Shown here: piece by piece, positions 1 to 64,000 of the stretch
Position numbering within the stretch: position 1 is the first letter of the stretch
Layout: each line of letters starts with the position of its first letter
Source: an uncultured bacterium
Lineage (GTDB): Bacteria > Acidobacteriota > HRBIN11 > JAKEFK01
DNA: 64,000 nucleotides
NCBI GenBank assembly: GCA_963777505.1
Contig: CAVZQN010000008.1
Coordinates: forward strand, 384,001-448,000
Direction: 5' to 3'
Made by a program: the position numbers and the translations under genes
Notes under the pieces: generated by a model
Databases searched by the model: none
Seen by the model: only the letters and a program-made list of their open reading frames with translations
Told to the model about the DNA's origin: nothing

Positions 1-111
1 ATCCGCTCAAAATAATTTAGAAAGGAATCTAGATTCTCATTCATAGAATCGATCGACTCAATACTCTTGAAGAGGTTTGATTGTTGCGACGCCAGGAAAT
101 TTTGTTCCGGA

Positions 112-780
112 TTAATTTTTGACGAAAGCTTGTTGCTCTAATAGCTGAGGAAATTCCTGAATAATTGCCCCTTTCAATTCAGTGAGCTTTCCATCAAACA
201 GATGAACCGCATTCTCAATAAATACTAATTTCTTTGGATCGCGCAGTTGACGGAACCATTCGCGAACGGAATCAGGTTGACCATATTGATCCAGGCTCCC
301 CTGCACAATAAGCTTTGGGCGTTCATAATCATTTAGGAAGCTGAAATCAGCCACATCGACCGTTACTCCCGCTCCAAGAACAGCCATAACTCGATCATCG
401 CGTGTAGCAGCCATCAACCCAACTTTGGAACCAAAAGAGAAACCGCCGATCACTTTAATCGCTTCAGGATAAAGTTTGTCGAAATGATCCATCACGGCCT
501 CGACATCTCTTTGTTCCCCTATTCCGTGATTGAACGAACCAGAAGATCTGCCTACTCCACGGAAGTTAAATCGTATCGTAGCAAATCCAATCTGATTCAG
601 GGCCATTGCAATGGAATAAATAACTTTATTGTGCATGGTCCCGCCATAGAGCGGATGCGGGTGGCACAGTACCGCCAGATGTGTAACCTTTTTCGAAACA
701 TAGGAGAAGATTCCTTCCAGTTCCCCTTCGGGCCCCGGTATAAAAACCATCTCACTTTTCTTAGCAATTGCTGAATTCAT
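112..780 (-). CDS. Alpha/beta hydrolase (COG2945-like)
   Basis: HPHPLYGGTM motif, RFNFRGVGRS, nucleophile elbow GFSFG, catalytic Asp (GSLDQY) and His (AVHLF). Confidence 0.85.
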   Translation of the reverse strand: MNSAIAKKSEMVFIPGPEGELEGIFSYVSKKVTHLAVLCHPHPLYGGTMHNKVIYSIAMALNQIGFATIRFNFRGVGRSSGSFNHGIGEQRDVEAVMDHFDKLYPEAIKVIGGFSFGSKVGLMAATRDDRVMAVLGAGVTVDVADFSFLNDYERPKLIVQGSLDQYGQPDSVREWFRQLRDPKKLVFIENAVHLFDGKLTELKGAIIQEFPQLLEQQAFVKN

Positions 781-927
781 GCAGGGTCAATGATACCGTT
801 CTTGCACTTGAGGCGCAATCTTTTCAGAGGGAATTTTGTTCTTAAGAGAAGTGTCTCAAACCTCACCAAAATAAAGGCTTAGGTCATATTCAATGCAGTT
901 TGACTGTCTTAGGAATGCAATTACCTA

Positions 928-936
928 TGCTAGAAT
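928..936 (+). promoter_or_regulatory. Extended -10 promoter element (TGcTAGAAT) for the arc operon
   Basis: TGnTAGAAT lies ~165 bp upstream of the GTG at 1101; no well-spaced -35. Confidence 0.4.
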
Positions 937-944
937 TGGAATCT

Positions 945-1083
945 GTTTTTCGGGGGCAAAGGTCCGCATGTACTAACCACTCCATCTTGAAACGAATGTT
1001 TAACTCAACTGCCATGTCACTTAGATAAATTTGCGCCTTGGCAGCTGAATTAGATTTCGATGTGGGTGGTATTCGCGAAGAAT
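945..1083 (+). ncRNA. Candidate structured leader RNA (long imperfect hairpin)
   Basis: Pairings by eye: 976-986 with 1059-1070, 998-1014 with 1039-1055, 946-952 with 1076-1082, and a small GGGC-AAAG-GUCC hairpin; ends just before the AGGAGG RBS. Confidence 0.35.
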
Positions 1084-1100
1084 TGAACTAAGGAGGATTT

Positions 1101-2414
1101 GTGAAAACCCGCATCCTTATCATGGGAGCCGCTGGTCGTGACTTCCATAATTTTAATGTGCTGTACCGCGAGAATCCTGATTTTGAAGTTGTTGCATTCA
1201 CTGCGACTCAAATTCCAAATATATCGGGACGAAAATATCCTGCGGAACTCGCAGGCAAATCGTATCCAGATGGAATTCCCATTTTTGATGAAAAAGAATT
1301 ATCCGGTCTCATCAAAAAATATTCAGTACAACAAGTAGTTTTTTCTTACAGTGATGTTTCGCACGAATATGTAATGCACAAAGGCTGCGAAGCGTTGGCT
1401 TCGGGTGCCGACTTTCATTTCATCAATCCTATTTCAACGATGCTTCCTTCGCAGAGACCAGTTGTGTCCGTCTGCGCTGTTCGTACGGGATCCGGTAAGA
1501 GTCAAACTACTCGAAAAGTATCTGAAATATTAAAAAATGCTGGGAAAAAAATAGCTGTTGTTAGGCATCCAATGCCTTATGGCGATCTTGTCGCTCAGCG
1601 GGTTCAAAAATTTGCAACAATGGATGATCTTGACCGGTATGACTGTACGATTGAAGAACGAGAAGAATATGAACCTCATATTGCACGTGGGGTTACGGTC
1701 TTTGCAGGTGTAGATTATCAAGCAATCTTAAGTGAGGCTGAAAGGGAAGCTGAGATTGTGGTATGGGATGGTGGAAACAATGACACTCCATTTTACCGTT
1801 CGAATCTTGAGATTGTTGTTGCTGATCCACATCGACCGGGACATGAATTAACTTACTTCCCGGGAGAAGTAAACTTTCGACGTGCGGATGTAATCGTCAT
1901 CAACAAGATTGATACAGCTTCGTTTGAAAATATTAATCGTATTCGACACAACATTCGCATAACCAATCCAAAAGCAGTCGTCGTTGATGCTGCTTCTCCG
2001 ATCTTTGTCGAAAATCCAGAACTCATTTTCAATAAACGTGTGCTCGTTATTGAAGACGGTCCGACACTTACGCATGGTGAAATGAAATACGGCGCAGGAA
2101 TTCTGGCTGCTAATAAATTTGCCGCGAGTGAAATTATTGATCCGCGCAAATTTGCCGTTGGAACGATTGCTGAAACTTTTAGGATTTATCCTGAAATTGG
2201 AATACTTTTACCAGCAATGGGATATGGACAAAAACAGCTGAAGGATTTGGAAGAGACGATTAATCGATCTGATTGCGATGTTGTCATCATTGCAACGCCT
2301 ATAGATCTCAGGCGGCTCGTGAACCTCAATAAACCTGCAGTTCGAGTTCAATATGAATTGCAGCCGATCGGCTCACCATCTCTTGAAGATGTGCTAAAGC
2401 CTTTCATATCCTAA
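1101..2414 (+). CDS. arcE: Arginine synthetase ArcE-like P-loop enzyme (COG2403 predicted GTPase / cDPG-synthetase family)
   Basis: N-terminal GAAGRDFHNFN, P-loop AVRTGSGKSQT, RHPMPYG, EEREEYEPH, WDGGNND, EDGPTLTHG, PAMGY; AGGAGG RBS; directly upstream of carbamate kinase and OTC. Confidence 0.75.
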   Translation: MKTRILIMGAAGRDFHNFNVLYRENPDFEVVAFTATQIPNISGRKYPAELAGKSYPDGIPIFDEKELSGLIKKYSVQQVVFSYSDVSHEYVMHKGCEALASGADFHFINPISTMLPSQRPVVSVCAVRTGSGKSQTTRKVSEILKNAGKKIAVVRHPMPYGDLVAQRVQKFATMDDLDRYDCTIEEREEYEPHIARGVTVFAGVDYQAILSEAEREAEIVVWDGGNNDTPFYRSNLEIVVADPHRPGHELTYFPGEVNFRRADVIVINKIDTASFENINRIRHNIRITNPKAVVVDAASPIFVENPELIFNKRVLVIEDGPTLTHGEMKYGAGILAANKFAASEIIDPRKFAVGTIAETFRIYPEIGILLPAMGYGQKQLKDLEETINRSDCDVVIIATPIDLRRLVNLNKPAVRVQYELQPIGSPSLEDVLKPFIS

Positions 2415-2416
2415 TC

Positions 2417-3361
2417 ATGCGGAACCAGATCGCTGTTATTGCATTTGGCGGAAATGCCATTCTGAAAGAAAACGAGCGCGGAACGCAGGAAGAACAAATC
2501 AGGCATACTGATGAAGCCTGCGATCTCATGTCACAAATTGTTCAACGGGGTCATGAACTCGTAATCGTTCATGGAAACGGACCCCAGGTCGGCAATATTT
2601 TGATACAAATGGAAGAAGCCGCAAATAAAGTGCCCTCATTTTCATTGGATGTTTGTGTTGCAATTTCGGAAGGAAGCATGGGTTATATGCTCGAACGTTC
2701 ATTGCGGAATCAGTTTAGAAAACGAAATCTTAAAAAAGAAGTAACGTGTCTTATTACTCAAGTGATGGTGGATCCGCGCGATTCCGCTTTTGAAAATCCC
2801 AGCAAACCGATTGGACCTTTCTTCACAGCATATCGTGCTGCGGCGCTGAAAAAGGAAAAAAAGTGGCCGATGGTTGAAGATAGTGGACGTGGATATAGAC
2901 GCGTTGTAGCTTCTCCACTCCCACAAAAAATAATTAACATCGATGTAATTAAAGCGCTGCTCGCACAAGGCATAAATGTTATCGCAGCCGGTGGCGGTGG
3001 AATTCCCGCTTATTATGACGGACACGATAACATCAAAGGTGTCGAAGCTGTTATCGATAAAGACTACACGAGCAGTTTGCTTGCATCGGAATTGAAGGCT
3101 GATCTATTTGTAATACTTACAAATGTCGATTATGTCGCAATTCATTTCAACAAACGGAATCAGAAAAATCTTACGAAGGTCCGGTTGAAAGAAATCAAAC
3201 GTTATTATGATAAGGGTCACTTCCCGTCCGGCAGTATGGGACCGAAAATTAAAGCGGCGATGGACTTCGTCGAAGCAGGCGGAAAAGAAGTAATCATTAC
3301 ATCTTCACGTGAATTATTAAAAGCACTTCGTGGACAATCCGGAACACATATCGTGAGATAG
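2417..3361 (+). CDS. arcC: Carbamate kinase
   Basis: AFGGNA, HGNGPQVG, PSKPIGPF, EDSGRGYRRVVASP, GVEAVIDKD, GSMGPK. Confidence 0.95.
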   Translation: MRNQIAVIAFGGNAILKENERGTQEEQIRHTDEACDLMSQIVQRGHELVIVHGNGPQVGNILIQMEEAANKVPSFSLDVCVAISEGSMGYMLERSLRNQFRKRNLKKEVTCLITQVMVDPRDSAFENPSKPIGPFFTAYRAAALKKEKKWPMVEDSGRGYRRVVASPLPQKIINIDVIKALLAQGINVIAAGGGGIPAYYDGHDNIKGVEAVIDKDYTSSLLASELKADLFVILTNVDYVAIHFNKRNQKNLTKVRLKEIKRYYDKGHFPSGSMGPKIKAAMDFVEAGGKEVIITSSRELLKALRGQSGTHIVR

Positions 3362-3365
3362 GTTT

Positions 3366-4307
3366 ATGAGCAACAGTATGAAACATTTTTTAAGTCTGAA
3401 AGATATAACTCCTGAACAGATGAAGGAAATTTTCGAACTGACGACGGACGTTAAAAAGAATTCCTCGAAATATTCAAAATCGCTTACGGGAAAAACGCTT
3501 GGGATGATTTTTCAAAAGTCCTCAACCAGAACCCGCGTTTCATTCGAAGTCGGAATGTATCAACTCGGCGGGCATGCTCTGTTTTTGAGCTCCCAGGACA
3601 TTCAAATAGGCCGTGGGGAAACGATTGCAGATACAGCACGTGTACTATCAAGGATGCTGGACATGATTATGGCGCGTGTGTTCGGACATGACATCGTTGT
3701 CGATCTTGCACGCTTTGGTTCAGTACCGGTCATCAACGGGCTGTCTGATTTTTCTCACCCGTGTCAGGCGGTTGCTGACTACTTCACACTCTATGAACAT
3801 TGGGGAGGAAATATTCAAGGGCGCAAAATCTCATATGTAGGTGACGGTAATAATGTTTGCCATTCCTTGCTTTTTGGTGCAGCAATTCTCGGAATGCATA
3901 TTGCTGTTGCTGCTCCGGATGGATACAAACCGGATCCATCGGTTGTCGAATTCAGTTCCAACCTTGCAAAGAAGACAGGTGGATCGATAGCGATTGTTAC
4001 AAGTCCAGTAGACGCAGTGAAGAATGCAGACGCCGTCTATACAGATGTTTGGGCTTCAATGGGACAGGAAAAAGAATATCTGGAGCGCAAGAAAATATTT
4101 GGAGACTATCAGGTAAACAAGAAATTATTTTCTCAGGCAAAACCAGATGCAATTTTCTTGCATTGTTTGCCAGCCCATCGCGGAGATGAAGTGACCGATG
4201 ATGTAATCGATAGTCCAAATTCAGCAGTGTGGGATGAAGCAGAAAACCGGCTTCACACACAGAAAGCAATTATGCTGATTCTTGCCCGAAATCATGGCTG
4301 GCTCTAA
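3366..4307 (+). CDS. argF: Ornithine carbamoyltransferase (ArgF/ArcB)
   Basis: STRTR carbamoyl-phosphate motif, HPCQ, DVWASMG, FLHCLPAHRG, EAENR. Confidence 0.95.
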   Translation: MSNSMKHFLSLKDITPEQMKEIFELTTDVKKNSSKYSKSLTGKTLGMIFQKSSTRTRVSFEVGMYQLGGHALFLSSQDIQIGRGETIADTARVLSRMLDMIMARVFGHDIVVDLARFGSVPVINGLSDFSHPCQAVADYFTLYEHWGGNIQGRKISYVGDGNNVCHSLLFGAAILGMHIAVAAPDGYKPDPSVVEFSSNLAKKTGGSIAIVTSPVDAVKNADAVYTDVWASMGQEKEYLERKKIFGDYQVNKKLFSQAKPDAIFLHCLPAHRGDEVTDDVIDSPNSAVWDEAENRLHTQKAIMLILARNHGWL

Positions 4308-5703
4308 GTACATTCGCTTTTTTCTTTCATTTCTGCTTTTAGCTTTTTCAATCAGTGCTGAAGAACCACATCTAAAAATTATTCGCGATCTTGCAGCCCT
4401 CGGTCCGCGCGTATATGAGACCGATGCTTCGCGAAAAGCTGCTCAGTATATTCATGATCGGCTCAAAGGTTATGGTCTTCCGGATGTTAAGCTTCAACCA
4501 ATTGAAGGTTCGCGCGGAGCCTTCAATGTAATCGCTTTTGTACCTGGAAAAGATCCCTCCAAACAAATCATCATCGGTTCACATCATGATTCAGTAGAGG
4601 AAGCCCCCGGCGCATACGACGATGGTGGCGGAACTTCAGTGATGATGAATGTTGCGCACCATTTTGCAGCGATGCAGCCTCCATATACTTTGGTGTTTTG
4701 TTCGTTTGATGGTGAAGAAGTTGGGTTTAATGGCTCTATAGCATTTGCTAAAAGTTTAACAAAAGAACAACGCGAAAAAACTTTGTTCATGCTTTGTCTT
4801 GAAATGATGGGATGGCAAAAAGGCTCATCAAACATTCAGACACTGAAGTATGAACTTGGTGGACGGAATCCAAAAGTCCAAAGTCTGAGTGGCCACGGAT
4901 TGTTAACACCTGCGCCGCTTACAAGATTGATCTTGCAGTCAGCACGAACGGCGAACATTCCGTTTGCGCATGGAGATCCTAACATTTCGTTGTTATATCA
5001 GCTCGGCGTGCGTTTGATGAAGGTTCGTTTTTATGGCGATGACATTGCTTTTCAACTTTCAGGGATTCCTGCAGTCATGTTTACCGATTCTTCTTTTTCA
5101 GCATTTTATCCTGACTATCATCAGCCTGGTGATGTCCCTCAGAATTTGTCCGAATCGCGTTTAGCAGAAATGAGCAGGCTGATTACAACAATCGTACATC
5201 GAGCAAAAGCGGAAGACTTTGGAAAACCGGTTGATTCAAAATCACAGCAAGAATATCTGACGCTTGGTCCGATTTTTCTCACACATGATGTGATGCGCGT
5301 CTTATATTTTGTTACTCTTGCAATCCTTATCTGGCATTTAATTGCACGTTATGGCAAAAATAAATTCGTTGTGGTGCTTTTGTTTGAAGCTCTTTTCCTT
5401 ACGAATCTGTTTAGCCATTATGCAACCTTTGCGTTTGTCGTATTTGGAGTATCAATCTGGCTTTATTTAATCTTTGAGTGGATCGGGTTCCGTTCATGGT
5501 GGCGCAATTTACTGATTTATGTCCCTCACCTCGCAATCGCTGCATTTGCAATTGCTGCCTGGCATCAGCAATTCGTCTATGGCACCTATGTCACCCGCCT
5601 CGACACCGTCTTCCTCGCCGTTGCCGTCATCCTCTCTTTCCTACGTATCAATAAGCTCCATTTACCGCAGAGTCACAAAGAATTCTCTGCGTCTTTGCGG
5701 TGA
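4294..5703 (+). CDS. Membrane-anchored M28 family (amino)peptidase
   Basis: Signal peptide; Zn ligands GSHHDS, GAYDDGGG, DGEE, YHQPGD; several C-terminal TM helices; overlaps the end of OTC. Confidence 0.85.
   Translation: MAGSKYIRFFLSFLLLAFSISAEEPHLKIIRDLAALGPRVYETDASRKAAQYIHDRLKGYGLPDVKLQPIEGSRGAFNVIAFVPGKDPSKQIIIGSHHDSVEEAPGAYDDGGGTSVMMNVAHHFAAMQPPYTLVFCSFDGEEVGFNGSIAFAKSLTKEQREKTLFMLCLEMMGWQKGSSNIQTLKYELGGRNPKVQSLSGHGLLTPAPLTRLILQSARTANIPFAHGDPNISLLYQLGVRLMKVRFYGDDIAFQLSGIPAVMFTDSSFSAFYPDYHQPGDVPQNLSESRLAEMSRLITTIVHRAKAEDFGKPVDSKSQQEYLTLGPIFLTHDVMRVLYFVTLAILIWHLIARYGKNKFVVVLLFEALFLTNLFSHYATFAFVVFGVSIWLYLIFEWIGFRSWWRNLLIYVPHLAIAAFAIAAWHQQFVYGTYVTRLDTVFLAVAVILSFLRINKLHLPQSHKEFSASLR
5664..5701. 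repeat. REP-like palindromic element between convergent genes (possible bidirectional terminator)
   Basis: accgcagagtcacaaagaa / ttctctgcgtctttgcggt form an imperfect inverted repeat; the right arm matches the copy at 9864. Confidence 0.7.
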
Positions 5704-5707
5704 ATAA

Positions 5708-6583
5708 TCATCGGGGGTGGGACCAGGGTGGAGGAGCGACTGGCTGACTACATGGAGTTTCAGCGGCGGGAGGCGCAACCGGAGCGAAGATGACCCCCAG
5801 CAAGATACCCAACGTAAATGGAATGATCCATTCAACTGGAATTAATCGCAGTTTTGTAAAAATCGATGATGTCAGTTTTGATTCGGTATCGTTTATCCGA
5901 GGCTGAATTTCTTGAATATACCCCGCAACCCACAACAAAAATAACACTCGATAACAAGTAATTCGATCCAGTTCAGGATCGGAAAGTATTTCTGCAAGCG
6001 AAGCGCTGCTTTTCAAATAATTCAACATCCGTTTTTCACCAGGCCGTAAAGCATGCTCAACTACTTCGAATTCACAGACGCGATACTGTCGGAGTACCTG
6101 CTCAGAAAATGCAACGGCACTTCTAATTTCCAGAGAGGCGCGGTCCGTTTGCAGCAAAATTTCAGATAATGGTAATTCGATTGGGATCATCTGCGGTTTC
6201 AATGACGCTAATTGAGATGAAAAAAAGAGATGGGTCCCCGAATGCATCAAAAGATGTGCGTTTGCATAACAATGCTCTTTCAAAAGATTTCGCAGTGAAT
6301 CGGGTTCGATTAAATTCTTCTGAACTACGGCAAGCCCAAGGGTTCGAGATTCAGTGATAAAAGATTGAGCCCATGTAAGCTTCTCGGGGTCAACTACACT
6401 GTTGTCATAAAGAAAGCGTGTGAAAGAATAATCGGCAGAAGTTGATGAGAAGCAAACGAGATCTCCATGTTTTACGGTCCAGTGCAAATAGCTTCGGCCA
6501 AGCTGGGCGGTGAGTGTCCCGCTTTTCTTAAAGTAACTCAGTTCACGGATCATTTCCCATCGGGAAAGAGCCTCTAGCGCCAT
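5708..6583 (-). CDS. DUF4388/PATAN-like domain protein with a C-terminal TM helix
   Basis: N-terminal L..LS..E.IREL....KSGTL pattern, GDLV, a helical-hairpin LG...V..NLI segment, C-terminal TM plus Pro-rich tail; coupled to the pilX-like gene. Confidence 0.55.
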   Translation of the reverse strand: MALEALSRWEMIRELSYFKKSGTLTAQLGRSYLHWTVKHGDLVCFSSTSADYSFTRFLYDNSVVDPEKLTWAQSFITESRTLGLAVVQKNLIEPDSLRNLLKEHCYANAHLLMHSGTHLFFSSQLASLKPQMIPIELPLSEILLQTDRASLEIRSAVAFSEQVLRQYRVCEFEVVEHALRPGEKRMLNYLKSSASLAEILSDPELDRITCYRVLFLLWVAGYIQEIQPRINDTESKLTSSIFTKLRLIPVEWIIPFTLGILLGVIFAPVAPPAAETPCSQPVAPPPWSHPR

Positions 6584-7932
6584 TGTTCGCTCCCCTCAAG
6601 AATCATTACAAATTCAAATGAGGGTAAAAAAGGATATCGAAATTTGGATGATTGAAAGTGAACTTCATCGACATCGGCGGCCACAAACATGGCTGAATTC
6701 AAAGCGATAGACTCTTGAAACCATACCGCCTTACCGCCATTTTCAATTACTGACAAAAAGCTATCGCGTTTTTCTGGTTCAATCACCAACGAAGATCGGC
6801 CGATTTCATTCTTCCAGCTTTCAATCTCAACAGGAGGAACTATCGCTGCTCCTGGTTCGACAATCAGGCTTGCTTCAATCCCGTCATAAATTGCACTTCC
6901 GAATGAAATCAGTAATGCATGAATGCGCACAAATGCCGGAGAGACGGATGAAATCCAGATCGCTCCGCCTGCAGAGATGCAGATCGGAAAACGTTGAGTC
7001 GACGTTTCAATCGGCTGAAGACTGCTATCTACAAAAATGTTTGAAATCGCCGAAATATAAATAGGGTGAAGTACTTTGGCGTCCGGAAGGTGTGAAATCT
7101 GACGATAGCTCTGGCGAATTCGAACTGCATCGTCAAACCAAAAATGAAGTACACCAATAGTTCCCAGATCAATTCCGCTATAGATCACACGCCAGCGTTG
7201 CATCGGCTCGGCTTGCAGCGTCACCTGATCAAGATTCATTTCATATTCAGTGCCATTCCAAAACAACGGATTTTGAGCGGTAATTAACAATCCGTCCGAT
7301 CGAGCGGCTTGAAAGAAATCATCCAGGGTATGAAGCGATGTGAGATCGGGGTAAGAAATGATTTGATCGGTCTTCTTTCGAAATGATGCATTGATTTCTG
7401 GTGTAACCACACCATGCACAAAGTCACGAAATCGTACCGTTGGAAGTGGCAAAGTGAGTCCATCTGAAGCGAATACTCTGCCATCAACAAATGAAGCCTT
7501 CTGCAATGTTTGAGCGGAATTCGTGAAGAGCGCGAAATTTTCTAATCTGACCTGTGAGACATTCAGATCCAGGGTCGAATGATATCGGCCTTTTTGAACA
7601 TCCACGCGCAGTGAATTAATGCCAGCGGTGTTCCATGGTGCGCTTAGTCCGGCCTTCACTTCGTATCCATTCCAAATAAATGGGACTAAACTTTGCCCTT
7701 GCCATCGATCAGGGTCATGGAAAAAACGCGGCGTTTCAGAATCCAAATTATGAGTGTCAATCATTAATCTTGAGGATTGTTCGCACGCAATTCTTGCATT
7801 TTCGTTTTCAAAATGGTTTCTGGCTGACGCGTAATAATTCCCCGAAATTAAGAGCAAAATCAGTGCAAATAATGTCAGAATCAACAAGAACATCAGGCTG
7901 AGCACTAAAGCAAAACCATTCCTGTCTTTCAT
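6574..7932 (-). CDS. PilX-like minor pilin / pilus assembly protein
   Basis: Likely start MKDRNG|FALVLSL (prepilin cleavage site, no Glu5, as in PilX/GspK); ATGA overlap with the upstream stop. Confidence 0.7.
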   Translation of the reverse strand: MKDRNGFALVLSLMFLLILTLFALILLLISGNYYASARNHFENENARIACEQSSRLMIDTHNLDSETPRFFHDPDRWQGQSLVPFIWNGYEVKAGLSAPWNTAGINSLRVDVQKGRYHSTLDLNVSQVRLENFALFTNSAQTLQKASFVDGRVFASDGLTLPLPTVRFRDFVHGVVTPEINASFRKKTDQIISYPDLTSLHTLDDFFQAARSDGLLITAQNPLFWNGTEYEMNLDQVTLQAEPMQRWRVIYSGIDLGTIGVLHFWFDDAVRIRQSYRQISHLPDAKVLHPIYISAISNIFVDSSLQPIETSTQRFPICISAGGAIWISSVSPAFVRIHALLISFGSAIYDGIEASLIVEPGAAIVPPVEIESWKNEIGRSSLVIEPEKRDSFLSVIENGGKAVWFQESIALNSAMFVAADVDEVHFQSSKFRYPFLPSFEFVMILEGSEQWR

Positions 7933-8624
7933 GGAGTCACCGAGAAAGAAGCCTGAATCAACCCGGAGCGCCAGGTCATAGTCAATCGACTGCCTGTCCA
8001 TTGGTAAAGAAATTCTTCGACTGGACCGAAGTAGGGTTGTGATTGTCCAGAAGGTCCAATCCAATAGAGCGCATTATTGTTATGAGCAAAACCATGGACT
8101 TCAACAGGCACAAAGTAACCGGAAAGAAGCTCCGGCTGGTTTAGAAATAAATCGACCAATAGATGCAATTCCTGAGGCTGCGGAAGTACATCCGTAACCT
8201 TGCCGTAATTCCATGAAAATTCCGCATCGGAAGTCATACCTGCAAGCGCCACCGTCGTTCCAATGGCAACACTTGCATCTACCGGGACACGCCAGATTGA
8301 CGCTTCATGAATGAATGGCATCGGATCTGCCATTGGCCGTGCCAGCGTAAAAGAACTTGAAGATGGCTGTCGTCCAAAATCCAATCCTGAGAAAAAGAAT
8401 GGAATATCAGACAGGACACTACTCTTCTTGAAGCGGCTTGCAGAGCTTTGAAAAAAAGCTTTGAACGCAAGAAGTCTATAATTCGATTCCTCCTCCGGCC
8501 GTGTGCGATCGATCATCATTTGAGAAAGTTGCATTTCAGCATCAAGAGCTTTAAAGCCGGCAAGAACGAGAACAAGAAAGAACGATGTTGCACATAAGAA
8601 TTCAACCAGAGATGAGCCGCGCAT
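7929..8624 (-). CDS. PilW-like minor pilin
   Basis: MRG|SSLVEFL prepilin-like N-terminus with Glu5 and a hydrophobic helix. Confidence 0.65.
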   Translation of the reverse strand: MRGSSLVEFLCATSFFLVLVLAGFKALDAEMQLSQMMIDRTRPEEESNYRLLAFKAFFQSSASRFKKSSVLSDIPFFFSGLDFGRQPSSSSFTLARPMADPMPFIHEASIWRVPVDASVAIGTTVALAGMTSDAEFSWNYGKVTDVLPQPQELHLLVDLFLNQPELLSGYFVPVEVHGFAHNNNALYWIGPSGQSQPYFGPVEEFLYQWTGSRLTMTWRSGLIQASFSVTP

Positions 8625-8628
8625 ATTT

Positions 8629-8979
8629 TTACTCCGAACGATAGAAGATGCTTTCTACAATCACGCTTGCTGCAGGCCGATAAAGCACCCGGCATTGCAC
8701 CTGGCGTGTTCCAAAATATGGAGTATTCAACTGCACCCGCCATTGAATTGAGAAAAGTCCATGCTCTTCTTGTTGTTCACCTTCTGATAAATCCTGCAAG
8801 GGCACGATCCGCAATTCCTCAATCTTTTCCAACAGAAGCAAAGTTGCACGCTGGTTCATTTTTCCTTTTCCGATCAGGTGAAGAGATGTCATATTTGTTC
8901 TCCCCAGAAACAGAAGGGCAAACAGAAGCAGAAACAAACTGATCATGACTTCTACATATGTAAACCCCCGGTTTCTCAT
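8629..8979 (-). CDS. PilV-like minor pilin
   Basis: MRNRG|FTYVEVMISL canonical type IV prepilin motif; 116 aa. Confidence 0.8.
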   Translation of the reverse strand: MRNRGFTYVEVMISLFLLLFALLFLGRTNMTSLHLIGKGKMNQRATLLLLEKIEELRIVPLQDLSEGEQQEEHGLFSIQWRVQLNTPYFGTRQVQCRVLYRPAASVIVESIFYRSE

Positions 8980-8992
8980 GCGGGGAACTCAT

Positions 8993-9008
8993 TACAAGAC
9001 GTGTGCCA
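8993..9008 (-). promoter_or_regulatory. Putative sigma54 promoter for the minor pilin operon
   Basis: Minus strand TGGCAC-ACGTC-TTGTA; correct -24/-12 spacing but GT instead of GC at -12, and very close to the ATG. Confidence 0.4.
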
Positions 9009-9313
9009 GAGTTAGATGGTCGAGCGGATTTCAACCTTCGATTTGAGAGGTGTTAATTGATATTGAAAAACGAAGAACTGTAGGTTTTAGATTGACTTAC
9101 AACTGACAACCCGATTTGTCACCGCTCATAAAGCGTGAAAAATAAATTTTCTATGCGTGCATGGCACTTTGCGAGAAATGCCCTACCGCAATTGCCAAAA
9201 ACCAATTCGCTGCTTCAAGTCCGAAAAATGGGAATCGGAAAAGCCAATAGCTATGATAGGTTTTGTCGCTGAATCGTGCGTTAATAAGAAGGAACATCAA
9301 AGGAGAAACACAT

Positions 9314-9775
9314 ATGATTGACAAAATTTCCAGCGGCAAGATTCAAGAAACTGTTATGGAAGAAACAACCCAAGCACCAGAACCGCAAGCACAGGACAAC
9401 ATCGCTTCTGAGGTTGAACCGCGTGTTCAAGCCACACCGGAACATAAAGCGGGACTGATTGCGGAACAACGCCTGGGCGGACAGGCGCAAGAATTGCTTT
9501 TGCGCGACCAGCTCAATTCCCAAATTTCCTCAGGGGATTCGAACCAAACGTCCGTTCAGAACGATGTGCGACAGCCTACGTTCACGAGAGATGCTGACCC
9601 TACCCTAACGAAGTCCGCTCCGGAAATTGTCCGTGAAACTGCGAAGCAGATTCCGGATCAACTCAAAAAAACACTGGGAGCGATCGGGGAAGCCTGGAGC
9701 GATCCAATTGGCGTGATTAGCGACGCCGCAGATGAAGCCAAGCGTAAGTTGGATAACATAAAATCCGGCAAGTAA
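9314..9775 (+). CDS. Hypothetical protein with a disordered Gln/Thr/Glu-rich N-terminus
   Basis: AAGGAG RBS before ATG 9314; no signal peptide or TM. Confidence 0.7.
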   Translation: MIDKISSGKIQETVMEETTQAPEPQAQDNIASEVEPRVQATPEHKAGLIAEQRLGGQAQELLLRDQLNSQISSGDSNQTSVQNDVRQPTFTRDADPTLTKSAPEIVRETAKQIPDQLKKTLGAIGEAWSDPIGVISDAADEAKRKLDNIKSGK

Positions 9776-9861
9776 AACGGGCTTCGGCTCACTTCTCCAC
9801 AGCCTTGATCTGAGATTGATCAAGCGTTGAAGCATCGCGGAAAGAAAAATTTACGAATTTG

Positions 9862-10422
9862 TTACCGCAAAGACGCAGAGAGAAAATAGAGTAAGGCATA
9901 GCCTGCTATGATGCCTATAATCGCGTTGTATTCTTTATTTTTTAATACTTGATCGGTTGAAAAGGACGTCGATGCTGAATACGGTCGAAGTGTAGGATAA
10001 AAAGCAGGAACGTTCGAAGCATAAGCATCAAATTCCCGAAATTTTTCGCGCAAGATTCTTTCTTCATACTTCACAACTGGCACATAAATCACAAGAAAAT
10101 AAAGCAGCACGATCACCCAAATCCAAATATTGCTGCTCACTAAACAAAAGCCAATTGCGATCAGAAAACTTCCAATGTAAAGAGGATTCCGAACAAATTG
10201 ATAGGGTCCACCTGTTGTCAGTATTTCTTCCTTACGTAAGTGACCTGAGGCCCAAATCCGGATTACTTCACCTAACGTCACAAAAATTATGCTTGGAATG
10301 AGAAATTTCTGATCAAAACGTGAAAGGAGTAATGCAAGAACAACCAGAGGGATTCCAATGTTGCGGCGATGACGTCTGAAAAACGCAGGAAGATCGAATT
10401 TTGCGGGTTCCCCCTGATTCAT
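9862..10422 (-). CDS. Isoprenylcysteine carboxyl methyltransferase/PEMT family membrane methyltransferase (LmtA-like)
   Basis: LTTGGPYQFVRNPLYIGS, EERILREKF..YASNVP; several TM helices. Confidence 0.85.
   Translation of the reverse strand: MNQGEPAKFDLPAFFRRHRRNIGIPLVVLALLLSRFDQKFLIPSIIFVTLGEVIRIWASGHLRKEEILTTGGPYQFVRNPLYIGSFLIAIGFCLVSSNIWIWVIVLLYFLVIYVPVVKYEERILREKFREFDAYASNVPAFYPTLRPYSASTSFSTDQVLKNKEYNAIIGIIAGYALLYFLSASLR
9864..9882. repeat. REP-like repeat copy (accgcaaagacgcagagag)
   Basis: 18/19 identical to the reverse complement of 5683-5701. Confidence 0.7.
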
Positions 10423-10432
10423 TTGGCTTATT

Positions 10433-11584
10433 TTACTGATTTTGGTTTAAAGATGAGGAGAGATAAAACGTTTTTTTAACGGCATCCAGTACGGGTCCTA
10501 CATCAAGCTTCTTTAAACACTGAACGCCAATGGGACAAGTCCTTTGATAGCATGGACTGCACTCATAATTAATTGTGCAAGCAGAATCCTGCGGGTTCCA
10601 TGGGCCATTTCGTAAAGGATCGGTAGGACCATAAATCCCAACTACTGGTACACCTAATGCGGATGCCAGATGCAATGGTCCTGTATCTCCCGAAACCATT
10701 AATCGCGATCGGCGCGAAAGAGCAATCAATTCACCCAGATTTGTGCTAAACGAAACGAAGGCGGGTGAAATGCATTTTCGCGAAATCTTGTCCGCCATAT
10801 GCTTTTCGCCAGGCCCCCACACGATTAAAGCTGGAATGTGCAAATCGTTGTACATGAGATCGATCAATTGCGCAAATTTATCAACTGCCCATTGTTTTGT
10901 TATCCAACCACCGCCAGGATTTACAAGAACAAAATCATCCAATTCAAACTTTTGCAGCTCAGTCTCAACATACTGTACGGCTTCGTCTTCCGCATAAATA
11001 TGAAAGTTCAACGGTTCATTGTTTGCGGTAATTCCTATCGATTCAAGAAGAGCAATATTCTTTTCAATAATGTGACGCTTGTTTTGAGTTTGTTTATTCA
11101 GATCATTCAAAAAGATACTACTCCAGGATTCTTTTCGATCTTCACGGGACATTCCGATCCGTCTTGGAGCGCCAGAGATTTGGGCAAGCAATGCCGATTT
11201 AAATAAGCCCTGGAAATCAAGAGCGACATCAAATTCTTGTGCGCGTAAATACCGGAGGAAACTCAGAATTTCTTTCCATGTTGAAGGCGATAAGATTCTA
11301 CGTCTCCAGTTTCGGGAATCTACAAGAAGAAGTTGATCGATTGCAGGATGGTTTCTTAATAACGGCGCCATCGTCTTTTCTGCAACCCAAGTAATGCGGG
11401 CAGACGAATATTTTTTACGGATTAAATCCGCGACGGGTAAGGTATGAATCACATCCCCGATTGAGCTGAGACGGAGGATACAAATATTGCGAGGTTCAGC
11501 CGGAGAACCGGCGTTTGATGTCTCCAAATAGCCAACGGGTGGACTGAACTTTGTCCCCCCCTGTGATGGAAGTTGAACCTCCAT
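10433..11584 (-). CDS. waaC: LPS heptosyltransferase, GT9 (WaaC-like); true start probably downstream of 11584
   Basis: RLSSIGDVIH, LDFQGLFKSA, NPGGGWITKQW, GDTGPLHLASALG, YGPT. Confidence 0.85.
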   Translation of the reverse strand: MEVQLPSQGGTKFSPPVGYLETSNAGSPAEPRNICILRLSSIGDVIHTLPVADLIRKKYSSARITWVAEKTMAPLLRNHPAIDQLLLVDSRNWRRRILSPSTWKEILSFLRYLRAQEFDVALDFQGLFKSALLAQISGAPRRIGMSREDRKESWSSIFLNDLNKQTQNKRHIIEKNIALLESIGITANNEPLNFHIYAEDEAVQYVETELQKFELDDFVLVNPGGGWITKQWAVDKFAQLIDLMYNDLHIPALIVWGPGEKHMADKISRKCISPAFVSFSTNLGELIALSRRSRLMVSGDTGPLHLASALGVPVVGIYGPTDPLRNGPWNPQDSACTINYECSPCYQRTCPIGVQCLKKLDVGPVLDAVKKTFYLSSSLNQNQ

Positions 11585-11999
11585 ACTGTCGTACCGTCTC
11601 CTTTTCGGGAATCGTATCGGGTGTGTAGTCGCTTCCCTTGCAATGAAAATGCGGCTTCAATTCTACCAGCAAACGATCTACTGTGTCATCCTCGAAGATA
11701 AGGATATGATCGACCGATTGCAATGCTGAAAGAATCGTTGCTCGTGCATTTTGATCCAGCACCGGGCGTCCGAGTCCCTTGAGCCTTCGGACGGACTCGT
11801 CGGAATTTAATCCAACGATTAGCACATCACCCTTTGTCTTTGCATCATTTAGATACCGTACATGACCTACATGCAGAACATCGAAGCATCCATTGGCAAA
11901 GACGATCCTTTTTCCGTGTTTTTTTTCATTTTCGACAAGGGCTTTCAAATCTGAAAGTCCTCGCACTTTTGAATGCAAATTATTGTTTGTTGTAAGCAT
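11496..11999 (-). CDS. hldC: D-glycero-beta-D-manno-heptose-1-phosphate adenylyltransferase (RfaE domain II)
   Basis: FANGCFDVLHVGH, GLNSDESV, KGSDY. Confidence 0.9.
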   Translation of the reverse strand: MLTTNNNLHSKVRGLSDLKALVENEKKHGKRIVFANGCFDVLHVGHVRYLNDAKTKGDVLIVGLNSDESVRRLKGLGRPVLDQNARATILSALQSVDHILIFEDDTVDRLLVELKPHFHCKGSDYTPDTIPEKETVRQYGGSTSITGGDKVQSTRWLFGDIKRRFSG

Positions 12000-12002
12000 A
12001 GA

Positions 12003-13001
12003 TCACGGATGCATATTTGCGACGCGAATTGCTTCTTTGAGTTCTTCAACTGAAACAACTGCTGCGCCGCGTTTCATTACAGTTATACCCGCTGCACAAT
12101 TAGCCAGTCGGGCTGCGTCAAAGAAAGAAGCGCCGGATGTGACTGCCATTGCAAAAGTACTGATGACGGTATCACCAGCGCCGGTGACGTCCACTATATC
12201 CGTGGACCCAAAAATCGGGATCATAGCCGGTTCAGCATCGCGCGTAAAAAGCGCCATACCATTTTTGCCTCTTGTGATTAGCAAAGCTTTCATATCCAAT
12301 CGCTGCAAGAGTTCATTGCCTGCTACGAGTAATGACTTGGCATCCAAAACTTTTCCAACAATTGATTCCACTTCGGGTTCATTGGGAGTCGCAGCTGTAA
12401 CACGCTTGTAAGAGGGCATTCTTTGTCTGGAATCAACAAATACAGGAATTCCGGCCCGGTCTAATTCTGAAAGAGCCTCCACCATCTGAACTGGATCCGC
12501 CACACCTAAACCGTAATCAGAAACGATTACAGCATCCAGTTTGCCGATCATACTTTTGAGCCGATCCCGCAAACTTGCGTGACATGCCGCATCAGAAGGC
12601 AACACATGACATCGATCCAGACGGAGAATTTGTTGTTTGACTGAATGAGGCGATCCTGCAACGATGCGTTGTTTGATGAAAGTTGGATGGGAATAATTTG
12701 CAACAATCCCATCTGTTGGAATCCCTTTTTCCTGCATCACGGAAAAAAGAGTCCGGCCTGGATGATCATTCCCAAGAAATCCGATTGGATAAGGAATGCC
12801 GCCTAGTGCATGAATATTGTTAATTGCGTTTGCAGCTCCACCCAGACCAATCTGGGCATCTTCATAGTTGACTATGAATACAGGTGCTTCGCGCGAGAAA
12901 CGATGGATCGTTCCATACACATATTCATCGGCGATCAGATCGCCATAAACACCGATCTTTTTGCCGCGCAGCTTTGGCAGCAGCTCCAAGAGTTCTTTCA
13001 C
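12003..13001 (-). CDS. hldA: D-glycero-beta-D-manno-heptose-7-phosphate kinase (RfaE domain I, PfkB family)
   Basis: GDLIADEY, RFSREAPV, GGAAN, SDYGLG, TPNEPE, DVTGAGDTV. Confidence 0.9.
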   Translation of the reverse strand: MKELLELLPKLRGKKIGVYGDLIADEYVYGTIHRFSREAPVFIVNYEDAQIGLGGAANAINNIHALGGIPYPIGFLGNDHPGRTLFSVMQEKGIPTDGIVANYSHPTFIKQRIVAGSPHSVKQQILRLDRCHVLPSDAACHASLRDRLKSMIGKLDAVIVSDYGLGVADPVQMVEALSELDRAGIPVFVDSRQRMPSYKRVTAATPNEPEVESIVGKVLDAKSLLVAGNELLQRLDMKALLITRGKNGMALFTRDAEPAMIPIFGSTDIVDVTGAGDTVISTFAMAVTSGASFFDAARLANCAAGITVMKRGAAVVSVEELKEAIRVANMHP

Positions 13002-13025
13002 TGTAGTCCTTTGATAAATTCTTTT

Positions 13026-13043
13026 AACCGCAGAGACGCAGAG
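13026..13043. repeat. REP-like repeat copy (aaccgcagagacgcagag)
   Basis: Intergenic; same family as 5664 and 9864. Confidence 0.65.
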
Positions 13044-13062
13044 TAAAGAATTTTTGTTTTTC

Positions 13063-13869
13063 TTAATTGTGTCGTTCGGTATCGTCTGTTTGAGATTCCA
13101 ATCGATTCCGCAATACTCGCGCAGGAGTTCCTACAGCCAGAGAATACGGAGGCAGATCGGAATTAACGATAGCACCTGCCCCTATAACACAATCTCTACC
13201 AATTTTTGAACCATCCAGCACAATTACACCCGCGCCGAACCAGCAATTATCATCGATGAAAATCCCGCCACGGCTCAGCGAAGGTTGTTGAATGACGGGA
13301 GCATCTGTACGTGAAAAATCGTGGTTGCCTCCGCCAACGAAATACACATACGATGCGACTAATGTATTTTTACCCATCTCAACAGCAACTTCAGAATGTA
13401 CAAGTGAGTTTTGAGCAATGTTGGTCCCATCTCCAAGTTTAATGTGACCACCTTTGCAGCTTAGAATATTATTCCTGCTTAAAACACAATTATTTCCAAG
13501 TTCAATCCCTTTAGGATCCTCACCTTTTGCATCCAGTACACAATTTTCATCTACGATACAATTATCACCGATTTTTATTTTATGTGGATGCCGAATTGTG
13601 ATGTTGCGTCCGAAAGTTACATTGCGTCCTATATGACCAAACACAATCGGATAGAAAAGCTTTCGCAATAAATATCCTAACGCGCCTGATCGCGAATTGC
13701 ACAACATCATCACGAATTCATATTTGATCAAAGCCCACCAGGATCGCATGCCGATCTGCATATCCATGTATTTAGTCAGTGGACTTTTCGCAGTTGTGGT
13801 TAACTGCGATTGAAAATCCGTGTAAGGACGTCCAATAGGGGTTAAGCTTTCTGTGGCTTTATGATCCAT
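13063..13869 (-). CDS. Left-handed beta-helix (hexapeptide) O-acyltransferase
   Basis: Hexapeptide repeats, GGGNHDF, IDDNCWFGAGVIVLDG, AVGTPARV. Confidence 0.88.
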   Translation of the reverse strand: MDHKATESLTPIGRPYTDFQSQLTTTAKSPLTKYMDMQIGMRSWWALIKYEFVMMLCNSRSGALGYLLRKLFYPIVFGHIGRNVTFGRNITIRHPHKIKIGDNCIVDENCVLDAKGEDPKGIELGNNCVLSRNNILSCKGGHIKLGDGTNIAQNSLVHSEVAVEMGKNTLVASYVYFVGGGNHDFSRTDAPVIQQPSLSRGGIFIDDNCWFGAGVIVLDGSKIGRDCVIGAGAIVNSDLPPYSLAVGTPARVLRNRLESQTDDTERHN

Positions 13870-13884
13870 GTAACGATTTATTAA

Positions 13885-13910
13885 ACCACGAAGAGCGCGA
13901 AGATACGAAG
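13885..13910. repeat. REP-like repeat variant (accacgaagagcgcgaagatacgaag)
   Basis: Intergenic CGAAG units with 8-9 nt periodicity; same ACC-start architecture as the other copies. Confidence 0.5.
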
Positions 13911-13914
13911 GTGA

Positions 13915-15117
13915 CTAATTTTTTACTTGAATTTGATGAACAGCTTTTCCGCCAGTATTCAGGATGCGATTGCTTTCGCCGTTGGGACTCTTATATGAAA
14001 TCATGCAACATCCGATACAACCACGGAAGACATTCGCTTTTTGAAGCTGTTGACGGAATTGTTTGTATTTCTGTCCGTTCCAAATTTCCATTAGAGATTT
14101 TTTCCGGATATTCCCCATATTGTAACTGTAACAGGGGAAAACATCGCCGTATGGACCGATATGCATCGTAGACCACACAACATTACAAGTAAAATGTTCG
14201 AGATCAGGCGTATTTTGATAATGATCAACGATGTCATCAACCGGCATGATCGGATTAAAACGGACTTTAGTAATCTTATTCTTCTTCGAACGTCCGCGTA
14301 ATTCATTACAAACATCGCGCAATAACTGACCCTCAATAGGTCTTACCGGAGCCGGCACTTTCATGTGTGCCTTATTATCAGGGCCTTCAATCCCGTATGA
14401 AGAAGGTTGATTGTTCACAACCTGATAAGAAACCAAATCAATCCCATTGTCTTCAGCAAGTTTAAAAATATCCACAAGGTTGTGAATATTTTCGTCTGTT
14501 ATAACAACCTTCAAATCAATAATCGGAAACTTTTTCTTCTGTTTCCTTTTTTCCGCGCCTAGAGTTTCGATTGTATGAACCGTCTTTTTATATGCACCTT
14601 TAATTTTTACGATTCGATCATGGAACTCTTCGGGACCTTCGATTGAAACACCCACCGACATCATTCCACTGGCGAGTAAATTTGGAGCTCCCATCGAAAT
14701 GACTTCAGCAAGTTTTTCATCGTTTAGGACTGTACCATTTGTTACGAAATGTCCTTTATGTCCTTTACTGATGTAACGGATGATATCCATGAAATCGTAT
14801 CGCGCGGTTGGTTCGCCACCGGTAATTGTCACGACTGAATATCCGGGAAGCTGATCGACCGTCGATTTGATTTCGTCGAGTGTCAAAACGTTCGGCTGCA
14901 TTTTCCAGGCCCGCTCAATGTTCTCGGGCGCTACGACCATACAAAACTCACATCGAAGATTGCAAAAGTGAGTGATGACGATTGCGACGCGTAGAGGTGG
15001 CAGAGCACGACCTTGTTTGTCGAACTTCTTAGGAACCGTGGCGTAAACCGTTGTTATGTCTTTGTAAAGATTACCGAAATCCAAGATATCACCCTTTGTG
15101 GCGGAACTCGCCGCCAA
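13915..15117 (-). CDS. Radical SAM protein with a SPASM/Twitch domain
   Basis: CNLRCEFC, TGGEP, C-terminal CNVVW...GDVFPC...MGNI...EIWNG...CIGCC; start codon uncertain. Confidence 0.9.
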   Translation of the reverse strand: MAASSATKGDILDFGNLYKDITTVYATVPKKFDKQGRALPPLRVAIVITHFCNLRCEFCMVVAPENIERAWKMQPNVLTLDEIKSTVDQLPGYSVVTITGGEPTARYDFMDIIRYISKGHKGHFVTNGTVLNDEKLAEVISMGAPNLLASGMMSVGVSIEGPEEFHDRIVKIKGAYKKTVHTIETLGAEKRKQKKKFPIIDLKVVITDENIHNLVDIFKLAEDNGIDLVSYQVVNNQPSSYGIEGPDNKAHMKVPAPVRPIEGQLLRDVCNELRGRSKKNKITKVRFNPIMPVDDIVDHYQNTPDLEHFTCNVVWSTMHIGPYGDVFPCYSYNMGNIRKKSLMEIWNGQKYKQFRQQLQKANVFRGCIGCCMISYKSPNGESNRILNTGGKAVHQIQVKN

Positions 15118-15136
15118 GACGCCCTGTCGCCAAGAA
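15111..15136. repeat. REP-like repeat variant (ccgccaagacgccctgtcgccaagaa)
   Basis: Near-identical to 19974-20000 and related to 26228-26253. Confidence 0.6.
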
Positions 15137-15229
15137 AAAATTGATTCTTGACTGACATCGTCGAGACATGCCAGTGGCCTGCATATTATATCAATCTATG
15201 CTTTCTCGCGCCAATGAGGCAATTAGCGC

Positions 15230-17650
15230 TTACTGCGGCAGACCGACACGCTTCACGAGATCAGTAAATCGCGGATCACTACGAAGGCTATCGTAAGCGT
15301 CATCAACCTTCAAATACGATAGTCGAATAGAACGCTCCTGATATGCCTTTTCCAGATATTCAAAAGCCTGGTCCTTTTCTCCCAGTGCAGTATAAAGTAT
15401 TGCTATTCCAACAGGCGAAACGTACTGCTTTTCAGACAGTTGCCTTACTTCATCAAGTATCTTCCGTGCTTCATCTTTCTTTCCCGATTTTGCATAAACG
15501 ATCCCGGCCCTAATCAAATAAGGAGGAATTTCACCGGAAAGATCGCGCGTCTTTTGAAACTCTGCCAATGCTTCCTTGTACAGGCCCTTTTGAAGATAGG
15601 TAAATCCGAGTCCCTCATGGCTAGTAGGAAAGTTGGGATCCATCTCAATCGTCTTGCGATAATACTCCATCGCTTTGTCATATTGACGAGCATCAGAGTA
15701 ACGATCTCCAACACTTTTGTTAATCATCATCGATAACGGATCCAGTTCCTGAGCTTGTTTGATCTGAGCAATCCCTTCATAGACGCGGCCCATATTTGCT
15801 AAATAAACTGAATACCAATGGTGAGCGGTTGCATAATTGGGATTTAATTCAAGCGCTCGTTTGTATTCTTTTTCAGCTTCTTGCCATTTCCAGTTAAGTT
15901 CATGGACGCTAGCTAAAGAAGTATGGGCTTCTGCTAATGTATCATCCAATTCCAAAGCCTTCTCTGCAGCTTCACTTGCTTTTTGCGTTGCCTCAATTGA
16001 AGGAATGAAGTTGTAGTCCCCAAGCACGATGTAGCAGTCAGAAATTCCTGCGTAGGCTAAAGCATATTTTGGATCTTTTTCTATTGCCTGCTGGAAGTAT
16101 TCAACTGCTTTCTTTAATCCTTCTTTTGTTCGTTTATCCCAGTAGTATCGACCTTTCAAATAAAGTTGATACGCTTCCGTATTATTAGTGAATTGCTTTG
16201 TAAGCTTTTCACGCTCTTCTCCCGTTAATTTCACTCGCAATTGTTCTGATATTTCTTTTGAGATATCGGATTGCACCGAAAGAATGTCAGAAAGATTTCG
16301 ATTGTATTGTTGTCCCCAAAGTTGTGTGCCATCCGAGACCTGCACTAAATCTGCGCGAATGATCAATGTATTTTCTTGTTGATTGATGCTGCCAGTGACG
16401 ACAGCATCGACATTGAGGTCTCTACCAACTTTCCGTGGATCGACTTCTTTTCCTTTGTAAGTAAAAACTGTTCCGCGCGCCATAACACGAAGTCGAGGAA
16501 CTTGGGAAAGAGTGTTGATGGTACTTTCAGTAATGCCGTCGCTGAGATATTCAGTTTTCGGATCTGCATTCAAGTTGAGAAAAGGCAACACAGCAAGTGA
16601 CCGGATCGCTTGTCCGCGATTGCCATGCAAATAAAATGAAATTCCAATAGCAAGCGCTGCAACGACAAGACCTGCCAAAATGAATCCCCAGGTGCGGAAT
16701 CGGGATTTTGGTGTCAAAACAGTTGCGGATGGAATCTGTGAGATTGAAGATCGTCCTGTATCGATTTCCCGTTTTAAACGTTTTAAATCGGCTCGAACTT
16801 CTGCTGCACTTTGATATCGCAGCTCACGATCTTTCTCCTGACACTTGTTGATGATGTGTTCCAATTCCGGAGGCAAATCGGGATTCAATCGCAAAGCAGG
16901 CGTTGGAATTTTCGTAAGAATTGCTTCAAAAAGAGCCACAGTAGTATTTCCGAAAAAAGCTTGTCTGCCGGTCGCCATTTCATAAAGCACTGCTCCAAAC
17001 GAAAAAAGGTCGGTACGCGAATCCACGTTCTCACCGCGTGCTTGCTCAGGAGACATGTAGGCAATCGTTCCGATCGTTGTGCCGGGATGAGTTAGAGATT
17101 CATTTTTGGCTTCTGTCTGCAATACGGAAACCCCCGCGGCATCTGATGCGTGCGGCTGTGCCGAAAGTTTTGCAAGACCGAAATCTAGAATCTTCGCCTG
17201 GTTGCGATTGGTTACGAAAATGTTAGCAGGTTTGATATCGCGATGAATGATTCCTTTGGAATGTGCGGCATCCAATGCATCAGCGATTTGAATTGAAAGA
17301 TCCAGGAGTTGTTCGTTGCCAAAAGGTTTGCCTTCAATGCGATGCTTTAATGTTTGCCCTTCCATTAATTCCATTGCAATGAAATGCAGTTGCGTCTGAT
17401 CTCCATCAGACAAAGTTCCGCTATCGATATCATGGATCGTGCAAATGTGTGGATGATTGAGTGCAGATGCTGCACGCGCTTCACGCTGAAAGCGTTCCAG
17501 CGCAAGTGGGTCTTTAGCGAGTTCCTCTGGCAAAAATTTTAGTGCAACTTCCCGGCCAAGCTTGGTATCTTCTGCGCGATACACTACACCCATCCCGCCT
17601 CCACCGAGGCGCTCAATGATCCGGTAGTGCGAAATGGTTTTGCCTAACAT
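15230..17650 (-). CDS. Ser/Thr protein kinase with TolB-N-like and TPR domains
   Basis: GGGGMGVVY, VALK, HRDIKPAN, DFG, YMSPE; TM; SLAVLPFLN..EYLSDG; several TPRs. Confidence 0.95.
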   Translation of the reverse strand: MLGKTISHYRIIERLGGGGMGVVYRAEDTKLGREVALKFLPEELAKDPLALERFQREARAASALNHPHICTIHDIDSGTLSDGDQTQLHFIAMELMEGQTLKHRIEGKPFGNEQLLDLSIQIADALDAAHSKGIIHRDIKPANIFVTNRNQAKILDFGLAKLSAQPHASDAAGVSVLQTEAKNESLTHPGTTIGTIAYMSPEQARGENVDSRTDLFSFGAVLYEMATGRQAFFGNTTVALFEAILTKIPTPALRLNPDLPPELEHIINKCQEKDRELRYQSAAEVRADLKRLKREIDTGRSSISQIPSATVLTPKSRFRTWGFILAGLVVAALAIGISFYLHGNRGQAIRSLAVLPFLNLNADPKTEYLSDGITESTINTLSQVPRLRVMARGTVFTYKGKEVDPRKVGRDLNVDAVVTGSINQQENTLIIRADLVQVSDGTQLWGQQYNRNLSDILSVQSDISKEISEQLRVKLTGEEREKLTKQFTNNTEAYQLYLKGRYYWDKRTKEGLKKAVEYFQQAIEKDPKYALAYAGISDCYIVLGDYNFIPSIEATQKASEAAEKALELDDTLAEAHTSLASVHELNWKWQEAEKEYKRALELNPNYATAHHWYSVYLANMGRVYEGIAQIKQAQELDPLSMMINKSVGDRYSDARQYDKAMEYYRKTIEMDPNFPTSHEGLGFTYLQKGLYKEALAEFQKTRDLSGEIPPYLIRAGIVYAKSGKKDEARKILDEVRQLSEKQYVSPVGIAILYTALGEKDQAFEYLEKAYQERSIRLSYLKVDDAYDSLRSDPRFTDLVKRVGLPQ

Positions 17651-17738
17651 TGAAGATTCTTATTCTAAACTATAAACACCCGTTGCATTGAAGTTGCTAA
17701 TCAAGCGCGCGATTGCTGAAGTCGATGGGTTCGTAGCG

Positions 17739-18488
17739 CTAAGCGAGGTACTCCGAAACCAGCACCACATCCTTAATTACAGACTGATACTCAACGTGGG
17801 TTTCATGCTCGATCGTGCGCCAACGCTTGCCTTCGTTCTCAGTCATGTAGGCCCAATATTCTGGTGCGCCGGGGAACTTAATATTGTCTGCCACGACCAA
17901 TGCGCCCTGGCGGAGCCAGCCCTGCTTCTGGATTAAATGTATGTCGGAAAGATAAACGCTTTTGTCATGGTCAATGAATACGAGATCGACAGAGCCCGGG
18001 CCGAAGCCATGTGCATTTCTCAACGCATCAATGGTTTTACCTCCGTCACCTAAAGTGCCCACAACCACAGTGACACGCCCGCTTACACCGGCGTGTTCAT
18101 GGATGCGACGTGCAATTTCAGCGTTCGACGCATTGAATTCGATCGAAACAATTTGCGCAGAGGGTGCAGAGACAGCCATGCGCAACGAACTGTATCCGCA
18201 GTAAGTTCCTAGCTCAAGAATGCGTGACGGCTTAGCCTTCGCGACCGCGTCATCAAGGATACGTCCTTTCTCATCTCCTACATTGATCAGAAAGCTCTCG
18301 TTGTAGCAGTACTCATCGATGATTCTAATGACATCTGCCGGATCGTTGCGACGCGCTCGTTCAACTACATAATCCACGAGTCGTGCTTCACGTCCGTCTC
18401 CAACTTGCCATTCCGTTGTAAGATGCTTCATTCCGAAAATGATCCGCCAGAAAGACCAGCGCAGGAAAGGAATCCTTCTCCAGTTCAT
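17739..18488 (-). CDS. Catechol O-methyltransferase-like SAM-dependent methyltransferase
   Basis: INVGDEKG, LELGTYCGYS, FIDHDK..Y, VADNI; GGAGA RBS before ATG 18488. Confidence 0.88.
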   Translation of the reverse strand: MNWRRIPFLRWSFWRIIFGMKHLTTEWQVGDGREARLVDYVVERARRNDPADVIRIIDEYCYNESFLINVGDEKGRILDDAVAKAKPSRILELGTYCGYSSLRMAVSAPSAQIVSIEFNASNAEIARRIHEHAGVSGRVTVVVGTLGDGGKTIDALRNAHGFGPGSVDLVFIDHDKSVYLSDIHLIQKQGWLRQGALVVADNIKFPGAPEYWAYMTENEGKRWRTIEHETHVEYQSVIKDVVLVSEYLA

Positions 18489-18576
18489 ATTAATCTCCAA
18501 TGAATGTTTACCTTTGTATTTTAACAAGAATTCAAAAATACGGAATTAAGTTGATACCGAACACTTCATAAGATGA

Positions 18577-19956
18577 GTGACGCTTCTGAAATCAACTCGT
18601 GATGAGATTACAATAGTACAGCTAATGAAAACATGGCGATCCATTTTAAGTTTCGGTACAGTGTTAACGATCTTCTGCTGCTTGTGGCAGTGGGATTGCA
18701 GCCGGAACAGCGCGACAACGAAGCAGCAGCCTCCCATCATTATCATCGGTCTTGACGGAGCGGAATGGGACATAGTGTTATGGCTGCTTGAACAAGGACG
18801 GCTCCCTACAATTCGCGACCTGATGCTCAGTGGATCATACGGAATGTTGAACACGCATCGGCCAAGTTTATCGCCAATTCTCTGGACTACGATCGGCACA
18901 GGCAAAACGCCTCAGAAGCATGGAATCAAAGGTTTTGTCCGTGTTAAACCAGATGGAAGTCAGTCCGGTCTTTACACAAATTCCGACCGTAAGACCAAAG
19001 CGTTTTGGAACATCTTCTCGGATTACAAACGTTCCGTGTACTGTATTGGTTGGTTCCTAACTTTCCCTGTTGAGCCGATTAATGGCGTGATGGTGGCTCA
19101 GACAAATTCGTTGAAACTAAATGAGATCCAGGACTCATCACATCCAGGCATTCAAGGGCAGATTTACCCACCGGAACGGCAGCAAGAATTAATGGATGTC
19201 ATTGCTGATGCTGATCGGGAAACTTCGGCACTGATTCAAAACTTAATTCAGAATCAAAAGCCACATCCAGCAACGACAGACAAACTGGAACGAATTCGTT
19301 GGGCGTTTCGTGCGGATACAATTTATGAAAAAATCGCTTTAAAATTGCTGCAAAGTGGGAAAGTTCCTGATGTTACCGCTATCTATTTTGGAGGGATTGA
19401 TTCGGTAAGCCACATGTTTTGGCATTTTATGGAGCGAAGACCAAAGGATCCTTTGTCGGGATTTTCGGAAACAGAAATACGCAACGCTGCAGAGATCATT
19501 CCCAGATACTATGATCATATCGATAAACGAATTCAAAACCTCTTACAACAATATCCTCGAGAAAAAACAGTGATTATTGTGTCAGATCACGGTCACACAT
19601 ATTCAGGCCATACGAATGGCCCGCCTGCTTTCCTTGTTGCTGCAGGTTCCGGTATACGCAAGATGTCCAGTACTGATCCTTCCCAACTAAAACGATCTGA
19701 TTTACAAACGATCGGTTCTATTCTGGATATCACTCCTACTCTTCTGGAGATTGCGAATCTTCCATTAGGGCTTGATATGCAAGGCCGAGTTTTGAAACAG
19801 TTGATTGAGCCATCCTTTCTGGCCAGAAAACGGACCGAGCCGGTTCCTACACACGATACAGCCCAATGGCAAGCTTCACGACCCAAGCTTGCACCCGGAA
19901 ACGAAATCGATCCTGAACGACTCGAGCAACTTCGTGCTTTGGGCTATATCAATTAG
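18577..19956 (+). CDS. Alkaline phosphatase superfamily (NPP/phosphodiesterase-like), exported
   Basis: IGLDGAEW, SLSPILWTTIGTG, DSVSH, VSDHG, DITPTLL, C-terminal LRALGY; N-terminal hydrophobic segment; start uncertain. Confidence 0.85.
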   Translation: MTLLKSTRDEITIVQLMKTWRSILSFGTVLTIFCCLWQWDCSRNSATTKQQPPIIIIGLDGAEWDIVLWLLEQGRLPTIRDLMLSGSYGMLNTHRPSLSPILWTTIGTGKTPQKHGIKGFVRVKPDGSQSGLYTNSDRKTKAFWNIFSDYKRSVYCIGWFLTFPVEPINGVMVAQTNSLKLNEIQDSSHPGIQGQIYPPERQQELMDVIADADRETSALIQNLIQNQKPHPATTDKLERIRWAFRADTIYEKIALKLLQSGKVPDVTAIYFGGIDSVSHMFWHFMERRPKDPLSGFSETEIRNAAEIIPRYYDHIDKRIQNLLQQYPREKTVIIVSDHGHTYSGHTNGPPAFLVAAGSGIRKMSSTDPSQLKRSDLQTIGSILDITPTLLEIANLPLGLDMQGRVLKQLIEPSFLARKRTEPVPTHDTAQWQASRPKLAPGNEIDPERLEQLRALGYIN

Positions 19957-19973
19957 CTCCCAATGGATTAATT

Positions 19974-20000
19974 CCGCCAAGACGCCATTGTCGCCAAGAA
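19974..20000. repeat. REP-like repeat variant (ccgccaagacgccattgtcgccaagaa)
   Basis: Intergenic; matches 15111-15136. Confidence 0.6.
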
Positions 20001-20075
20001 TCTTAGTTGTGTTAAAGTGAACAATCATTTTTCGCAATCAACCGGATAATTGTGCGAGAAAAGGATGCACATACA

Positions 20076-21662
20076 ATGAATGAAACTGATGATAATGCCT
20101 CCAATAGTCTTCAACGAATAACCCGTTTGACACCAGAAGAAGCCAATCTCCGCTTTGAGCAATTACAACTTAAGCTGCTTCCACTCTGGGAATCGATCCA
20201 GCAGCTCAGCATGGATGAACAAACGATTGTCGTTGTTCCTTCCATCACGATTGACTCGGCAATTGCTGCTGTAATGCAGGCATATGAAGAACGTTTCCTG
20301 TTCCTGCTATTCTTACTGCGTCAGCCTCATGCAAGATTAATTTATGTTACCTCACAGCCAATCTTACCCGGTATCGTGGATTACTATTTGGGGTTGTTGC
20401 CAGGTGTCATTATCAGCCACGCAAGGCAGCGCTTGTTTCTACTTTCTCCTTTAGATGGATCCGATCGACCGCTCACTGAAAAACTGTTGTTACGTCCGAG
20501 ATTCCTCGAACGCATCCGTTCATTGATTCCTAACCCGGATCGGGCTCACATGATTCCTTATAACACTACTGAACTGGAGCGTGATTTATCCTTACGCCTT
20601 GGCATTCCTATGTATGGTGCAGATCCGAAATTCTTTCATTTTGGTACCAAGACTGGATGCAGACAGCTTTTTGCAGAAGAGGGCGTTGCTCACCCAATTG
20701 GATTCGAAAATCTAAAGAGTGTTTCTGATGTGATAGAAGCAATTCAAAATATCCGCAGAAAGAAGCCAGATGTTAAGAAAGTCATTGTAAAACTGAATGA
20801 AGGAGTTTCGGGTGAAGGCAACGCAGTAGTGGATTTACAGCAACTTGCTTCGGCAGGTGATCGAGAAGACCGAGTGGAAATCGAAAATAGGCTTAAGCAA
20901 ATGCGTTTCGAATTGAAAGATGCAAATTATGAAGACTATTTTGACAAGCTAAAACTGCGCGGTGGCGTTGTTGAAGAACTCATTCTCGGTGAAGAACTCC
21001 GGAGTCCCAGTGTACAGCTTAGAGTGACTCCTATTGGAAAGTTGGAGTTGCTTTCAACTCACGATCAACTCCTGGGAGGACCTAGCGGGCAAAGTTACCT
21101 TGGAGCACGCTTTCCCGCCGATACTGCTTATGCCTCTATTATTAGCGAGCAGGCAGCAAAGATTGGCGAACGACTGGCCAAATCAGGTGTCATCGGACGG
21201 TTTGCAGTCGATTTTGTTGTGGTGCGGCACAAGGATGGTCATTGGGATCCTTATGCAATTGAGATCAACCTTCGCAAAGGTGGAACGACTCATCCATTCC
21301 TTACTCTGCAGTTCTTAACCGATGGTTACTACGATCCTAAGAAAGCTCAATTCTTTGCGCCAAGCGGGCGTCCCAAGTATTTTGTGGCAAGCGATCACGT
21401 CGAATCTCCTGCTTACAAGAGCTTAACTCCGGATGATCTCTTTGAGATCGTTATGAAAAACGGATTACACTTCAATCAGTCCACACAAATTGGAGTCGTA
21501 TTTCATATGTTGAGTTCGATTTCACAGCACGGCAGATTGGGACTCACTGCAGTTGGAGAAACGCACGAACAGGCATATCAAATTTATGAGCGTGCTGTGC
21601 GTGCTTTACAAGAGGAAGCAAAAGTCGCACTCAACGATCCAGGATTGCCTGAAAAACTCTGA
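20076..21662 (+). CDS. PGM1/BesA-related ATP-grasp ligase
   Basis: VVVPS, YEERFL, GTKTGCR..F, KLNEGVSGEGN, SPSVQ, LSTHDQLLGG, EINLRKGGTTHP. Confidence 0.8.
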   Translation: MNETDDNASNSLQRITRLTPEEANLRFEQLQLKLLPLWESIQQLSMDEQTIVVVPSITIDSAIAAVMQAYEERFLFLLFLLRQPHARLIYVTSQPILPGIVDYYLGLLPGVIISHARQRLFLLSPLDGSDRPLTEKLLLRPRFLERIRSLIPNPDRAHMIPYNTTELERDLSLRLGIPMYGADPKFFHFGTKTGCRQLFAEEGVAHPIGFENLKSVSDVIEAIQNIRRKKPDVKKVIVKLNEGVSGEGNAVVDLQQLASAGDREDRVEIENRLKQMRFELKDANYEDYFDKLKLRGGVVEELILGEELRSPSVQLRVTPIGKLELLSTHDQLLGGPSGQSYLGARFPADTAYASIISEQAAKIGERLAKSGVIGRFAVDFVVVRHKDGHWDPYAIEINLRKGGTTHPFLTLQFLTDGYYDPKKAQFFAPSGRPKYFVASDHVESPAYKSLTPDDLFEIVMKNGLHFNQSTQIGVVFHMLSSISQHGRLGLTAVGETHEQAYQIYERAVRALQEEAKVALNDPGLPEKL

Positions 21663-21687
21663 GGCTTATGAATTCAGCGCGGCAGCC

Positions 21688-22479
21688 CTATTGTTTGCGC
21701 GCTTCAATGAAAAGAGCGTAGCCCTGAAACGGCCATAATTTATCAAGGCGGGTAAAGACATAAATCAGCGGATATACGGCGGAATAAAGTTTCATCGAAC
21801 CTTGATGCTTTTGAAAACTTTCTTTTGATCCAATCGTGATATGGCCATCACGTTTATTGGATTCTCCTTCCATTCCTTTTCCAAGAATATTTACAAAAGC
21901 AAAATTAATTCCCATTTCAATGAATTCGGTAAAGAAGCGCGAGTATGTACTTTGAGTTTTGATGTCATACCCTTGAGCCTTCAGACGCTGACTCAAATCT
22001 TTTAAGTCATATCCCTCGCGCACATGACCATATTTATCCAGAGTTAAACCGATGGCTGGTTTGATTTTGTTTAACATAAATGCTGGACCAGTCGTTGGAG
22101 TTGAAATCAGTAATTGTCCGCCGGGCTTTAAGACACGAAACAGTTCTTTCATTGCAGCTCCATCATCATGAACATGTTCTAGATAATCGAGCGAAACGAT
22201 TACATCGAACTTTGAATCAGGAAATGGAAGGACATTCGGTGGAATTTGCAGCACGCCTTGTTTAACGAATGCCATCGCCCCCGCGACGTTGCTTCGATCG
22301 GTGTCAGCATGAAACCAGGTTCCACCTGCATTGCGCAAGAAATGCGAAACAGTACCTCGCGCACATCCAACTTCAAGACACAATTTTCCTTGAAGACTGC
22401 CTAGAGACTTCAAAAGCAGGTCGATCTTTTCCTTTTTTTTCAGGGATTTCTTATAGAGCTGTAATTGCCAATCTTCCAT
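21688..22479 (-). CDS. Class I SAM-dependent methyltransferase (glycan-locus type)
   Basis: LEVGCARG, LPFPDSKFD, LEHV, RVLKPGG, GHVREGY. Confidence 0.88.
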   Translation of the reverse strand: MEDWQLQLYKKSLKKKEKIDLLLKSLGSLQGKLCLEVGCARGTVSHFLRNAGGTWFHADTDRSNVAGAMAFVKQGVLQIPPNVLPFPDSKFDVIVSLDYLEHVHDDGAAMKELFRVLKPGGQLLISTPTTGPAFMLNKIKPAIGLTLDKYGHVREGYDLKDLSQRLKAQGYDIKTQSTYSRFFTEFIEMGINFAFVNILGKGMEGESNKRDGHITIGSKESFQKHQGSMKLYSAVYPLIYVFTRLDKLWPFQGYALFIEARKQ

Positions 22480-22488
22480 GTGAGCTCA

Positions 22489-22512
22489 GATGCGGGATGC
22501 GAGATGCGCGAT
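22489..22512. repeat. Heptamer tandem repeat (GATGCGN)x3
   Basis: gatgcgg gatgcga gatgcgc gat in the short intergenic gap. Confidence 0.6.
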
Positions 22513-23552
22513 TAGTCTTCCTCATAACGAGTGCGGAAAAATTTGTTCAGGAAATTGTAGCCGATTAGGTTGTCGCTGACGAAAGTGCGGAGATTAATTT
22601 TGGGAACGCCGACAACTTTCTTACGCCAGAGTCTGTCGCAGGTATTACAAGGGCTAATCTTTTGCCATTCCTCTTTTACAAGCGAATCGCGCAATCCAAC
22701 AAGCGGTTTCCCATCCCAGATTTCTTTGATTGTTTGTGTGCGCAGATCACCCATAATCAGCTCCTGGAAAAAATCTTGAGGACACGGCGTGACATGTCCA
22801 TCCCAAAGAATTGTGAGGGAGTACCACAGGAACGAGCAATGTGAATACGATTCGCGGTGACAATATTGATCGATGACAGGATTTCCATCAATAATGCCTG
22901 CCCAATTATGAGGCTTCTTTATGTAAAGTTGATCTAACGGAAGATCATCAAACTGACGCACAAATTCTTTTTTGCCTTCTGTATTTCCATCAAGATCAAT
23001 CACTTGAAAAACTGTAAACGGCTTTTGAAGGCCTGCTTCTTTTTTCATTCTTAAAAATTGCAGAATATTGGCAAGTGTCTTTTCAAAATTCGAACCGATT
23101 CTGATTTTTTCGTACGGCTCTTTTTTGAATCCATCAAATGAAAAACTGAGAAGATCGAATCCCGACTCCAGAATCGCTTTCGACATCTTTTCATTGAGTA
23201 TTGTGGCATTTGTATGAAGCCTGGTTTTGATCCCTTTTTCAGAGGCATACTGAATCATTTCCGGAAGGCCTTTGTGAAAGGTTGATTCTCCACGATGCGC
23301 CAGATTGATGTCGTATACATGACCAGCGGCTTCATCGATAATTTTTTTGTAAAGCTCGAAATCCATATGGGTTTTGCCCTTTGTAATGTCAGTAATTTTC
23401 GGATCACTTTGAGGACACATCGGGCATTTGAGATTGCAATACGGAGTCGGCTCAATCCAGAGGCGGATTGGCAAAGGAACTCCGTTAACCTTCTTTTGCC
23501 GGTATGCCATAAAAATCTTGGCTAACCGGTAGAGATGTTCAGCTTTATTCAT
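22512..23552 (-). CDS. Radical SAM protein with a SPASM/Twitch domain (BtrN-like architecture)
   Basis: IEPTPYCNLKCPMC; C-terminal CSFLW..LTILWDGHVTPC.QD....MGDL...IKEIW...PCNTC. Confidence 0.9.
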   Translation of the reverse strand: MNKAEHLYRLAKIFMAYRQKKVNGVPLPIRLWIEPTPYCNLKCPMCPQSDPKITDITKGKTHMDFELYKKIIDEAAGHVYDINLAHRGESTFHKGLPEMIQYASEKGIKTRLHTNATILNEKMSKAILESGFDLLSFSFDGFKKEPYEKIRIGSNFEKTLANILQFLRMKKEAGLQKPFTVFQVIDLDGNTEGKKEFVRQFDDLPLDQLYIKKPHNWAGIIDGNPVIDQYCHRESYSHCSFLWYSLTILWDGHVTPCPQDFFQELIMGDLRTQTIKEIWDGKPLVGLRDSLVKEEWQKISPCNTCDRLWRKKVVGVPKINLRTFVSDNLIGYNFLNKFFRTRYEED

Positions 23553-23717
23553 AAATCGGTGAATTGTATCGGATTCGGTGGGAAAAGCTCAACTCAAAAG
23601 TTAACACATTGACCATGCTTTTTCAACGTCGACAGCTTCTTTTAACGCCGAGTTCGTCGAGTATTATTTCACTGCATTTAACAATTCTTCTTCCTATCGC
23701 CAAGAACGACTTTGTAG

Positions 23718-24317
23718 TCACATTTGAGGGTGTGCGGTACCTGCGGAACGAAACACTAGATCCCACAGCGGTATTGACAGCCCATATGCAGTCTTGGAAT
23801 CCTTATAGTGGTGTGTTGCATGGTGCTGAACCAGCATTCTGACAAATGGAACTCTTGATCGTTTGGCCCAGCGGGCATGTGCTATAGCATGTAGTACTTC
23901 AAAGCCTATGTAGCCAGCAATGAATCCAGTTGCAATTCCCGCTTCGAAAGCACCAAACAATGAAAGTGCAATGACTGGTACCGCAACTATGAATGAATAG
24001 ATCAGCGGCACTGATTGTCGTTTCATATCATAGGGCTTTCGATGGTGTGCTCCGTGAAGTCGATCATAAAGCCCAGGGTTAGAAATCTCAAAGTAATGGA
24101 ATATCCAGCGGTGAATCGCGTACTCAACAAGTGAGAACAAAATCAAGCCGATAGGAAATGCAAATAGCATTTGACCGGATACGAATACCATACGAATGGC
24201 AATCGTTGTGTATACGAAAGCAACAAGCCAGAGGGGCGATCGAAGTAGCGTTTGTAAAGCCGCGATCCTAATTTTCGATCGCCATCGCCGCATCATAGCG
24301 AAGCCCCGTGATTGCAT
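23718..24317 (-). CDS. Fatty acid hydroxylase / sterol desaturase family
   Basis: His boxes HRWIFH, HGAHH, HAIAH, HATHH; WDLVF; TM helices; start uncertain. Confidence 0.85.
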   Translation of the reverse strand: MQSRGFAMMRRWRSKIRIAALQTLLRSPLWLVAFVYTTIAIRMVFVSGQMLFAFPIGLILFSLVEYAIHRWIFHYFEISNPGLYDRLHGAHHRKPYDMKRQSVPLIYSFIVAVPVIALSLFGAFEAGIATGFIAGYIGFEVLHAIAHARWAKRSRVPFVRMLVQHHATHHYKDSKTAYGLSIPLWDLVFRSAGTAHPQM

Positions 24318-24327
24318 TTTCGATACC

Positions 24328-24963
24328 TTATTCAAATGCTGCGTTTTGTGCCGCTTCCTGTTGATGTTGCTCAGGAATACTTGGCTGAACCTTTCCATAA
24401 TGGAGTCTTACCGTATCGCTAATTTCGGTTTCCTGGAGTTTGAGGACTTTTTCAGCGGAACTTTCATCATGATTTGTGATTTTCACAGACATCAATTTAT
24501 TTAGCTCAGTTGCGGTCTGAGCAAAATCTTGAACCTTTTTCAAATCGTCTTCATTCATTCTGTCCAAAGGACCTTTTTGGCGCGGGCTAAGATACATATT
24601 TTTGTTAATCCATCCTTTCAGATCTGTGGCAATTTCTTTGTAGTTATCACGATTTGCCGACAATAACTTGTTCAAATTGGCTTCGGTGAAAGGTGGTTTG
24701 TTTTCTGCTTTTGCAGCACTTATCAACTGCCGAAGTTCGCTGACGGAATAAGCTGTATCTCCGCTGAGTGGAGACTTGGGTAATTGCTGATCAAATGAAT
24801 TTGAAAGCTTTGCTTGTTCAAAACTGTCTGTTGGGTTGCCAACTCCAAGATTCTGTGCCGCTTTTTCTTGCACAGAGGAAGGGTTGGCTTGCTCGACATT
24901 CTGTGTTCGCTCCGTTTCTATTGAAAGCGGTGTATTGTTTCGATATTCAATTTTTCCTACCAT
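24328..24963 (-). CDS. Hypothetical helical protein with a disordered N-terminus; 3' end possibly frameshifted
   Basis: AAGGAG RBS; no signal peptide; LGVGNPTDSFE motif. Confidence 0.65.
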   Translation of the reverse strand: MVGKIEYRNNTPLSIETERTQNVEQANPSSVQEKAAQNLGVGNPTDSFEQAKLSNSFDQQLPKSPLSGDTAYSVSELRQLISAAKAENKPPFTEANLNKLLSANRDNYKEIATDLKGWINKNMYLSPRQKGPLDRMNEDDLKKVQDFAQTATELNKLMSVKITNHDESSAEKVLKLQETEISDTVRLHYGKVQPSIPEQHQQEAAQNAAFE

Positions 24964-25143
24964 TGTTAGCTCTCCTTTAGAAATTATTGATTTGCCGTTG
25001 CAATCACAAAAATTATCGGTCGCAGAAAAAAAAGGGTGCCACGCAAGTACGTAGCTCCCGGTTTTTCTAGAGGTGATTTTAGTTCGTGGATCCTACGTAT
25101 TCAGGTAGGTGATGTTTCTATATTTTGACCAGGATGTGACTAT

Positions 25144-25620
25144 CTATTTCACAGCCTCAAGAAGCTCTTGTTCAGTAATAAGACCAACTTTTGAGAACGT
25201 ACGCTTTCCATCCTTATATACAAATGTTGCGGGAAGGCCACCCATCCATGCTGGATCGATTGAGTTCACCATTCCCTCAAAATCTTCACCTTCGCGAAGG
25301 ACGACTTTGTAGTTCATGCCAAGCTTTTTTGCGAACTGTTCAACGGTTGCTTGCTGGTCTGGTTCATCCATCGAAATTCCAATAATCTCAACTTCGGGAT
25401 GCTGTTGTTGAAGCCGAATAAAAATTGGAATTTCTTCAACGCAGGGTTGGCACCATGTCGCCCAGAAATTTAGGATGACCGTTTTTTGCTGTGCACCCAG
25501 ATTTGAAATTCCGGCATCATCCAATTTTTGAATCGATCCGGAGGAACTACATCCCGCGAGGAGTAATACAAATCCGCTAATCCAAAGGAGTTGGCGTATT
25601 AAGCGCGCTTGATGCTGCAT
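25144..25620 (-). CDS. TlpA-family thiol:disulfide oxidoreductase lipoprotein
   Basis: Lipobox LAGC, NFWATWCQPC..EIP, GLPATF. Confidence 0.88.
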   Translation of the reverse strand: MQHQARLIRQLLWISGFVLLLAGCSSSGSIQKLDDAGISNLGAQQKTVILNFWATWCQPCVEEIPIFIRLQQQHPEVEIIGISMDEPDQQATVEQFAKKLGMNYKVVLREGEDFEGMVNSIDPAWMGGLPATFVYKDGKRTFSKVGLITEQELLEAVK

Positions 25621-26165
25621 CCGAATGCTTTTGTCTTGTTCTTAGCGATTTCCTGGCCTTTTAAAAGTGCATCGAGCGCTTCCCGGATGTCCTTTGCGTT
25701 CGCACGAGATTCATCCGTTGTAGGATTCGAGCTGTTCCCAAGTGCACCGTGATATCGAATCGTTCCTGTGCCATCTATCAAAAACGCTTCAGGCGTGACG
25801 GTTGCACCATAAAGATCGGCAATTTTATTACCGACATCTTTCACTACAATAAATGGAAAATTCTTTTTTGTATGTGCTGCCATATCTTCTGCAGTTTCAG
25901 TACTGTTGGCATTGATTCCGATCACGACAACGCCTTTTTCCGAATAATCATCGGCTAATTTTGCCATTACTTTATTGAAGGCATTCGAATAAGGGCATCG
26001 AACTGAAACAAAAATTGCGACAACGTTTTTGCCGCTATAATCCGCAAGTTTTATTTGTTTGCCGCTGCCATCCATAAGAGAGAAATCTGCAGCTTTTTCT
26101 CCGGCATCCAGAGCAAAGACTGTTGAAGCAAGTAATACGAAAAGAATTGATAATTTAACGAGCAT
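25599..26165 (-). CDS. Exported redoxin (AhpC/TSA-like thioredoxin family)
   Basis: Signal peptide, CPYS, GINAN, YGATVTPEAF, C-terminal FGCSIK. Confidence 0.85.
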   Translation of the reverse strand: MLVKLSILFVLLASTVFALDAGEKAADFSLMDGSGKQIKLADYSGKNVVAIFVSVRCPYSNAFNKVMAKLADDYSEKGVVVIGINANSTETAEDMAAHTKKNFPFIVVKDVGNKIADLYGATVTPEAFLIDGTGTIRYHGALGNSSNPTTDESRANAKDIREALDALLKGQEIAKNKTKAFGCSIKRA

Positions 26166-26227
26166 TCTTGTCTCCTTTGTATCTAAATTCCAACACCATA
26201 AGTTAAGGCTTTTTTCCTTTTAGCTCA

Positions 26228-26253
26228 ACCGCCAGGGCGTCATGACGCCAGGA
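26228..26253. repeat. REP-like repeat variant (accgccagggcgtcatgacgccagga)
   Basis: Intergenic; preceded by tagctca, as is the 48325 copy. Confidence 0.45.
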
Positions 26254-26304
26254 TCTACACAAAAGTAGTACACTAATATTCTGCTATTCTTCCGGACAAA
26301 AAGC

Positions 26305-28809
26305 ATGACACCGGATCGCTGGAAACAGATCGAAGAAATCTTTTCTCAAGCCATCGAACTACCTGCAACTGAAAGAACCGCTTTCTTACAACACACCTGC
26401 GGCAATGATGAAGAACTCTTAGGTGAAATTGAATCTCTGCTGCAGCAGGAAGTTGAAACAGGAACACTCTTCGCCACAGCCATCTCGAAAGCAGCCGGTT
26501 CGTTATCTGAAGATGAAATAAAGGTGTTTGAAGGAAAACGGATCGGCCCTTACAGGATTATTGGTCTGATTGGTCAAGGTGGAATGGCTGAGGTTTATCG
26601 CGCGATTCGTGATGACGATCAGTATCAAAAACAAGTTGCTATCAAACTCATTCGAACCAACATTGGTGCAGTCTTTTTAATTAAACGATTTCAACAAGAG
26701 CGTCAGATTCTTGCTTCACTCGAACATGCTTGTATTGCACGCTTTCTAGAAGGAGGCACAACTCAAGACGGTATTCCTTATCTGGTTATGGAATACATCG
26801 AAGGTGAACAAATCACTACCTACTGTAAAATTCGTAATCTTAGCATTCGTGAACGGCTTCAACTTTTCCGATCCGTTTGTGATGCTATCCAATATGCTCA
26901 CCGCAATCTTGTGATCCATCGCGATCTTAAACCAAGCAATATTCTGGTGACAGCCGATGGAGTGCCCAAGCTTCTGGATTTCGGTATCGCAAAGTTGTTA
27001 AATCCGGAACAGCCGGAAGATGTTTCAAACGTTGCCCAAACAGTAACTTCGATTCGGATTATGACTCCGGAATATGCAAGTCCGGAACAAATTCGTGGAG
27101 AAACTGTAACAACATCGACTGATGTTTACTCGCTTGGTGCGATCTTGTATGAACTATTGACTGGCAGCCGTCCGCGTGAGTTTAAAACGAAATCACTGGT
27201 TGGTATCGAACGGGTTGTGACTGAAGAAGAACCCCAGAAGCCGAGTATCGTTGTCGCAAAGAATCGAACCGATCCATCGCGTCCGGTGGAATACAGCACG
27301 AAGAAACTCAGCCGTGAGCTGGCTCGCGATCTTGACAACATTGTTTTGATGGCGATGCAGAGGGAGCCGCAACATCGTTATCTGTCAGCCGATCAATTCG
27401 GCCAGGATATTGACAACTATCTTGAAGGCCGACCGATAAAGGCTCGCACCCCAACCCTGGGATATCGTTTTTCTAAATTTGTACGCCGTCACAAAATCGG
27501 CGTTTCGGTAGCGATCGCTTTTCTTCTCTTCACCGTCCTTTTTGTTGCCGGTATACTTCGCGAAAGAAGCCGCGCTGAAGAAGCCAGAATAAAAGCCGAA
27601 CGTGAAGCCGCCCGTGCAAAAGCGGTCAGCGAGTTTTTACAACGAACTCTTGCTTCTGCCAATCCTTTTAATCTGGGCAAAGATGTTTCACTTGTTGTCG
27701 CTTTAGAATCCGCGTCTAAAGAAATTGGAAATTCATTCAAAAATGAACCTGAAACAGAGGCCGATGTTCGTGACACTGTCGGTTTTACTTTTCTGAAGCT
27801 CGGAAAGTATGACGATGCTGAGAAACATCTTACACGTGCTTTAGAGATCCGAAAAAAACTTTACCGTGGTGATCATCGTGATGTCGCAGAAACTCTCGAT
27901 AATCTTGGGACTATGTATCAGGAGAAAGGCGATTTAGTAAAGGGGGAAAAATTTTTCCGGGAAGCCCTCGCAATGCGGAAAAAAGTCTTAGAGAAAGATG
28001 CAACACAGATCGCGAACAGTCTAAATAATTTGGCGGTACTCCTTCATGACAACGGCAAGATCGAAGAAGCAGAAAAACTTCAGCGCGAAGCTTTAGTAAT
28101 CCGACGCAAAGTAAATGATCCAGAAAAATTGGCAACGAGTTTAAATAATCTTGGAGCCATTTTGATTGATAAACGCGAATTTACGGAGGCGGAATCATTA
28201 CTACGACAAGTCCTGGAACACGATGGCAAGAAATATGGTGAAAACCATATCAATTATGCATACACCTTGAACAATCTCGCATTCGTAATGGAACAAAGCG
28301 GAAAGCTTGCAGAAGCTGAACCGGTGTATCGAAAAGTATTTGAGATGATGCCCAAACTCATGGGCACAGAACACCTGATTACTACTCGAAGCGCAAACAA
28401 TTATGGCCGTATTCTTATGTTGCAAGGAAAAATCGAAGATGCAGAACCAATTCTGCGCCGAAATCTCGAAGTTCAAAAACGCATTCTGCCAGCTGACCAT
28501 CACCAAATCGCAATCAGTTCAAGTACGCTTGCGCAAACGTTGAAGCGTAAGAATCAATGCGATGAATCAGAACCCTTGTTTCGGCAGGCGATTACCATCT
28601 TTGCGAAATCCAATTACGATCCGGCGGAGAAGTCCATCACAAAAGGCTTTCTTGGAGAATGCTTGACCACAATGAAGCGCTTTCCTGAAGCGGAAAAAGT
28701 ACTGCTTGAAAGCCAGTCTGAACTTGTTGCACTCAAGGGTGCAGACGATAGGGCAACCAAAGAAGCGCAGCTGCGGCTGACCCAGCTTTACAACGTTACA
28801 AAGAAATAG
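26305..28809 (+). CDS. Membrane Ser/Thr kinase with an extracytoplasmic TPR array (ECF-associated STK type)
   Basis: N-terminal MTPDRWKQIEEIF...CGNDEEL..EIESLL; GQGGMAEVY, HRDLKPSN, DFG, TPEYASPEQ; TM; kinesin-light-chain-like TPRs (A.SLNNLA). Confidence 0.93.
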   Translation: MTPDRWKQIEEIFSQAIELPATERTAFLQHTCGNDEELLGEIESLLQQEVETGTLFATAISKAAGSLSEDEIKVFEGKRIGPYRIIGLIGQGGMAEVYRAIRDDDQYQKQVAIKLIRTNIGAVFLIKRFQQERQILASLEHACIARFLEGGTTQDGIPYLVMEYIEGEQITTYCKIRNLSIRERLQLFRSVCDAIQYAHRNLVIHRDLKPSNILVTADGVPKLLDFGIAKLLNPEQPEDVSNVAQTVTSIRIMTPEYASPEQIRGETVTTSTDVYSLGAILYELLTGSRPREFKTKSLVGIERVVTEEEPQKPSIVVAKNRTDPSRPVEYSTKKLSRELARDLDNIVLMAMQREPQHRYLSADQFGQDIDNYLEGRPIKARTPTLGYRFSKFVRRHKIGVSVAIAFLLFTVLFVAGILRERSRAEEARIKAEREAARAKAVSEFLQRTLASANPFNLGKDVSLVVALESASKEIGNSFKNEPETEADVRDTVGFTFLKLGKYDDAEKHLTRALEIRKKLYRGDHRDVAETLDNLGTMYQEKGDLVKGEKFFREALAMRKKVLEKDATQIANSLNNLAVLLHDNGKIEEAEKLQREALVIRRKVNDPEKLATSLNNLGAILIDKREFTEAESLLRQVLEHDGKKYGENHINYAYTLNNLAFVMEQSGKLAEAEPVYRKVFEMMPKLMGTEHLITTRSANNYGRILMLQGKIEDAEPILRRNLEVQKRILPADHHQIAISSSTLAQTLKRKNQCDESEPLFRQAITIFAKSNYDPAEKSITKGFLGECLTTMKRFPEAEKVLLESQSELVALKGADDRATKEAQLRLTQLYNVTKK

Positions 28810-28824
28810 CCACGAAAAATTGAA

Positions 28825-28846
28825 GGGGTATGCCGTAGCATACCCC
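28825..28846. terminator. Hairpin between convergent genes
   Basis: Perfect 9-bp stem GGGGTATGC-CGTA-GCATACCCC; weak U-tracts. Confidence 0.55.
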
Positions 28847-28857
28847 ATTCATAATTC

Positions 28858-30486
28858 TTACTGTTTCCTAAGGGTTAATGGTTCTGGCGGCGGAATTTCA
28901 TCCATTTTGAAAATCACCAGACTTGTTAAGAACTCTGAAAGATCTTTCTGTGACTGTATGGAGAGAGCAATAAAAGCCGCTCGCGAAGAAGCTCCTTCAC
29001 CACCATGTTCCAGAATGGCTTCGGTGATGGTTGTTGCGCGGCCATCATGCATGTACGGTGCAGTTGATCCAACACCCCACAAATTTTCCGTCATGAAAGT
29101 TCCAGCACCTGTTCCTGCTTCATCGATACCTTCAGCCAAACCACTTCCCATATTGTGACGTTTCAAATCGCCGAACAATTCGACAATTCCCTTAGCACCA
29201 TCTTTACGAAGAGAGCCAAGGCGATACACAATGTTTCCTCCACCATCCCGAATGATGTTATCAGGTTGATCTTCGGTTAAATTGAATGTAACCGGAAAGA
29301 GTGGATCAACACCACGCGAAACAGGATCTTGCCCTGCCGGAAATGGATTGTCCCTGTAGTTCGCATTTTGGCTCGGTTCGCTGAAAACAGGATTATCAAT
29401 TCTTAGAATCGGCACGTGACACGTTGCGCATCCAACTTGCGCAAATTTTACAGCACCTCGAACAATCGACTGTACTTGCTCTGAAGGCAGTGGATCAATC
29501 AACCCCAAAGCAGCCAGTTCAATACTTGATGTAGGCCGTGGTTGCGCGGCAAGATACACCGCCATAGCGGTTTGATCTCCGATCGTCATTTCATCAGCAA
29601 CACCATCGCCATCCCCATCTACACCATCACCCACAATTTCCACAGGCTGCATACCAAGCTCATTGTGAGACGCATCACGGTTGAACTCGCGAAGAGTTGT
29701 GAAATTGCCTTTCCATTGGTACGGCCGGACAATCAAGTCCGCCGATACACCGGATACGTTGGAAGTATTGAAGGTAACAACACAAGGATTGGTTCGAGTT
29801 CGAGTCGCTTTAATTGAACCAAATGAGATTCCTTTTGCTGATAGAATTTTTGTAGCCGATCCTTGGCTGCATGCCTGAGTCTTCGCCTGTTCTCTGAGTA
29901 CAAACAAACGTTCCGTCATCTCTTCCGCAAGTCTTTGAAGTGCTCCCGGTGCGAACAAGTGAGGAGTGTTTCGCTGAATAAACTTTGAGAGTACTCCGCT
30001 ATGCAATGGATCACGATGAACATTCGATGCTGTCGTTCCGCTGCCATCATCAAATAGTTGGCTGTGACATTGATTACATGCCGTACCGTTCGGTCCCGTA
30101 GAGCGCGGAGGGACGTGAGTTGCCCATTGGCCAGGTCCATTCAAATCAGCTCTGGGAACGCGTGTGAAACGCTGACCTTGTCCAACATTCGCGCCTCCAC
30201 CATCTAATGCATTGAAGTCGGTTTCAAACAATTCATCCCCATGTTCAAAAGCTTCAGCAAAGGCTTCATCAAGTTGCCCTTGTTCCACTAACTCCTTCAA
30301 CTCTTCTTGATCTACATGCTCAGCCACGGGGAGATGGACCCTCGATACAAGTGTGAGATCAGTAATGATTGCCCACACACTGAGGGTGACGCCAAATAGA
30401 CAAGTGAAAAACACCAGGACTCTGAATCCGATTGGAAGAGTATTCCAAACGGAGAATACTTGTAGAATCCTTTTCTTAAAAGACAT
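28858..30486 (-). CDS. Di-heme oxidoreductase family (DUF1111; bCcP/MauG superfamily) exported c-type cytochrome
   Basis: Two CXXCH motifs (CNQCH, CATCH), RNTPHLF, LWGVGSTAPYMHDGRA.TI.EAI..HGGE, acidic DGDGDG loop; GGAGG RBS. Confidence 0.85.
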   Translation of the reverse strand: MSFKKRILQVFSVWNTLPIGFRVLVFFTCLFGVTLSVWAIITDLTLVSRVHLPVAEHVDQEELKELVEQGQLDEAFAEAFEHGDELFETDFNALDGGGANVGQGQRFTRVPRADLNGPGQWATHVPPRSTGPNGTACNQCHSQLFDDGSGTTASNVHRDPLHSGVLSKFIQRNTPHLFAPGALQRLAEEMTERLFVLREQAKTQACSQGSATKILSAKGISFGSIKATRTRTNPCVVTFNTSNVSGVSADLIVRPYQWKGNFTTLREFNRDASHNELGMQPVEIVGDGVDGDGDGVADEMTIGDQTAMAVYLAAQPRPTSSIELAALGLIDPLPSEQVQSIVRGAVKFAQVGCATCHVPILRIDNPVFSEPSQNANYRDNPFPAGQDPVSRGVDPLFPVTFNLTEDQPDNIIRDGGGNIVYRLGSLRKDGAKGIVELFGDLKRHNMGSGLAEGIDEAGTGAGTFMTENLWGVGSTAPYMHDGRATTITEAILEHGGEGASSRAAFIALSIQSQKDLSEFLTSLVIFKMDEIPPPEPLTLRKQ

Positions 30487-30984
30487 AGCACCTCCATACA
30501 ATTAATGTTGAGGCAGGCAGGAAAATGGGCAGAAATCAGTTCTCTGTGTCAGACACGGAAAGCAGACCTTCGGCGGAGTGGGCGGAAATTACCGTCGAAG
30601 ATACTTAGAGCCTTTGAATTGCTCTCAGCCCAAATCCAAAAAGAACCTGCCGATTTTGCCTAATCTGAATTGTCTTCGGAGGAGTGTGGCTAGTTTAAGT
30701 TCGCTTGAACCTGGGATTATATGGCCGGCAAATCAATCGTTTAGCAGGCTGCAAATATTGGAGCAGAAAGTCTTTGTGATGTACGTATATTCTATGTTAC
30801 TGAGTCTTCTGTGCGTTCCATTATGAGCGACATGCACTTATTGAGTCCTTTGTTTGCCTGACGCTTCTTCAAGCCGCACTTACCTGGGACATAAAAAGTA
30901 TACCGCGAAAATCACACATTGCTACAAAAACTAATGATCCTTGTTAAACATAAATTCCGCATGACTAAGTGTGGAAGATAAACT

Positions 30985-31245
30985 ATGACAAAAATCGATG
31001 GTCGCGCAAATTCTCTACCAAACATTTCTTCGGAGCCTTCCGAAGTTTCTTCGGCAAATAATGCGCCGGGTCAAAATCCTCAGATTGAAAACCACGGAAG
31101 CATGGATCAATGGGAAATACCCAGAAGCGTTCATGGATGTCCAGCCTGCCCTCATCCAGCGATTGGCTTGAACACTCCCGAGGCGCCAAAGATGTTAATA
31201 AATTCCCGTCCCGCAGTAACGATGAAGGATCAAGGAGAAAAGTAA
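30985..31245 (+). CDS. Small hypothetical protein (Ser/Asn/Pro-rich, CPAC motif)
   Basis: 86-aa ORF filling the intergenic gap; MTKIDG N-terminus resembles other orphans in the window. Confidence 0.5.
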   Translation: MTKIDGRANSLPNISSEPSEVSSANNAPGQNPQIENHGSMDQWEIPRSVHGCPACPHPAIGLNTPEAPKMLINSRPAVTMKDQGEK

Positions 31246-31251
31246 AGACTC

Positions 31252-31716
31252 TTAATTTGCTGCAACGGCCACGGCTTCAATCTCAATCATGAAGTCTTCG
31301 CGAGCAAGTGCTTGCACTCCAACAAGAGTACTGGCTGGCGGATGTTCACCTGTTATGTACTTACCCCGGATTTCACGAATCGTTGGTATCGCATCCGGAG
31401 TATAGTTCACCACAAACATTGTGATTTTTACCACATTGTTAAAAGTGCAACCTGCTGCGGCTAACGCAGTTTTTAAATTTTCGAAAACCTGTTCGGTCTG
31501 CGCTTTGAGATCTTTCTTTCCAACTACTTCCCCTTTTGCATTGAGTGCAACCTGTCCGGCTATATATATGGTACGTGCTCCGGTAGTTACGACGACATGC
31601 GTGTAGCCAGTTGGCTTGTTAAGTCCATCGGGATTAATAAACTTCGTGGTTTCATCAGCAGAATAACTGATCGATGCCAATAAAATTATGAAAACCATCG
31701 CTACAAAAATTTTCAT
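31252..31716 (-). CDS. RidA/YjgF family protein with a signal peptide
   Basis: GYTHVV, IYIAGQV, AQTEQVFENL, PASTLVGV, MIEIEAVA; Sec-type leader; AAGGAG RBS. Confidence 0.88.
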   Translation of the reverse strand: MKIFVAMVFIILLASISYSADETTKFINPDGLNKPTGYTHVVVTTGARTIYIAGQVALNAKGEVVGKKDLKAQTEQVFENLKTALAAAGCTFNNVVKITMFVVNYTPDAIPTIREIRGKYITGEHPPASTLVGVQALAREDFMIEIEAVAVAAN

Positions 31717-31891
31717 TTTGTTCTCCTTAGTACGCTTTATGTCGCTACGTGGTGCAGCCCCGAATCGGCTTAATAGAAAAAGTCTTCACTAACTTACTTA
31801 AGTTTCTTTACTATACGATCTGTAGCACCCATCTCTCTATAAATGTAATGGGTCACGGATCAAAGACTACGTAGTGATTAACCAGGAACTA

Positions 31892-32674
31892 TTATTTTTC
31901 GGTCGTTTTTGTAATCTTGGTCAGATCGGAAAGAGCTCCCAAAATGATATTTCGTGAAAGGGAGATATTGCTAGGGGTAGATTCATTTCCACCAAACCAT
32001 CGATACATCAATCCTGCCACTGTGGCACCGGCAATCGGTGCAACCCAAAAAAGCCAGAGTTGTTGAAGCGCCCAACCCCCAACAATGATTGCGGGTCCTG
32101 TGCTTCTCGCGGGATTTACCGAAGTATTTGTTACAGGAATACTGATGAGGTGAATTATTGTGAGAGCAAAACCGATTGCGAGTGGAGCAAATCCTGCTGG
32201 AGCTCGTGAATCAGTAGCACCAATGATAATCAACAAGAACATAAAAGTCATTATCATTTCGGTTACAAATCCAGAAGCAAGCGAATAGCCACCTGGTGAA
32301 TGTTCAGCATAACCATTGGAAGCAAGTCCACCACTTAAATCGAAACCGGGTTGTCCACTGGCGATAAAACAAAGAAGCGCTGCAGCAACGATTCCACCCA
32401 GAACCTGAGCAACCACATAGGGAATCAACTCGGAAGATTTAAATCTTCCAGCCGCGACTAATCCAATTGAAACAGCGGGATTCAAATGACATCCTGAAAT
32501 ATGGCCAATCGCAAAAGCCATGGTAAGAACGGTAAGACCAAAAGAGAGTGAAACACCCAGCAATCCGATTCCAACGTCAGGAAATGAGGCTGCCAAAACG
32601 GCACTTCCACAACCTCCCAGAACTAACCAGAACGTACCAAGAAATTCGGCAAAAACACGATTTGTTATCGGCAT
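31892..32674 (-). CDS. aqpZ: Aquaporin Z
   Basis: [35 protein letters not shown]. Confidence 0.93.
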
Positions 32675-33001
32675 TTTCCCTCCAAGATTTTATTGAAACA
32701 TAGCCTGGAAAAGTAAAATCTAACGAAAGTCTATTTTTCTAAGGAGCGATTGTTATGTATGGATAACTCCATTTTATATTCCTGAACGATCTTTACCAAG
32801 GCGCTTTGCGTGGCTGTCTCATAAATACTGTCCCCGGTAAAATCCGTAGGGATTTTTGCGTCTAGCCTCAGACAAATTTTGCTTGGAAACGTCTGCTCAT
32901 TTTCATTTATCCTTTAAAACAGGCAAGTATGAATTATTTTCATCAAAGTGATGTAGATAATCAATTAGACACATGAATAAATATCGACTATAAAATCGTT
33001 T

Positions 33002-35440
33002 ATGGAACTAAAAGATATTTCAGCAGACTTCCGCTATTCGGTACGAAGCCTTATTAATCGTCCTATGTTTGCGTTTGTCTCAATTTTAACGATTGGTCTG
33101 GGGATGGGCGGTGTTCTATGCATCTACTTTGTATTGAACTCGGTCCTTTTGCGGCGTTTGCCGTTTCCCGCTCCGGAGAAGCTCGTGATGGTCACAAGCA
33201 CCAACCGCGACGCTACGGGCAAGGTTGATGGGTACGGATCCTCTCCGCATGATTTCATGGACTGGCGGCGCTTGAATCGTACGTTTGAGCAGATGTCAGC
33301 ACTCGAAATGGGTGAAGTGGCTATAACCGATGGGCCAGAACCGGTGCAGATTCAAAGTTTGATAACTACAAGCAACCTCTTTTCCCTGCTTAGAGTACGC
33401 CCGCAATTAGGCCGGTACTTTGTCCCTGAAGAAGAAAATTCTAACAGTCGCGTTGTATTTATCAGCGATTCGCTTTGGCGGCGCTTTTACGGCAAACGTC
33501 CTGACATCATTGGAAAAACGATGGCGGTTGATGGCATGCCCTATAGGATCATCGGCGTGGCACCTGTCTCTTTTCGTTTTGCGGCTCCCGCGGATATCTG
33601 GCTTCCAATGAATCTTCAAATCGACCGCTCCGTGAATCCTGTAAATAGCAGAACACTCTTTGTAGTTGGCCGTTTGAAGAGCGAAACAAACCGTGTGGCA
33701 GCCGGAAGCGACCTTAGCCGCATTAGTGAACAGTTGGCAGGAATGTATCCTGCAACGAATCAAGGATGGGGCAACAAAATTGTTAGCGTTGATGACAACA
33801 TTCAGCGTGAGATCCGCGTTCCAGTTTCCGTCTTAGGTGTTGGCGTCATCATACTTTTGTTGATTGCGTGCGTGAATGTATCCGGGCTTATTTTGAACCG
33901 GGCAGTGGAGCGCGAAACGGAAATCGCGATGCGTCTGGCTCTGGGTGCTACGAAGCCACATCTATTCCGCCAGATTGTTTGCGAAAATCTACTGATTACA
34001 TTAGCGGGCACTGTATTGGGTTTTATGCTAGCAGCCGCATCTGTCAAGCCTCTGGCCCTTTATGGTCCAACACTTCCCTTCGGTACGCTCGATGTGGGTC
34101 TGCTGGAAAACCTTCATGTGGATTCTTCCGCAATGCTCATCGGAGCAACTCTTGCTGTTGTCATTGCCATCATTCTCACAGCTTTGACGATTCGGTTATG
34201 GCAAGGAAGGGGGCTCGCGGCTGATCTCTGCGCAACCGCAAGAGGCGCAACTGCTTCTGTTCAACACGGAAAACGCCAGGCCGGACTTCTCATTCTGCAG
34301 CTTACGGCTGCAACGCTGTTGCTTGCGATCACATTCGGCGTCTTAAAAACTTTTTGGAAATTGTCCGAGGTTCAATCCGGCTTTGATGTGACAAATACAA
34401 CAATTCTAAAACTATCGCTTCCGGCTTCCCGCTACGAAACGCATCCCAAGCGCGCGTTATTCATTGAACAATTCTTGCGCGCAATACGCCAACGAACAGA
34501 TGTTGCAAACGTAGCGGTTACCAGCCGGTTACCACTGAATGAATTTAGTTTTACAACACTTTTTGAAATTGAAGGGCGTCCTGCGTTGCCAGCCAATTCT
34601 CCAGTTGCAAACTTCCGGCGGATATCGGATGGTTACTTTCGAACGATTCGAGCAAACATGGTTGATGGAAGAGAATTCGATTCAGGCGACAAATCGGAAA
34701 ATTTACCTGTAGCAATCGTGACGCGAAAACTCGCAAATACTTTTTGGCCCGGTCAGTCCGCGATTGGGAAAAAAATCAAGCGGTTGAGCGGAAAAGATTC
34801 CTGGCGCACGATTGTTGGGGTAGTGGAAGACGTGAGAGAACTATCCTATTCGCAGCCTGTATCGCCAGTGCTATACATTCCGTATGCGCAAGGAAGCTCG
34901 CCGGTCTTATATTGCATGATCCGCTCAACCTTACCGGAGCAAGTGGTTGTCTCGAATATTCGTGCTGAATTGCGCAGGATCGATCCGCTCTTACCGTCAG
35001 GCGAAACACAAACCATGCGACAATGGCAAAGCAAAACACTGTCACGTCCCCGGTTTACTGCTGTTCTGATGATCACATTTTCCGTGGTCGCATTCAGCAT
35101 TTCTCTTGTTGGAGTTTTTGGAAATGTGCGCAGCTGGGTGCTTGCCAGATTCCGTGAGATTGGAATTCGATTGGCATGCGGTGCTACTCACACTTCCATC
35201 ATCCTTCTAATATTGTCGCGCGCCGCGAAAATCGTTTTCTGCGGGATTTTGACCGGTGTACTCTTGACGTTCATTTCGGCAAAAAGCATCACATCGTTCT
35301 TTGATTCAAAATACCTCATCGACTCCGGCGCTGCTTTTTTAGCCGCGGCGGTTATGACTGCGGTTTGCTTTTTGTCGGCATATTTGTCAGCAAGAGCATC
35401 TAGAGAAATCAGTCCATCAATTCTTCTCAACCGCATGTAG
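33002..35440 (+). CDS. ADOP (acidobacterial duplicated orphan permease; MacB/FtsX-like)
   Basis: 812 aa with two MacB-periplasmic + FtsX halves (LLIACVNV..L, EIAMRLALGA; REIGIRLACGA); no ATPase gene adjacent. Confidence 0.88.
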   Translation: MELKDISADFRYSVRSLINRPMFAFVSILTIGLGMGGVLCIYFVLNSVLLRRLPFPAPEKLVMVTSTNRDATGKVDGYGSSPHDFMDWRRLNRTFEQMSALEMGEVAITDGPEPVQIQSLITTSNLFSLLRVRPQLGRYFVPEEENSNSRVVFISDSLWRRFYGKRPDIIGKTMAVDGMPYRIIGVAPVSFRFAAPADIWLPMNLQIDRSVNPVNSRTLFVVGRLKSETNRVAAGSDLSRISEQLAGMYPATNQGWGNKIVSVDDNIQREIRVPVSVLGVGVIILLLIACVNVSGLILNRAVERETEIAMRLALGATKPHLFRQIVCENLLITLAGTVLGFMLAAASVKPLALYGPTLPFGTLDVGLLENLHVDSSAMLIGATLAVVIAIILTALTIRLWQGRGLAADLCATARGATASVQHGKRQAGLLILQLTAATLLLAITFGVLKTFWKLSEVQSGFDVTNTTILKLSLPASRYETHPKRALFIEQFLRAIRQRTDVANVAVTSRLPLNEFSFTTLFEIEGRPALPANSPVANFRRISDGYFRTIRANMVDGREFDSGDKSENLPVAIVTRKLANTFWPGQSAIGKKIKRLSGKDSWRTIVGVVEDVRELSYSQPVSPVLYIPYAQGSSPVLYCMIRSTLPEQVVVSNIRAELRRIDPLLPSGETQTMRQWQSKTLSRPRFTAVLMITFSVVAFSISLVGVFGNVRSWVLARFREIGIRLACGATHTSIILLILSRAAKIVFCGILTGVLLTFISAKSITSFFDSKYLIDSGAAFLAAAVMTAVCFLSAYLSARASREISPSILLNRM

Positions 35441-35453
35441 AATCGAATTGGTT

Positions 35454-36909
35454 TTATTGCGCTGAGATCGCTTGTTTGGCTTTGCTGCGAACGATCGCAT
35501 AATTCAGATTACTTAACCCGTTGAAATCGACAACCTGTTGAAAGGCTTGCTTTGCGTTGGCTTGATCTCCTTTCGCCTGATAAGCCAGAGCTTGCCTGTA
35601 AACATTGTAGGGATCCTGAAGGTTCGACTCTTTTAGTTCTGCAATCGCGCGATCGTATTCTTTCTTTTCTAAAGCGATCATTCCACCAAGCTCATGAGCT
35701 AACCGGATTTGAAATCGGTTTTTTTCCTTTTCTGCCTGTGTCAGCAACAAATTTCGATTTGACTCTGCAGCTGCAAAATCCTTTTCTTTGACGGATGCTC
35801 GTCCTGAAAGCAAAAGATGATTTTGTTGCGCAATTTTCTTAACGTCTTCGGATTGGTTAGAAGTCTTTACAGTCTTTAGAGCATCATCAAATTTAGCTCG
35901 CGCTTCTTTGACTTTGCCAGATTCTAGCAAAATGATTCCTGCTGTATTCCGATCTCCGGCAATCGCTACGGGATCGTTCATTTTTTTCGCGAGTGCAAGT
36001 TGCTTTTCCAATTCAGCTAACGCTTCGTTCGGCTTTCCCTCCGCTACATATGAAGTTGTGATTGCCCTGATGAGCCGTTCTGCGCTCTCCATCATTGCGC
36101 GCCACGGTCAGCAGTTTTTGTAACTCTTTCCTTGCGTTTTCATGCTGCCCTTTGAAATCCAGATTCGTTGCAATTCCCAGATAGGAATTCACAAAATGCG
36201 AATCCAGTGTTAGAGCTTTCTGGTAATTTTGAATTGACTCATCGTATCTGCCGATTCTCATTAATAGTTCTGCGTAGGAATCATAAGGATTCGGATCGTT
36301 TGGAATGAGCTCGATGTACTTACGAAATGCATTTTCAGAACGATCAAACTTTCCTTGAAATCTGTATGCGTATCCAAGAAGATTGTAAGCAGGAGAGAAC
36401 TTCGGATTGATTCCAACAGCACGTTCGTATTCACCAATCGCTTTGTCATACTCTTGCAGACCGAAGTAGTACGTGCCGAGCAGGTTGTGCGCTCGTTCGT
36501 CATCCGGATAAGCCGATGCTAGTTTCTGAAAATATTCACCCTGCTTTGCTGGATAGCCGTTTGCGCCGGCTTGAACCGCAAGGATCCAGAGTTTTTCACC
36601 TTCGGAAGCTTTATTAGAAAGTGATACGGCTTGATTGAGATCCTGGAAAAATGCTGGTGTGCTGGGCTGCGCAAAGGATCTGTTGAGGTAAGCAATAGCA
36701 AAATCAGGATCTGTCTCAATCGCTTTTTTGAAAATGCTGAAGGGAGTCCTGACCACGCAGTTTTTCTGCTAATCCCGGCCCTCCAGAAAATGTTTTCGTG
36801 CCGCTTCCGATTTTGTACTGATTGGAATTTTTTCACTTTCCGCGGCAACATACGTCACCATTACTGCTGATATCAAAAGATAAAAAAGGGAGCGAATTGG
36901 GCTTCTCGT
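35454..36909 (-). pseudogene. Exported TPR protein, broken by ~3 frameshifts, with ACG in place of the start codon
   Basis: GGAGG RBS then ACG-AGA-AGC, a signal peptide and KIPISTKSEAARKHFLEG; continues in ORFs 36013..36756 and 35454..36095. Confidence 0.7.
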
Positions 36910-37216
36910 ACTCGGACCTCCAACTTTCCCTTTTTAAAACAATTGAGTAGGCTTTGAACAATAATTCTGTCACAAGCGGGTATTTTCGAATTTTGAAGAG
37001 CAAGTCCGTCTGTGACAGATTGGGCGTATCTATTTTGCTTACTAATGCAATCATTGGATCGATTTTGGATGCGCGCAGAGCTTCCGTCCGGAAAAGTATT
37101 TCGTGCCGAGAATCATTCAGTTTGTTGTAAGAAGTAGATGGAGCGTTTAAGATAGAACACCATACTGCAATGAGATCGGAATCAAGTCACCGGACGTGTA
37201 CTCGACGGGGTTCATA

Positions 37217-39316
37217 TTGATTGGACGTACCCTTGCGCATTACAAAGTTGTGGCTGCGGTCGGTGCAGGTGGAATGGGCAAGGTTTATCGCGCGACGGAT
37301 ACAAAGCTGAACAGCGATGTGGCATTAAAGGTGCTGCCGGCGGAGATGGCCTCGAGTCCGGAGCGTCTCGATCGTTTTCAAAGAGAAGCGAAGGCGCTCG
37401 CTGCACTCGATCATCCTGGAATTGTCACGTTTACTCCGTAGAAGAAGCCGATGGAACTCACTTCCTCACGATGCAGCTTGTGGAAGGTCAGTCGCTCGAT
37501 CAGATAATTGCCGAAGGAAGGTTTTGCGTTCAGCAATTATTCGAAGTTGCAATACCGTTTGCCGATGCGCTTTCCGCTGCTCATGAAAAGGGAATCATTC
37601 ACCGTGACTTGAAACCGGCCAATATTATGATCAGCGAAAGTGGCCGCGTGAAGGTTCTTGATTTTGGTCTCGCTAAAGTTGCTGACCCCAGTGATGCAGG
37701 CGACAGGAAGCTCGAATCTTCCAACCGAGATGCATACACGCGAAGGAGCCGTTATGGGCACGATGCCATATATGTCTCCTGAACAAATCGAAGGGCATGA
37801 AGCTTGATTCACGAAGCGACATTTTTTCTCTTGGAGTTGTACTTCATGAAATGGCCGCTGGAAAACGTCCGTTTCACGGACCGACTGCTCCGGCATTGAT
37901 TTCTGCGATTCTCCGGGATCCTCCGCCCGAATTATCCAGAATTCGACCTGACTTACCGGAGGGTTTTAATCAATTAGTATCCCGTTGTCTGGAAAAAAAT
38001 TCCAGGCAGCGTATCCAAAGTGCAAAAGAAATTCGAGCAGGAATTAGAAGCATTACGTCGCAAGTTGAACTCAACGGATGCTGTCCAGAGAACTGCTGAT
38101 TCGATTCCCGGGGTTTGGCGGCAGGCCTGCAATTGCGGTTCTACCGTTTGATAATCTTTCGCGCGATCCTGAACAAGAGTATTTTGCCGATGGTCTTGCC
38201 GAAGATTTAATAACGAGACTTTCTCTGTGGCGATCTTTTCCTGTAATCGCACGCAATTCAAGTTTTGTTTACAAAGGAAGAGCTGTGGATGTCAAACAGG
38301 TTGCCTCCGATTTGAAAGTTCGCTACATCGTTGAAGGGAGTGTACGAAAGGCAGGCAACCGCGTGCGGATCACAGCTCAGTTGATCGATGCAACTACTGG
38401 CGAGCATGTTTGGGCAAAGACGTATGATCGTGAGCTGACGGATATTTTTGCTGTTCAGGATGAAATCAGCGAAGCGATTGCAGCATCACTTGCCAGCGAT
38501 CTACAGCGTGCGGAACACTCACGAGCCCAGCGCCGTCCGCCCGAAAATCTGGAAGCCTGGGAATTGTATCAGCGAGCTTTGCCGCTTATTTATCATTTCA
38601 CACGCGCCGATAGCGATCAGGCCCGCGCTTTGCTCGAACGTGCGGTTGCGCTCGATCCGCAGTTCTCTACACCTCTCGCAAGACTTGCAGAGCTTGGTGT
38701 CTGGGAAGTAATCAATACATGGACCGATGATCCTCAGCGAACATTGGAAGTTGCACTCGCGCAGGCGCGGAAAGCTGTCGCGCTCGATCCAAGAGATCCT
38801 GAGGCGCATGCCATGCTTTCTTTTGCGCTGATTACAGCCGGCTATTCTACAGCATCTCTCGAATCGGCTCGCCGTGCTGTAGATTTGAATCCCAGCTTTC
38901 CGCTCGCTTTGACATTTCTTGCATACATGATGCACATGACCGGAAATCCGCCCCAAGAAAGCATTGATCTGGTGAAAAGGGCAATGCGTTTAAGTCCGCA
39001 AGATCCGATCGAATGGCTTTTTTATGACGCGCTCGGCGGCGCCTACTGGAATGCCGGACGCTGCGAAGAAGGACTCGCTGTAAGCAAACGTCTCATTGCT
39101 ATGCTTCCGAATTACTACTTCGGATATATATGGAGTGCTCTAAACCTGGTTGGTTTGGCACGGGTGGATGAAGCCAAAGAAGTAATTCGCATAGCACGTC
39201 AAGTTCAGCCTGCGTTGTCTCTCGCGTTGCTGCGCAGAGGCCTTGGCGCCATGGCGAGTGATGTAGATCGCCGTATGTCTGTTGCTTTGATCCAGGCTGG
39301 CATTCCCGAATCCTGA
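37217..39316 (+). pseudogene. Ser/Thr kinase-TolB-N-TPR gene broken by multiple frameshifts
   Basis: Consecutive fragments [51 protein letters not shown] plus TPRs in different frames. Confidence 0.8.
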
Positions 39317-39322
39317 ACGTAG

Positions 39323-40144
39323 GTGGCTACACAAAATCATACTTATTGCACTATGCGCTACGATCCACCAATGGGGTCTTACGAATTTTTTTTGCGTCGT
39401 TTTGAAGCCGAAAAAGTTCATTGGTGGTTAAAAGGCATTCAAGAAATTTCCGCCAGAATCTTAGATGTACACTGCGGTAACTCAAAGAACCTGAAAATTC
39501 TTGACGCCGGCTGCGGTACGGGAGTTTTTCTTTCATCCCTGCAACGATACACCGTACCCGCAAACGTAATCGGAATCGATCAATCAAAACATGCACTGGA
39601 GTTTAGCCGAACGCGTGGAAATTTTCCTCTTTGCCGATCTTCGGTTATTCAATTGCCCTTTCACGATGGTTATTTTGATTTGGTAATCTGCAATGGCGTT
39701 CTGCAATATTTGACCAAGGACTCGGATAGCGCTGCATTGATAGAATTTTCCAGAGTATTAAAGCCAGGAGGTTCTTTGTTTGTCAGAACTATTTCTAGTC
39801 AGGGATTGGCAAGACATTCAGTATCTGGAGATGGTTTCAGGATGTACAGTGTGAGTGAATTAGGGAACAAAATCCAGAACGCCGGCTTTAATATCCTTAA
39901 ATTGACTTGCGCAAATATTCTCTTATCGATCATACCGACAATCAGCCGTTATTTGAAAACAAGGAAAGATCCGATTTACTCCAGGCCGAATCAGCCCAGG
40001 AAACTTTCAAGATCGCTAAACTGGATCAACAGCTGTTTGTATTGGCTCATGAAAGGCGAAGCCTGGTTTTTATCCAGACCAAATTCAAAGTCATCGTTTG
40101 GAATGACCATCATCTGCGTAGCTCAAAAGATTAGCTCCGCTTAA
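39323..40144 (+). CDS. Class I SAM-dependent methyltransferase
   Basis: E..HWW, LDAGCGTG, LPFHDGYFD, RVLKPGG. Confidence 0.85.
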   Translation: MATQNHTYCTMRYDPPMGSYEFFLRRFEAEKVHWWLKGIQEISARILDVHCGNSKNLKILDAGCGTGVFLSSLQRYTVPANVIGIDQSKHALEFSRTRGNFPLCRSSVIQLPFHDGYFDLVICNGVLQYLTKDSDSAALIEFSRVLKPGGSLFVRTISSQGLARHSVSGDGFRMYSVSELGNKIQNAGFNILKLTCANILLSIIPTISRYLKTRKDPIYSRPNQPRKLSRSLNWINSCLYWLMKGEAWFLSRPNSKSSFGMTIICVAQKISSA

Positions 40145-40252
40145 ATCTTCTTTGCACGAACCGTAGAATTTACATAACGAATTCATCGCAGATGGGCCGT
40201 TGCAATTTTCATTTCGCGGAATGAAAATTGTGAGAAAATGTGAGTTCAAGTT

Positions 40253-41018
40253 ATGAAGCTGAAAGACCGAACCGCAATTATCACTGGCGCGACATCCGGC
40301 ATCGGAGAGGCATCAGCTATACTTTTCGCGCAAGAAGGCGCCAAGGTAACGGTGACCGGTCGCAACGATGAGCGTGGACGAAACGTGGTTGATGCAATTA
40401 CTGCGGCTGGTGGTTCAGCGGTTTTCGTCAGAGCGGACGTCAGGCTTGCCAGCGATTGCGAACGCATTGTGAATGAAACGTTGCGCGCATTCGGCGGCCG
40501 CATCGACATTCTTTTCAATAATGCAGGCGTTTTCTATCCACACAACTCAATCGAATGTACTGAAGAGGAGTGGGATGCGACGGTCGATTCAAGCTTGAAG
40601 GGATCGTGGCTCATGGCAAAGTATTCGTTGCCGATAATGATTGCGCAGCAAAGCGGCGTGATCATCAATCAGGCATCTGGATGGGGTATTCAAGGCGGAG
40701 ATGAAGCAGTCGCTTATTGCGCCGCTAAGGGCGGGCTCGTTGTGATGACGAAAGCGATGGCGATCGATCATGGGAAGCATGGAATTCGCGTGAATTGTCT
40801 CTGCCCTGGCGATGTCGAGACTCCAATGTTGGCTGACCGATGCAAAAGCTCGCCAAATGACTTATGTGGATTATATAAAAGGCGCTGCGAATCGTCCGCT
40901 TGGCCGCGTCGGAACCGCAGCGGAACTTGCGCAAGCAGCTCTCTTTCTCGCATCAGACGATTCTTCGTTTATGACCGGTGCGACATTGGTTGTAGATGGT
41001 GGCGGCATCGCCGATTGA
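40253..41018 (+). CDS. SDR oxidoreductase (one frameshift near 40836)
   Basis: [23 protein letters not shown]; the C-terminus [28 protein letters not shown] is in another frame. Confidence 0.85.
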
Positions 41019-41052
41019 TGATGATCTTCAAACAACTACCACGGAGATTTTG

Positions 41053-41805
41053 ATGAAAGGTTTGAGCAACAAGCGAGTTGTAATCACTGGCGGCGCTAGC
41101 GGAATCGGTGAGGCAACGGTCGAGAGATTTTTGGAGGAAGGTGCTCGCGTCGCGGTGATTGACTACGACAAAGTTGGCGGTCAAAACCTTCGGAAAAAAT
41201 TCACAAATCTTGCCGGCGTTATTATTGCGGATGTGGCCGACGCCATCGCAGTTGATGGCGCTTTTCGTGAGCTGGATGAACTGCTGGGTGGTGTAGACAT
41301 CACGATCAACAATGCCGGAATCAGCATACGCCATGACTTTATGGACATTACACCTGAGGAATGGCGCAAAGTGATGAGCGTTGATCTGGATGGTGTGTTC
41401 TACGTGGCACAGCAATCGGCAAAACGCATGCTCGCGGGCACTGGCGGAGTCATCATCAACATGGGCTCCACTTCAGGAATGAACGGATACCCACGATATG
41501 CCGACTACAATGCAGCAAAAGCAGGTGTGATCGAACTCACCCGCACGATGGCGCTGGAACTTGCGCCCACTATCCGCGTGATCGCGGTATGTCCAGGATA
41601 CGTCTGGACGTCAATGCAGGAGGCAGAGTACACACCGGAAATGAAGGCAGCAGTAGATGCAAAGATCCCGCTGCGCCGTCATGCGGCACCCAGCGAAATC
41701 GCCGCGCTCTTTGCCTTTCTTGCTTCCGAAGAAGCTCCATATATAACAGGACATCCAGTGATCATTGACGGCGGCGAAATCGTCGGCGGTCTCGCAAGCC
41801 GTTAA
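41053..41805 (+). CDS. SDR oxidoreductase
   Basis: TGGASGIG, NNAG, YNAAK, IIDGG; GGAGA RBS. Confidence 0.9.
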   Translation: MKGLSNKRVVITGGASGIGEATVERFLEEGARVAVIDYDKVGGQNLRKKFTNLAGVIIADVADAIAVDGAFRELDELLGGVDITINNAGISIRHDFMDITPEEWRKVMSVDLDGVFYVAQQSAKRMLAGTGGVIINMGSTSGMNGYPRYADYNAAKAGVIELTRTMALELAPTIRVIAVCPGYVWTSMQEAEYTPEMKAAVDAKIPLRRHAAPSEIAALFAFLASEEAPYITGHPVIIDGGEIVGGLASR

Positions 41806-41830
41806 AGAACCACGGTTCGGTTGTCTGCCA

Positions 41831-42463
41831 TTAAATGAAGTCTTCTAAATAACTAAGTCTCACATCTACAGAAAGAATCAAGCGTTCGTTTGTTCCTTTG
41901 TGGACAACACTATGCGGAGAGGGTCCGCCATCCTTGAAAGCGATGATCTTCCCTTCTTCCCAGGTCCTTTGCTGAGTTCCAACTTTAATATAGCAATCAG
42001 GATCGCATAACAAACCTAAATGCAGTCTCATCCAATCATTCACCCATCCTGTATGGGGACGTATCACCGAACCAGGAACTAACCGGCTGACAAATACATT
42101 GGCTAAATTATTTTCGGATTCTAACGAAGAAATTACTGAAACAACGGTAGGACAATGTTCTCTCGCATTTTTTATCCGTGCCGCCAAAAATTCTTGAAAA
42201 TTATCGATCCCGGGCATTTCGATAAAGTCAGCGGCCTCTCCTTCGAAGCGCGATAAAGGAATTACCGCCCAGTAGTGATCATAAAGCTTTGTTTCTTGCG
42301 ATGTCTCCAAATCAATCACGTCATACAGCGGATAATCAACGAAAGGATTGTGATTTTCCCTGTAGCGCAAAACCTCATCACGAATCTGTGGATAATTTTC
42401 CAATAGCAATTTATAGATGGGAACATCGGTCAAATAATCTTCCCAAAACTCCGGTGAATCCAT
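41831..42463 (-). CDS. Aspartyl/asparaginyl beta-hydroxylase (AspH/LpxO-like 2OG-Fe(II) dioxygenase)
   Basis: SRLVPGSVIRPHTG, RLHLGL, WEEGKIIAF.D...HSV, RLIL.VD. Confidence 0.82.
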   Translation of the reverse strand: MDSPEFWEDYLTDVPIYKLLLENYPQIRDEVLRYRENHNPFVDYPLYDVIDLETSQETKLYDHYWAVIPLSRFEGEAADFIEMPGIDNFQEFLAARIKNAREHCPTVVSVISSLESENNLANVFVSRLVPGSVIRPHTGWVNDWMRLHLGLLCDPDCYIKVGTQQRTWEEGKIIAFKDGGPSPHSVVHKGTNERLILSVDVRLSYLEDFI

Positions 42464-42549
42464 AATTAAAATTTTACCGCATAGTGCAAATTACTCTGAG
42501 GATGCCTTTGGATGCATGCAAAAATTTCTATCTTGTTTAAGGAGAAAGC

Positions 42550-42769
42550 ATGAAGAATGAATTGGTAGCAATTGCTACGGCATCAGATAGCGGAATTGGG
42601 AGGAGTTGTGCGCATAAGCTCGAGGAACTGGATATCGACTGGTGTTGTTCTCGCGCTCCGGCACTCTGGACGAAGCAGCAAATGTTGTGGCCTTTCTCCT
42701 GTCGGCAGAGACTGGATATATCAACTGGCAAATCTGCTTGTTGACGGCGGATTCAACCGATCCATCTAA
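42550..42769 (+). pseudogene. Internally deleted SDR remnant
   Basis: AAGGAG RBS and N-terminal VAIATASDSGIGRSCA joined to C-terminal EAANVVAFLLS..TGYI and NLLVDGGFNRSI fragments. Confidence 0.6.
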
Positions 42770-43082
42770 TCCAATACAAATCGGTACACTCAGGCTAAAT
42801 AGGATGAGGGTTTTGCCATATGGCACATATAGTACTGCCACATGGCACATATCGAACGCGGTGGCAATAATGTATTCATGTTCGGCGTCCTTAAAAGCTT
42901 CAAGCAACTTGCCTAATTTCAGATTCATCAAAGAACCAATGTCTTTTGGTTGAAGCTCATCACCTTTTCCTCCGATGATGCAGACTCTCACCATGTTATG
43001 CGTAAGAAATAATAGAGGCGGATCACGAATGAATCATGACTGTAGTGATCGGCAGCTAATTCTTTCGTAGGCCCTCCAATTT

Positions 43083-45366
43083 TCAAGGTTGCATCAAGTC
43101 GTCGCCGGTCGTCTTCTGTAAGAGATGGATTTGTCTGCGCACTTTGTCAGCATCGTTCGCATCGGGTGCCATTGAAAGATAGAGCTGATAGTTCTGGATT
43201 GCTTGCTTCGTGTCGCCTCCCTTGTGATATGAAGCGCCGATGTTGTACAGAAACTGCGGAAATGGTTTTTGTTCGTAGGCTTCGGCAAAGGCGCTCGCAG
43301 CTTCATTGAAGCGGCCTGCATTGTAAGCAGTTTGCCCGCGGTCAAACGCCGATTGGGCGGCTTTCAACGCATCTTCACGCAACTTGGTGATATGTGTCCG
43401 GACCTTCGCGGCATCCGGAGCATCCGGAGTTTCCTTAAGATACGCCTCGTACCTTTGCGCGGCGAGTTCGCGTTTGCCCATTTTATCAAGAGCAGCCGCC
43501 TGGTTGTAACGCAAAGCTCCCAACGGATTCTGCTGATAGGCGCCTTCAAATGCTTGCAATGCGTCTCCATATTTACCCGCGTTGTAGTGATCGTTGCCTT
43601 GCGCAAACAATTTTTCTGATTCGGCGACACCGGTTATTGTCGCTTCGCGACCACCCATGTGGGCACGAGCGCGTTTCTGCGCCTCGCGCGCTTCATCCGC
43701 GCGCGGAGCGTTTGGATCAGACAAATAAGTTTGATACGTGAGATCGGCTTCTGCATAACGTCCACCATCAAGCAACGCCGCCGCTTTGTTCAGAATAAAT
43801 TTCGAGTCAGGATATGTCCGAAATCCTTCCTCAAAAGCGCTGACTGCTTCGTTATATTTGTGTGCAGACAGCAGCCGATTTCCGCGCAACATCCACTCCT
43901 GACCGCCTTCACGTCCGCTAGCAGTAATCGGCGCCTTATCAGCTTCGGTACGCAACTTCTCAGCGCGGCTGTTAACCTTCTGAGCATCCGCTGCACTTGG
44001 CTTTTCCTTAGCATATTGACTGTAGCGCTCGGCCGCCGCGTAAGGGCGCCCCAGTTTTTCTAGCGACGCACCCATGTTGTATTTGAACTCAGGAAGCGGA
44101 TTGAGCTCATAAGCTTTTTCAAACGCATCCAGCGCTTCCTGGTATCGTCCTGCCTTATAGGCTAACGCTCCCTTATCGTACTCATTCCGTGATTCTTCTT
44201 TGGCAACGCCTACTTTCGCACGCTCCATCGCAGCTCGCGCTTCATCGGCACGCGGAGCATTTGGATCGGAGAGATAACGCTCATATTCCCTCACCGCCTC
44301 GGAATATCTGCCACCGTCGAGCAAGGCCGCTGCTTTATTCAGCATAAACTTCTCAGATGGAAACGTCTTGAATCCTTCATCGTATGCCTTGACCGCCTCA
44401 TTGTAACGATGTGCATGCAGATGCCGGTTCCCACGCGCCATCCATTCCTGGCCGCCTTCACGTCCAGTGGCGGTGATCGGTGCCTTATCAGCAGCCTCGC
44501 GCATTTTATTCATGCGATCTTTGACCTGAACCGCGTCTTTCGCAGTTGGCTTTTCTTTGAGATATTCCTGCAAACGGTCGGCCGCCGCATACGGACGACC
44601 TAATTTTTCTAGAGCTGACGCCTGATTAAATTTGAACTCGGCAAGGGGGTTGAGCTCGTAAGCCTTATCAAAAGCGTCCAGCGCTTCCTGATATTTTCCC
44701 GCCTTGTACGCTTCAGCACCTTTATCGAACTCAGTACGTGACTCGGCTACACCAGTAGCAGTCGCTTCGCGTCCACCCATCGCGGCTTTCGCGCGCTCCA
44801 TCGCTGCCTTTGCCTCATCGGCACGCGGAGCGTCCGGATCGGAGAGGTATCGTTCGTATGCCTGCACCGCCTCCGAATGACGGCCAGCATCTAATAAAGC
44901 AGAAGCCTTGTTGAGAAGGAAAGAATTATGAGGATATGTGCGGAAGCCTATCATCGTAGGCTTCAATAGCTTCGTTATAGCGATGCTCCTTAAGCATCTT
45001 GTTGCCGTGATCCATCCACACCTGCGCTTCTTTTCGAGCTTTCTCGAGACCTGGATCGGCAGACTTCGTGACAGTCGCTGTTCCACCGCCGATGTTAGGA
45101 GGTGCCGCGAATTGGGTACCATTCCTTCCGAGTTGTTCAGAGAGCTGCTGCTGAAGAAATATTTCGCCTGTTTTCATTGAGGCTTTCGCTTCGGTCCCGG
45201 CCTGCTTCATTGCCTGAACTGTATTAGAGTCAGCCTGGGTATTTCCCGCAGTTGCGTTTCCTTCTTGTTCTCCGCTCTTCTGGGTCTTATCCGCAGTGAT
45301 CTCGATTTGATCATCTGTCCGGACAGTTGGTCCTTGTGACATCGGGGGCATCGTATCCGTTCTCAT
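43083..45366 (-). CDS. Large repetitive TPR protein with a disordered N-terminus (one frameshift near 44955)
   Basis: ORF 44926..45366 runs into 43083..45122; three copies of a ~180-aa two-module TPR unit; AGAGGT RBS. Confidence 0.8.
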
Positions 45367-45639
45367 ATTCGTACCTCTATTTTTTTATGTGTTCTGGGAC
45401 GGTGGTTCTGACATTATCTCGGCGATGGAAAGGCAGCTCCTAGATGATGTCACTTAATAATGACGGAGCAGCAGACGAGTGCACGGAAAAATTTCGGGAT
45501 TTCTCCGACTCCGTAATGCCGTAGAGATCTCCACTATTCCGTGTGCCCTTTTCTATAACGTTCGCAGTACTTAACTCGTAATCAGCATAACTCACTGCCA
45601 TAAAACAACTTAGCTGTTTAGCTAAATACGATTGAATGT

Positions 45640-45655
45640 TGGCACTCTGCTTGCT
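45640..45655 (+). promoter_or_regulatory. Sigma54 (-24/-12) promoter of the aspA-ansB-porin operon
   Basis: TGGCAC-TCTGC-TTGCT, an exact consensus match with GG-N10-GC, ~107 bp upstream of the aspA ATG. Confidence 0.75.
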
Positions 45656-45761
45656 GTTGTAAGTCTTCGATGATCCTGATGAGTCCCAAAATCGCTCCGC
45701 GCACGTCGGAGTGATGGGATGCAATACTGCTTCATATGGGATTAAACGAAAGGAGGCTTTA

Positions 45762-47239
45762 ATGAAAAAGCTTAGCATTATATTCATACTAATAGTGTCG
45801 ATGACACTCAGCGTTTCTGCTCAGAGTCAAACCCGAACGGAAAAAGATCTACTTGGGGAAAAACAGATTCCGGCAGAAGCCTATTACGGCGTGCAAACAG
45901 CGCGCGCTCTGGAGAATTTCCAGATCTCAGGAATACCGATCAATCATTATCCTGGATTCGTGGAAGCCTGGGCGATCGTAAAGCTTGCTGCTGCGCGTGC
46001 CAACCATGATGTCGGCGCGCTGAAAAAAGAGAAGCTGGATGCAATCGAAAAAGCCTGCAATGCACTCATGAAGGATAAGAAGTATCACGATCAATTTCAG
46101 GTCGACTTCTATCAAGGTGGAGCAGGTACATCCACAAATATGAACGCAAACGAAGTTCTCGCAAATGTTGCTCTAGAACTCAGCGGCCATAAAAAAGGCG
46201 AATACCACCATGTCGAACCACATGATGATCTGAACATGTCGCAGTCGACCAACGATTCTTACCCTACTGCTTTGAAGGTCGCTTTTATTCTACGCAACGA
46301 CAAATTGATCGGAGAGCTGGAAAAAACTGCAGCATCTTTCCGGGCAAAGGGTAACGCGTTTTTAAAGATTGTAAAGATGGGCCGGACAGAGATGCAAGAC
46401 GCTGTGCCCATGACAGTCGGACAGGAATTCCACGCTTTTGCTGCCTCGCTTGAAAGCGAAATCCAACTGTTGCGCGATGCAGAGAAGTACCTCTACGCAG
46501 TCAACATGGGAGGAACAGCGATCGGCACAGGCTTGAATGCTCCTAAAGGATATGCCGAAAAATGCGCCGCTCATCTTGCAAAGATAACTGGAAAGCCGAT
46601 TGTTCCTGCAAAAGATATGCTGGCAGCAACGTGGGATCAGCAAGGCTTTGTCGTTTATTCTGCTGCTCTTAAAAGCGTTGCGATAAAGCTTTCCAAAATT
46701 GCAGGCGATTTAATTCTTCTTGCAGCAGGACCCCGCGCAGGTCTTTTCGAAATCAATCTTCCAGCAATGCAACCTGGCTCTTCAATCATGCCGGGCAAGG
46801 TAAACCCCGTAATTCCTGAGCTTGTCAATTTAGTTGCATTCCGAGTGATGGGAAACGACTACACAGTGAATCTTGCTGCGCATTCTGGCCAACTTCAGTT
46901 GAATGCTTACGAACCCATCGAAGGTCTTGCGATTATGGAATCGCAGCATTTGCTCTTTACAACATCTTCGACTTTCCGAACAAAGTGCATCGATGGAATT
47001 ACTGTGAATGAAGATGTGTTGCAAGACTATCTCGAAAAAACAATTGGCATTGTCACAGCTTTAAATCCTGTGATCGGATATGAGAAAGCGACAGAATTAG
47101 CGAAAGAAGCTTTCGACACAAAAAAGGCATTTTGCAACTCATTCGTGAAAAGAAAGTTTTAACAGAAGATCAAATCCGAGACTTGCTGGATCCAGTCAAA
47201 TTGACCGGTCTTGATCCCGCTCAGTATCAGCAGAAGTAA
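45762..47239 (+). CDS. aspA: Aspartate ammonia-lyase with an N-terminal Sec signal peptide (one A missing in the homopolymer at ~47120)
   Basis: AGGAGG RBS; YYGVQTARA, GGAGTSTNMNANEV, MSQSTND, GSSIMPGKVNP; adding one A restores KGILQLIREKKVLTEDQIRDLLDP...* ending at 47239. Confidence 0.88.
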
Positions 47240-47250
47240 GGGAGACACTT

Positions 47251-48315
47251 ATGAAACTCATCAAATCACTTGTAACTTTTTGTGTTGTTCTATTATTTGC
47301 AGCCAGCCTGCAAGCTCAAGGTGCGAAGAAACCTCGCGTTGTAATCGTTGCTACGGGCGGAACGATCGCAGGATCAGCCGCGACTGCGACTGAAGCCGGC
47401 TATCAATCAGGAGCAGTTGGTGTCGATATTCTGATTGCAGCCGTTCCCCAACTGAAAGAAATCGCAGATGTGAAGGGAGAACAGGTTGCCAGCATTGGCA
47501 GTCAGGACATGAATGATGAAGTGTGGATCAAGCTAGCCAACAAAGTTAATGAATTGCTTGCCCAGCCTGACGTTGCCGGCGTAGCGATCACACATGGTAC
47601 GGACACACTGGAAGAGACTTCGTATTTTTTGAGCCTTGTTGTGAAAAGCGATAAGCCAGTTGTGATGACCGGATCGATGCGGCCTTCAACAGCCATGAGC
47701 GCAGATGGTCCGTTGAATATTTACAATGCAGTGGCAATCGCAGCAGATCCAACAGCGCGCGGACGTGGTGTCCTGGTAGCAATCGATGACGATATCCACT
47801 CCGCTCATGACGTGATCAAAACTCACACAACCGATGTTGCAACATTCACTTCCAATGAAGCGGGACTCGTTGGAGCAGAACTCTTTGGAAAGACGATCTG
47901 GTATCGCGCACCGCGTCAGGTCCATACCAGTAAGAGTGACCTTGCGCTTGTTGCAGGCAAAGGACTCCCGCGCGTAGATATCATTTATGCTCACGCAAGT
48001 ATGTCTCCGGACATGATTGATGCCGCAGTTCAAAACGGAGCAAAAGGAATCGTGATTGCCGGTGTAGGAGATGGAAATATGACAGCGCCTGCTATCGAAG
48101 CCGTCAAACGCGCAGTGAAAAAAGGCGTCGTCGTAGTCCGTTCTTCCCGTACAAACGGAGGGATCATCCGCCGAAACATCGAAGTAAATGATGATGAACT
48201 TGGCACGGTTGCATCCATGGAGTTGAATCCTGCAAAGTCCAGACCGTTGCTCCAGCTTGCTTTGTTGAAAACGTCCGACGTTAAGAAAATTCAGGATTAC
48301 TTCGACCGCTACTAA
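47251..48315 (+). CDS. ansB: Type II (periplasmic) L-asparaginase
   Basis: Signal peptide, ATGGTIAG, IGSQDM, HGTDTLEET, SADGPLN, GVGDGN. Confidence 0.92.
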   Translation: MKLIKSLVTFCVVLLFAASLQAQGAKKPRVVIVATGGTIAGSAATATEAGYQSGAVGVDILIAAVPQLKEIADVKGEQVASIGSQDMNDEVWIKLANKVNELLAQPDVAGVAITHGTDTLEETSYFLSLVVKSDKPVVMTGSMRPSTAMSADGPLNIYNAVAIAADPTARGRGVLVAIDDDIHSAHDVIKTHTTDVATFTSNEAGLVGAELFGKTIWYRAPRQVHTSKSDLALVAGKGLPRVDIIYAHASMSPDMIDAAVQNGAKGIVIAGVGDGNMTAPAIEAVKRAVKKGVVVVRSSRTNGGIIRRNIEVNDDELGTVASMELNPAKSRPLLQLALLKTSDVKKIQDYFDRY

Positions 48316-48324
48316 TTTATTAGC

Positions 48325-48393
48325 TCAACGCAGAGGACGTGGAGAGCGCAGAGTTTCATAAATTGATTCAAATTGCTGCGCTCTCCGCGTTGA
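48325..48393. repeat. REP-like inverted repeat pair
   Basis: tcaacgcagaggacgtggagagcgcagag ... ctgcgctctccgcgttga. Confidence 0.6.
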
Positions 48394-48411
48394 ATCAATC
48401 AAGGAATTTTT

Positions 48412-49737
48412 ATGCTCAAAGAATGTCCGAAAAGAACTATTGCTGTGATCCCTTGCGTCTGGTTGGCAATTCTATTCCTGTGGCTTTCGCCACCCCAGTT
48501 GTGCGCCCAGACAGATACTGCTCCCCACATCATAGAAGAAGAATCAGATACTGTTCCTGATGGCACAGAAGGAGAAGTGCTCGTAAAAAAAGGTGCGCCT
48601 AAAAAGCCATGGAATGAATTTGATCTCGGCTTTACTACGTTCAAATTTGGTGCAGGTTTTCTGTATGAATACGGATGGTTCTAACAGGATGAAGAGGGTG
48701 AACAGCAGGCAGAAGAGGGTGGATATAGACTGGATCCTACGGACAAAATTCGTGATTTTCGCATACTTTTCAGCGGACAGATTCCAACCGACAGAACAAT
48801 GACCTGGAAAACGGGGATCATGTATGACGCTCCATCCGGTCAATGGTTTGTGCGCGAGACCGGCGTAATGATCGGCGTTCCTGAATTGTGGGGACATTTA
48901 TTTATCGGCCGCACAAAAGAAGGAGTGTCCTTGAACAAAGTAATTAACGGATACGCCGGCTGGACGATGGAAAGACAAATGGCACTGGATGTGTTCCCCA
49001 TTCTTGCTGATGGAGTCAAATGGATGGGGTATCTACCCAAGAAGCGGTTTTTGTGGAATGCAGGAGCCTATGGCGATGCTCTATCAAAAGGACAGTCCTT
49101 CTCCACCTTTAAATGGCAATTAGCGACCCGCCTTGTCTGGCTCCCTATCTACGCAAAGGAAGAAGAAACGCTTTTGCATCTTGGCACAAGCATTCGTTAT
49201 GGCAAGCCAGTGGATGGCAAGATCAGGCTACGCTCTCGTCCTGAGGCTAACACTGCTCCTTACTTCATCGATACCGGAACTTTTGCTAGCGACCAGTCGA
49301 CCAGCTTGGGGTTTGAGGCATATTACACCAAGGAATCGCTAATGATCGGCTCGGAATTCTATTTGCATAATTTTAGTTCAGACGAGAAAGATGATCCGCT
49401 GTTCCATGGCGGAGACGTAGTTGTCAGCTACATTCTTACTGGTGAATCACGCCCTTATTCAACCGTTAGCGGAATATATGGCTTTGTTCCAGTAGCCAAA
49501 CCTGTTTGGAAGGGAGGACCAGGAGCCATTGAAGCGCTGGTTCGAGTTTCTAACTTAGATCTCGATGGTGGCACGATCAATGGTGGAAAATTCTGGAGGA
49601 TCACACCAATGGTCAATTGGTATCTTTCTTCATATGTTCGATGGGAATTTGCATACGGATATGGAACTCTGGACCGATACAATTTAAAAGGGTCAACTCA
49701 CTTTTTCCAAAGCAGAATTCAATTGAGCGTGTTGTGA
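48412..49737 (+). CDS. OprO/OprP-family porin, interrupted by an in-frame TAA at 48682
   Basis: The two ORFs are in the same frame; signal peptide, GRTKE...MER, RLRSRPE, YILTGESRPY, GAIEALVRVS, VNWY, C-terminal QSRIQL. Confidence 0.8.
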
Positions 49738-50151
49738 TGCATCCCAAATTGGAGATTAGAAATTGCGAATGAGCTCAATTCGGCATTCGGAAATCGATTG
49801 TTCGTTAATCGGACTTCAAGCGCTAAAGCAAACTTGGCTGCGCCTTTGAAACATTGGTTTCTATTCGTTTCGATTTTGATGATTCCATTCTGGGTGAATG
49901 CTCAAAGTCAAACTGAGAGTACTCCGGAACCTCCGGATGATACTAATCCCACGAAAGCTGATCACATAATTCTGAATCGTAACAGCATTCTGAAGCCCAA
50001 AGGCATTATTCTACGATGGGATGTTCCGTTGGCTACGACTCATTTTCAAGAGCGGACGGAAACCGGGCTTGGAGATATTTATTTTCAGCGTTTGCTATTT
50101 CTGCATTTAAGAAAAAGCTTCGTTGTTGGTGCAGAGAAAAGGAAAATCTAT

Positions 50152-51690
50152 ATGAGTGAGAATGGAAAATTAGTGCGAAAGAAAAAAAATAAGAATACAA
50201 AACAAAAGTCTTCTGAGAAAACGAATGGCCGACGCGGAATTCCGGGATTGGATGAGCAGCAGCGGCAAGTAATCGCTAAGATGGAGTCATCTAGCGAGTA
50301 CTTTCTCGGCTCGTTTTCGAGTTACAACCCGCTTCAAAGTCATGAATCATTGGAGAGCCGGTACTCAGCCGGAAAGGCGCTGCGCAACGAAGTTCCACGG
50401 GAAAGTCATGCTGAGTGGAATCCTCCGAAGAACCGGCCCTCTGGCGCTGATTTTGTAATCGCCGGTAACGCCGGCCGCCAGCAAAATTTCGTGCCCTTAC
50501 GTATGGGACGCATGGCTGCTTCACCTTTTGCTTTCTTGCGTGGCGCAGCATCTGTCATGGCGTGGGATTTCTCTCACACTCCTATAACAGGAATTCAAGT
50601 CATCATGGATGGAGATGCTCATATTAACAATTTCGGACTTTATGGAACACCGCAGCGCGATGTGGTCATTGACTTGAACGATTTCGATGAGGCGCTACCC
50701 GGTCCGTGGGAATGGGACCTCAAGCGGCTTGTAGCGAGTGTGAATGTCGCCGGACGCGAAAATGGCTTCAGTAAACGTGAACGCCGGGGAGCAGTCATGG
50801 AAAGTGTGGCTGGATATCGAGCTAATATGGAGCGCCTTCATAATATGGGAATCATGGATTTGTGGGCTCTTTACGCTTATGCAGATCGTAGGCCTACTAT
50901 GATTAAAGTTCCGAAGAAATCATGGGCCCTCATTCAGAAAACGGTTGAGAAAGCGAGAGCTACAACAAATGAAACCTTGCTGCCCAAAGTAGCTCACCGG
51001 CAGACCGATGGCGGATGGCGCTTTATGGAAGATCCGCCGATTCTCACGCGCGTGGACGATGAAACGAGAGGTAAAGTCATTGAATCGTTCAGGGAATATT
51101 TGGAAACCCTTCCACAAGGATACCGGCAGATGTTCAGACGGTATTCTGTCGCCGATGTGGCCCACCGAGTTGTCGGCGTTGGAAGCGTTGGAACGCGTGC
51201 CTATCTCGTGCTTTTGTTTGGAAACAGTAATAACGATCCGTTGTTCCTTCAGGTAAAGGAGGGTATTGTGCCGGCCCATGCGCCTTATTTGCCAGCCATC
51301 AAGTCGAAACTTCCCCCGCATCAGGGACTACGTGTTGTGGGAACCCAACGCATGTTGCAGGCGACAGGCGATCCCATGCTGGGCTACACCACCATTGATG
51401 GGCGGGAATATTTCGTCCGGCAAATGAAAAACATGAAGGCGTCAATGCCATTGGAATGGCTGACAGGCGAGCCCTTCTATTTCTGGGTTTTTCTCTGCGG
51501 AGCTTTGCTGGCAAGAGCCCATTCGCGAATGGGAGATGCGGCTAAAATAGCTGGTTATTGCGGCAAATCCCAGGTCCTGGACGAAGCACTTGCTGATTTT
51601 GCGGAAGCGTATGGTGATCAGACAGAAAAGGATCATGCTTCGTTGAAGAATGCGATCCAACAAGGTCGTATCAAGGCTGTGAACGGTTGA
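50152..51690 (+). CDS. DUF2252 family protein (kinase-like)
   Basis: GKALR..VPRESH, LRMGRMAASPFAFLRG, GDAHINNFG, DLNDFDE..PGPWEWDLKRL, RVVGVGSVG, LARAH; likely start 50152. Confidence 0.85.
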   Translation: MSENGKLVRKKKNKNTKQKSSEKTNGRRGIPGLDEQQRQVIAKMESSSEYFLGSFSSYNPLQSHESLESRYSAGKALRNEVPRESHAEWNPPKNRPSGADFVIAGNAGRQQNFVPLRMGRMAASPFAFLRGAASVMAWDFSHTPITGIQVIMDGDAHINNFGLYGTPQRDVVIDLNDFDEALPGPWEWDLKRLVASVNVAGRENGFSKRERRGAVMESVAGYRANMERLHNMGIMDLWALYAYADRRPTMIKVPKKSWALIQKTVEKARATTNETLLPKVAHRQTDGGWRFMEDPPILTRVDDETRGKVIESFREYLETLPQGYRQMFRRYSVADVAHRVVGVGSVGTRAYLVLLFGNSNNDPLFLQVKEGIVPAHAPYLPAIKSKLPPHQGLRVVGTQRMLQATGDPMLGYTTIDGREYFVRQMKNMKASMPLEWLTGEPFYFWVFLCGALLARAHSRMGDAAKIAGYCGKSQVLDEALADFAEAYGDQTEKDHASLKNAIQQGRIKAVNG

Positions 51691-52005
51691 ATAATGCTCC
51701 CTTCAGTTGATTTATAAGCCGTATCATTCGAAGAACTTCTTCTGATTGTCACTGTCTTTCTGCTGGCGGCAGCCATTCCGTCAGTGACTAGGGAGTGGAC
51801 AAAATTCGTAAGCAGCAGTAAGATGGTGTGCGATCGATCACTTCTGAAAGCATCATATTATACAGATGAGATATGGCTATATAGACGTGGGGGATGGCGC
51901 CCAATAGACGCTCATGAATACTAACCGGATACTACGGTGATAGCCAAAGGATTAAGTTGCTTGGTTTGTGATCTGGTCGTGTTGGGGTGAACTCGTTACG
52001 ACGTG

Positions 52006-53292
52006 TCACTTCGCGTCGCCTGGATGCTCTTCGCCGATGCCAAGACCTTGACGATCGGCGACTGATGCGTCCTGCTTTTCATCCGCATCTTTGAAGGATC
52101 TTTCAACCGTGCCATGCAATCGTTCCTCCCAATGTCGCAGCGCTGCATGGCGCGTGGCGGGTAGAACTTCCAAGAGGTTGTTGATCAGAGCATTCATGCG
52201 CCGCATCACCTGCACACTGCTGGCGCCGCAGTAGCGGACTTCGTCGAGGGCCAGGCGCAGAAAATCGTTCCAAGTCGGGAATGGCACGACCAGCCGGAGC
52301 GCGCCCTGGTCGTCGCGGTATTTGCCGATGTCGAGTTGGCGATGACCCAATCGGATCAGCAGGTCCTCGATCTGGTCGAGTGCTTGGACTGCGGTGGTGG
52401 GATCGTTGATAGCGGGCGAGAGCGCCTTGATGGCGATGTCCACCACCAATCGGATGGCGTACTTGGGGTCCTGTTCGAACGTGCGTTCATCGCCGATCTC
52501 AAAGGCGCTTTTCAGCCGTTGTTCATCCAGCGGCTGGCGCGCGGCGTACACACGCACCAAAGGCGACATTTCCAGAATCGTGTCCCCCACCGCTGCCGTC
52601 ACCTCGATGATGGCGCCGGCTTCCTTGGCCAGGCTCAACAACTCCTCCACGCGCACCGCCTGTATGACCTGCGGCCGGCCGATGTGGGTCAGCGTTTGTA
52701 TGGCCCGCAATGCATCAAGTTCCGCAGAGCCCGTCGTCGCCAAGTTCGGAACGGATTTCGTGGAGGGATACAGTTCCTCAATGGCCTTCCGTCCATGGTC
52801 GCCAGTGAAAATCAACATTCGGTTGACCTGTAACATCCCGAGCCGCTCGATCAGGGCGATAAACATTCCAATACTGGCCAAGAGCAACCCGAACACCAGC
52901 CAGGCACTGAGGAAAGGGACCTTGCCCGAAGCGCTCCGGTCCACCCACGCCAGCATCACGAGCGCATACAGAAACGTGGCGCTGAACACACCCAGGGAAT
53001 GGGTCACGACCGGGTCGCGCGCTACCCAAAGCACCAGCCGCGGCGAGTAGGCAGTGGCGCTGAATTGCACCATGACGAACGCCAGCGAAAACACAATGCC
53101 GGTCAGCGCAATCATGCCCGAGGAGATGGAGGAACAAATCGCCATCGCTGCCGAAGCGCTCATTGGGGACACCAGGTCCGGCAGAAAGTGATGTTCCAGG
53201 CGCGGAAAAAATATGCCTACGATCAACGTCACCAAGACATAGGCAAACGGAATGATCCAGCCCTTCAGTTGAAGTTTATGCGAAGATTTCAT
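52006..53292 (-). CDS. DUF2254 family membrane protein
   Basis: QFSATAYSPRL, RTFEQDP, DIAIKALSPAINDPTTAVQALD. Confidence 0.88.
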   Translation of the reverse strand: MKSSHKLQLKGWIIPFAYVLVTLIVGIFFPRLEHHFLPDLVSPMSASAAMAICSSISSGMIALTGIVFSLAFVMVQFSATAYSPRLVLWVARDPVVTHSLGVFSATFLYALVMLAWVDRSASGKVPFLSAWLVFGLLLASIGMFIALIERLGMLQVNRMLIFTGDHGRKAIEELYPSTKSVPNLATTGSAELDALRAIQTLTHIGRPQVIQAVRVEELLSLAKEAGAIIEVTAAVGDTILEMSPLVRVYAARQPLDEQRLKSAFEIGDERTFEQDPKYAIRLVVDIAIKALSPAINDPTTAVQALDQIEDLLIRLGHRQLDIGKYRDDQGALRLVVPFPTWNDFLRLALDEVRYCGASSVQVMRRMNALINNLLEVLPATRHAALRHWEERLHGTVERSFKDADEKQDASVADRQGLGIGEEHPGDAK

Positions 53293-53407
53293 GGGCTTGC
53301 CTTTCGATCAATTACCACAGTCCGCTCTCATCGCCAAACAAACCAGTCCCGACGGTTTGCAATAGAATATGCGTAATGCGCACGGCTGTTCAAGTCTTGG
53401 TTTCATA

Positions 53408-56639
<3,232 letters not shown>

Positions 56640-57865
56640 CACGCACTCCCGGACTCGGCCGCCCAACAGCAGCGTCGTGAACGTCTCGTTGTGGTAGTGC
56701 GAGATGCCATCCTTCGCCAGTCGAGCGATTTCACCATATCCGTAGAACCCGGCCGCGGGCACATCGCCGAGCAGTTCGTTGACGATGCGCACCTCCTCTT
56801 GAGTGCGCGAACCCAGGATCTGCTTGCGCCCGGCGCAGGAGATGCACAGGGCGAGGGCCGGCTTGCCGCCGCCCCCGGAGTCCTTGGGAAAGTCATCCAG
56901 GGCGTGCTGAAAGGAGCTGCGGGTCGCGTCCAGAATCTGGTCGCGATTGGTTGTGGTGATGTGGACGCGGGCGCCGTCCGGCACATCGCCGAGGAAGTGG
57001 ATAGCAGCCGGCGGCTTCGTCGGTGCGGCCTGGAGCACGCAGGTAATAACCTCGACCATCATCGGCCGATACCGCCAGTGGATACTCCGTCAGGTGCGTG
57101 ATGTCGGCGTTGCCCAGGAACTCCCGGTAGAACGCGGTCGCGGGCTGGCCATCGATGGCCCGCACCACGTGGCCAGTCGACATCCGTGACCCGCCCCTCG
57201 CGCCCGATGGGACGCCATCCTGTATCGACACCAAAGGAGAAGACGACACCCTCCCCGAAGAGGAGGAACGGCACGGAATCCTGGAGCACTTCCGTGCCGT
57301 GGAACTGCCTGGTGCCCTTGAATCGCCACTGGTCGCCGGCGGTGCCGCCGAAGATCGGGACCGCATCGCCCAACTCCGCCCGCAGCGCATTGAGGGCAGC
57401 GGACCCGCTCACGGTCAGGCCGTCGGGCATGGTGATGCAGAGGCGCGGCGCTCCGCCATTGCCTCGACGATCTCCACCGCCGCTTCCGGCCAGACGCTGG
57501 ACCGCATCGTTCGCACTGGCGCGAATCGACCCCGCCACATCGGTCGAGACCGACCTGGCCACACCCGACACCGCGTGAAAGTCATCGCCCGAAAGCAAGA
57601 CCAGAGCGAGCGAATCTTCCGCAAAGAGGATGTGCGATGACATCTCACCGTCGGTCGTGCAACCGATGAGCGCGATCCCCGGCCACTGGGCGTTGATCTG
57701 CTCCAGCACAATCGCAAAGTCGTGATCGATCCCGGCAAACAGCATCGCCACGCGGGGCAAGGACGCTCCCAGCGCGACCTTCGCGCCAGCAATCAGTTCC
57801 GCCACCGCGTCGACCGAATCGACGTCCTGACTGTGGACTACACATGCTCGCATAAGTGACTCCAT
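56640..57865 (-). CDS. FIST N/C domain sensor protein (two frameshifts; possibly fused to the kinase)
   Basis: IGCTTDGE, PIFGGTAGD, GWRPIG, IDGQPA..FY..FLG, YPLAV, SCAGR, GFYGYGEI, HNET. Confidence 0.85.
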
Positions 57866-57869
57866 TTTA

Positions 57870-57904
57870 TTGTTTCTGTGAAAATATTTTTGTTTCTGTG
57901 AAAA
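57870..57904. repeat. Direct repeat TTGTTTCTGTGAAAA x2 (20-bp period)
   Basis: Copies at 57870-57884 and 57890-57904, just upstream of the FIST start. Confidence 0.7.
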
Positions 57905-58069
57905 ACGATGAGCGTGTTTCGCGCATCCCCTTTTTCATGGCGGCACGTGTCCGCTGCGTCGAGGCACGGACTCCGTAGGGTTAAAGCCGGTTTCTTTTCA
58001 GTCGTTTTCTTGTTCATGGTTTTGTTCCTTTTAGGCGATTCTTGCCCATCGAATCATTCAGGAAGTCCT

Positions 58070-59857
58070 TCATTTACTATAATCCAAATCCTCCGTAGTT
58101 GTCTGCGGCGTTTGCCCGGTCTCCTCGCGAAAAGCTGCGATCGCATGGCGGTTGGTCGGGAACAGCCGGTTCTCTCCAATCAACTTCAATAGATGATAAT
58201 TCGCCAGCAGATCCCGGATCAACGGATTTGCACGGCTCACGGCAACGGTCACTCCGCGTTTGGTCAGACTCGTCACAACCTGGCGCAGGGTTTCCTCGCC
58301 CGAGGTGTCGATATCGTTCATCGCTCCCGCATCCAGCACGAACCATTTGACGGGAGCGGCGGCTTGCGCGACCAGTTTCTCCACCTCTTCTTCAAAAGTA
58401 CCGGAATTGGCAAAATAGAGCGATGCGCCAAAGCGATAAATGACCAATCCGGAAGCGTTCGGAGCATGGTCTGTTCCCTCAGGGACAAAGTAACTGCCGT
58501 CCGAGGCTGCCTGTAGTACCCAGGTGCCAGGCCGAGCCGCCCGCCGGAGCAGATCGATCGTGGCCAGCAGAAAGGCAATGATGACAGCCTGTAATGGCCC
58601 AAAAACCAGGACACTGATCAGGCATACGGCGGCAACCCAGAATTCGGACCTACGCAGCTTCCAAAATTCCCGTAGCTCTTTGACTTCAATCAGATTCAAC
58701 ACGGCACTGGCAACAACCCCGGCCAGTGCTGCGGTGGGCAGGGATGCCAGTTGACCTGTGAAGAAAACCATGACCAGGGCGACTGTCGCTGCCGCCAGCA
58801 GGCTTGAGAGTTGCGTGCGGGACCCTGCGGCGTCCATGGCCGCAGTGCGCGAGGCGCTGGGACCCGAGATCAACGAACCGGTGAACCCGCTGGCCACGCT
58901 GGACATGCCGTAGGCAAAGAGCACCTGGTTGCCATCCGCCTTGGTATTATGCTTTCGGTTGCAACTGCGGACCAGCAGCAAGGCCTCGCACAAAGTGATG
59001 CCGACCACCGCCAGGGCTCCGGGCAGCAAGCGGAAATAGTCGGCTATCGGCACCGTGGGCAACGTCAGGGATGGTAACCCCGACGGCATCTCCCCAAGCA
59101 CTTTGACCCCATGTCGATCCAGGCCGAACACGGCGACGATGACCGTCATCAGGATCAATGCGATCAGTGCCGCTGGAACTTTGGGCGCGTATCGCTTCAT
59201 CACGCGCACGATCACAAATGTGCCCAGCCCGATCGCGACCGAGTAGAGATTCGCATGAGGTATCGACGCAAACAGCGCGGCGAGCTCGACAAAATAACCG
59301 GTGGTGTGGCCGGAGGTTGCAATTGCTCCATGAAGTTGTTCCAACTGCGCTTCCAATCCGGATCCTGCGACGTGAGTGGCCCCGAGTATCCTTCTCAACT
59401 GGTTGGTCAATACCTCAATCCCCAGGCCGGTGATAAAGCCGGCCAGTACAGCGCGGGAGAGAAAATTGGCGAGAAACGCCAACCGGAAAAACCAGAACAC
59501 GAAGAAAAGCACACCGCACAGCATCGCAACGGCCAGGGCATATTGCATACGCAGCGGATCTCCTATCGGGGCAAAGCCGAGCAGCAATGCACCGAGGATC
59601 GCGGAAATAGGGGCATCCGGGCTCCCCACAACATGGGGCGAGCTGGTGAAGAGGGCAAATATCACCAATGGAATGATGCCCGCATAGAGACCGAACACAG
59701 GAGGCAGCCCTGCCACCTCCGCATATCCGATATTGAGGGGGATAATCAGGGCCGCGAGGGTAATACCGGCTGAGATCTCGCGAGGTAGATCTGTCCAGGA
59801 CATTCCTCGCAAACCTGAAAGCACTGTGGGCCATCGAATTCTCTCTGGCTTATGCAT
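58070..59857 (-). CDS. SulP/SLC26 anion transporter with a STAS domain
   Basis: AGITL...IP..IGYA.VAGLPP..GLY, SRT..., YRFGASLYFAN, DIDTSG. Confidence 0.92.
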   Translation of the reverse strand: MHKPERIRWPTVLSGLRGMSWTDLPREISAGITLAALIIPLNIGYAEVAGLPPVFGLYAGIIPLVIFALFTSSPHVVGSPDAPISAILGALLLGFAPIGDPLRMQYALAVAMLCGVLFFVFWFFRLAFLANFLSRAVLAGFITGLGIEVLTNQLRRILGATHVAGSGLEAQLEQLHGAIATSGHTTGYFVELAALFASIPHANLYSVAIGLGTFVIVRVMKRYAPKVPAALIALILMTVIVAVFGLDRHGVKVLGEMPSGLPSLTLPTVPIADYFRLLPGALAVVGITLCEALLLVRSCNRKHNTKADGNQVLFAYGMSSVASGFTGSLISGPSASRTAAMDAAGSRTQLSSLLAAATVALVMVFFTGQLASLPTAALAGVVASAVLNLIEVKELREFWKLRRSEFWVAAVCLISVLVFGPLQAVIIAFLLATIDLLRRAARPGTWVLQAASDGSYFVPEGTDHAPNASGLVIYRFGASLYFANSGTFEEEVEKLVAQAAAPVKWFVLDAGAMNDIDTSGEETLRQVVTSLTKRGVTVAVSRANPLIRDLLANYHLLKLIGENRLFPTNRHAIAAFREETGQTPQTTTEDLDYSK

Positions 59858-59922
59858 ATATCATCCTTAAAGATTATTGCTCTTTCATCGGTTGTTTTGA
59901 CAATTCTAGTCCGTCGAGCCCC

Positions 59923-60231
59923 TCAAGAGAGTGCCACCATGATTTTTTCGTCCACGATCTTCACCGGATAACTAGCCACGCCGTAATCAGGAACGTGAAT
60001 CGTGTTCCCAGTGGTTACGTCGTATCGCCAGCCGTGAGCCCGACAGGTCACGACTTTTCCCTCCAACTTGCTTGATCCCAAAGATTGTCCTTGATGGAGA
60101 CAGGCATTTGCCATCGCGTAGATCGTTCCATCCACGTTGAAGAGGGCAACCTCTTTGCCTGCGACTGTCACACAAGTGCCCGTTCCAGGCGGGAGTTCGT
60201 CCAAGCGCGCTGCCTCAATGTATTCAGCCAT
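59923..60231 (-). CDS. Rieske [2Fe-2S] ferredoxin
   Basis: CLHQG...CRAHGWRYD. Confidence 0.9.
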   Translation of the reverse strand: MAEYIEAARLDELPPGTGTCVTVAGKEVALFNVDGTIYAMANACLHQGQSLGSSKLEGKVVTCRAHGWRYDVTTGNTIHVPDYGVASYPVKIVDEKIMVALS

Positions 60232-60243
60232 GGGTTATTTACT

Positions 60244-61107
60244 TTACAGCTCCACCGCAAGAGGTTGCCGCCGCCTGCTCCACAAGGGGTAGACGATCGT
60301 AACAACGATGTTGACCAACAGAAATAAGAGAGCAGCCGGTATCGCGAGTTTCTCCCCCGGAAAGTTGGCCTGGACGATTAGAATCGCCAGTCCCGGGTGA
60401 CGCGAAGCCATCGAAAAAGCCAGCGCCGTTCGATTCGCCGGCGTCGGTCCGCCAAGGAGGTGTCCGATCACCAGACCGGCAAGCACAAATGCTATGATTG
60501 CAAGAACGGCCCCATTTCCTACGAACGTCCACATTGCTGGCGCGGCCAAGAACATCAGGGAGCCAAGGCACACCAATACCCCCACACCTGCGATCCTTGA
60601 AATCGGTGCTGCCAGGCGTTGGGAAAGGGCATGCGAATACCTGCGCACTGCGACACCGAGGCCCAGGGGTAGCAGAACCACCAGGAACACAAAGGCGGCA
60701 ATGGAAATGACCCTCATTTGTAGCGGCACACTGTAGACCCGCTCGATTGTCTCCATGGCGAGTGGCACGAAAATGATGGCCAATAGGCTGCCCATGATGA
60801 GAACGCTGATCGCGTACGCGAGTGAAGCTTCTGTCTTGGCCGTTTGCAACGGGAGCAGAGTAGGAACTGGCGCGACGGACAAAGCCACCAGTGCCAGCTT
60901 CACCGCCGGGTTAAGATCAAAGATCAATACGAGGAAGGCCACGAAAAGCGGCATCAAAACACTCATGGCGAGCAGCGCACGAACGAGTTCGCCCGGGTGG
61001 CGAAACAAATAGGTCGCGTCCCGCACACTGGCCCGGAGTCCGATCGCGAAGACGACGAAAAACAGGCTTATGTTAAGCGCAATTGGGAGCAGCTTCGCTA
61101 GGGTCAT
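60244..61107 (-). CDS. Bile acid:sodium symporter (BASS) family transporter
   Basis: About 9 TM helices, GHLLGGP...RTALA...ASRHPG. Confidence 0.85.
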   Translation of the reverse strand: MTLAKLLPIALNISLFFVVFAIGLRASVRDATYLFRHPGELVRALLAMSVLMPLFVAFLVLIFDLNPAVKLALVALSVAPVPTLLPLQTAKTEASLAYAISVLIMGSLLAIIFVPLAMETIERVYSVPLQMRVISIAAFVFLVVLLPLGLGVAVRRYSHALSQRLAAPISRIAGVGVLVCLGSLMFLAAPAMWTFVGNGAVLAIIAFVLAGLVIGHLLGGPTPANRTALAFSMASRHPGLAILIVQANFPGEKLAIPAALLFLLVNIVVTIVYPLWSRRRQPLAVEL

Positions 61108-61853
61108 GACCTATGCGAAAGACGTTCTAGTTCATCGGCAAGAATTGGGACGCCGAGATTACTCGCCTGCATACCCTGGGCGACACAGATTTTGAGTACT
61201 TCCATGATCTCCTCCATCGTTGCGCCGAGTTTCAGTGCCGACTGGATATGCCGGCGTGTCCCGGGCGCATACATATGAGTGATCGAAGCATCGACGGCGA
61301 TACTTAGTAGCTCCGCCAGCTTGGGCGTGAATATGCCGCTCGTGTAAACCGGCAGGCTCGCGGCGATTATCGCTTCCGTCCACGCCGGATCCAGCTCAAA
61401 GAACGCGTCCCAAGCCGTATTCCACTGACCCGCGGCTTTCATCTTGTCGCAAACTGGCGTCGCCGCCGGTTCCTTCGGCCTCGGCTTCACCCCCGCTGCT
61501 TTCGCTTCTTCCAACAGAATGGGCGCGCCCAGGCTTGCTGTATGGATCGACAGCAGAGACGCGATCTTGAGGATCATCAGGATCTCATCACGGCTCGCAC
61601 CGGCTTCGAGTGCGCCACGAATGTGGCGTCGGGTTCCCTCGGCACTCAAGTTCGTACAAGCAGCATTCACAGCAAGACTGATTAGCTCAATATCTTTGCG
61701 CGGCAATACGCCGCTGGCCCACGGGTTGTTGGACATCTTGAGGCATTGGTCGACAAAGACCGGGTCCCATTCGCGAAACTTGGTTAGCGCAGGGCTGTCC
61801 CAGGGGCCGGCTTCCGGTGCCAAAGGGGAACTCTTTTGGTTTTTCGAATTCAT
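61104..61853 (-). CDS. Carboxymuconolactone decarboxylase family protein (tandem CMD domains)
   Basis: Two repeats ELISLAV.A..T.L...GTRRHI..AL..GA...EI. Confidence 0.85.
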   Translation of the reverse strand: MNSKNQKSSPLAPEAGPWDSPALTKFREWDPVFVDQCLKMSNNPWASGVLPRKDIELISLAVNAACTNLSAEGTRRHIRGALEAGASRDEILMILKIASLLSIHTASLGAPILLEEAKAAGVKPRPKEPAATPVCDKMKAAGQWNTAWDAFFELDPAWTEAIIAASLPVYTSGIFTPKLAELLSIAVDASITHMYAPGTRRHIQSALKLGATMEEIMEVLKICVAQGMQASNLGVPILADELERLSHRS

Positions 61854-61913
61854 ATCTCTCCTTCACCGACCGAGTCCCGCCTCGAACAGAAGGAGGACCG
61901 GATTAGCGATTGA

Positions 61914-63056
61914 TTACTTTTTTGGCTGGGCCGGGGGCGGCACCATGCAGTAGGCCATGGGATGCGAATCGGATATCTGATGCGCGACTCCCTTCTTTCC
62001 GTCGGTTTCCCAAACCATGAAGCCCTTACCATCTGCTCCGCGATTGGGCGACATACCGAGGTTCTTTAGCGTCTCGTCTACGCTATTGTATATGACCCCG
62101 ATTTTCATGATGTCGCGCGCTTCCTCCGCGGTCGCAACCTTGCGGCCGAATCGCTCGCAGAGGTCCACTGCCGCCTTGATCTGATCCACCGAAGTCATAC
62201 GCTGTCGTTTGCTGTTCCAGAGATTGTCCTCGATGCCGACTCGAACATGCTGACCCATGATGATCGCCATCGGCTGGGCGACCGCGTTGACCCGCATCCC
62301 CGCCCAGAATGTGACAACTGCACCCTGCGGTTCGCGCTGGAGCCAGTGCATCCAATCGAACGGATTGTGACCGCACCCTCCGCCGCCATACATGGTGATG
62401 TTGGTGTTCAGTGGGCCCATGTATGCGCCGTGGCGGATCAGCCGCTCCACAATCTCGAGCTGGTGAACATGCGCCAGAGTAAAGTAGGGCTGTATACCAT
62501 GCTGTTTCAGGCGCTTCAGGTGCTCCAGGTAGAAAGCCGGACCGGCATCGGTATACATGCCCGCGTAAGCCGCTATGACCTTCGGATCCTCGAGATGCGT
62601 CCCCTTCACATCATCCGCGGTCCACATCTGCGTGATGTCGAACATGGAGGTGCCAATGGCCACCGTGACGGTCTCCGGCGTTGGTTTCAGTTCAGCGAGC
62701 ATGTGACGCGTATCGTAGTCCAGCCACTTCGCCTTATCGCCGTCGCTCTTGGGCGAGAATGCGATCGAGCCGCCGACCTGCATGATCATTTTGGGCACGG
62801 CTTTCTTGAGGAGTTCGAGCATGTGATTGTAGTGCTCGATATCCGCCGAGAGGTGCCCGGTCGCAGGGTTGCGCACGTGGAGGTGCAATACCCGGGCGCC
62901 AGCGTTATAACAATCCACCGCCGACTGGACCTGCTCGTCCCAGGTGACAGGGATATCAGGCGCGTCGCCCGGCAGCCACGTAGGCCCGTACGGCGCTGCA
63001 GTGATGATAAGCGGTGTCATGTTTTCGGGGTAGAGTGAATCATCTGTGTAGTGCAA
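61914..63056 (-). CDS. Beta-keto acid cleavage enzyme (BKACE/Kce, DUF849)
   Basis: IITAAPYG, AVDCYNAGA.VLHLHVR (HxH), HVRVGIEDN, RKVATAEEAR; AAGGAG RBS. Confidence 0.88.
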   Translation of the reverse strand: MHYTDDSLYPENMTPLIITAAPYGPTWLPGDAPDIPVTWDEQVQSAVDCYNAGARVLHLHVRNPATGHLSADIEHYNHMLELLKKAVPKMIMQVGGSIAFSPKSDGDKAKWLDYDTRHMLAELKPTPETVTVAIGTSMFDITQMWTADDVKGTHLEDPKVIAAYAGMYTDAGPAFYLEHLKRLKQHGIQPYFTLAHVHQLEIVERLIRHGAYMGPLNTNITMYGGGGCGHNPFDWMHWLQREPQGAVVTFWAGMRVNAVAQPMAIIMGQHVRVGIEDNLWNSKRQRMTSVDQIKAAVDLCERFGRKVATAEEARDIMKIGVIYNSVDETLKNLGMSPNRGADGKGFMVWETDGKKGVAHQISDSHPMAYCMVPPPAQPKK

Positions 63057-63119
63057 GGTAATTCTCCTTTCGAGTGTTGTGACTTGGTTCGTATTTCCGT
63101 TGAAGTTATGATTTTTTAT

Positions 63120-63509
63120 CTATTCGGGTTCTGGCATCGGAAATGCCATTGGATCGGCCTCCCAGATTGCGAAAAAATTTCCGTCCGGATCGGCCACCAC
63201 TGCGTACCACGCCGTTTTCGGGACCGCTGTTTTCGGTCGCACAACTGAACCACCAAGTGCAGTCAATTGCTCGACAGTCTTGTCAAGCGATTCCACGTGG
63301 ACGTAATGCATCCAACTTCGAGGCTCGGGAATGGGCCGGAAAAGCAAACCGCCATTGCTTCTATTCGAGTCAGCAGGAGTGGTTTGAATGCGCCAATAAT
63401 CCAAACCCGGCACCTTCTCAATTTTCCAGCCAAGAAGCGCGCGGTAAAACTCGGCGAGCTTTACAGGCTCTTCGGCATAGATCTCAAAGTGAGTGACTGA
63501 ATTCGTCAT
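63120..63509 (-). CDS. VOC/glyoxalase family protein
   Basis: VTHFEI, FY..LLGW, NGGL, W..YVHV, GGSVV.P, DPDGN. Confidence 0.88.
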   Translation of the reverse strand: MTNSVTHFEIYAEEPVKLAEFYRALLGWKIEKVPGLDYWRIQTTPADSNRSNGGLLFRPIPEPRSWMHYVHVESLDKTVEQLTALGGSVVRPKTAVPKTAWYAVVADPDGNFFAIWEADPMAFPMPEPE

Positions 63510-63667
63510 TTATTGCTCCGACTGCATGCCGTTAAGAAATTCCACAGTGGCCGATGCGGGTTTCGACTTTATCGGGGTTGTGATTTCATGTGTGCTATCG
63601 ATACTGGCCCTATCAGTAAGGGTTCACCGATAGATCGAGATTATATTAAGAGGTAGCAGCGCAAGTA

Positions 63668-63687
63668 TATGGGACTTTAGTCCAATA
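63668..63687. promoter_or_regulatory. DosR/DevR-like (NarL/LuxR-family) palindromic operator upstream of a minus-strand TATAAT
   Basis: TATGGGACTTTAGTCCAATA versus the DosR consensus TTSGGGACTWWAGTCCCSAA; -10 TATAAT at 63640-63645 (minus strand). Confidence 0.6.
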
Positions 63688-63733
63688 GAGATGGTGCATC
63701 CGTATCCAAATTCATTTTTAAAACGAACACACG

Positions 63734-64000
63734 TTAATTCTTTTCGAGTTGTTGCTTGGCTTTTTCGCGTTCGAGATTCTCTTCTACAACAAGTTTATAA
63801 GCAATGTAGTATTTGTAAATATTGCTTACGTAGGTAACAGTTTCCTGTCCAATTTTTTCTGCCGCGATCAGTTCAACATTATTGAACCAGACATTTGGAT
63901 CAAGCCCTCTCTTCTTGGCTTCTGCCCTGAGCGTGCGCATTCTACCGGGGCCTGCGTTGTACGAAGCAAACGTGAAAAGCATTTTGTTCAATTGATCCAT
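63734..64000 (-). CDS. C-terminus of an MltF-like lytic transglycosylase (5' end outside the window)
   Basis: ASYNAGP, GLDPNVWFNNVE, ETVTYVSNIYKYY. Confidence 0.85.
   Translation of the reverse strand: MDQLNKMLFTFASYNAGPGRMRTLRAEAKKRGLDPNVWFNNVELIAAEKIGQETVTYVSNIYKYYIAYKLVVEENLEREKAKQQLEKN

Follow-up and report, generated by a model that had tools for sequence, protein, structure and literature searches.

Our analysis points to a bacterial arginine synthetase pathway operon, arcE-arcC-arcB, whose last gene is followed by that of an M28 family protein, most likely a general periplasmic exopeptidase and a passenger or loose partner of the pathway. We give this reading a probability of about 0.72. 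The operon lies in a window of 64 kb (the whole stretch of DNA analysed) on a source contig of 571,678 bases. Among named homologs, those closest to ORF1 and to the M28 protein indicate that the host is probably a member of the Acidobacteriota, in agreement with an earlier sequence-only reading of this DNA.

The ArcE reaction is established in T. kodakarensis, and the pathway has already been published, including its presence in Acidobacteria and its clustering with arcB/arcC (PMC11032458). In the window operon, ArcE would convert arginine, ADP and Pi to citrulline, NH3 and ATP. The ornithine carbamoyltransferase (OTC) would then cleave citrulline by phosphorolysis to ornithine and carbamoyl phosphate, and carbamate kinase would transfer the phosphate of the latter to ADP, which gives ATP plus carbamate. 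The net yield would be 2 ATP per arginine instead of one, and ornithine and carbamoyl phosphate could also be used for biosynthesis.

Results

Layout and identity of the four genes

We established the identities and family membership of the four genes, which are all on the same strand (Table 1). Gaps of 2 nt and 4 nt separate ORF1 from ORF2 and ORF2 from ORF3. The start of the M28 gene is better placed at ATG 4294, because a 99% identical database protein (P0125) begins there; from this start, the gene overlaps the OTC gene, stop included, by 14 nt. The M28 gene is probably co-transcribed with arcE-arcC-arcB. The arcE start codon is GTG, with AGGAGG upstream.

Table 1. Features of the arcE operon and of the region ahead of it (positions in the window).
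Feature	Position	Strand	Remarks
Putative extended -10 promoter (TG-n-TAGAAT, 928-936) and conserved block just downstream	928..971	+	~165 nt ahead of arcE
ORF1: arcE, arginine synthetase (ATP-forming arginine deiminase) family, 437 aa	1101..2414	+	65% identity to Thermococcus P0396
ORF2: arcC, carbamate kinase, 314 aa	2417..3361	+	TIGR00746, 382 bits (cut-off 358)
ORF3: arcB/argF, ornithine carbamoyltransferase (OTC), 313 aa	3366..4307	+	TIGR00658, 430 bits (cut-off 281)
Membrane-anchored M28 zinc peptidase-fold protein, 469 aa	4294..5703	+	PF04389, E 3e-30 (Pfam)

The OTC sequence contains the STRT and HCLP motifs. It scores highest with general ArgF-type models, below the cut-off for PRK04284/PRK01713, and reaches 347 against a cut-off of 500 with the putrescine carbamoyltransferase model. 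Its best PDB match is 1PVV/1A1S (E 2e-117), which we take to be structures of the P. furiosus OTC.

A Pfam scan took in 51 of the 71 listed ORFs in the window; the other 20 overlap scanned genes in another frame. No arginine deiminase (arcA), ArcD/APC antiporter, argG or argH was found among the 51 ORFs of the 64-kb window, where the sole lyase is an aspartase. The claim of four tightly coupled genes without arcA or arcD is thus borne out by the shared orientation, the short gaps and the overlap, the absence applying to the window. The same scope holds for the suggestion that the pathway replaces arginine deiminase.

The block at 928-971 is conserved between the window and the locus of the one same-lineage genome found (L003), in an intergenic region that is otherwise poorly aligned; the comparison consists of these two sequences only. 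The TG-n-TAGAAT site may act as a promoter. A sigma-70 scan did not pick it up, and the promoter and terminator scan was uninformative (1 promoter-like site versus 10.3 expected; 6 terminator-like sites versus 4.7). The leader ahead of arcE has no Rfam match.

ArcE family membership of ORF1

ORF1 is 65% identical to Thermococcus P0396 over 436 residues, with 0 gaps, and 64-66% identical to the proteins of P. furiosus, P. horikoshii, T. litoralis and T. chitonophagus. P0396, our reference for the comparison, is the probable 90% cluster representative of TK2200, with one extra C-terminal residue; its ends match the translated TK2200F/R primers (the first 9 residues and the residues before the last). 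The published definition of a homolog is E<1e-100 and >380 aa; ORF1 gives E 0.0 against P0396, with 437 aa, and also falls within the definition against the named Thermococcales scored arcE-positive in Table S1 of PMC11032458. ORF1 and P0396 have 141 of 143 family-invariant columns in common, and the residues of the P-loop (RTGSGKS, ORF1 residues 128-134) are invariant in 64 sequences. In a quick tree of 44 ArcE-family rows, with no outgroup of cyclic 2,3-diphosphoglycerate (cDPG) synthetases (cDPGS), ORF1 falls in a lineage clade with a support of 100, inside a group with the Thermococcales with a support of 86.

The structure model of ORF1 (pLDDT 91.9) has 12-15% identity to the cDPGS and LpxK folds that it matches. 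LpxK 4EHY ranks 4 among the fold matches (E 4e-9), placing ORF1 in the P-loop NTPase fold, and an LpxK-like fold has been reported for T. kodakarensis ArcE as well. ORF1 would be expected to have the same activity as T. kodakarensis ArcE.

The gene context is that of the pathway: arcC and the OTC gene, both above curated cut-offs, adjoin arcE in the window, and both also adjoin it in L003. On haloarchaeal plasmids, arcC adjoins arcE in both loci examined, out of three hits. This adjacency and a natural fusion of carbamate kinase and ArcE (P0250) reinforce the link between the two enzymes.

The M28 protein and its linkage to the arc genes

Hydropathy and the structure model indicate a signal peptide (residues ~1-22), a catalytic domain (~22-316) and five C-terminal hydrophobic helices (~333-450). 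H97, D99, D109, D110, E141, E142 and H276 are invariant in 31 relatives, and E170 and Y275 are nearly so. The fold and the motifs HxD, D, EE, D/E and H, placed by alignment, make the protein an M28 metallopeptidase; in this family the motifs supply the di-zinc ligands and catalytic residues. A search covering residues 22-316 matched the model to aminopeptidases and glutaminyl cyclases at Z 28-32. The catalytic fold and metal ligands are thus those of the M28 aminopeptidases (2EK8, SGAP, AAP, AaaA) and glutaminyl cyclases. Unlike these enzymes, the window protein has a five-helix C-terminal membrane anchor and the subfamily motifs GDP..S..YQ and DSSFS.FYP.YH, which it shares with Vicinamibacteria proteins. 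The ESM Atlas returned unnamed Acidobacteriota M28 clusters only.

It is possible, though unlikely, that the M28 protein is an arginine-releasing periplasmic peptidase recruited to feed ArcE, like arcT of ADI operons or AaaA, an arginine aminopeptidase of the M28 family (see PMC4278536 and PMC3426542 for these precedents). Such a source would fit the need of ArcE for free arginine, since it is inactive on Ala-Arg or Arg-Ala, and the metal ligands and export signal of the M28 protein are intact. Inside the lineage the linkage holds steady: the 14-nt overlap is exactly kept in L003, at 62% M28 identity, and of the 27 M28 proteins of the lineage, 5 are on contigs of exactly equal size to that of a lineage ArcE, with M28 identity as low as 45-50%. 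Such pairs are an indirect sign of linkage, and jittered data gave at most 2 in 20,000 trials. An equal-size ArcE contig is missing for 21 of the 27, and 8 of the 27 are on contigs under 4.6 kb; the remaining misses are ambiguous, as one contig size is shown per 90% cluster.

Against a dedicated supplier, all 14 other neighbours tested in L003 are also syntenic, including LPS, pilin-like and radical SAM genes. Among 47 loci from the sister clade of the M28 protein, none carries arcE, arcC or OTC, and this clade has its own conserved neighbourhood (Ser/Thr kinase, DUF4388-FHA, DUF1015 and GDPD). No M28 gene stands beside arcE in the two haloarchaeal plasmid loci, and the cluster contains no arginine importer. 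The fold matches give no sign of an arginine preference either: by VIA, AaaA (9OQA; Z 29.2, rmsd 2.8, 259 aligned) scores below 2EK8 (Z 32.4) and level with leucine aminopeptidases and glutaminyl cyclases, and by Foldseek it ranks 42. A pairing of arcC with a distant generic M28 gene ~3 kb away (L050) was set aside as unrelated; the two are on opposite strands, without arcE or OTC.

Judged by the 47 sister-clade loci, the linkage is not conserved outside the host lineage, nor do the genes form a conserved arc-linked peptidase module. The proposal that the M28 protein supplies arginine, which is new relative to the published pathway, is at best hinted at by these observations. Still less likely is a stronger version, in which the Acidobacteriota lineage recruited a membrane M28 peptidase into the ArcE operon and specialised it for cutting arginine from periplasmic peptides, perhaps passing it inward via the five-helix domain, as a module from peptide to two ATP that would need no ArcD antiporter. 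Most likely, the protein is an exopeptidase of general use in the periplasm, which is a passenger or has a loose nutritional tie to the pathway, rather than a dedicated supplier of arginine. It would be a lineage-wide Acidobacteriota membrane peptidase, encoded at the end of the transcription unit in one low-GC lineage.

Direction of the pathway

We infer that the operon runs in the catabolic direction because carbamate kinase sits in it, and co-location of arcC is the catabolic signature used in PMC11032458. The opposite reading is that the three enzymes are mainly anabolic, with carbamate kinase making carbamoyl phosphate, OTC making citrulline and ArcE fixing ammonia into arginine in place of CarAB and ArgG/ArgH, or that the main service of the operon is to provide biosynthesis with carbamoyl phosphate and ornithine. 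The ArcE reaction is reversible (Keq about 10), and in vivo the enzyme produces arginine from citrulline; in T. kodakarensis, carbamoyl phosphate from ArcE/ArcB goes into pyrimidines and hydrogenase; and biosynthetic use has been proposed for bacteria lacking argG/argH (PMC11032458). The ArgF-type scores of the OTC and the absence of an antiporter from the cluster also fit. However, the carbamate kinase of T. kodakarensis could not supply carbamoyl phosphate in vivo, and ArcE requires ammonia at high concentration (Ks 3.7 mM NH3). We regard a mainly anabolic or supply role as quite improbable.

Discussion

The T. kodakarensis pathway (ArcE TK2200, ArcB TK0871, ArcC TK2158; PMC11032458, PMC13260591) consists of the same three enzymes as the window operon. 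Its genes have scattered locus tags, whereas those in the window form one compact operon of a probably mesophilic bacterium, with an M28 gene overlapping the OTC gene. The Streptococcus ADI operons with arcT (PMC4278536, PMC6299155, PMC5300872) likewise contain OTC and carbamate kinase genes and end with a putative peptidase. The window operon differs in having ArcE in place of ArcA, in lacking ArcD, and in its last product, an exported membrane M28 protein; Streptococcus ArcT is a putative Xaa-His dipeptidase. The ‘ArcE’ of PMC5300872 is an arginine/ornithine exchanger, unrelated despite its name.

Database names make ORF1 a cDPG synthetase or GTPase, which is extremely improbable: close homologs bear these names at NCBI and JGI and cDPGS 8ORU is the top fold match, but Thermococcus ArcE homologs bear the same wrong name, and similarity to true cDPG synthetases is remote (E=0.002 by sequence, E 2e-8 by profile; 12-13% identity, TM 0.42-0.46). 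The 2,3-DPG-binding residues K145/R146 of M. fervidus cDPGS are not kept: in a weak alignment, for which the P-loop served as anchor, they fall on T129/G130 of ORF1. The gene context differs as well. We consider cDPGS (PDB 8ORK, 8ORU, 9SXB; PMC10690619) the nearest solved fold and a distant homolog. The assignment to ArcE rests on this identity gap, 65% versus 12-13%, in place of a tree. Of the sequence-only interpretation, the ArcE identity of ORF1 is upheld by this gap, and the M28 protein as arginine supplier is not, given the 47 sister-clade loci.

Pfam and NCBIfam hold no ArcE model, so that ORF1 and P0396 are both without a curated family match, and all ESM Atlas clusters for ORF1 are named ‘putative GTPase/cDPG synthase’. 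The description of ArcE dates from 2024, and its role beyond T. kodakarensis was stated to be unevaluated (PMC11032458). The ArcE assays that we found in the literature concern one hyperthermophilic archaeon; we found none of a bacterial ArcE. One modelling paper mentions, as a point to weigh when arginine production is engineered, that the only curated ArcE comes from an archaeon (PMC13763154).

Our result is a correct re-annotation within a known pathway. It will not surprise a specialist, because homologs number in the thousands (for ORF1, at least 8000 of 8000 database candidates). Pipelines name arcE a GTPase or cDPG synthase, and arginine-based ATP synthesis is therefore missed in Acidobacteriota genomes. 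The three-gene operon, coming from a bacterium that is probably mesophilic, lends itself to testing and is a useful candidate for the first assay of a bacterial ArcE.

Results

ORF1 exceeded the cut-off of no Pfam or NCBIfam model, and its homologs in the databases go under 'predicted GTPase' or 'cyclic 2,3-diphosphoglycerate synthase'. The characterised arginine synthetase (ArcE, TK2200) was approached by translating the cloning primers in PMC11032458 and using a TK2200-like C-terminal fragment among the cluster representatives as query. P0396, a Thermococcus sp. 21S9 protein representing 201 sequences, carries the nine primer-encoded residues at its N-terminus and the eight primer-encoded residues plus one extra at its C-terminus; we infer that TK2200 belongs to this cluster. 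ORF1 is 65% identical to P0396 over 436 residues with 0 gaps, and 64-66% identical to proteins of P. furiosus, P. horikoshii, T. litoralis and T. chitonophagus, species scored arcE-positive in PMC11032458. P0396 is identical at 141 of the 143 columns invariant across 64 ORF1 relatives. Based on the ungapped identity and shared columns, ORF1 is an ArcE by family membership and would be expected to have its activity. Gene context agrees: on haloarchaeal plasmids, arcC lies head-to-head with an ArcE homolog at both loci opened (of three matches), and P0250, a single representative, is a natural fusion of carbamate kinase (3-309) to ArcE (328-757). The fusion is a channelling candidate or possibly an assembly artefact.

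Likeness to true cyclic 2,3-diphosphoglycerate synthetase (cDPGS) structures is slight (E=0.002 by sequence, E 2e-8 by profile), with 12-13% identity and TM 0.42-0.46 in model-based comparison. ORF1 was rejected as a cDPGS on these values, and the claim that an arginine synthetase had been mislabelled as GTPase or cDPG synthetase stands. The next match of the ORF1 model, LpxK (4EHY), was likewise reported for TK2200 (PMC11032458). A quick tree of the ArcE family, built without a cDPGS outgroup, adds little on ORF1 placement. The closest named homolog (89% identity) is an 'Acidobacteriota bacterium' record. Among other ArcE relatives, P0345 is split at the P-loop by an intein carrying a LAGLIDADG endonuclease, and P0253, P0267 and P0280 have long low-complexity extensions and look eukaryotic; PMC11032458 mentions a few eukaryotic homologs.

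Features of the window
Feature	Position	Strand	Remarks
arcE leader	928-971		conserved extended -10 and adjoining block; candidate regulator site
arcE (ORF1)	1101-2414	+	ArcE family by homology
carbamate kinase (arcC)	2417-3361	+	NCBIfam 382 vs cut-off 358
OTC	3366-4307	+	NCBIfam 430 vs cut-off 281
M28 peptidase	4294-5703	+	likely start ATG 4294, as in 99% identical database protein
DUF4388 gene	5708-6583		directly downstream of M28, convergent
pilin/pseudopilin-like genes	6574-8979		three to four; weak N-methyl motif match in one only
ATP-grasp protein	20052-21662		between radical SAM and methyltransferase genes; weakly BesA amino-acid ligase-like (146 bits vs cut-off 750)
TPR-repeat protein	43083-45122		internally repeated units
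aspartase, type II asparaginase, OprO/P-type porin	45711-49737		consecutive; second amino-acid catabolic cluster
GC-rich region	52000-63000		GC up from ~0.44-0.48 to 0.55-0.60; several genes apparently frameshifted; possible acquired island or assembly join

The four arc-M28 genes were confirmed at the positions first proposed. The start shared with the database protein makes ATG 4294 the most likely M28 start, with a 14 nt overlap with the OTC stop. ORF3 did not reach the NCBIfam cut-off for putrescine carbamoyltransferase. Tight packing is little evidence here: 4 nt separate the stops of M28 and the convergent DUF4388 gene, and overlaps occur among several unrelated neighbours. A Pfam scan of 51 of the 71 ORFs listed for the 64-kb window (contig 572 kb) found no arginine deiminase, ArcD/APC antiporter or ArgG, so the described lack of arcA and arcD holds within this scope. 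The sole lyase among these ORFs was rejected as ArgH; it is an aspartase. The arcE-leader block, also conserved at L003 (a same-lineage locus) upstream of 6777, has no Rfam match.

The M28 protein has a signal-like N-terminal helix, a catalytic domain with every expected metal and catalytic residue, and five hydrophobic C-terminal helices. These helices and the nearby LPS genes suggest an inner-membrane enzyme facing the periplasm. Its closest named homolog (79% identity) is, as for ORF1, an 'Acidobacteriota bacterium' record, which makes an acidobacterial host probable. The subfamily comprises two clades, a lineage of 27 proteins at 45-99% identity and a sister clade of at least 93 at 30-43%, one named Vicinamibacteria. 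Model-based fold searches placed general aminopeptidases on top; arginine-specific AaaA ranked 42 in Foldseek and scored level with leucine aminopeptidases and glutaminyl cyclase (VIA Z 29.2). Such matches point to no preference for arginine.

A genome scan with the M28 alignment gave 275 pattern matches, 126 of them confirmed; the best 80 of the 126 yielded 79 loci (L003, 47 sister-clade and 31 generic M28s). The sister-clade loci come from 45 genomes (46 loci Acidobacteriota, one Actinomycetes); upstream sequence extends for 3.5 kb or more at 39 of them, and both flanks for 5 kb or more at 25. Within this set, arcE and OTC occur at L003 only (1/79), and arcC at L003 and the unrelated L050 (2/79). 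None of the three occurs at the 47 sister-clade loci, where the conserved neighbours are a sensor Ser/Thr kinase, a carboxypeptidase-regulatory-like protein, DUF4388-FHA, DUF1015 and GDPD. A DUF4388 gene directly follows M28 in both clades (the window, L028 at 4265-5479 and 10 other loci); the sister-clade DUF4388-FHA is co-oriented and no close relative of the DUF4388 protein in the window.

In L003, the closest genome found, the arcE-arcC-OTC-M28 order and the 14-nt overlap are kept, and so are 14 of 14 further window genes checked, LPS, pilin-like and radical SAM genes among them. Its arcE has a one-base frameshift at ~7741, probably a sequencing indel. Five of the 27 lineage M28 proteins lie on contigs exactly equal in size to that of a lineage ArcE, and one more differs by one base; such pairing was found for 0 of 93 sister-clade proteins (among the matches listed), and 20,000 jittered trials gave at most 2. 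Two of these contigs are <10 kb, and the pairs extend down to 45% M28 identity. This indirectly favours stable arc-M28 linkage inside the lineage, which plain co-inheritance fits as well as functional coupling.

Discussion

M28 is probably co-transcribed with the arc genes in this lineage. The sequence-only reading had it supply the pathway with arginine, for which support ends at lineage synteny. With no linkage at the 47 sister-clade loci, and L003 synteny common to 14 other genes, the claim is not borne out, and a dedicated arginine feeder is unlikely. An anabolic role for the arc operon appears less probable still.

Parts of the picture are known. PMC11032458 already places arcE close to arcB/arcC and in Acidobacteria, and describes its 'putative GTPase' labels and distant cDPGS kinship; a terminal peptidase gene, arcT, is known from arginine-catabolic operons (PMC4278536, PMC6299155, PMC5300872), as is an arginine-specific M28, AaaA (PMC3426542). 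A literature search covering few subscription journals found no report of a bacterial ArcE assay or an M28-ArcE link.

The re-annotation is correct: the pathway is known, the lineage new. A low charged-versus-polar bias hints at a mesophilic host. The best reading is a catabolic arginine synthetase pathway, which, by the reaction in PMC11032458, would yield two ATP per arginine. Arginine could come through a transporter encoded elsewhere or from peptides broken down inside the cell, as proposed for antiporter-less arc clusters (PMC5300872), and M28 may add free amino acids in general. Ornithine and carbamoyl phosphate would be useful by-products, the latter in the supply role described in PMC13260591.

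Follow-up and report, generated by a model that had tools for sequence, protein, structure and literature searches.

The 64,000-nucleotide stretch of soil acidobacterial DNA analysed here (the window) probably, at a probability of about 0.7, harbors an aspA-ansB-porin operon transcribed from a sigma-54 promoter, with an aspartase from a large clade whose members are exported. The most likely reading of its function is a periplasmic route from asparagine through aspartate to fumarate and two NH3, followed by fumarate import. Every feature listed by the first-pass annotation was present in the window, with slightly corrected coordinates (Table 1). Of the interpretation given there, an exported aspartase beside AnsB passed the comparative tests, while the points on the gene trio, the missing carrier and the glutamate needed correction.

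Table 1. Features of the locus, in window coordinates
Feature	Position	Strand	Basis or remark
Conserved upstream block CTCCGTAATGCCGTAG...ATTCCGTG	45509..45543	+	Cluster-head alignment; about 100-130 nt 5' of the -24 element
Sigma-54 (-24/-12) promoter TGGCACTCTGCTTGCT	45640-45655	+	Motif match
ABM-domain gene, decayed 5' stub, then deletion junction	45670..45740	+	ATG 45670, stop 45712-45714
aspA, exported-clade aspartate ammonia-lyase	45762..47239	+	Pfam, NCBIfam and PDB matches; 493 aa if read through
AspA Sec-type leader MKKLSIIFILIVSMTLSVSA	45762..45821	+	Lys-Lys n-region, hydrophobic core, VSA/Q site
A6 run, -1 shift of the aspA frame	47120-47125	+	Zero frame reads A AAA AAG
ansB, type II (periplasmic) L-asparaginase with leader	47251..48315	+	TIGR00520; Pfam Asparaginase and Asparaginase_C
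11-bp perfect inverted repeat GGAGAGCGCAG and CTGCGCTCTCC, 24-nt loop	48341..48386	+	ansB-porin intergenic region
O/P-type outer-membrane porin gene with leader	48412..49737	+	Pfam Porin_O_P; TAA inside at 48682-48684

Promoter, operon genes and neighborhoods

The exact sigma-54 promoter claimed earlier was found again, matching the consensus TGGCAC-N5-TTGCW with its GG-N10-GC core. It was the sole match to this motif in the window (0.08 expected; at least one match in 8 of 100 shuffles). The genome encoded rpoN and contained 16 exact sigma-54 sites, each with an ORF start at most 150 nt downstream. The promoter was kept in two loci homologous to the window, one on another contig of the same genome (C4) and one in a same-family relative (G001), and its GG and GC elements were invariant in the alignment of these regions. 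The upstream block was near-invariant among the window and the cluster heads of C4 and G001, making it a candidate enhancer-binding-protein site. Its core, CCGTAATnCCGTAG, recurred in a second same-family relative (G002), about 220 nt away from a further exact sigma-54 motif; in this relative an exact motif also occurred just upstream of dcuA-aspA-ansB. Homology of the upstream region to the C4 and G001 cluster heads was seen only by directed alignment: a DNA search of the genome with this region returned the region itself only, and blastn against the loci gave matches of just 35-40 nt. Upstream inverted repeats were weak (75-83% complementarity). A sigma-70-like site was not found 5' of aspA on the + strand, and no Sigma54_activat domain occurred among the scanned window ORFs (26-64 kb, plus eight ORFs of 1-26 kb).

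In none of the 80 other loci did the strict sigma-54 motif occur just upstream of aspA, which counts against the preferred explanation; its matches there (seven on the aspA strand, two on the opposite one) never lay within 600 nt upstream of a matched gene. A relaxed motif was found 12 times on the aspA strand versus three times on the opposite strand, and lay 1.4-7.6 kb upstream of aspA in seven loci, a pattern that is no more than suggestive.

The AGGAGG ribosome-binding site of aspA (45751-45756) ended 5 nt ahead of the leader ATG, and ansB started 11 nt past the stop of the aspA tail frame. The secreted asparaginase II of the first-pass annotation was borne out by a leader (MKLIKSLVTFCVVLLFAASLQA, followed by QG), by both asparaginase domains (Asparaginase 201.5 bits, Asparaginase_C 117.1 bits) and by a score of 430.7 bits for type II asparaginase (TIGR00520, cut-off 314.3); the E. 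coli-type equivalog PRK11096 (cut-off 506) was missed at 412.2 bits. The third gene product matched Porin_O_P (PF07396) at 71.7 bits over a gathering score of 20.9, spanning model positions 82-367 of 370, in agreement with the proposed OprO/P-type porin, and had no match among NCBIfam models. In one relative's contig, 68 other letters replaced positions 48323-48445, the span of the inverted repeat between ansB and the porin gene. No terminator was found 3' of the porin gene in the window sequence.

Related stretches numbered 432 among one-per-species genomes, and the 80 related loci were labelled as Acidobacteriota (67), other phyla (10) or carried no label (3). Neighborhoods were counted in the 53 loci flanked on each side by 3 kb or more. 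There, ansB was present in 41 and adjacent to aspA in 34, dcuA occurred in 29, a glutaminase in 20 and an O/P porin in 13, while four of the 53 had none of these genes. Conservation of the supposed aspA-ansB-porin trio thus held for ansB, but the trio with porin was a minority arrangement, aspA-ansB-dcuA being commoner. The glutaminases of the window genome and of G001 carried leaders.

Origin of the locus and its two lesions

Sequence homology shows the window locus to be derived, as a copy, from a longer cluster laid out on one strand. The full cluster ran from a sigma-54 promoter through ABM, amidohydrolase, DcaP porin, exported glutaminase and porin genes to dcuA, aspA, ansB, an O/P porin, a DASS carrier and malic enzyme, the last gene being found within the cluster in G001. 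Since the window promoter was homologous to the sigma-54 promoter heading this larger cluster in C4 and G001, the window is a copy of the cluster that has lost an internal stretch, and this deletion joined the promoter and the ABM stub to the ribosome-binding site of aspA. The stub aligned with the first 30 or so codons of the ABM ORF at the head of the C4 cluster (L030 1288-1614). Directly upstream of aspA in both G001 and G002, dcuA was located in the window genome on contig C4, next to a decayed aspA stub. It had been noted that an inner-membrane carrier was missing; indeed no Dcu or amino-acid carrier gene lay beside the operon in the window, but this absence comes from rearrangement in this genome.

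Both suspected lesions were present. The aspA frame was open to the A6 run, after which the family-typical C-terminus (KKGILQLIREKKVLTEDQIRDLLDP...) continued in the -1 frame to a TAA at 47237-47239; the 493 residues obtained by reading through compare with 490-493 in homologues. The porin reading frame was interrupted by its TAA, at whose column all 14 aligned homologues had a sense residue (the G001 codon was GAT). Interruption of both genes in the window counts against the preferred explanation. The lesions may be errors of the assembly or may mark an early stage of decay.

Were they real, the window operon would be a dying copy, with a truncated AspA, a dead porin and a pathway being lost after the rearrangement that split the operon from dcuA. 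We regard this as a serious possibility, somewhat short of an even chance; it concerns the window locus alone and is compatible with a clade that is exported and functional elsewhere. The two lesions lay at most 1.6 kb apart in one operon, the TAA was a substitution rather than a homopolymer-length change, and the sister locus on C4 was already devoid of aspA, ansB and porin, with only a stub with stop codons left. Five overlapping ORF pairs elsewhere in the window included no split gene (they were separate genes or had no family match), so that frameshifts are not visibly common in this assembly, although these few pairs allow no firm conclusion. Against decay, a change from A7 to A6 is a classic long-read homopolymer error, and A7 replaced the A6 in one contig from each of three runs of relatives, a comparison made with relatives' contigs and bearing on the A run; no reads of this strain were found, none of 15 read sets sharing half of the sampled words and the best sharing 0.15. 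In addition, ansB and the remaining aspA had uninterrupted frames, with 84-97% identity to intact homologues. The A AAA AAG sequence is a known -1 slippery heptamer, of the type present in E. coli dnaX, and could still allow a share of AspA to be full-length; no obvious stimulatory structure for -1 frameshifting was seen in the sequence.

Identity and export of the aspartase

By family, the window protein is predicted to be an aspartate ammonia-lyase converting aspartate to fumarate and NH3. It exceeded the cut-offs of Lyase_1 (297.8 bits) and FumaraseC_C (38.4 bits), and reached 636.9 bits for PRK12273 (cut-off 510), for which an intact homologue of 97% identity (P0004) reached 663.6; both proteins scored lower, at only 441-448 bits, for fumC_II. 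The best solved relatives were aspartases, PDB 6wng matching at E 1.2e-148, which settles the fold. The catalytic SS-loop signature of the superfamily is GSSxMPxKxN, and the loop was intact in the window protein (P0001) as GSSIMPGKVNP.

The motif GRTEMQDA reported earlier was found, with Glu (codon 46389-46391, precursor residue 210) where His or Gln is expected (GRT[HQ]LQDA). Glu occupied this position in all 80 related loci (GRTE[ML]QDA), which upholds it as a trait of the signal-bearing clade, but not as an exclusive mark, as the leaderless proteins P0160, P0173, P0249 and P0262 carried it too. In passages of PMC11744663, the corresponding His188 of AspB contacts the product amine and lines the carboxylate pocket; substrate or pH behavior may therefore differ in the Glu variant. 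Glu210, the unreached TIGR00839 cut-off and the leaderless paralogue in this genome count against the preferred explanation.

The exported protein might not be, or not only be, an aspartase, the change to Glu retuning it to another amino-dicarboxylate or another pH regime, or it might act as a fumarase-like hydratase. We consider this improbable. Glu does replace a residue that touches the amine and the carboxylate pocket, and it was rare: among the 134 best representatives with a located motif, 13 carried it. The aspA equivalog TIGR00839 (cut-off 681.2) was missed by the window protein (589.6 bits, tail missing) and also by full-length P0004 (614.2 bits), and in some loci aspA had amidohydrolases and DUF3300/DUF2950 for neighbors in place of ansB. 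Yet aspartase models scored far above fumarase models, the aspartate-making ansB was the adjacent gene in most well-flanked loci, a carboxylate facing the ammonium group suits an amine substrate, and Glu was shared with leaderless proteins.

The window aspartase would be exported, to judge from its N-terminus, MKKLSIIFILIVSMTLSVSA followed by QSQTRTEKD. The Sec-type leader described by the first-pass annotation, directly after the AGGAGG site, was confirmed and was kept in homologues: 78 of the 80 related loci passed the leader test, an author's own heuristic rather than a trained signal-peptide predictor, versus one of 69 control aspartase/fumarase representatives. Among the best 120 database homologues (79-97% identity), 118 were extended at the N-terminus, the extension including a 10-residue stretch with a hydrophobicity of at least 2.0. 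The leader pattern was conserved in kind and not in letters, mean pairwise identity in 79 loci being 17% over the 22 residues that precede the mature part and 85% over its first 100. A small-x-small site preceded the mature start in 78 of 79 leaders (by a lenient pattern, without control), and a twin arginine occurred in the leader region of none of the 79 loci compared. Some versions labelled as Gemmatimonadota or Vicinamibacterales had a Cys after the hydrophobic core, then a long Pro/Ala-rich linker. In alignments with solved cytoplasmic aspartases, the mature AspA start fell on their residues 4-11. In a neighbor-joining tree of mature parts, drawn without support values, the window protein grouped tightly with 15 versions whose lineage labels differed; 115 representatives lay outside this group, as did the genome's own cytoplasmic paralogue, a leaderless protein with GRTHLQDA.

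That the extension is an uncleaved anchor or is ignored, leaving AspA in the cytoplasm on the textbook AnsB-DcuA-AspA route, is very unlikely: the aspartases studied so far are cytoplasmic, dcuA adjacency fits and an E. coli DcuA-AspA interaction is reported in the abstract of bioRxiv 10.1101/2021.03.01.433382, but the positive n-region would put the N-terminus inside and the enzyme outside, the small-x-small sites and the versions with Cys then linker speak for export, the leader-core Met of the window protein and P0004 was lacking in most homologues, which had no conserved internal start, and a separate leaderless paralogue is available for cytoplasmic work.

Proposed pathway and known systems

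Under the preferred reading of a periplasmic pathway, an enhancer-binding protein, perhaps bound at the conserved upstream block, would activate sigma-54 RNA polymerase at the promoter. Pre-AspA and pre-AnsB would leave the cytoplasm through Sec and have their leaders cut off after VSA and after LQA, respectively, and the porin would let substrate through the outer membrane. In the periplasm, AnsB would convert asparagine to aspartate and NH3, and AspA would convert aspartate to fumarate and NH4+; given the export signal of the aspartase, asparagine therefore probably loses both nitrogens outside the cytoplasm. The carbon skeleton alone would cross the inner membrane via DcuA, and fumarate could pass through fumarase and malic enzyme to pyruvate, a putative carbon route. 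Observed here are the gene positions: dcuA next to aspA in most relatives and on contig C4 in the window genome, and the malic enzyme gene within the G001 cluster. A position of dcuA beside aspA is also found with a cytoplasmic aspartase and does not on its own establish fumarate import, which counts against this explanation.

On balance we lean slightly towards a horizontally spread clade of periplasmic aspartases with Glu for His/Gln, occurring in many soil bacteria, possibly lipid-anchored in some lineages, that turns asparagine into fumarate and two NH3 outside the cytoplasm, with import of the carbon skeleton alone. With the same slight preference, and as part of the same reading, the enzymes would be encoded in this genus in a cluster of twelve genes, driven by sigma-54, for exported deamidases, porins and carboxylate carriers.

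Textbooks assign aspartase to the cytoplasm, and models of the DcuA nitrogen shuttle and of aspartate-fed fumarate respiration depend on its location. If the enzyme is exported, another molecule crosses the inner membrane and ammonium is released at another site; the accepted roles of DcuA and AspA would be reversed, and the cells would be extracellular ammonifiers of amino acids. The clade concerns abundant, mostly uncultured soil groups, and the Glu variant may interest aspartase engineers. No description of an exported or periplasmic aspartase was found in the freely accessible literature, including passages of PMC3543383, PMC9386147 and PMC8542988.

The window protein shares its domain architecture with the cytoplasmic aspartases 6wng, 1jsw (E. 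coli AspA) and 1j3u (Bacillus YM55-1 AspB), matched over full length at E 1e-127 to 1e-148, and keeps the GSSIMPGKVNP loop intact. Unlike them, it carries a 20-residue leader ahead of their start point and misses the NCBIfam equivalog cut-off; Glu stands where 6wng and 1jsw have Gln in the alignments and where AspB has His188 (passages of PMC11744663). The porin resembles the phosphate- and polyphosphate-selective OprO/OprP in its match to PF07396, but differs in being part of an operon for amino-acid catabolism instead of phosphate starvation, and in the in-frame stop of the window copy.

Passages of PMC7962211 describe in Pseudomonas an AauR/RpoN acidic-amino-acid regulon with a periplasmic glutaminase-asparaginase AnsB. 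Both systems place a sigma-54 promoter and an upstream activator site (a candidate one here) over genes for periplasmic deamidation of asparagine and glutamine, and in both ammonia would be freed outside the cytoplasm. In those passages, however, Pseudomonas imports aspartate and glutamate via AatJQMP, no exported aspartase is described, and the TTCGG-N4-CCGAA site is unlike the conserved block found here.

Closest in gene content is the AnsB-DcuA-AspA route of Actinobacillus succinogenes, E. coli and Campylobacter, with its ansB-aspA-dcuA cluster; in E. coli and A. succinogenes, dcuA adjoins the gene of a cytoplasmic aspartase (passages of PMC10634366). The same three gene families occurred together in 29 of the 53 well-flanked loci, often in one operon, and both systems have a periplasmic type II asparaginase and end in fumarate and two ammonia. 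The window copy differs in lacking dcuA and having an O/P porin instead. In the known route, according to the same passages, DcuA imports aspartate, which a cytoplasmic aspartase deaminates, whereas the aspartase here bears a leader, so that the second deamination would also happen outside the cytoplasm and DcuA would carry fumarate inward.

Probable sigma-54 control and products of the operon

All the features listed by the first-pass annotation (sigma-54 motif, leader, GRTEMQDA motif, ansB, porin, frameshift and in-frame TAA) were present in the window sequence. Family scans assigned the three products with scores above the cut-offs: window AspA (P0001), with Lyase_1 and FumaraseC_C domains, to NCBIfam PRK12273 (636.9 bits, cut-off 510), AnsB to the type II asparaginases (TIGR00520, 430.7 bits, cut-off 314.3) and the porin to Porin_O_P (71.7 bits, cut-off 20.9). 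The cut-off of the aspA equivalog TIGR00839 (681.2) was missed by window AspA (589.6 bits) and also by P0004, an intact homologue 97% identical to it (614.2 bits). The same genome (G000) encoded a second, leaderless aspartase-type paralogue displaying GRTHLQDA (PRK12273, 657.7 bits), as well as a class I fumarase, so that the exported AspA appears to be an additional, dedicated copy.

Features of the operon and of related loci
Feature	Position	Strand	Detail
Upstream block	window 45509-45543		core CCGTAATnCCGTAG
Sigma-54 consensus TGGCACTCTGCTTGCT	window 45640-45655	+	exact match
aspA RBS AGGAGG	window 45751-45756	+	ahead of ATG 45762
AspA N-terminus MKKLSIIFILIVSMTLSVSA|QSQTRTEKD	window, from ATG 45762	+	leader, then mature start
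A6 run in aspA	window 47120-47125		zero frame stops; family-typical C-terminus resumes in -1 frame to 47239
ansB	window 47251-48315	+	begins 11 nt past aspA end; own leader
Hairpin	window 48341-48386		perfect, 11 bp; separates ansB and porin gene
Porin gene	window 48412-49737	+	in-frame TAA 48682-48684
DUF2252 gene	window 49798-51690	+	419.5 bits
Cluster of up to twelve genes	L030 (G000 contig C4) 1060-10260; L032 (G001) 225-15043	one strand	ABM, amidohydrolase, DcaP porin, two exported glutaminases, porin, dcuA, aspA, ansB, O/P porin, DASS carrier, malic enzyme
Glutaminase-barrel gene	L030 4071-6263		730 aa; leader, glutaminase A domain (410.6 bits), C-terminal DcaP-type outer-membrane barrel
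Its counterpart	L032 1837-4035		90% identical
aspA and malic enzyme stubs	L030 10274-10540		directly after dcuA

The sigma-54 match was the single one of its type in 64 kb (0.08 expected; at least one in 8 of 100 shuffles), and no sigma-70-like site was found on the + strand upstream of aspA. The genome carried rpoN and 16 exact sigma-54 motifs, compared with about 6.5 expected from the shuffle rate of the window, and each of the 16 had the start of an ORF of 80 aa or more within 150 nt downstream. TTGCT ended 15 of these motifs, several of which sat ahead of genes with signal-peptide-like N-termini. An exact motif was also located just upstream of dcuA-aspA-ansB in G002, a relative of the same family. 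Next to aspA in 80 other related loci, drawn from one-per-species genomes, no sigma-54 motif was found, which confines the case for sigma-54 control to this family of genomes. As for an activator gene, no Sigma54_activat domain turned up among the scanned window ORFs (those of 26-64 kb and eight of 1-26 kb). The core of the upstream block recurred in G002 (L023 1910-1925 (-) and 2144 (+)), at a distance of about 220 nt from a further exact sigma-54 motif preceding an unrelated exported 630-aa protein, and this recurrence suggests a shared activator site.

The spacer holding the hairpin was replaced by 68 unrelated letters in the contig of one relative. Downstream of the porin gene, the DUF2252 protein had an N-terminal extension of about 225 residues opening with a leader-like segment, and a search of the spacer between the porin and DUF2252 genes turned up no terminator-like site.

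A leader-bearing aspartase clade

The Sec-type leader proposed for AspA held by comparison. Among the 120 best database matches (79-97% identical, mostly 490-496 aa, 482-526 overall), 118 had a strongly hydrophobic window in an N-terminal extension, the exceptions being P0046, without extension, and P0093, marginally below the hydrophobicity threshold. Solved cytoplasmic aspartases aligned from their residues 4-11, i.e., the start of the conserved R-x-E-K-D-L-L-G. A contig scan of one genome per species gave 452 pattern matches, 432 of them encoding relatives; of the best 80 of these 432, 78 passed a simple heuristic of our own (at least 15 in-frame upstream residues, and a Kyte-Doolittle average of 2.0 or more over 9 residues), compared with 1 of 69 control aspartase/fumarase representatives, flagged owing to a long N-terminal domain and not to a leader. 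The two failures (L041 and L103) apparently resulted from start or frame problems. Over 79 loci, pairwise identity was 17% in the 22 residues preceding the mature start versus 85% in the following 100, and twin arginines were found in none of the 79 within those 22 residues. Such conservation in kind, with low sequence identity, is what a functional Sec signal typically shows, from which we infer that AspA is probably exported. Lipid anchoring is suggested for a few versions labelled Gemmatimonadota or Vicinamibacterales, in which a Cys past the hydrophobic core was followed by a long linker rich in Pro and Ala.

The replacement of His/Gln by Glu (residue 210 of window AspA, in GRTEMQDA), put forward as a mark of the signal-bearing clade, was constant within it (GRTE[ML]QDA in 80 of 80 loci) and not exclusive to it, since some leaderless proteins also had Glu. 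In the wider family, the 150 best representatives displayed at this position His (63), Gln (52), Glu (13), Cys (5) or Met (1), the motif not being found in 16. According to PMC11744663, the equivalent His188 of AspB touches the product amine and lines the carboxylate pocket; a Glu at this site could accordingly alter specificity or the response to pH.

When the mature parts were placed in a neighbour-joining tree, built without support values, window AspA and 15 differently labelled versions clustered tightly together at the end of a long stem, separate from 115 representatives and from the leaderless paralogue. The 80 loci, all of them from MAGs, were mostly labelled as Acidobacteriota lineages (67), with 3 unlabelled and 10 others (Gemmatimonadota 3, Calditrichaceae 2, and Zixibacteriota, Krumholzibacteriia, Acidimicrobiia, Lysobacterales and Bacteroidetes 1 each). 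Foreign labels combined with 78-85% identity throughout point to horizontal spread or misbinning. A match was obtained in 39 of 41 relatives' genomes, a tally including the unpublished G035, a genome that enters no other result given here.

Rearrangement and apparent lesions of the window copy

The aspA-ansB-porin trio, expected to be conserved, was so only in part. Among the 53 loci flanked on either side by 3 kb or more, ansB was found in 41 (adjoining aspA in 34), dcuA in 29, glutaminase in 20 and the O/P porin in 13, with all four missing in 4; aspA-ansB-dcuA was thus the common form and the trio a minority one. Other neighbours in some loci were DcaP porins, amidohydrolases, DUF3300/DUF2950, MFS carriers and fermentation genes. 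In L048 (5288-7951) and L056 (5429-7951), both labelled only Acidobacteriota, a DUF3300-DUF2950 pair directly preceded the exported aspA, which was followed by a serine dehydratase gene in L048 and directly by an MFS carrier in L056; farther downstream, both encoded acetate kinase, and L056 also pyruvate formate-lyase.

An inner-membrane Dcu carrier was absent from the window operon, as first described, but this absence was local. In G002 and in G001, a relative of the same genus, aspA was immediately preceded by dcuA. The G001 cluster went on past aspA with genes for AnsB, O/P porin, DASS carrier and malic enzyme, and exported glutaminases and porins were encoded ahead of dcuA. The dcuA of the window's own genome (88% identical) sat on another contig (C4), where it was directly followed by an aspA 5' stub of about 145 nt, which contained stop codons and a degraded leader and was fused to a malic enzyme 3' stub. 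This junction is a deletion scar; an intact malic enzyme gene was located 2.2 kb beyond it. The window upstream region aligned with the cluster heads of C4 and G001, sharing the upstream block, the -24/-12 elements (TGGCACTCTGCTTGC, TGGCACCTCGTTTGC, TGGCATTTGATTTGC) and the first 30 or so codons of an ABM-domain gene. The window locus is thus a cluster copy that lost all the sequence separating the ABM stub from the end of dcuA, and this internal deletion explains the missing carrier. Relatives' contigs parted from the window sequence just upstream of 45762.

Within the genus, one conserved sigma-54 promoter was followed by as many as twelve genes on the same strand. One of them encodes a 730-aa protein whose domain content marks it as an apparently exported glutaminase-porin fusion.

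The window copy, which is rearranged, is possibly also damaged. Real decay by the frameshift in aspA and the TAA in the porin gene is a serious possibility, at slightly under even odds, the alternative being assembly error. An extra A behind 47119 (A7) was displayed by a single contig from each of three runs (from two studies; relatives 90-99% alike), and the TAA column had a sense residue in 14 of 14 homologous porins (GAT in G001); the window's strain was in none of the runs examined. With readthrough, AspA reached 493 aa, as in homologues. In zero frame the frameshift site (47118-47125) reads A AAA AAG, the -1 slippery heptamer known from dnaX, and a -1 slip there would yield exactly the family-typical C-terminus.

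Relation to known systems

The literature search, which covered openly accessible main texts, returned no description of an exported aspartase. For a periplasmic AnsB under RpoN/AauR control there is a precedent in Pseudomonas (PMC7962211). The nearest described system is an ansB-aspA-dcuA cluster, in which the aspartase is cytoplasmic (PMC10634366). The exported-aspartase route would be a variant of this known pathway, well supported by comparison and putative in its biochemistry.
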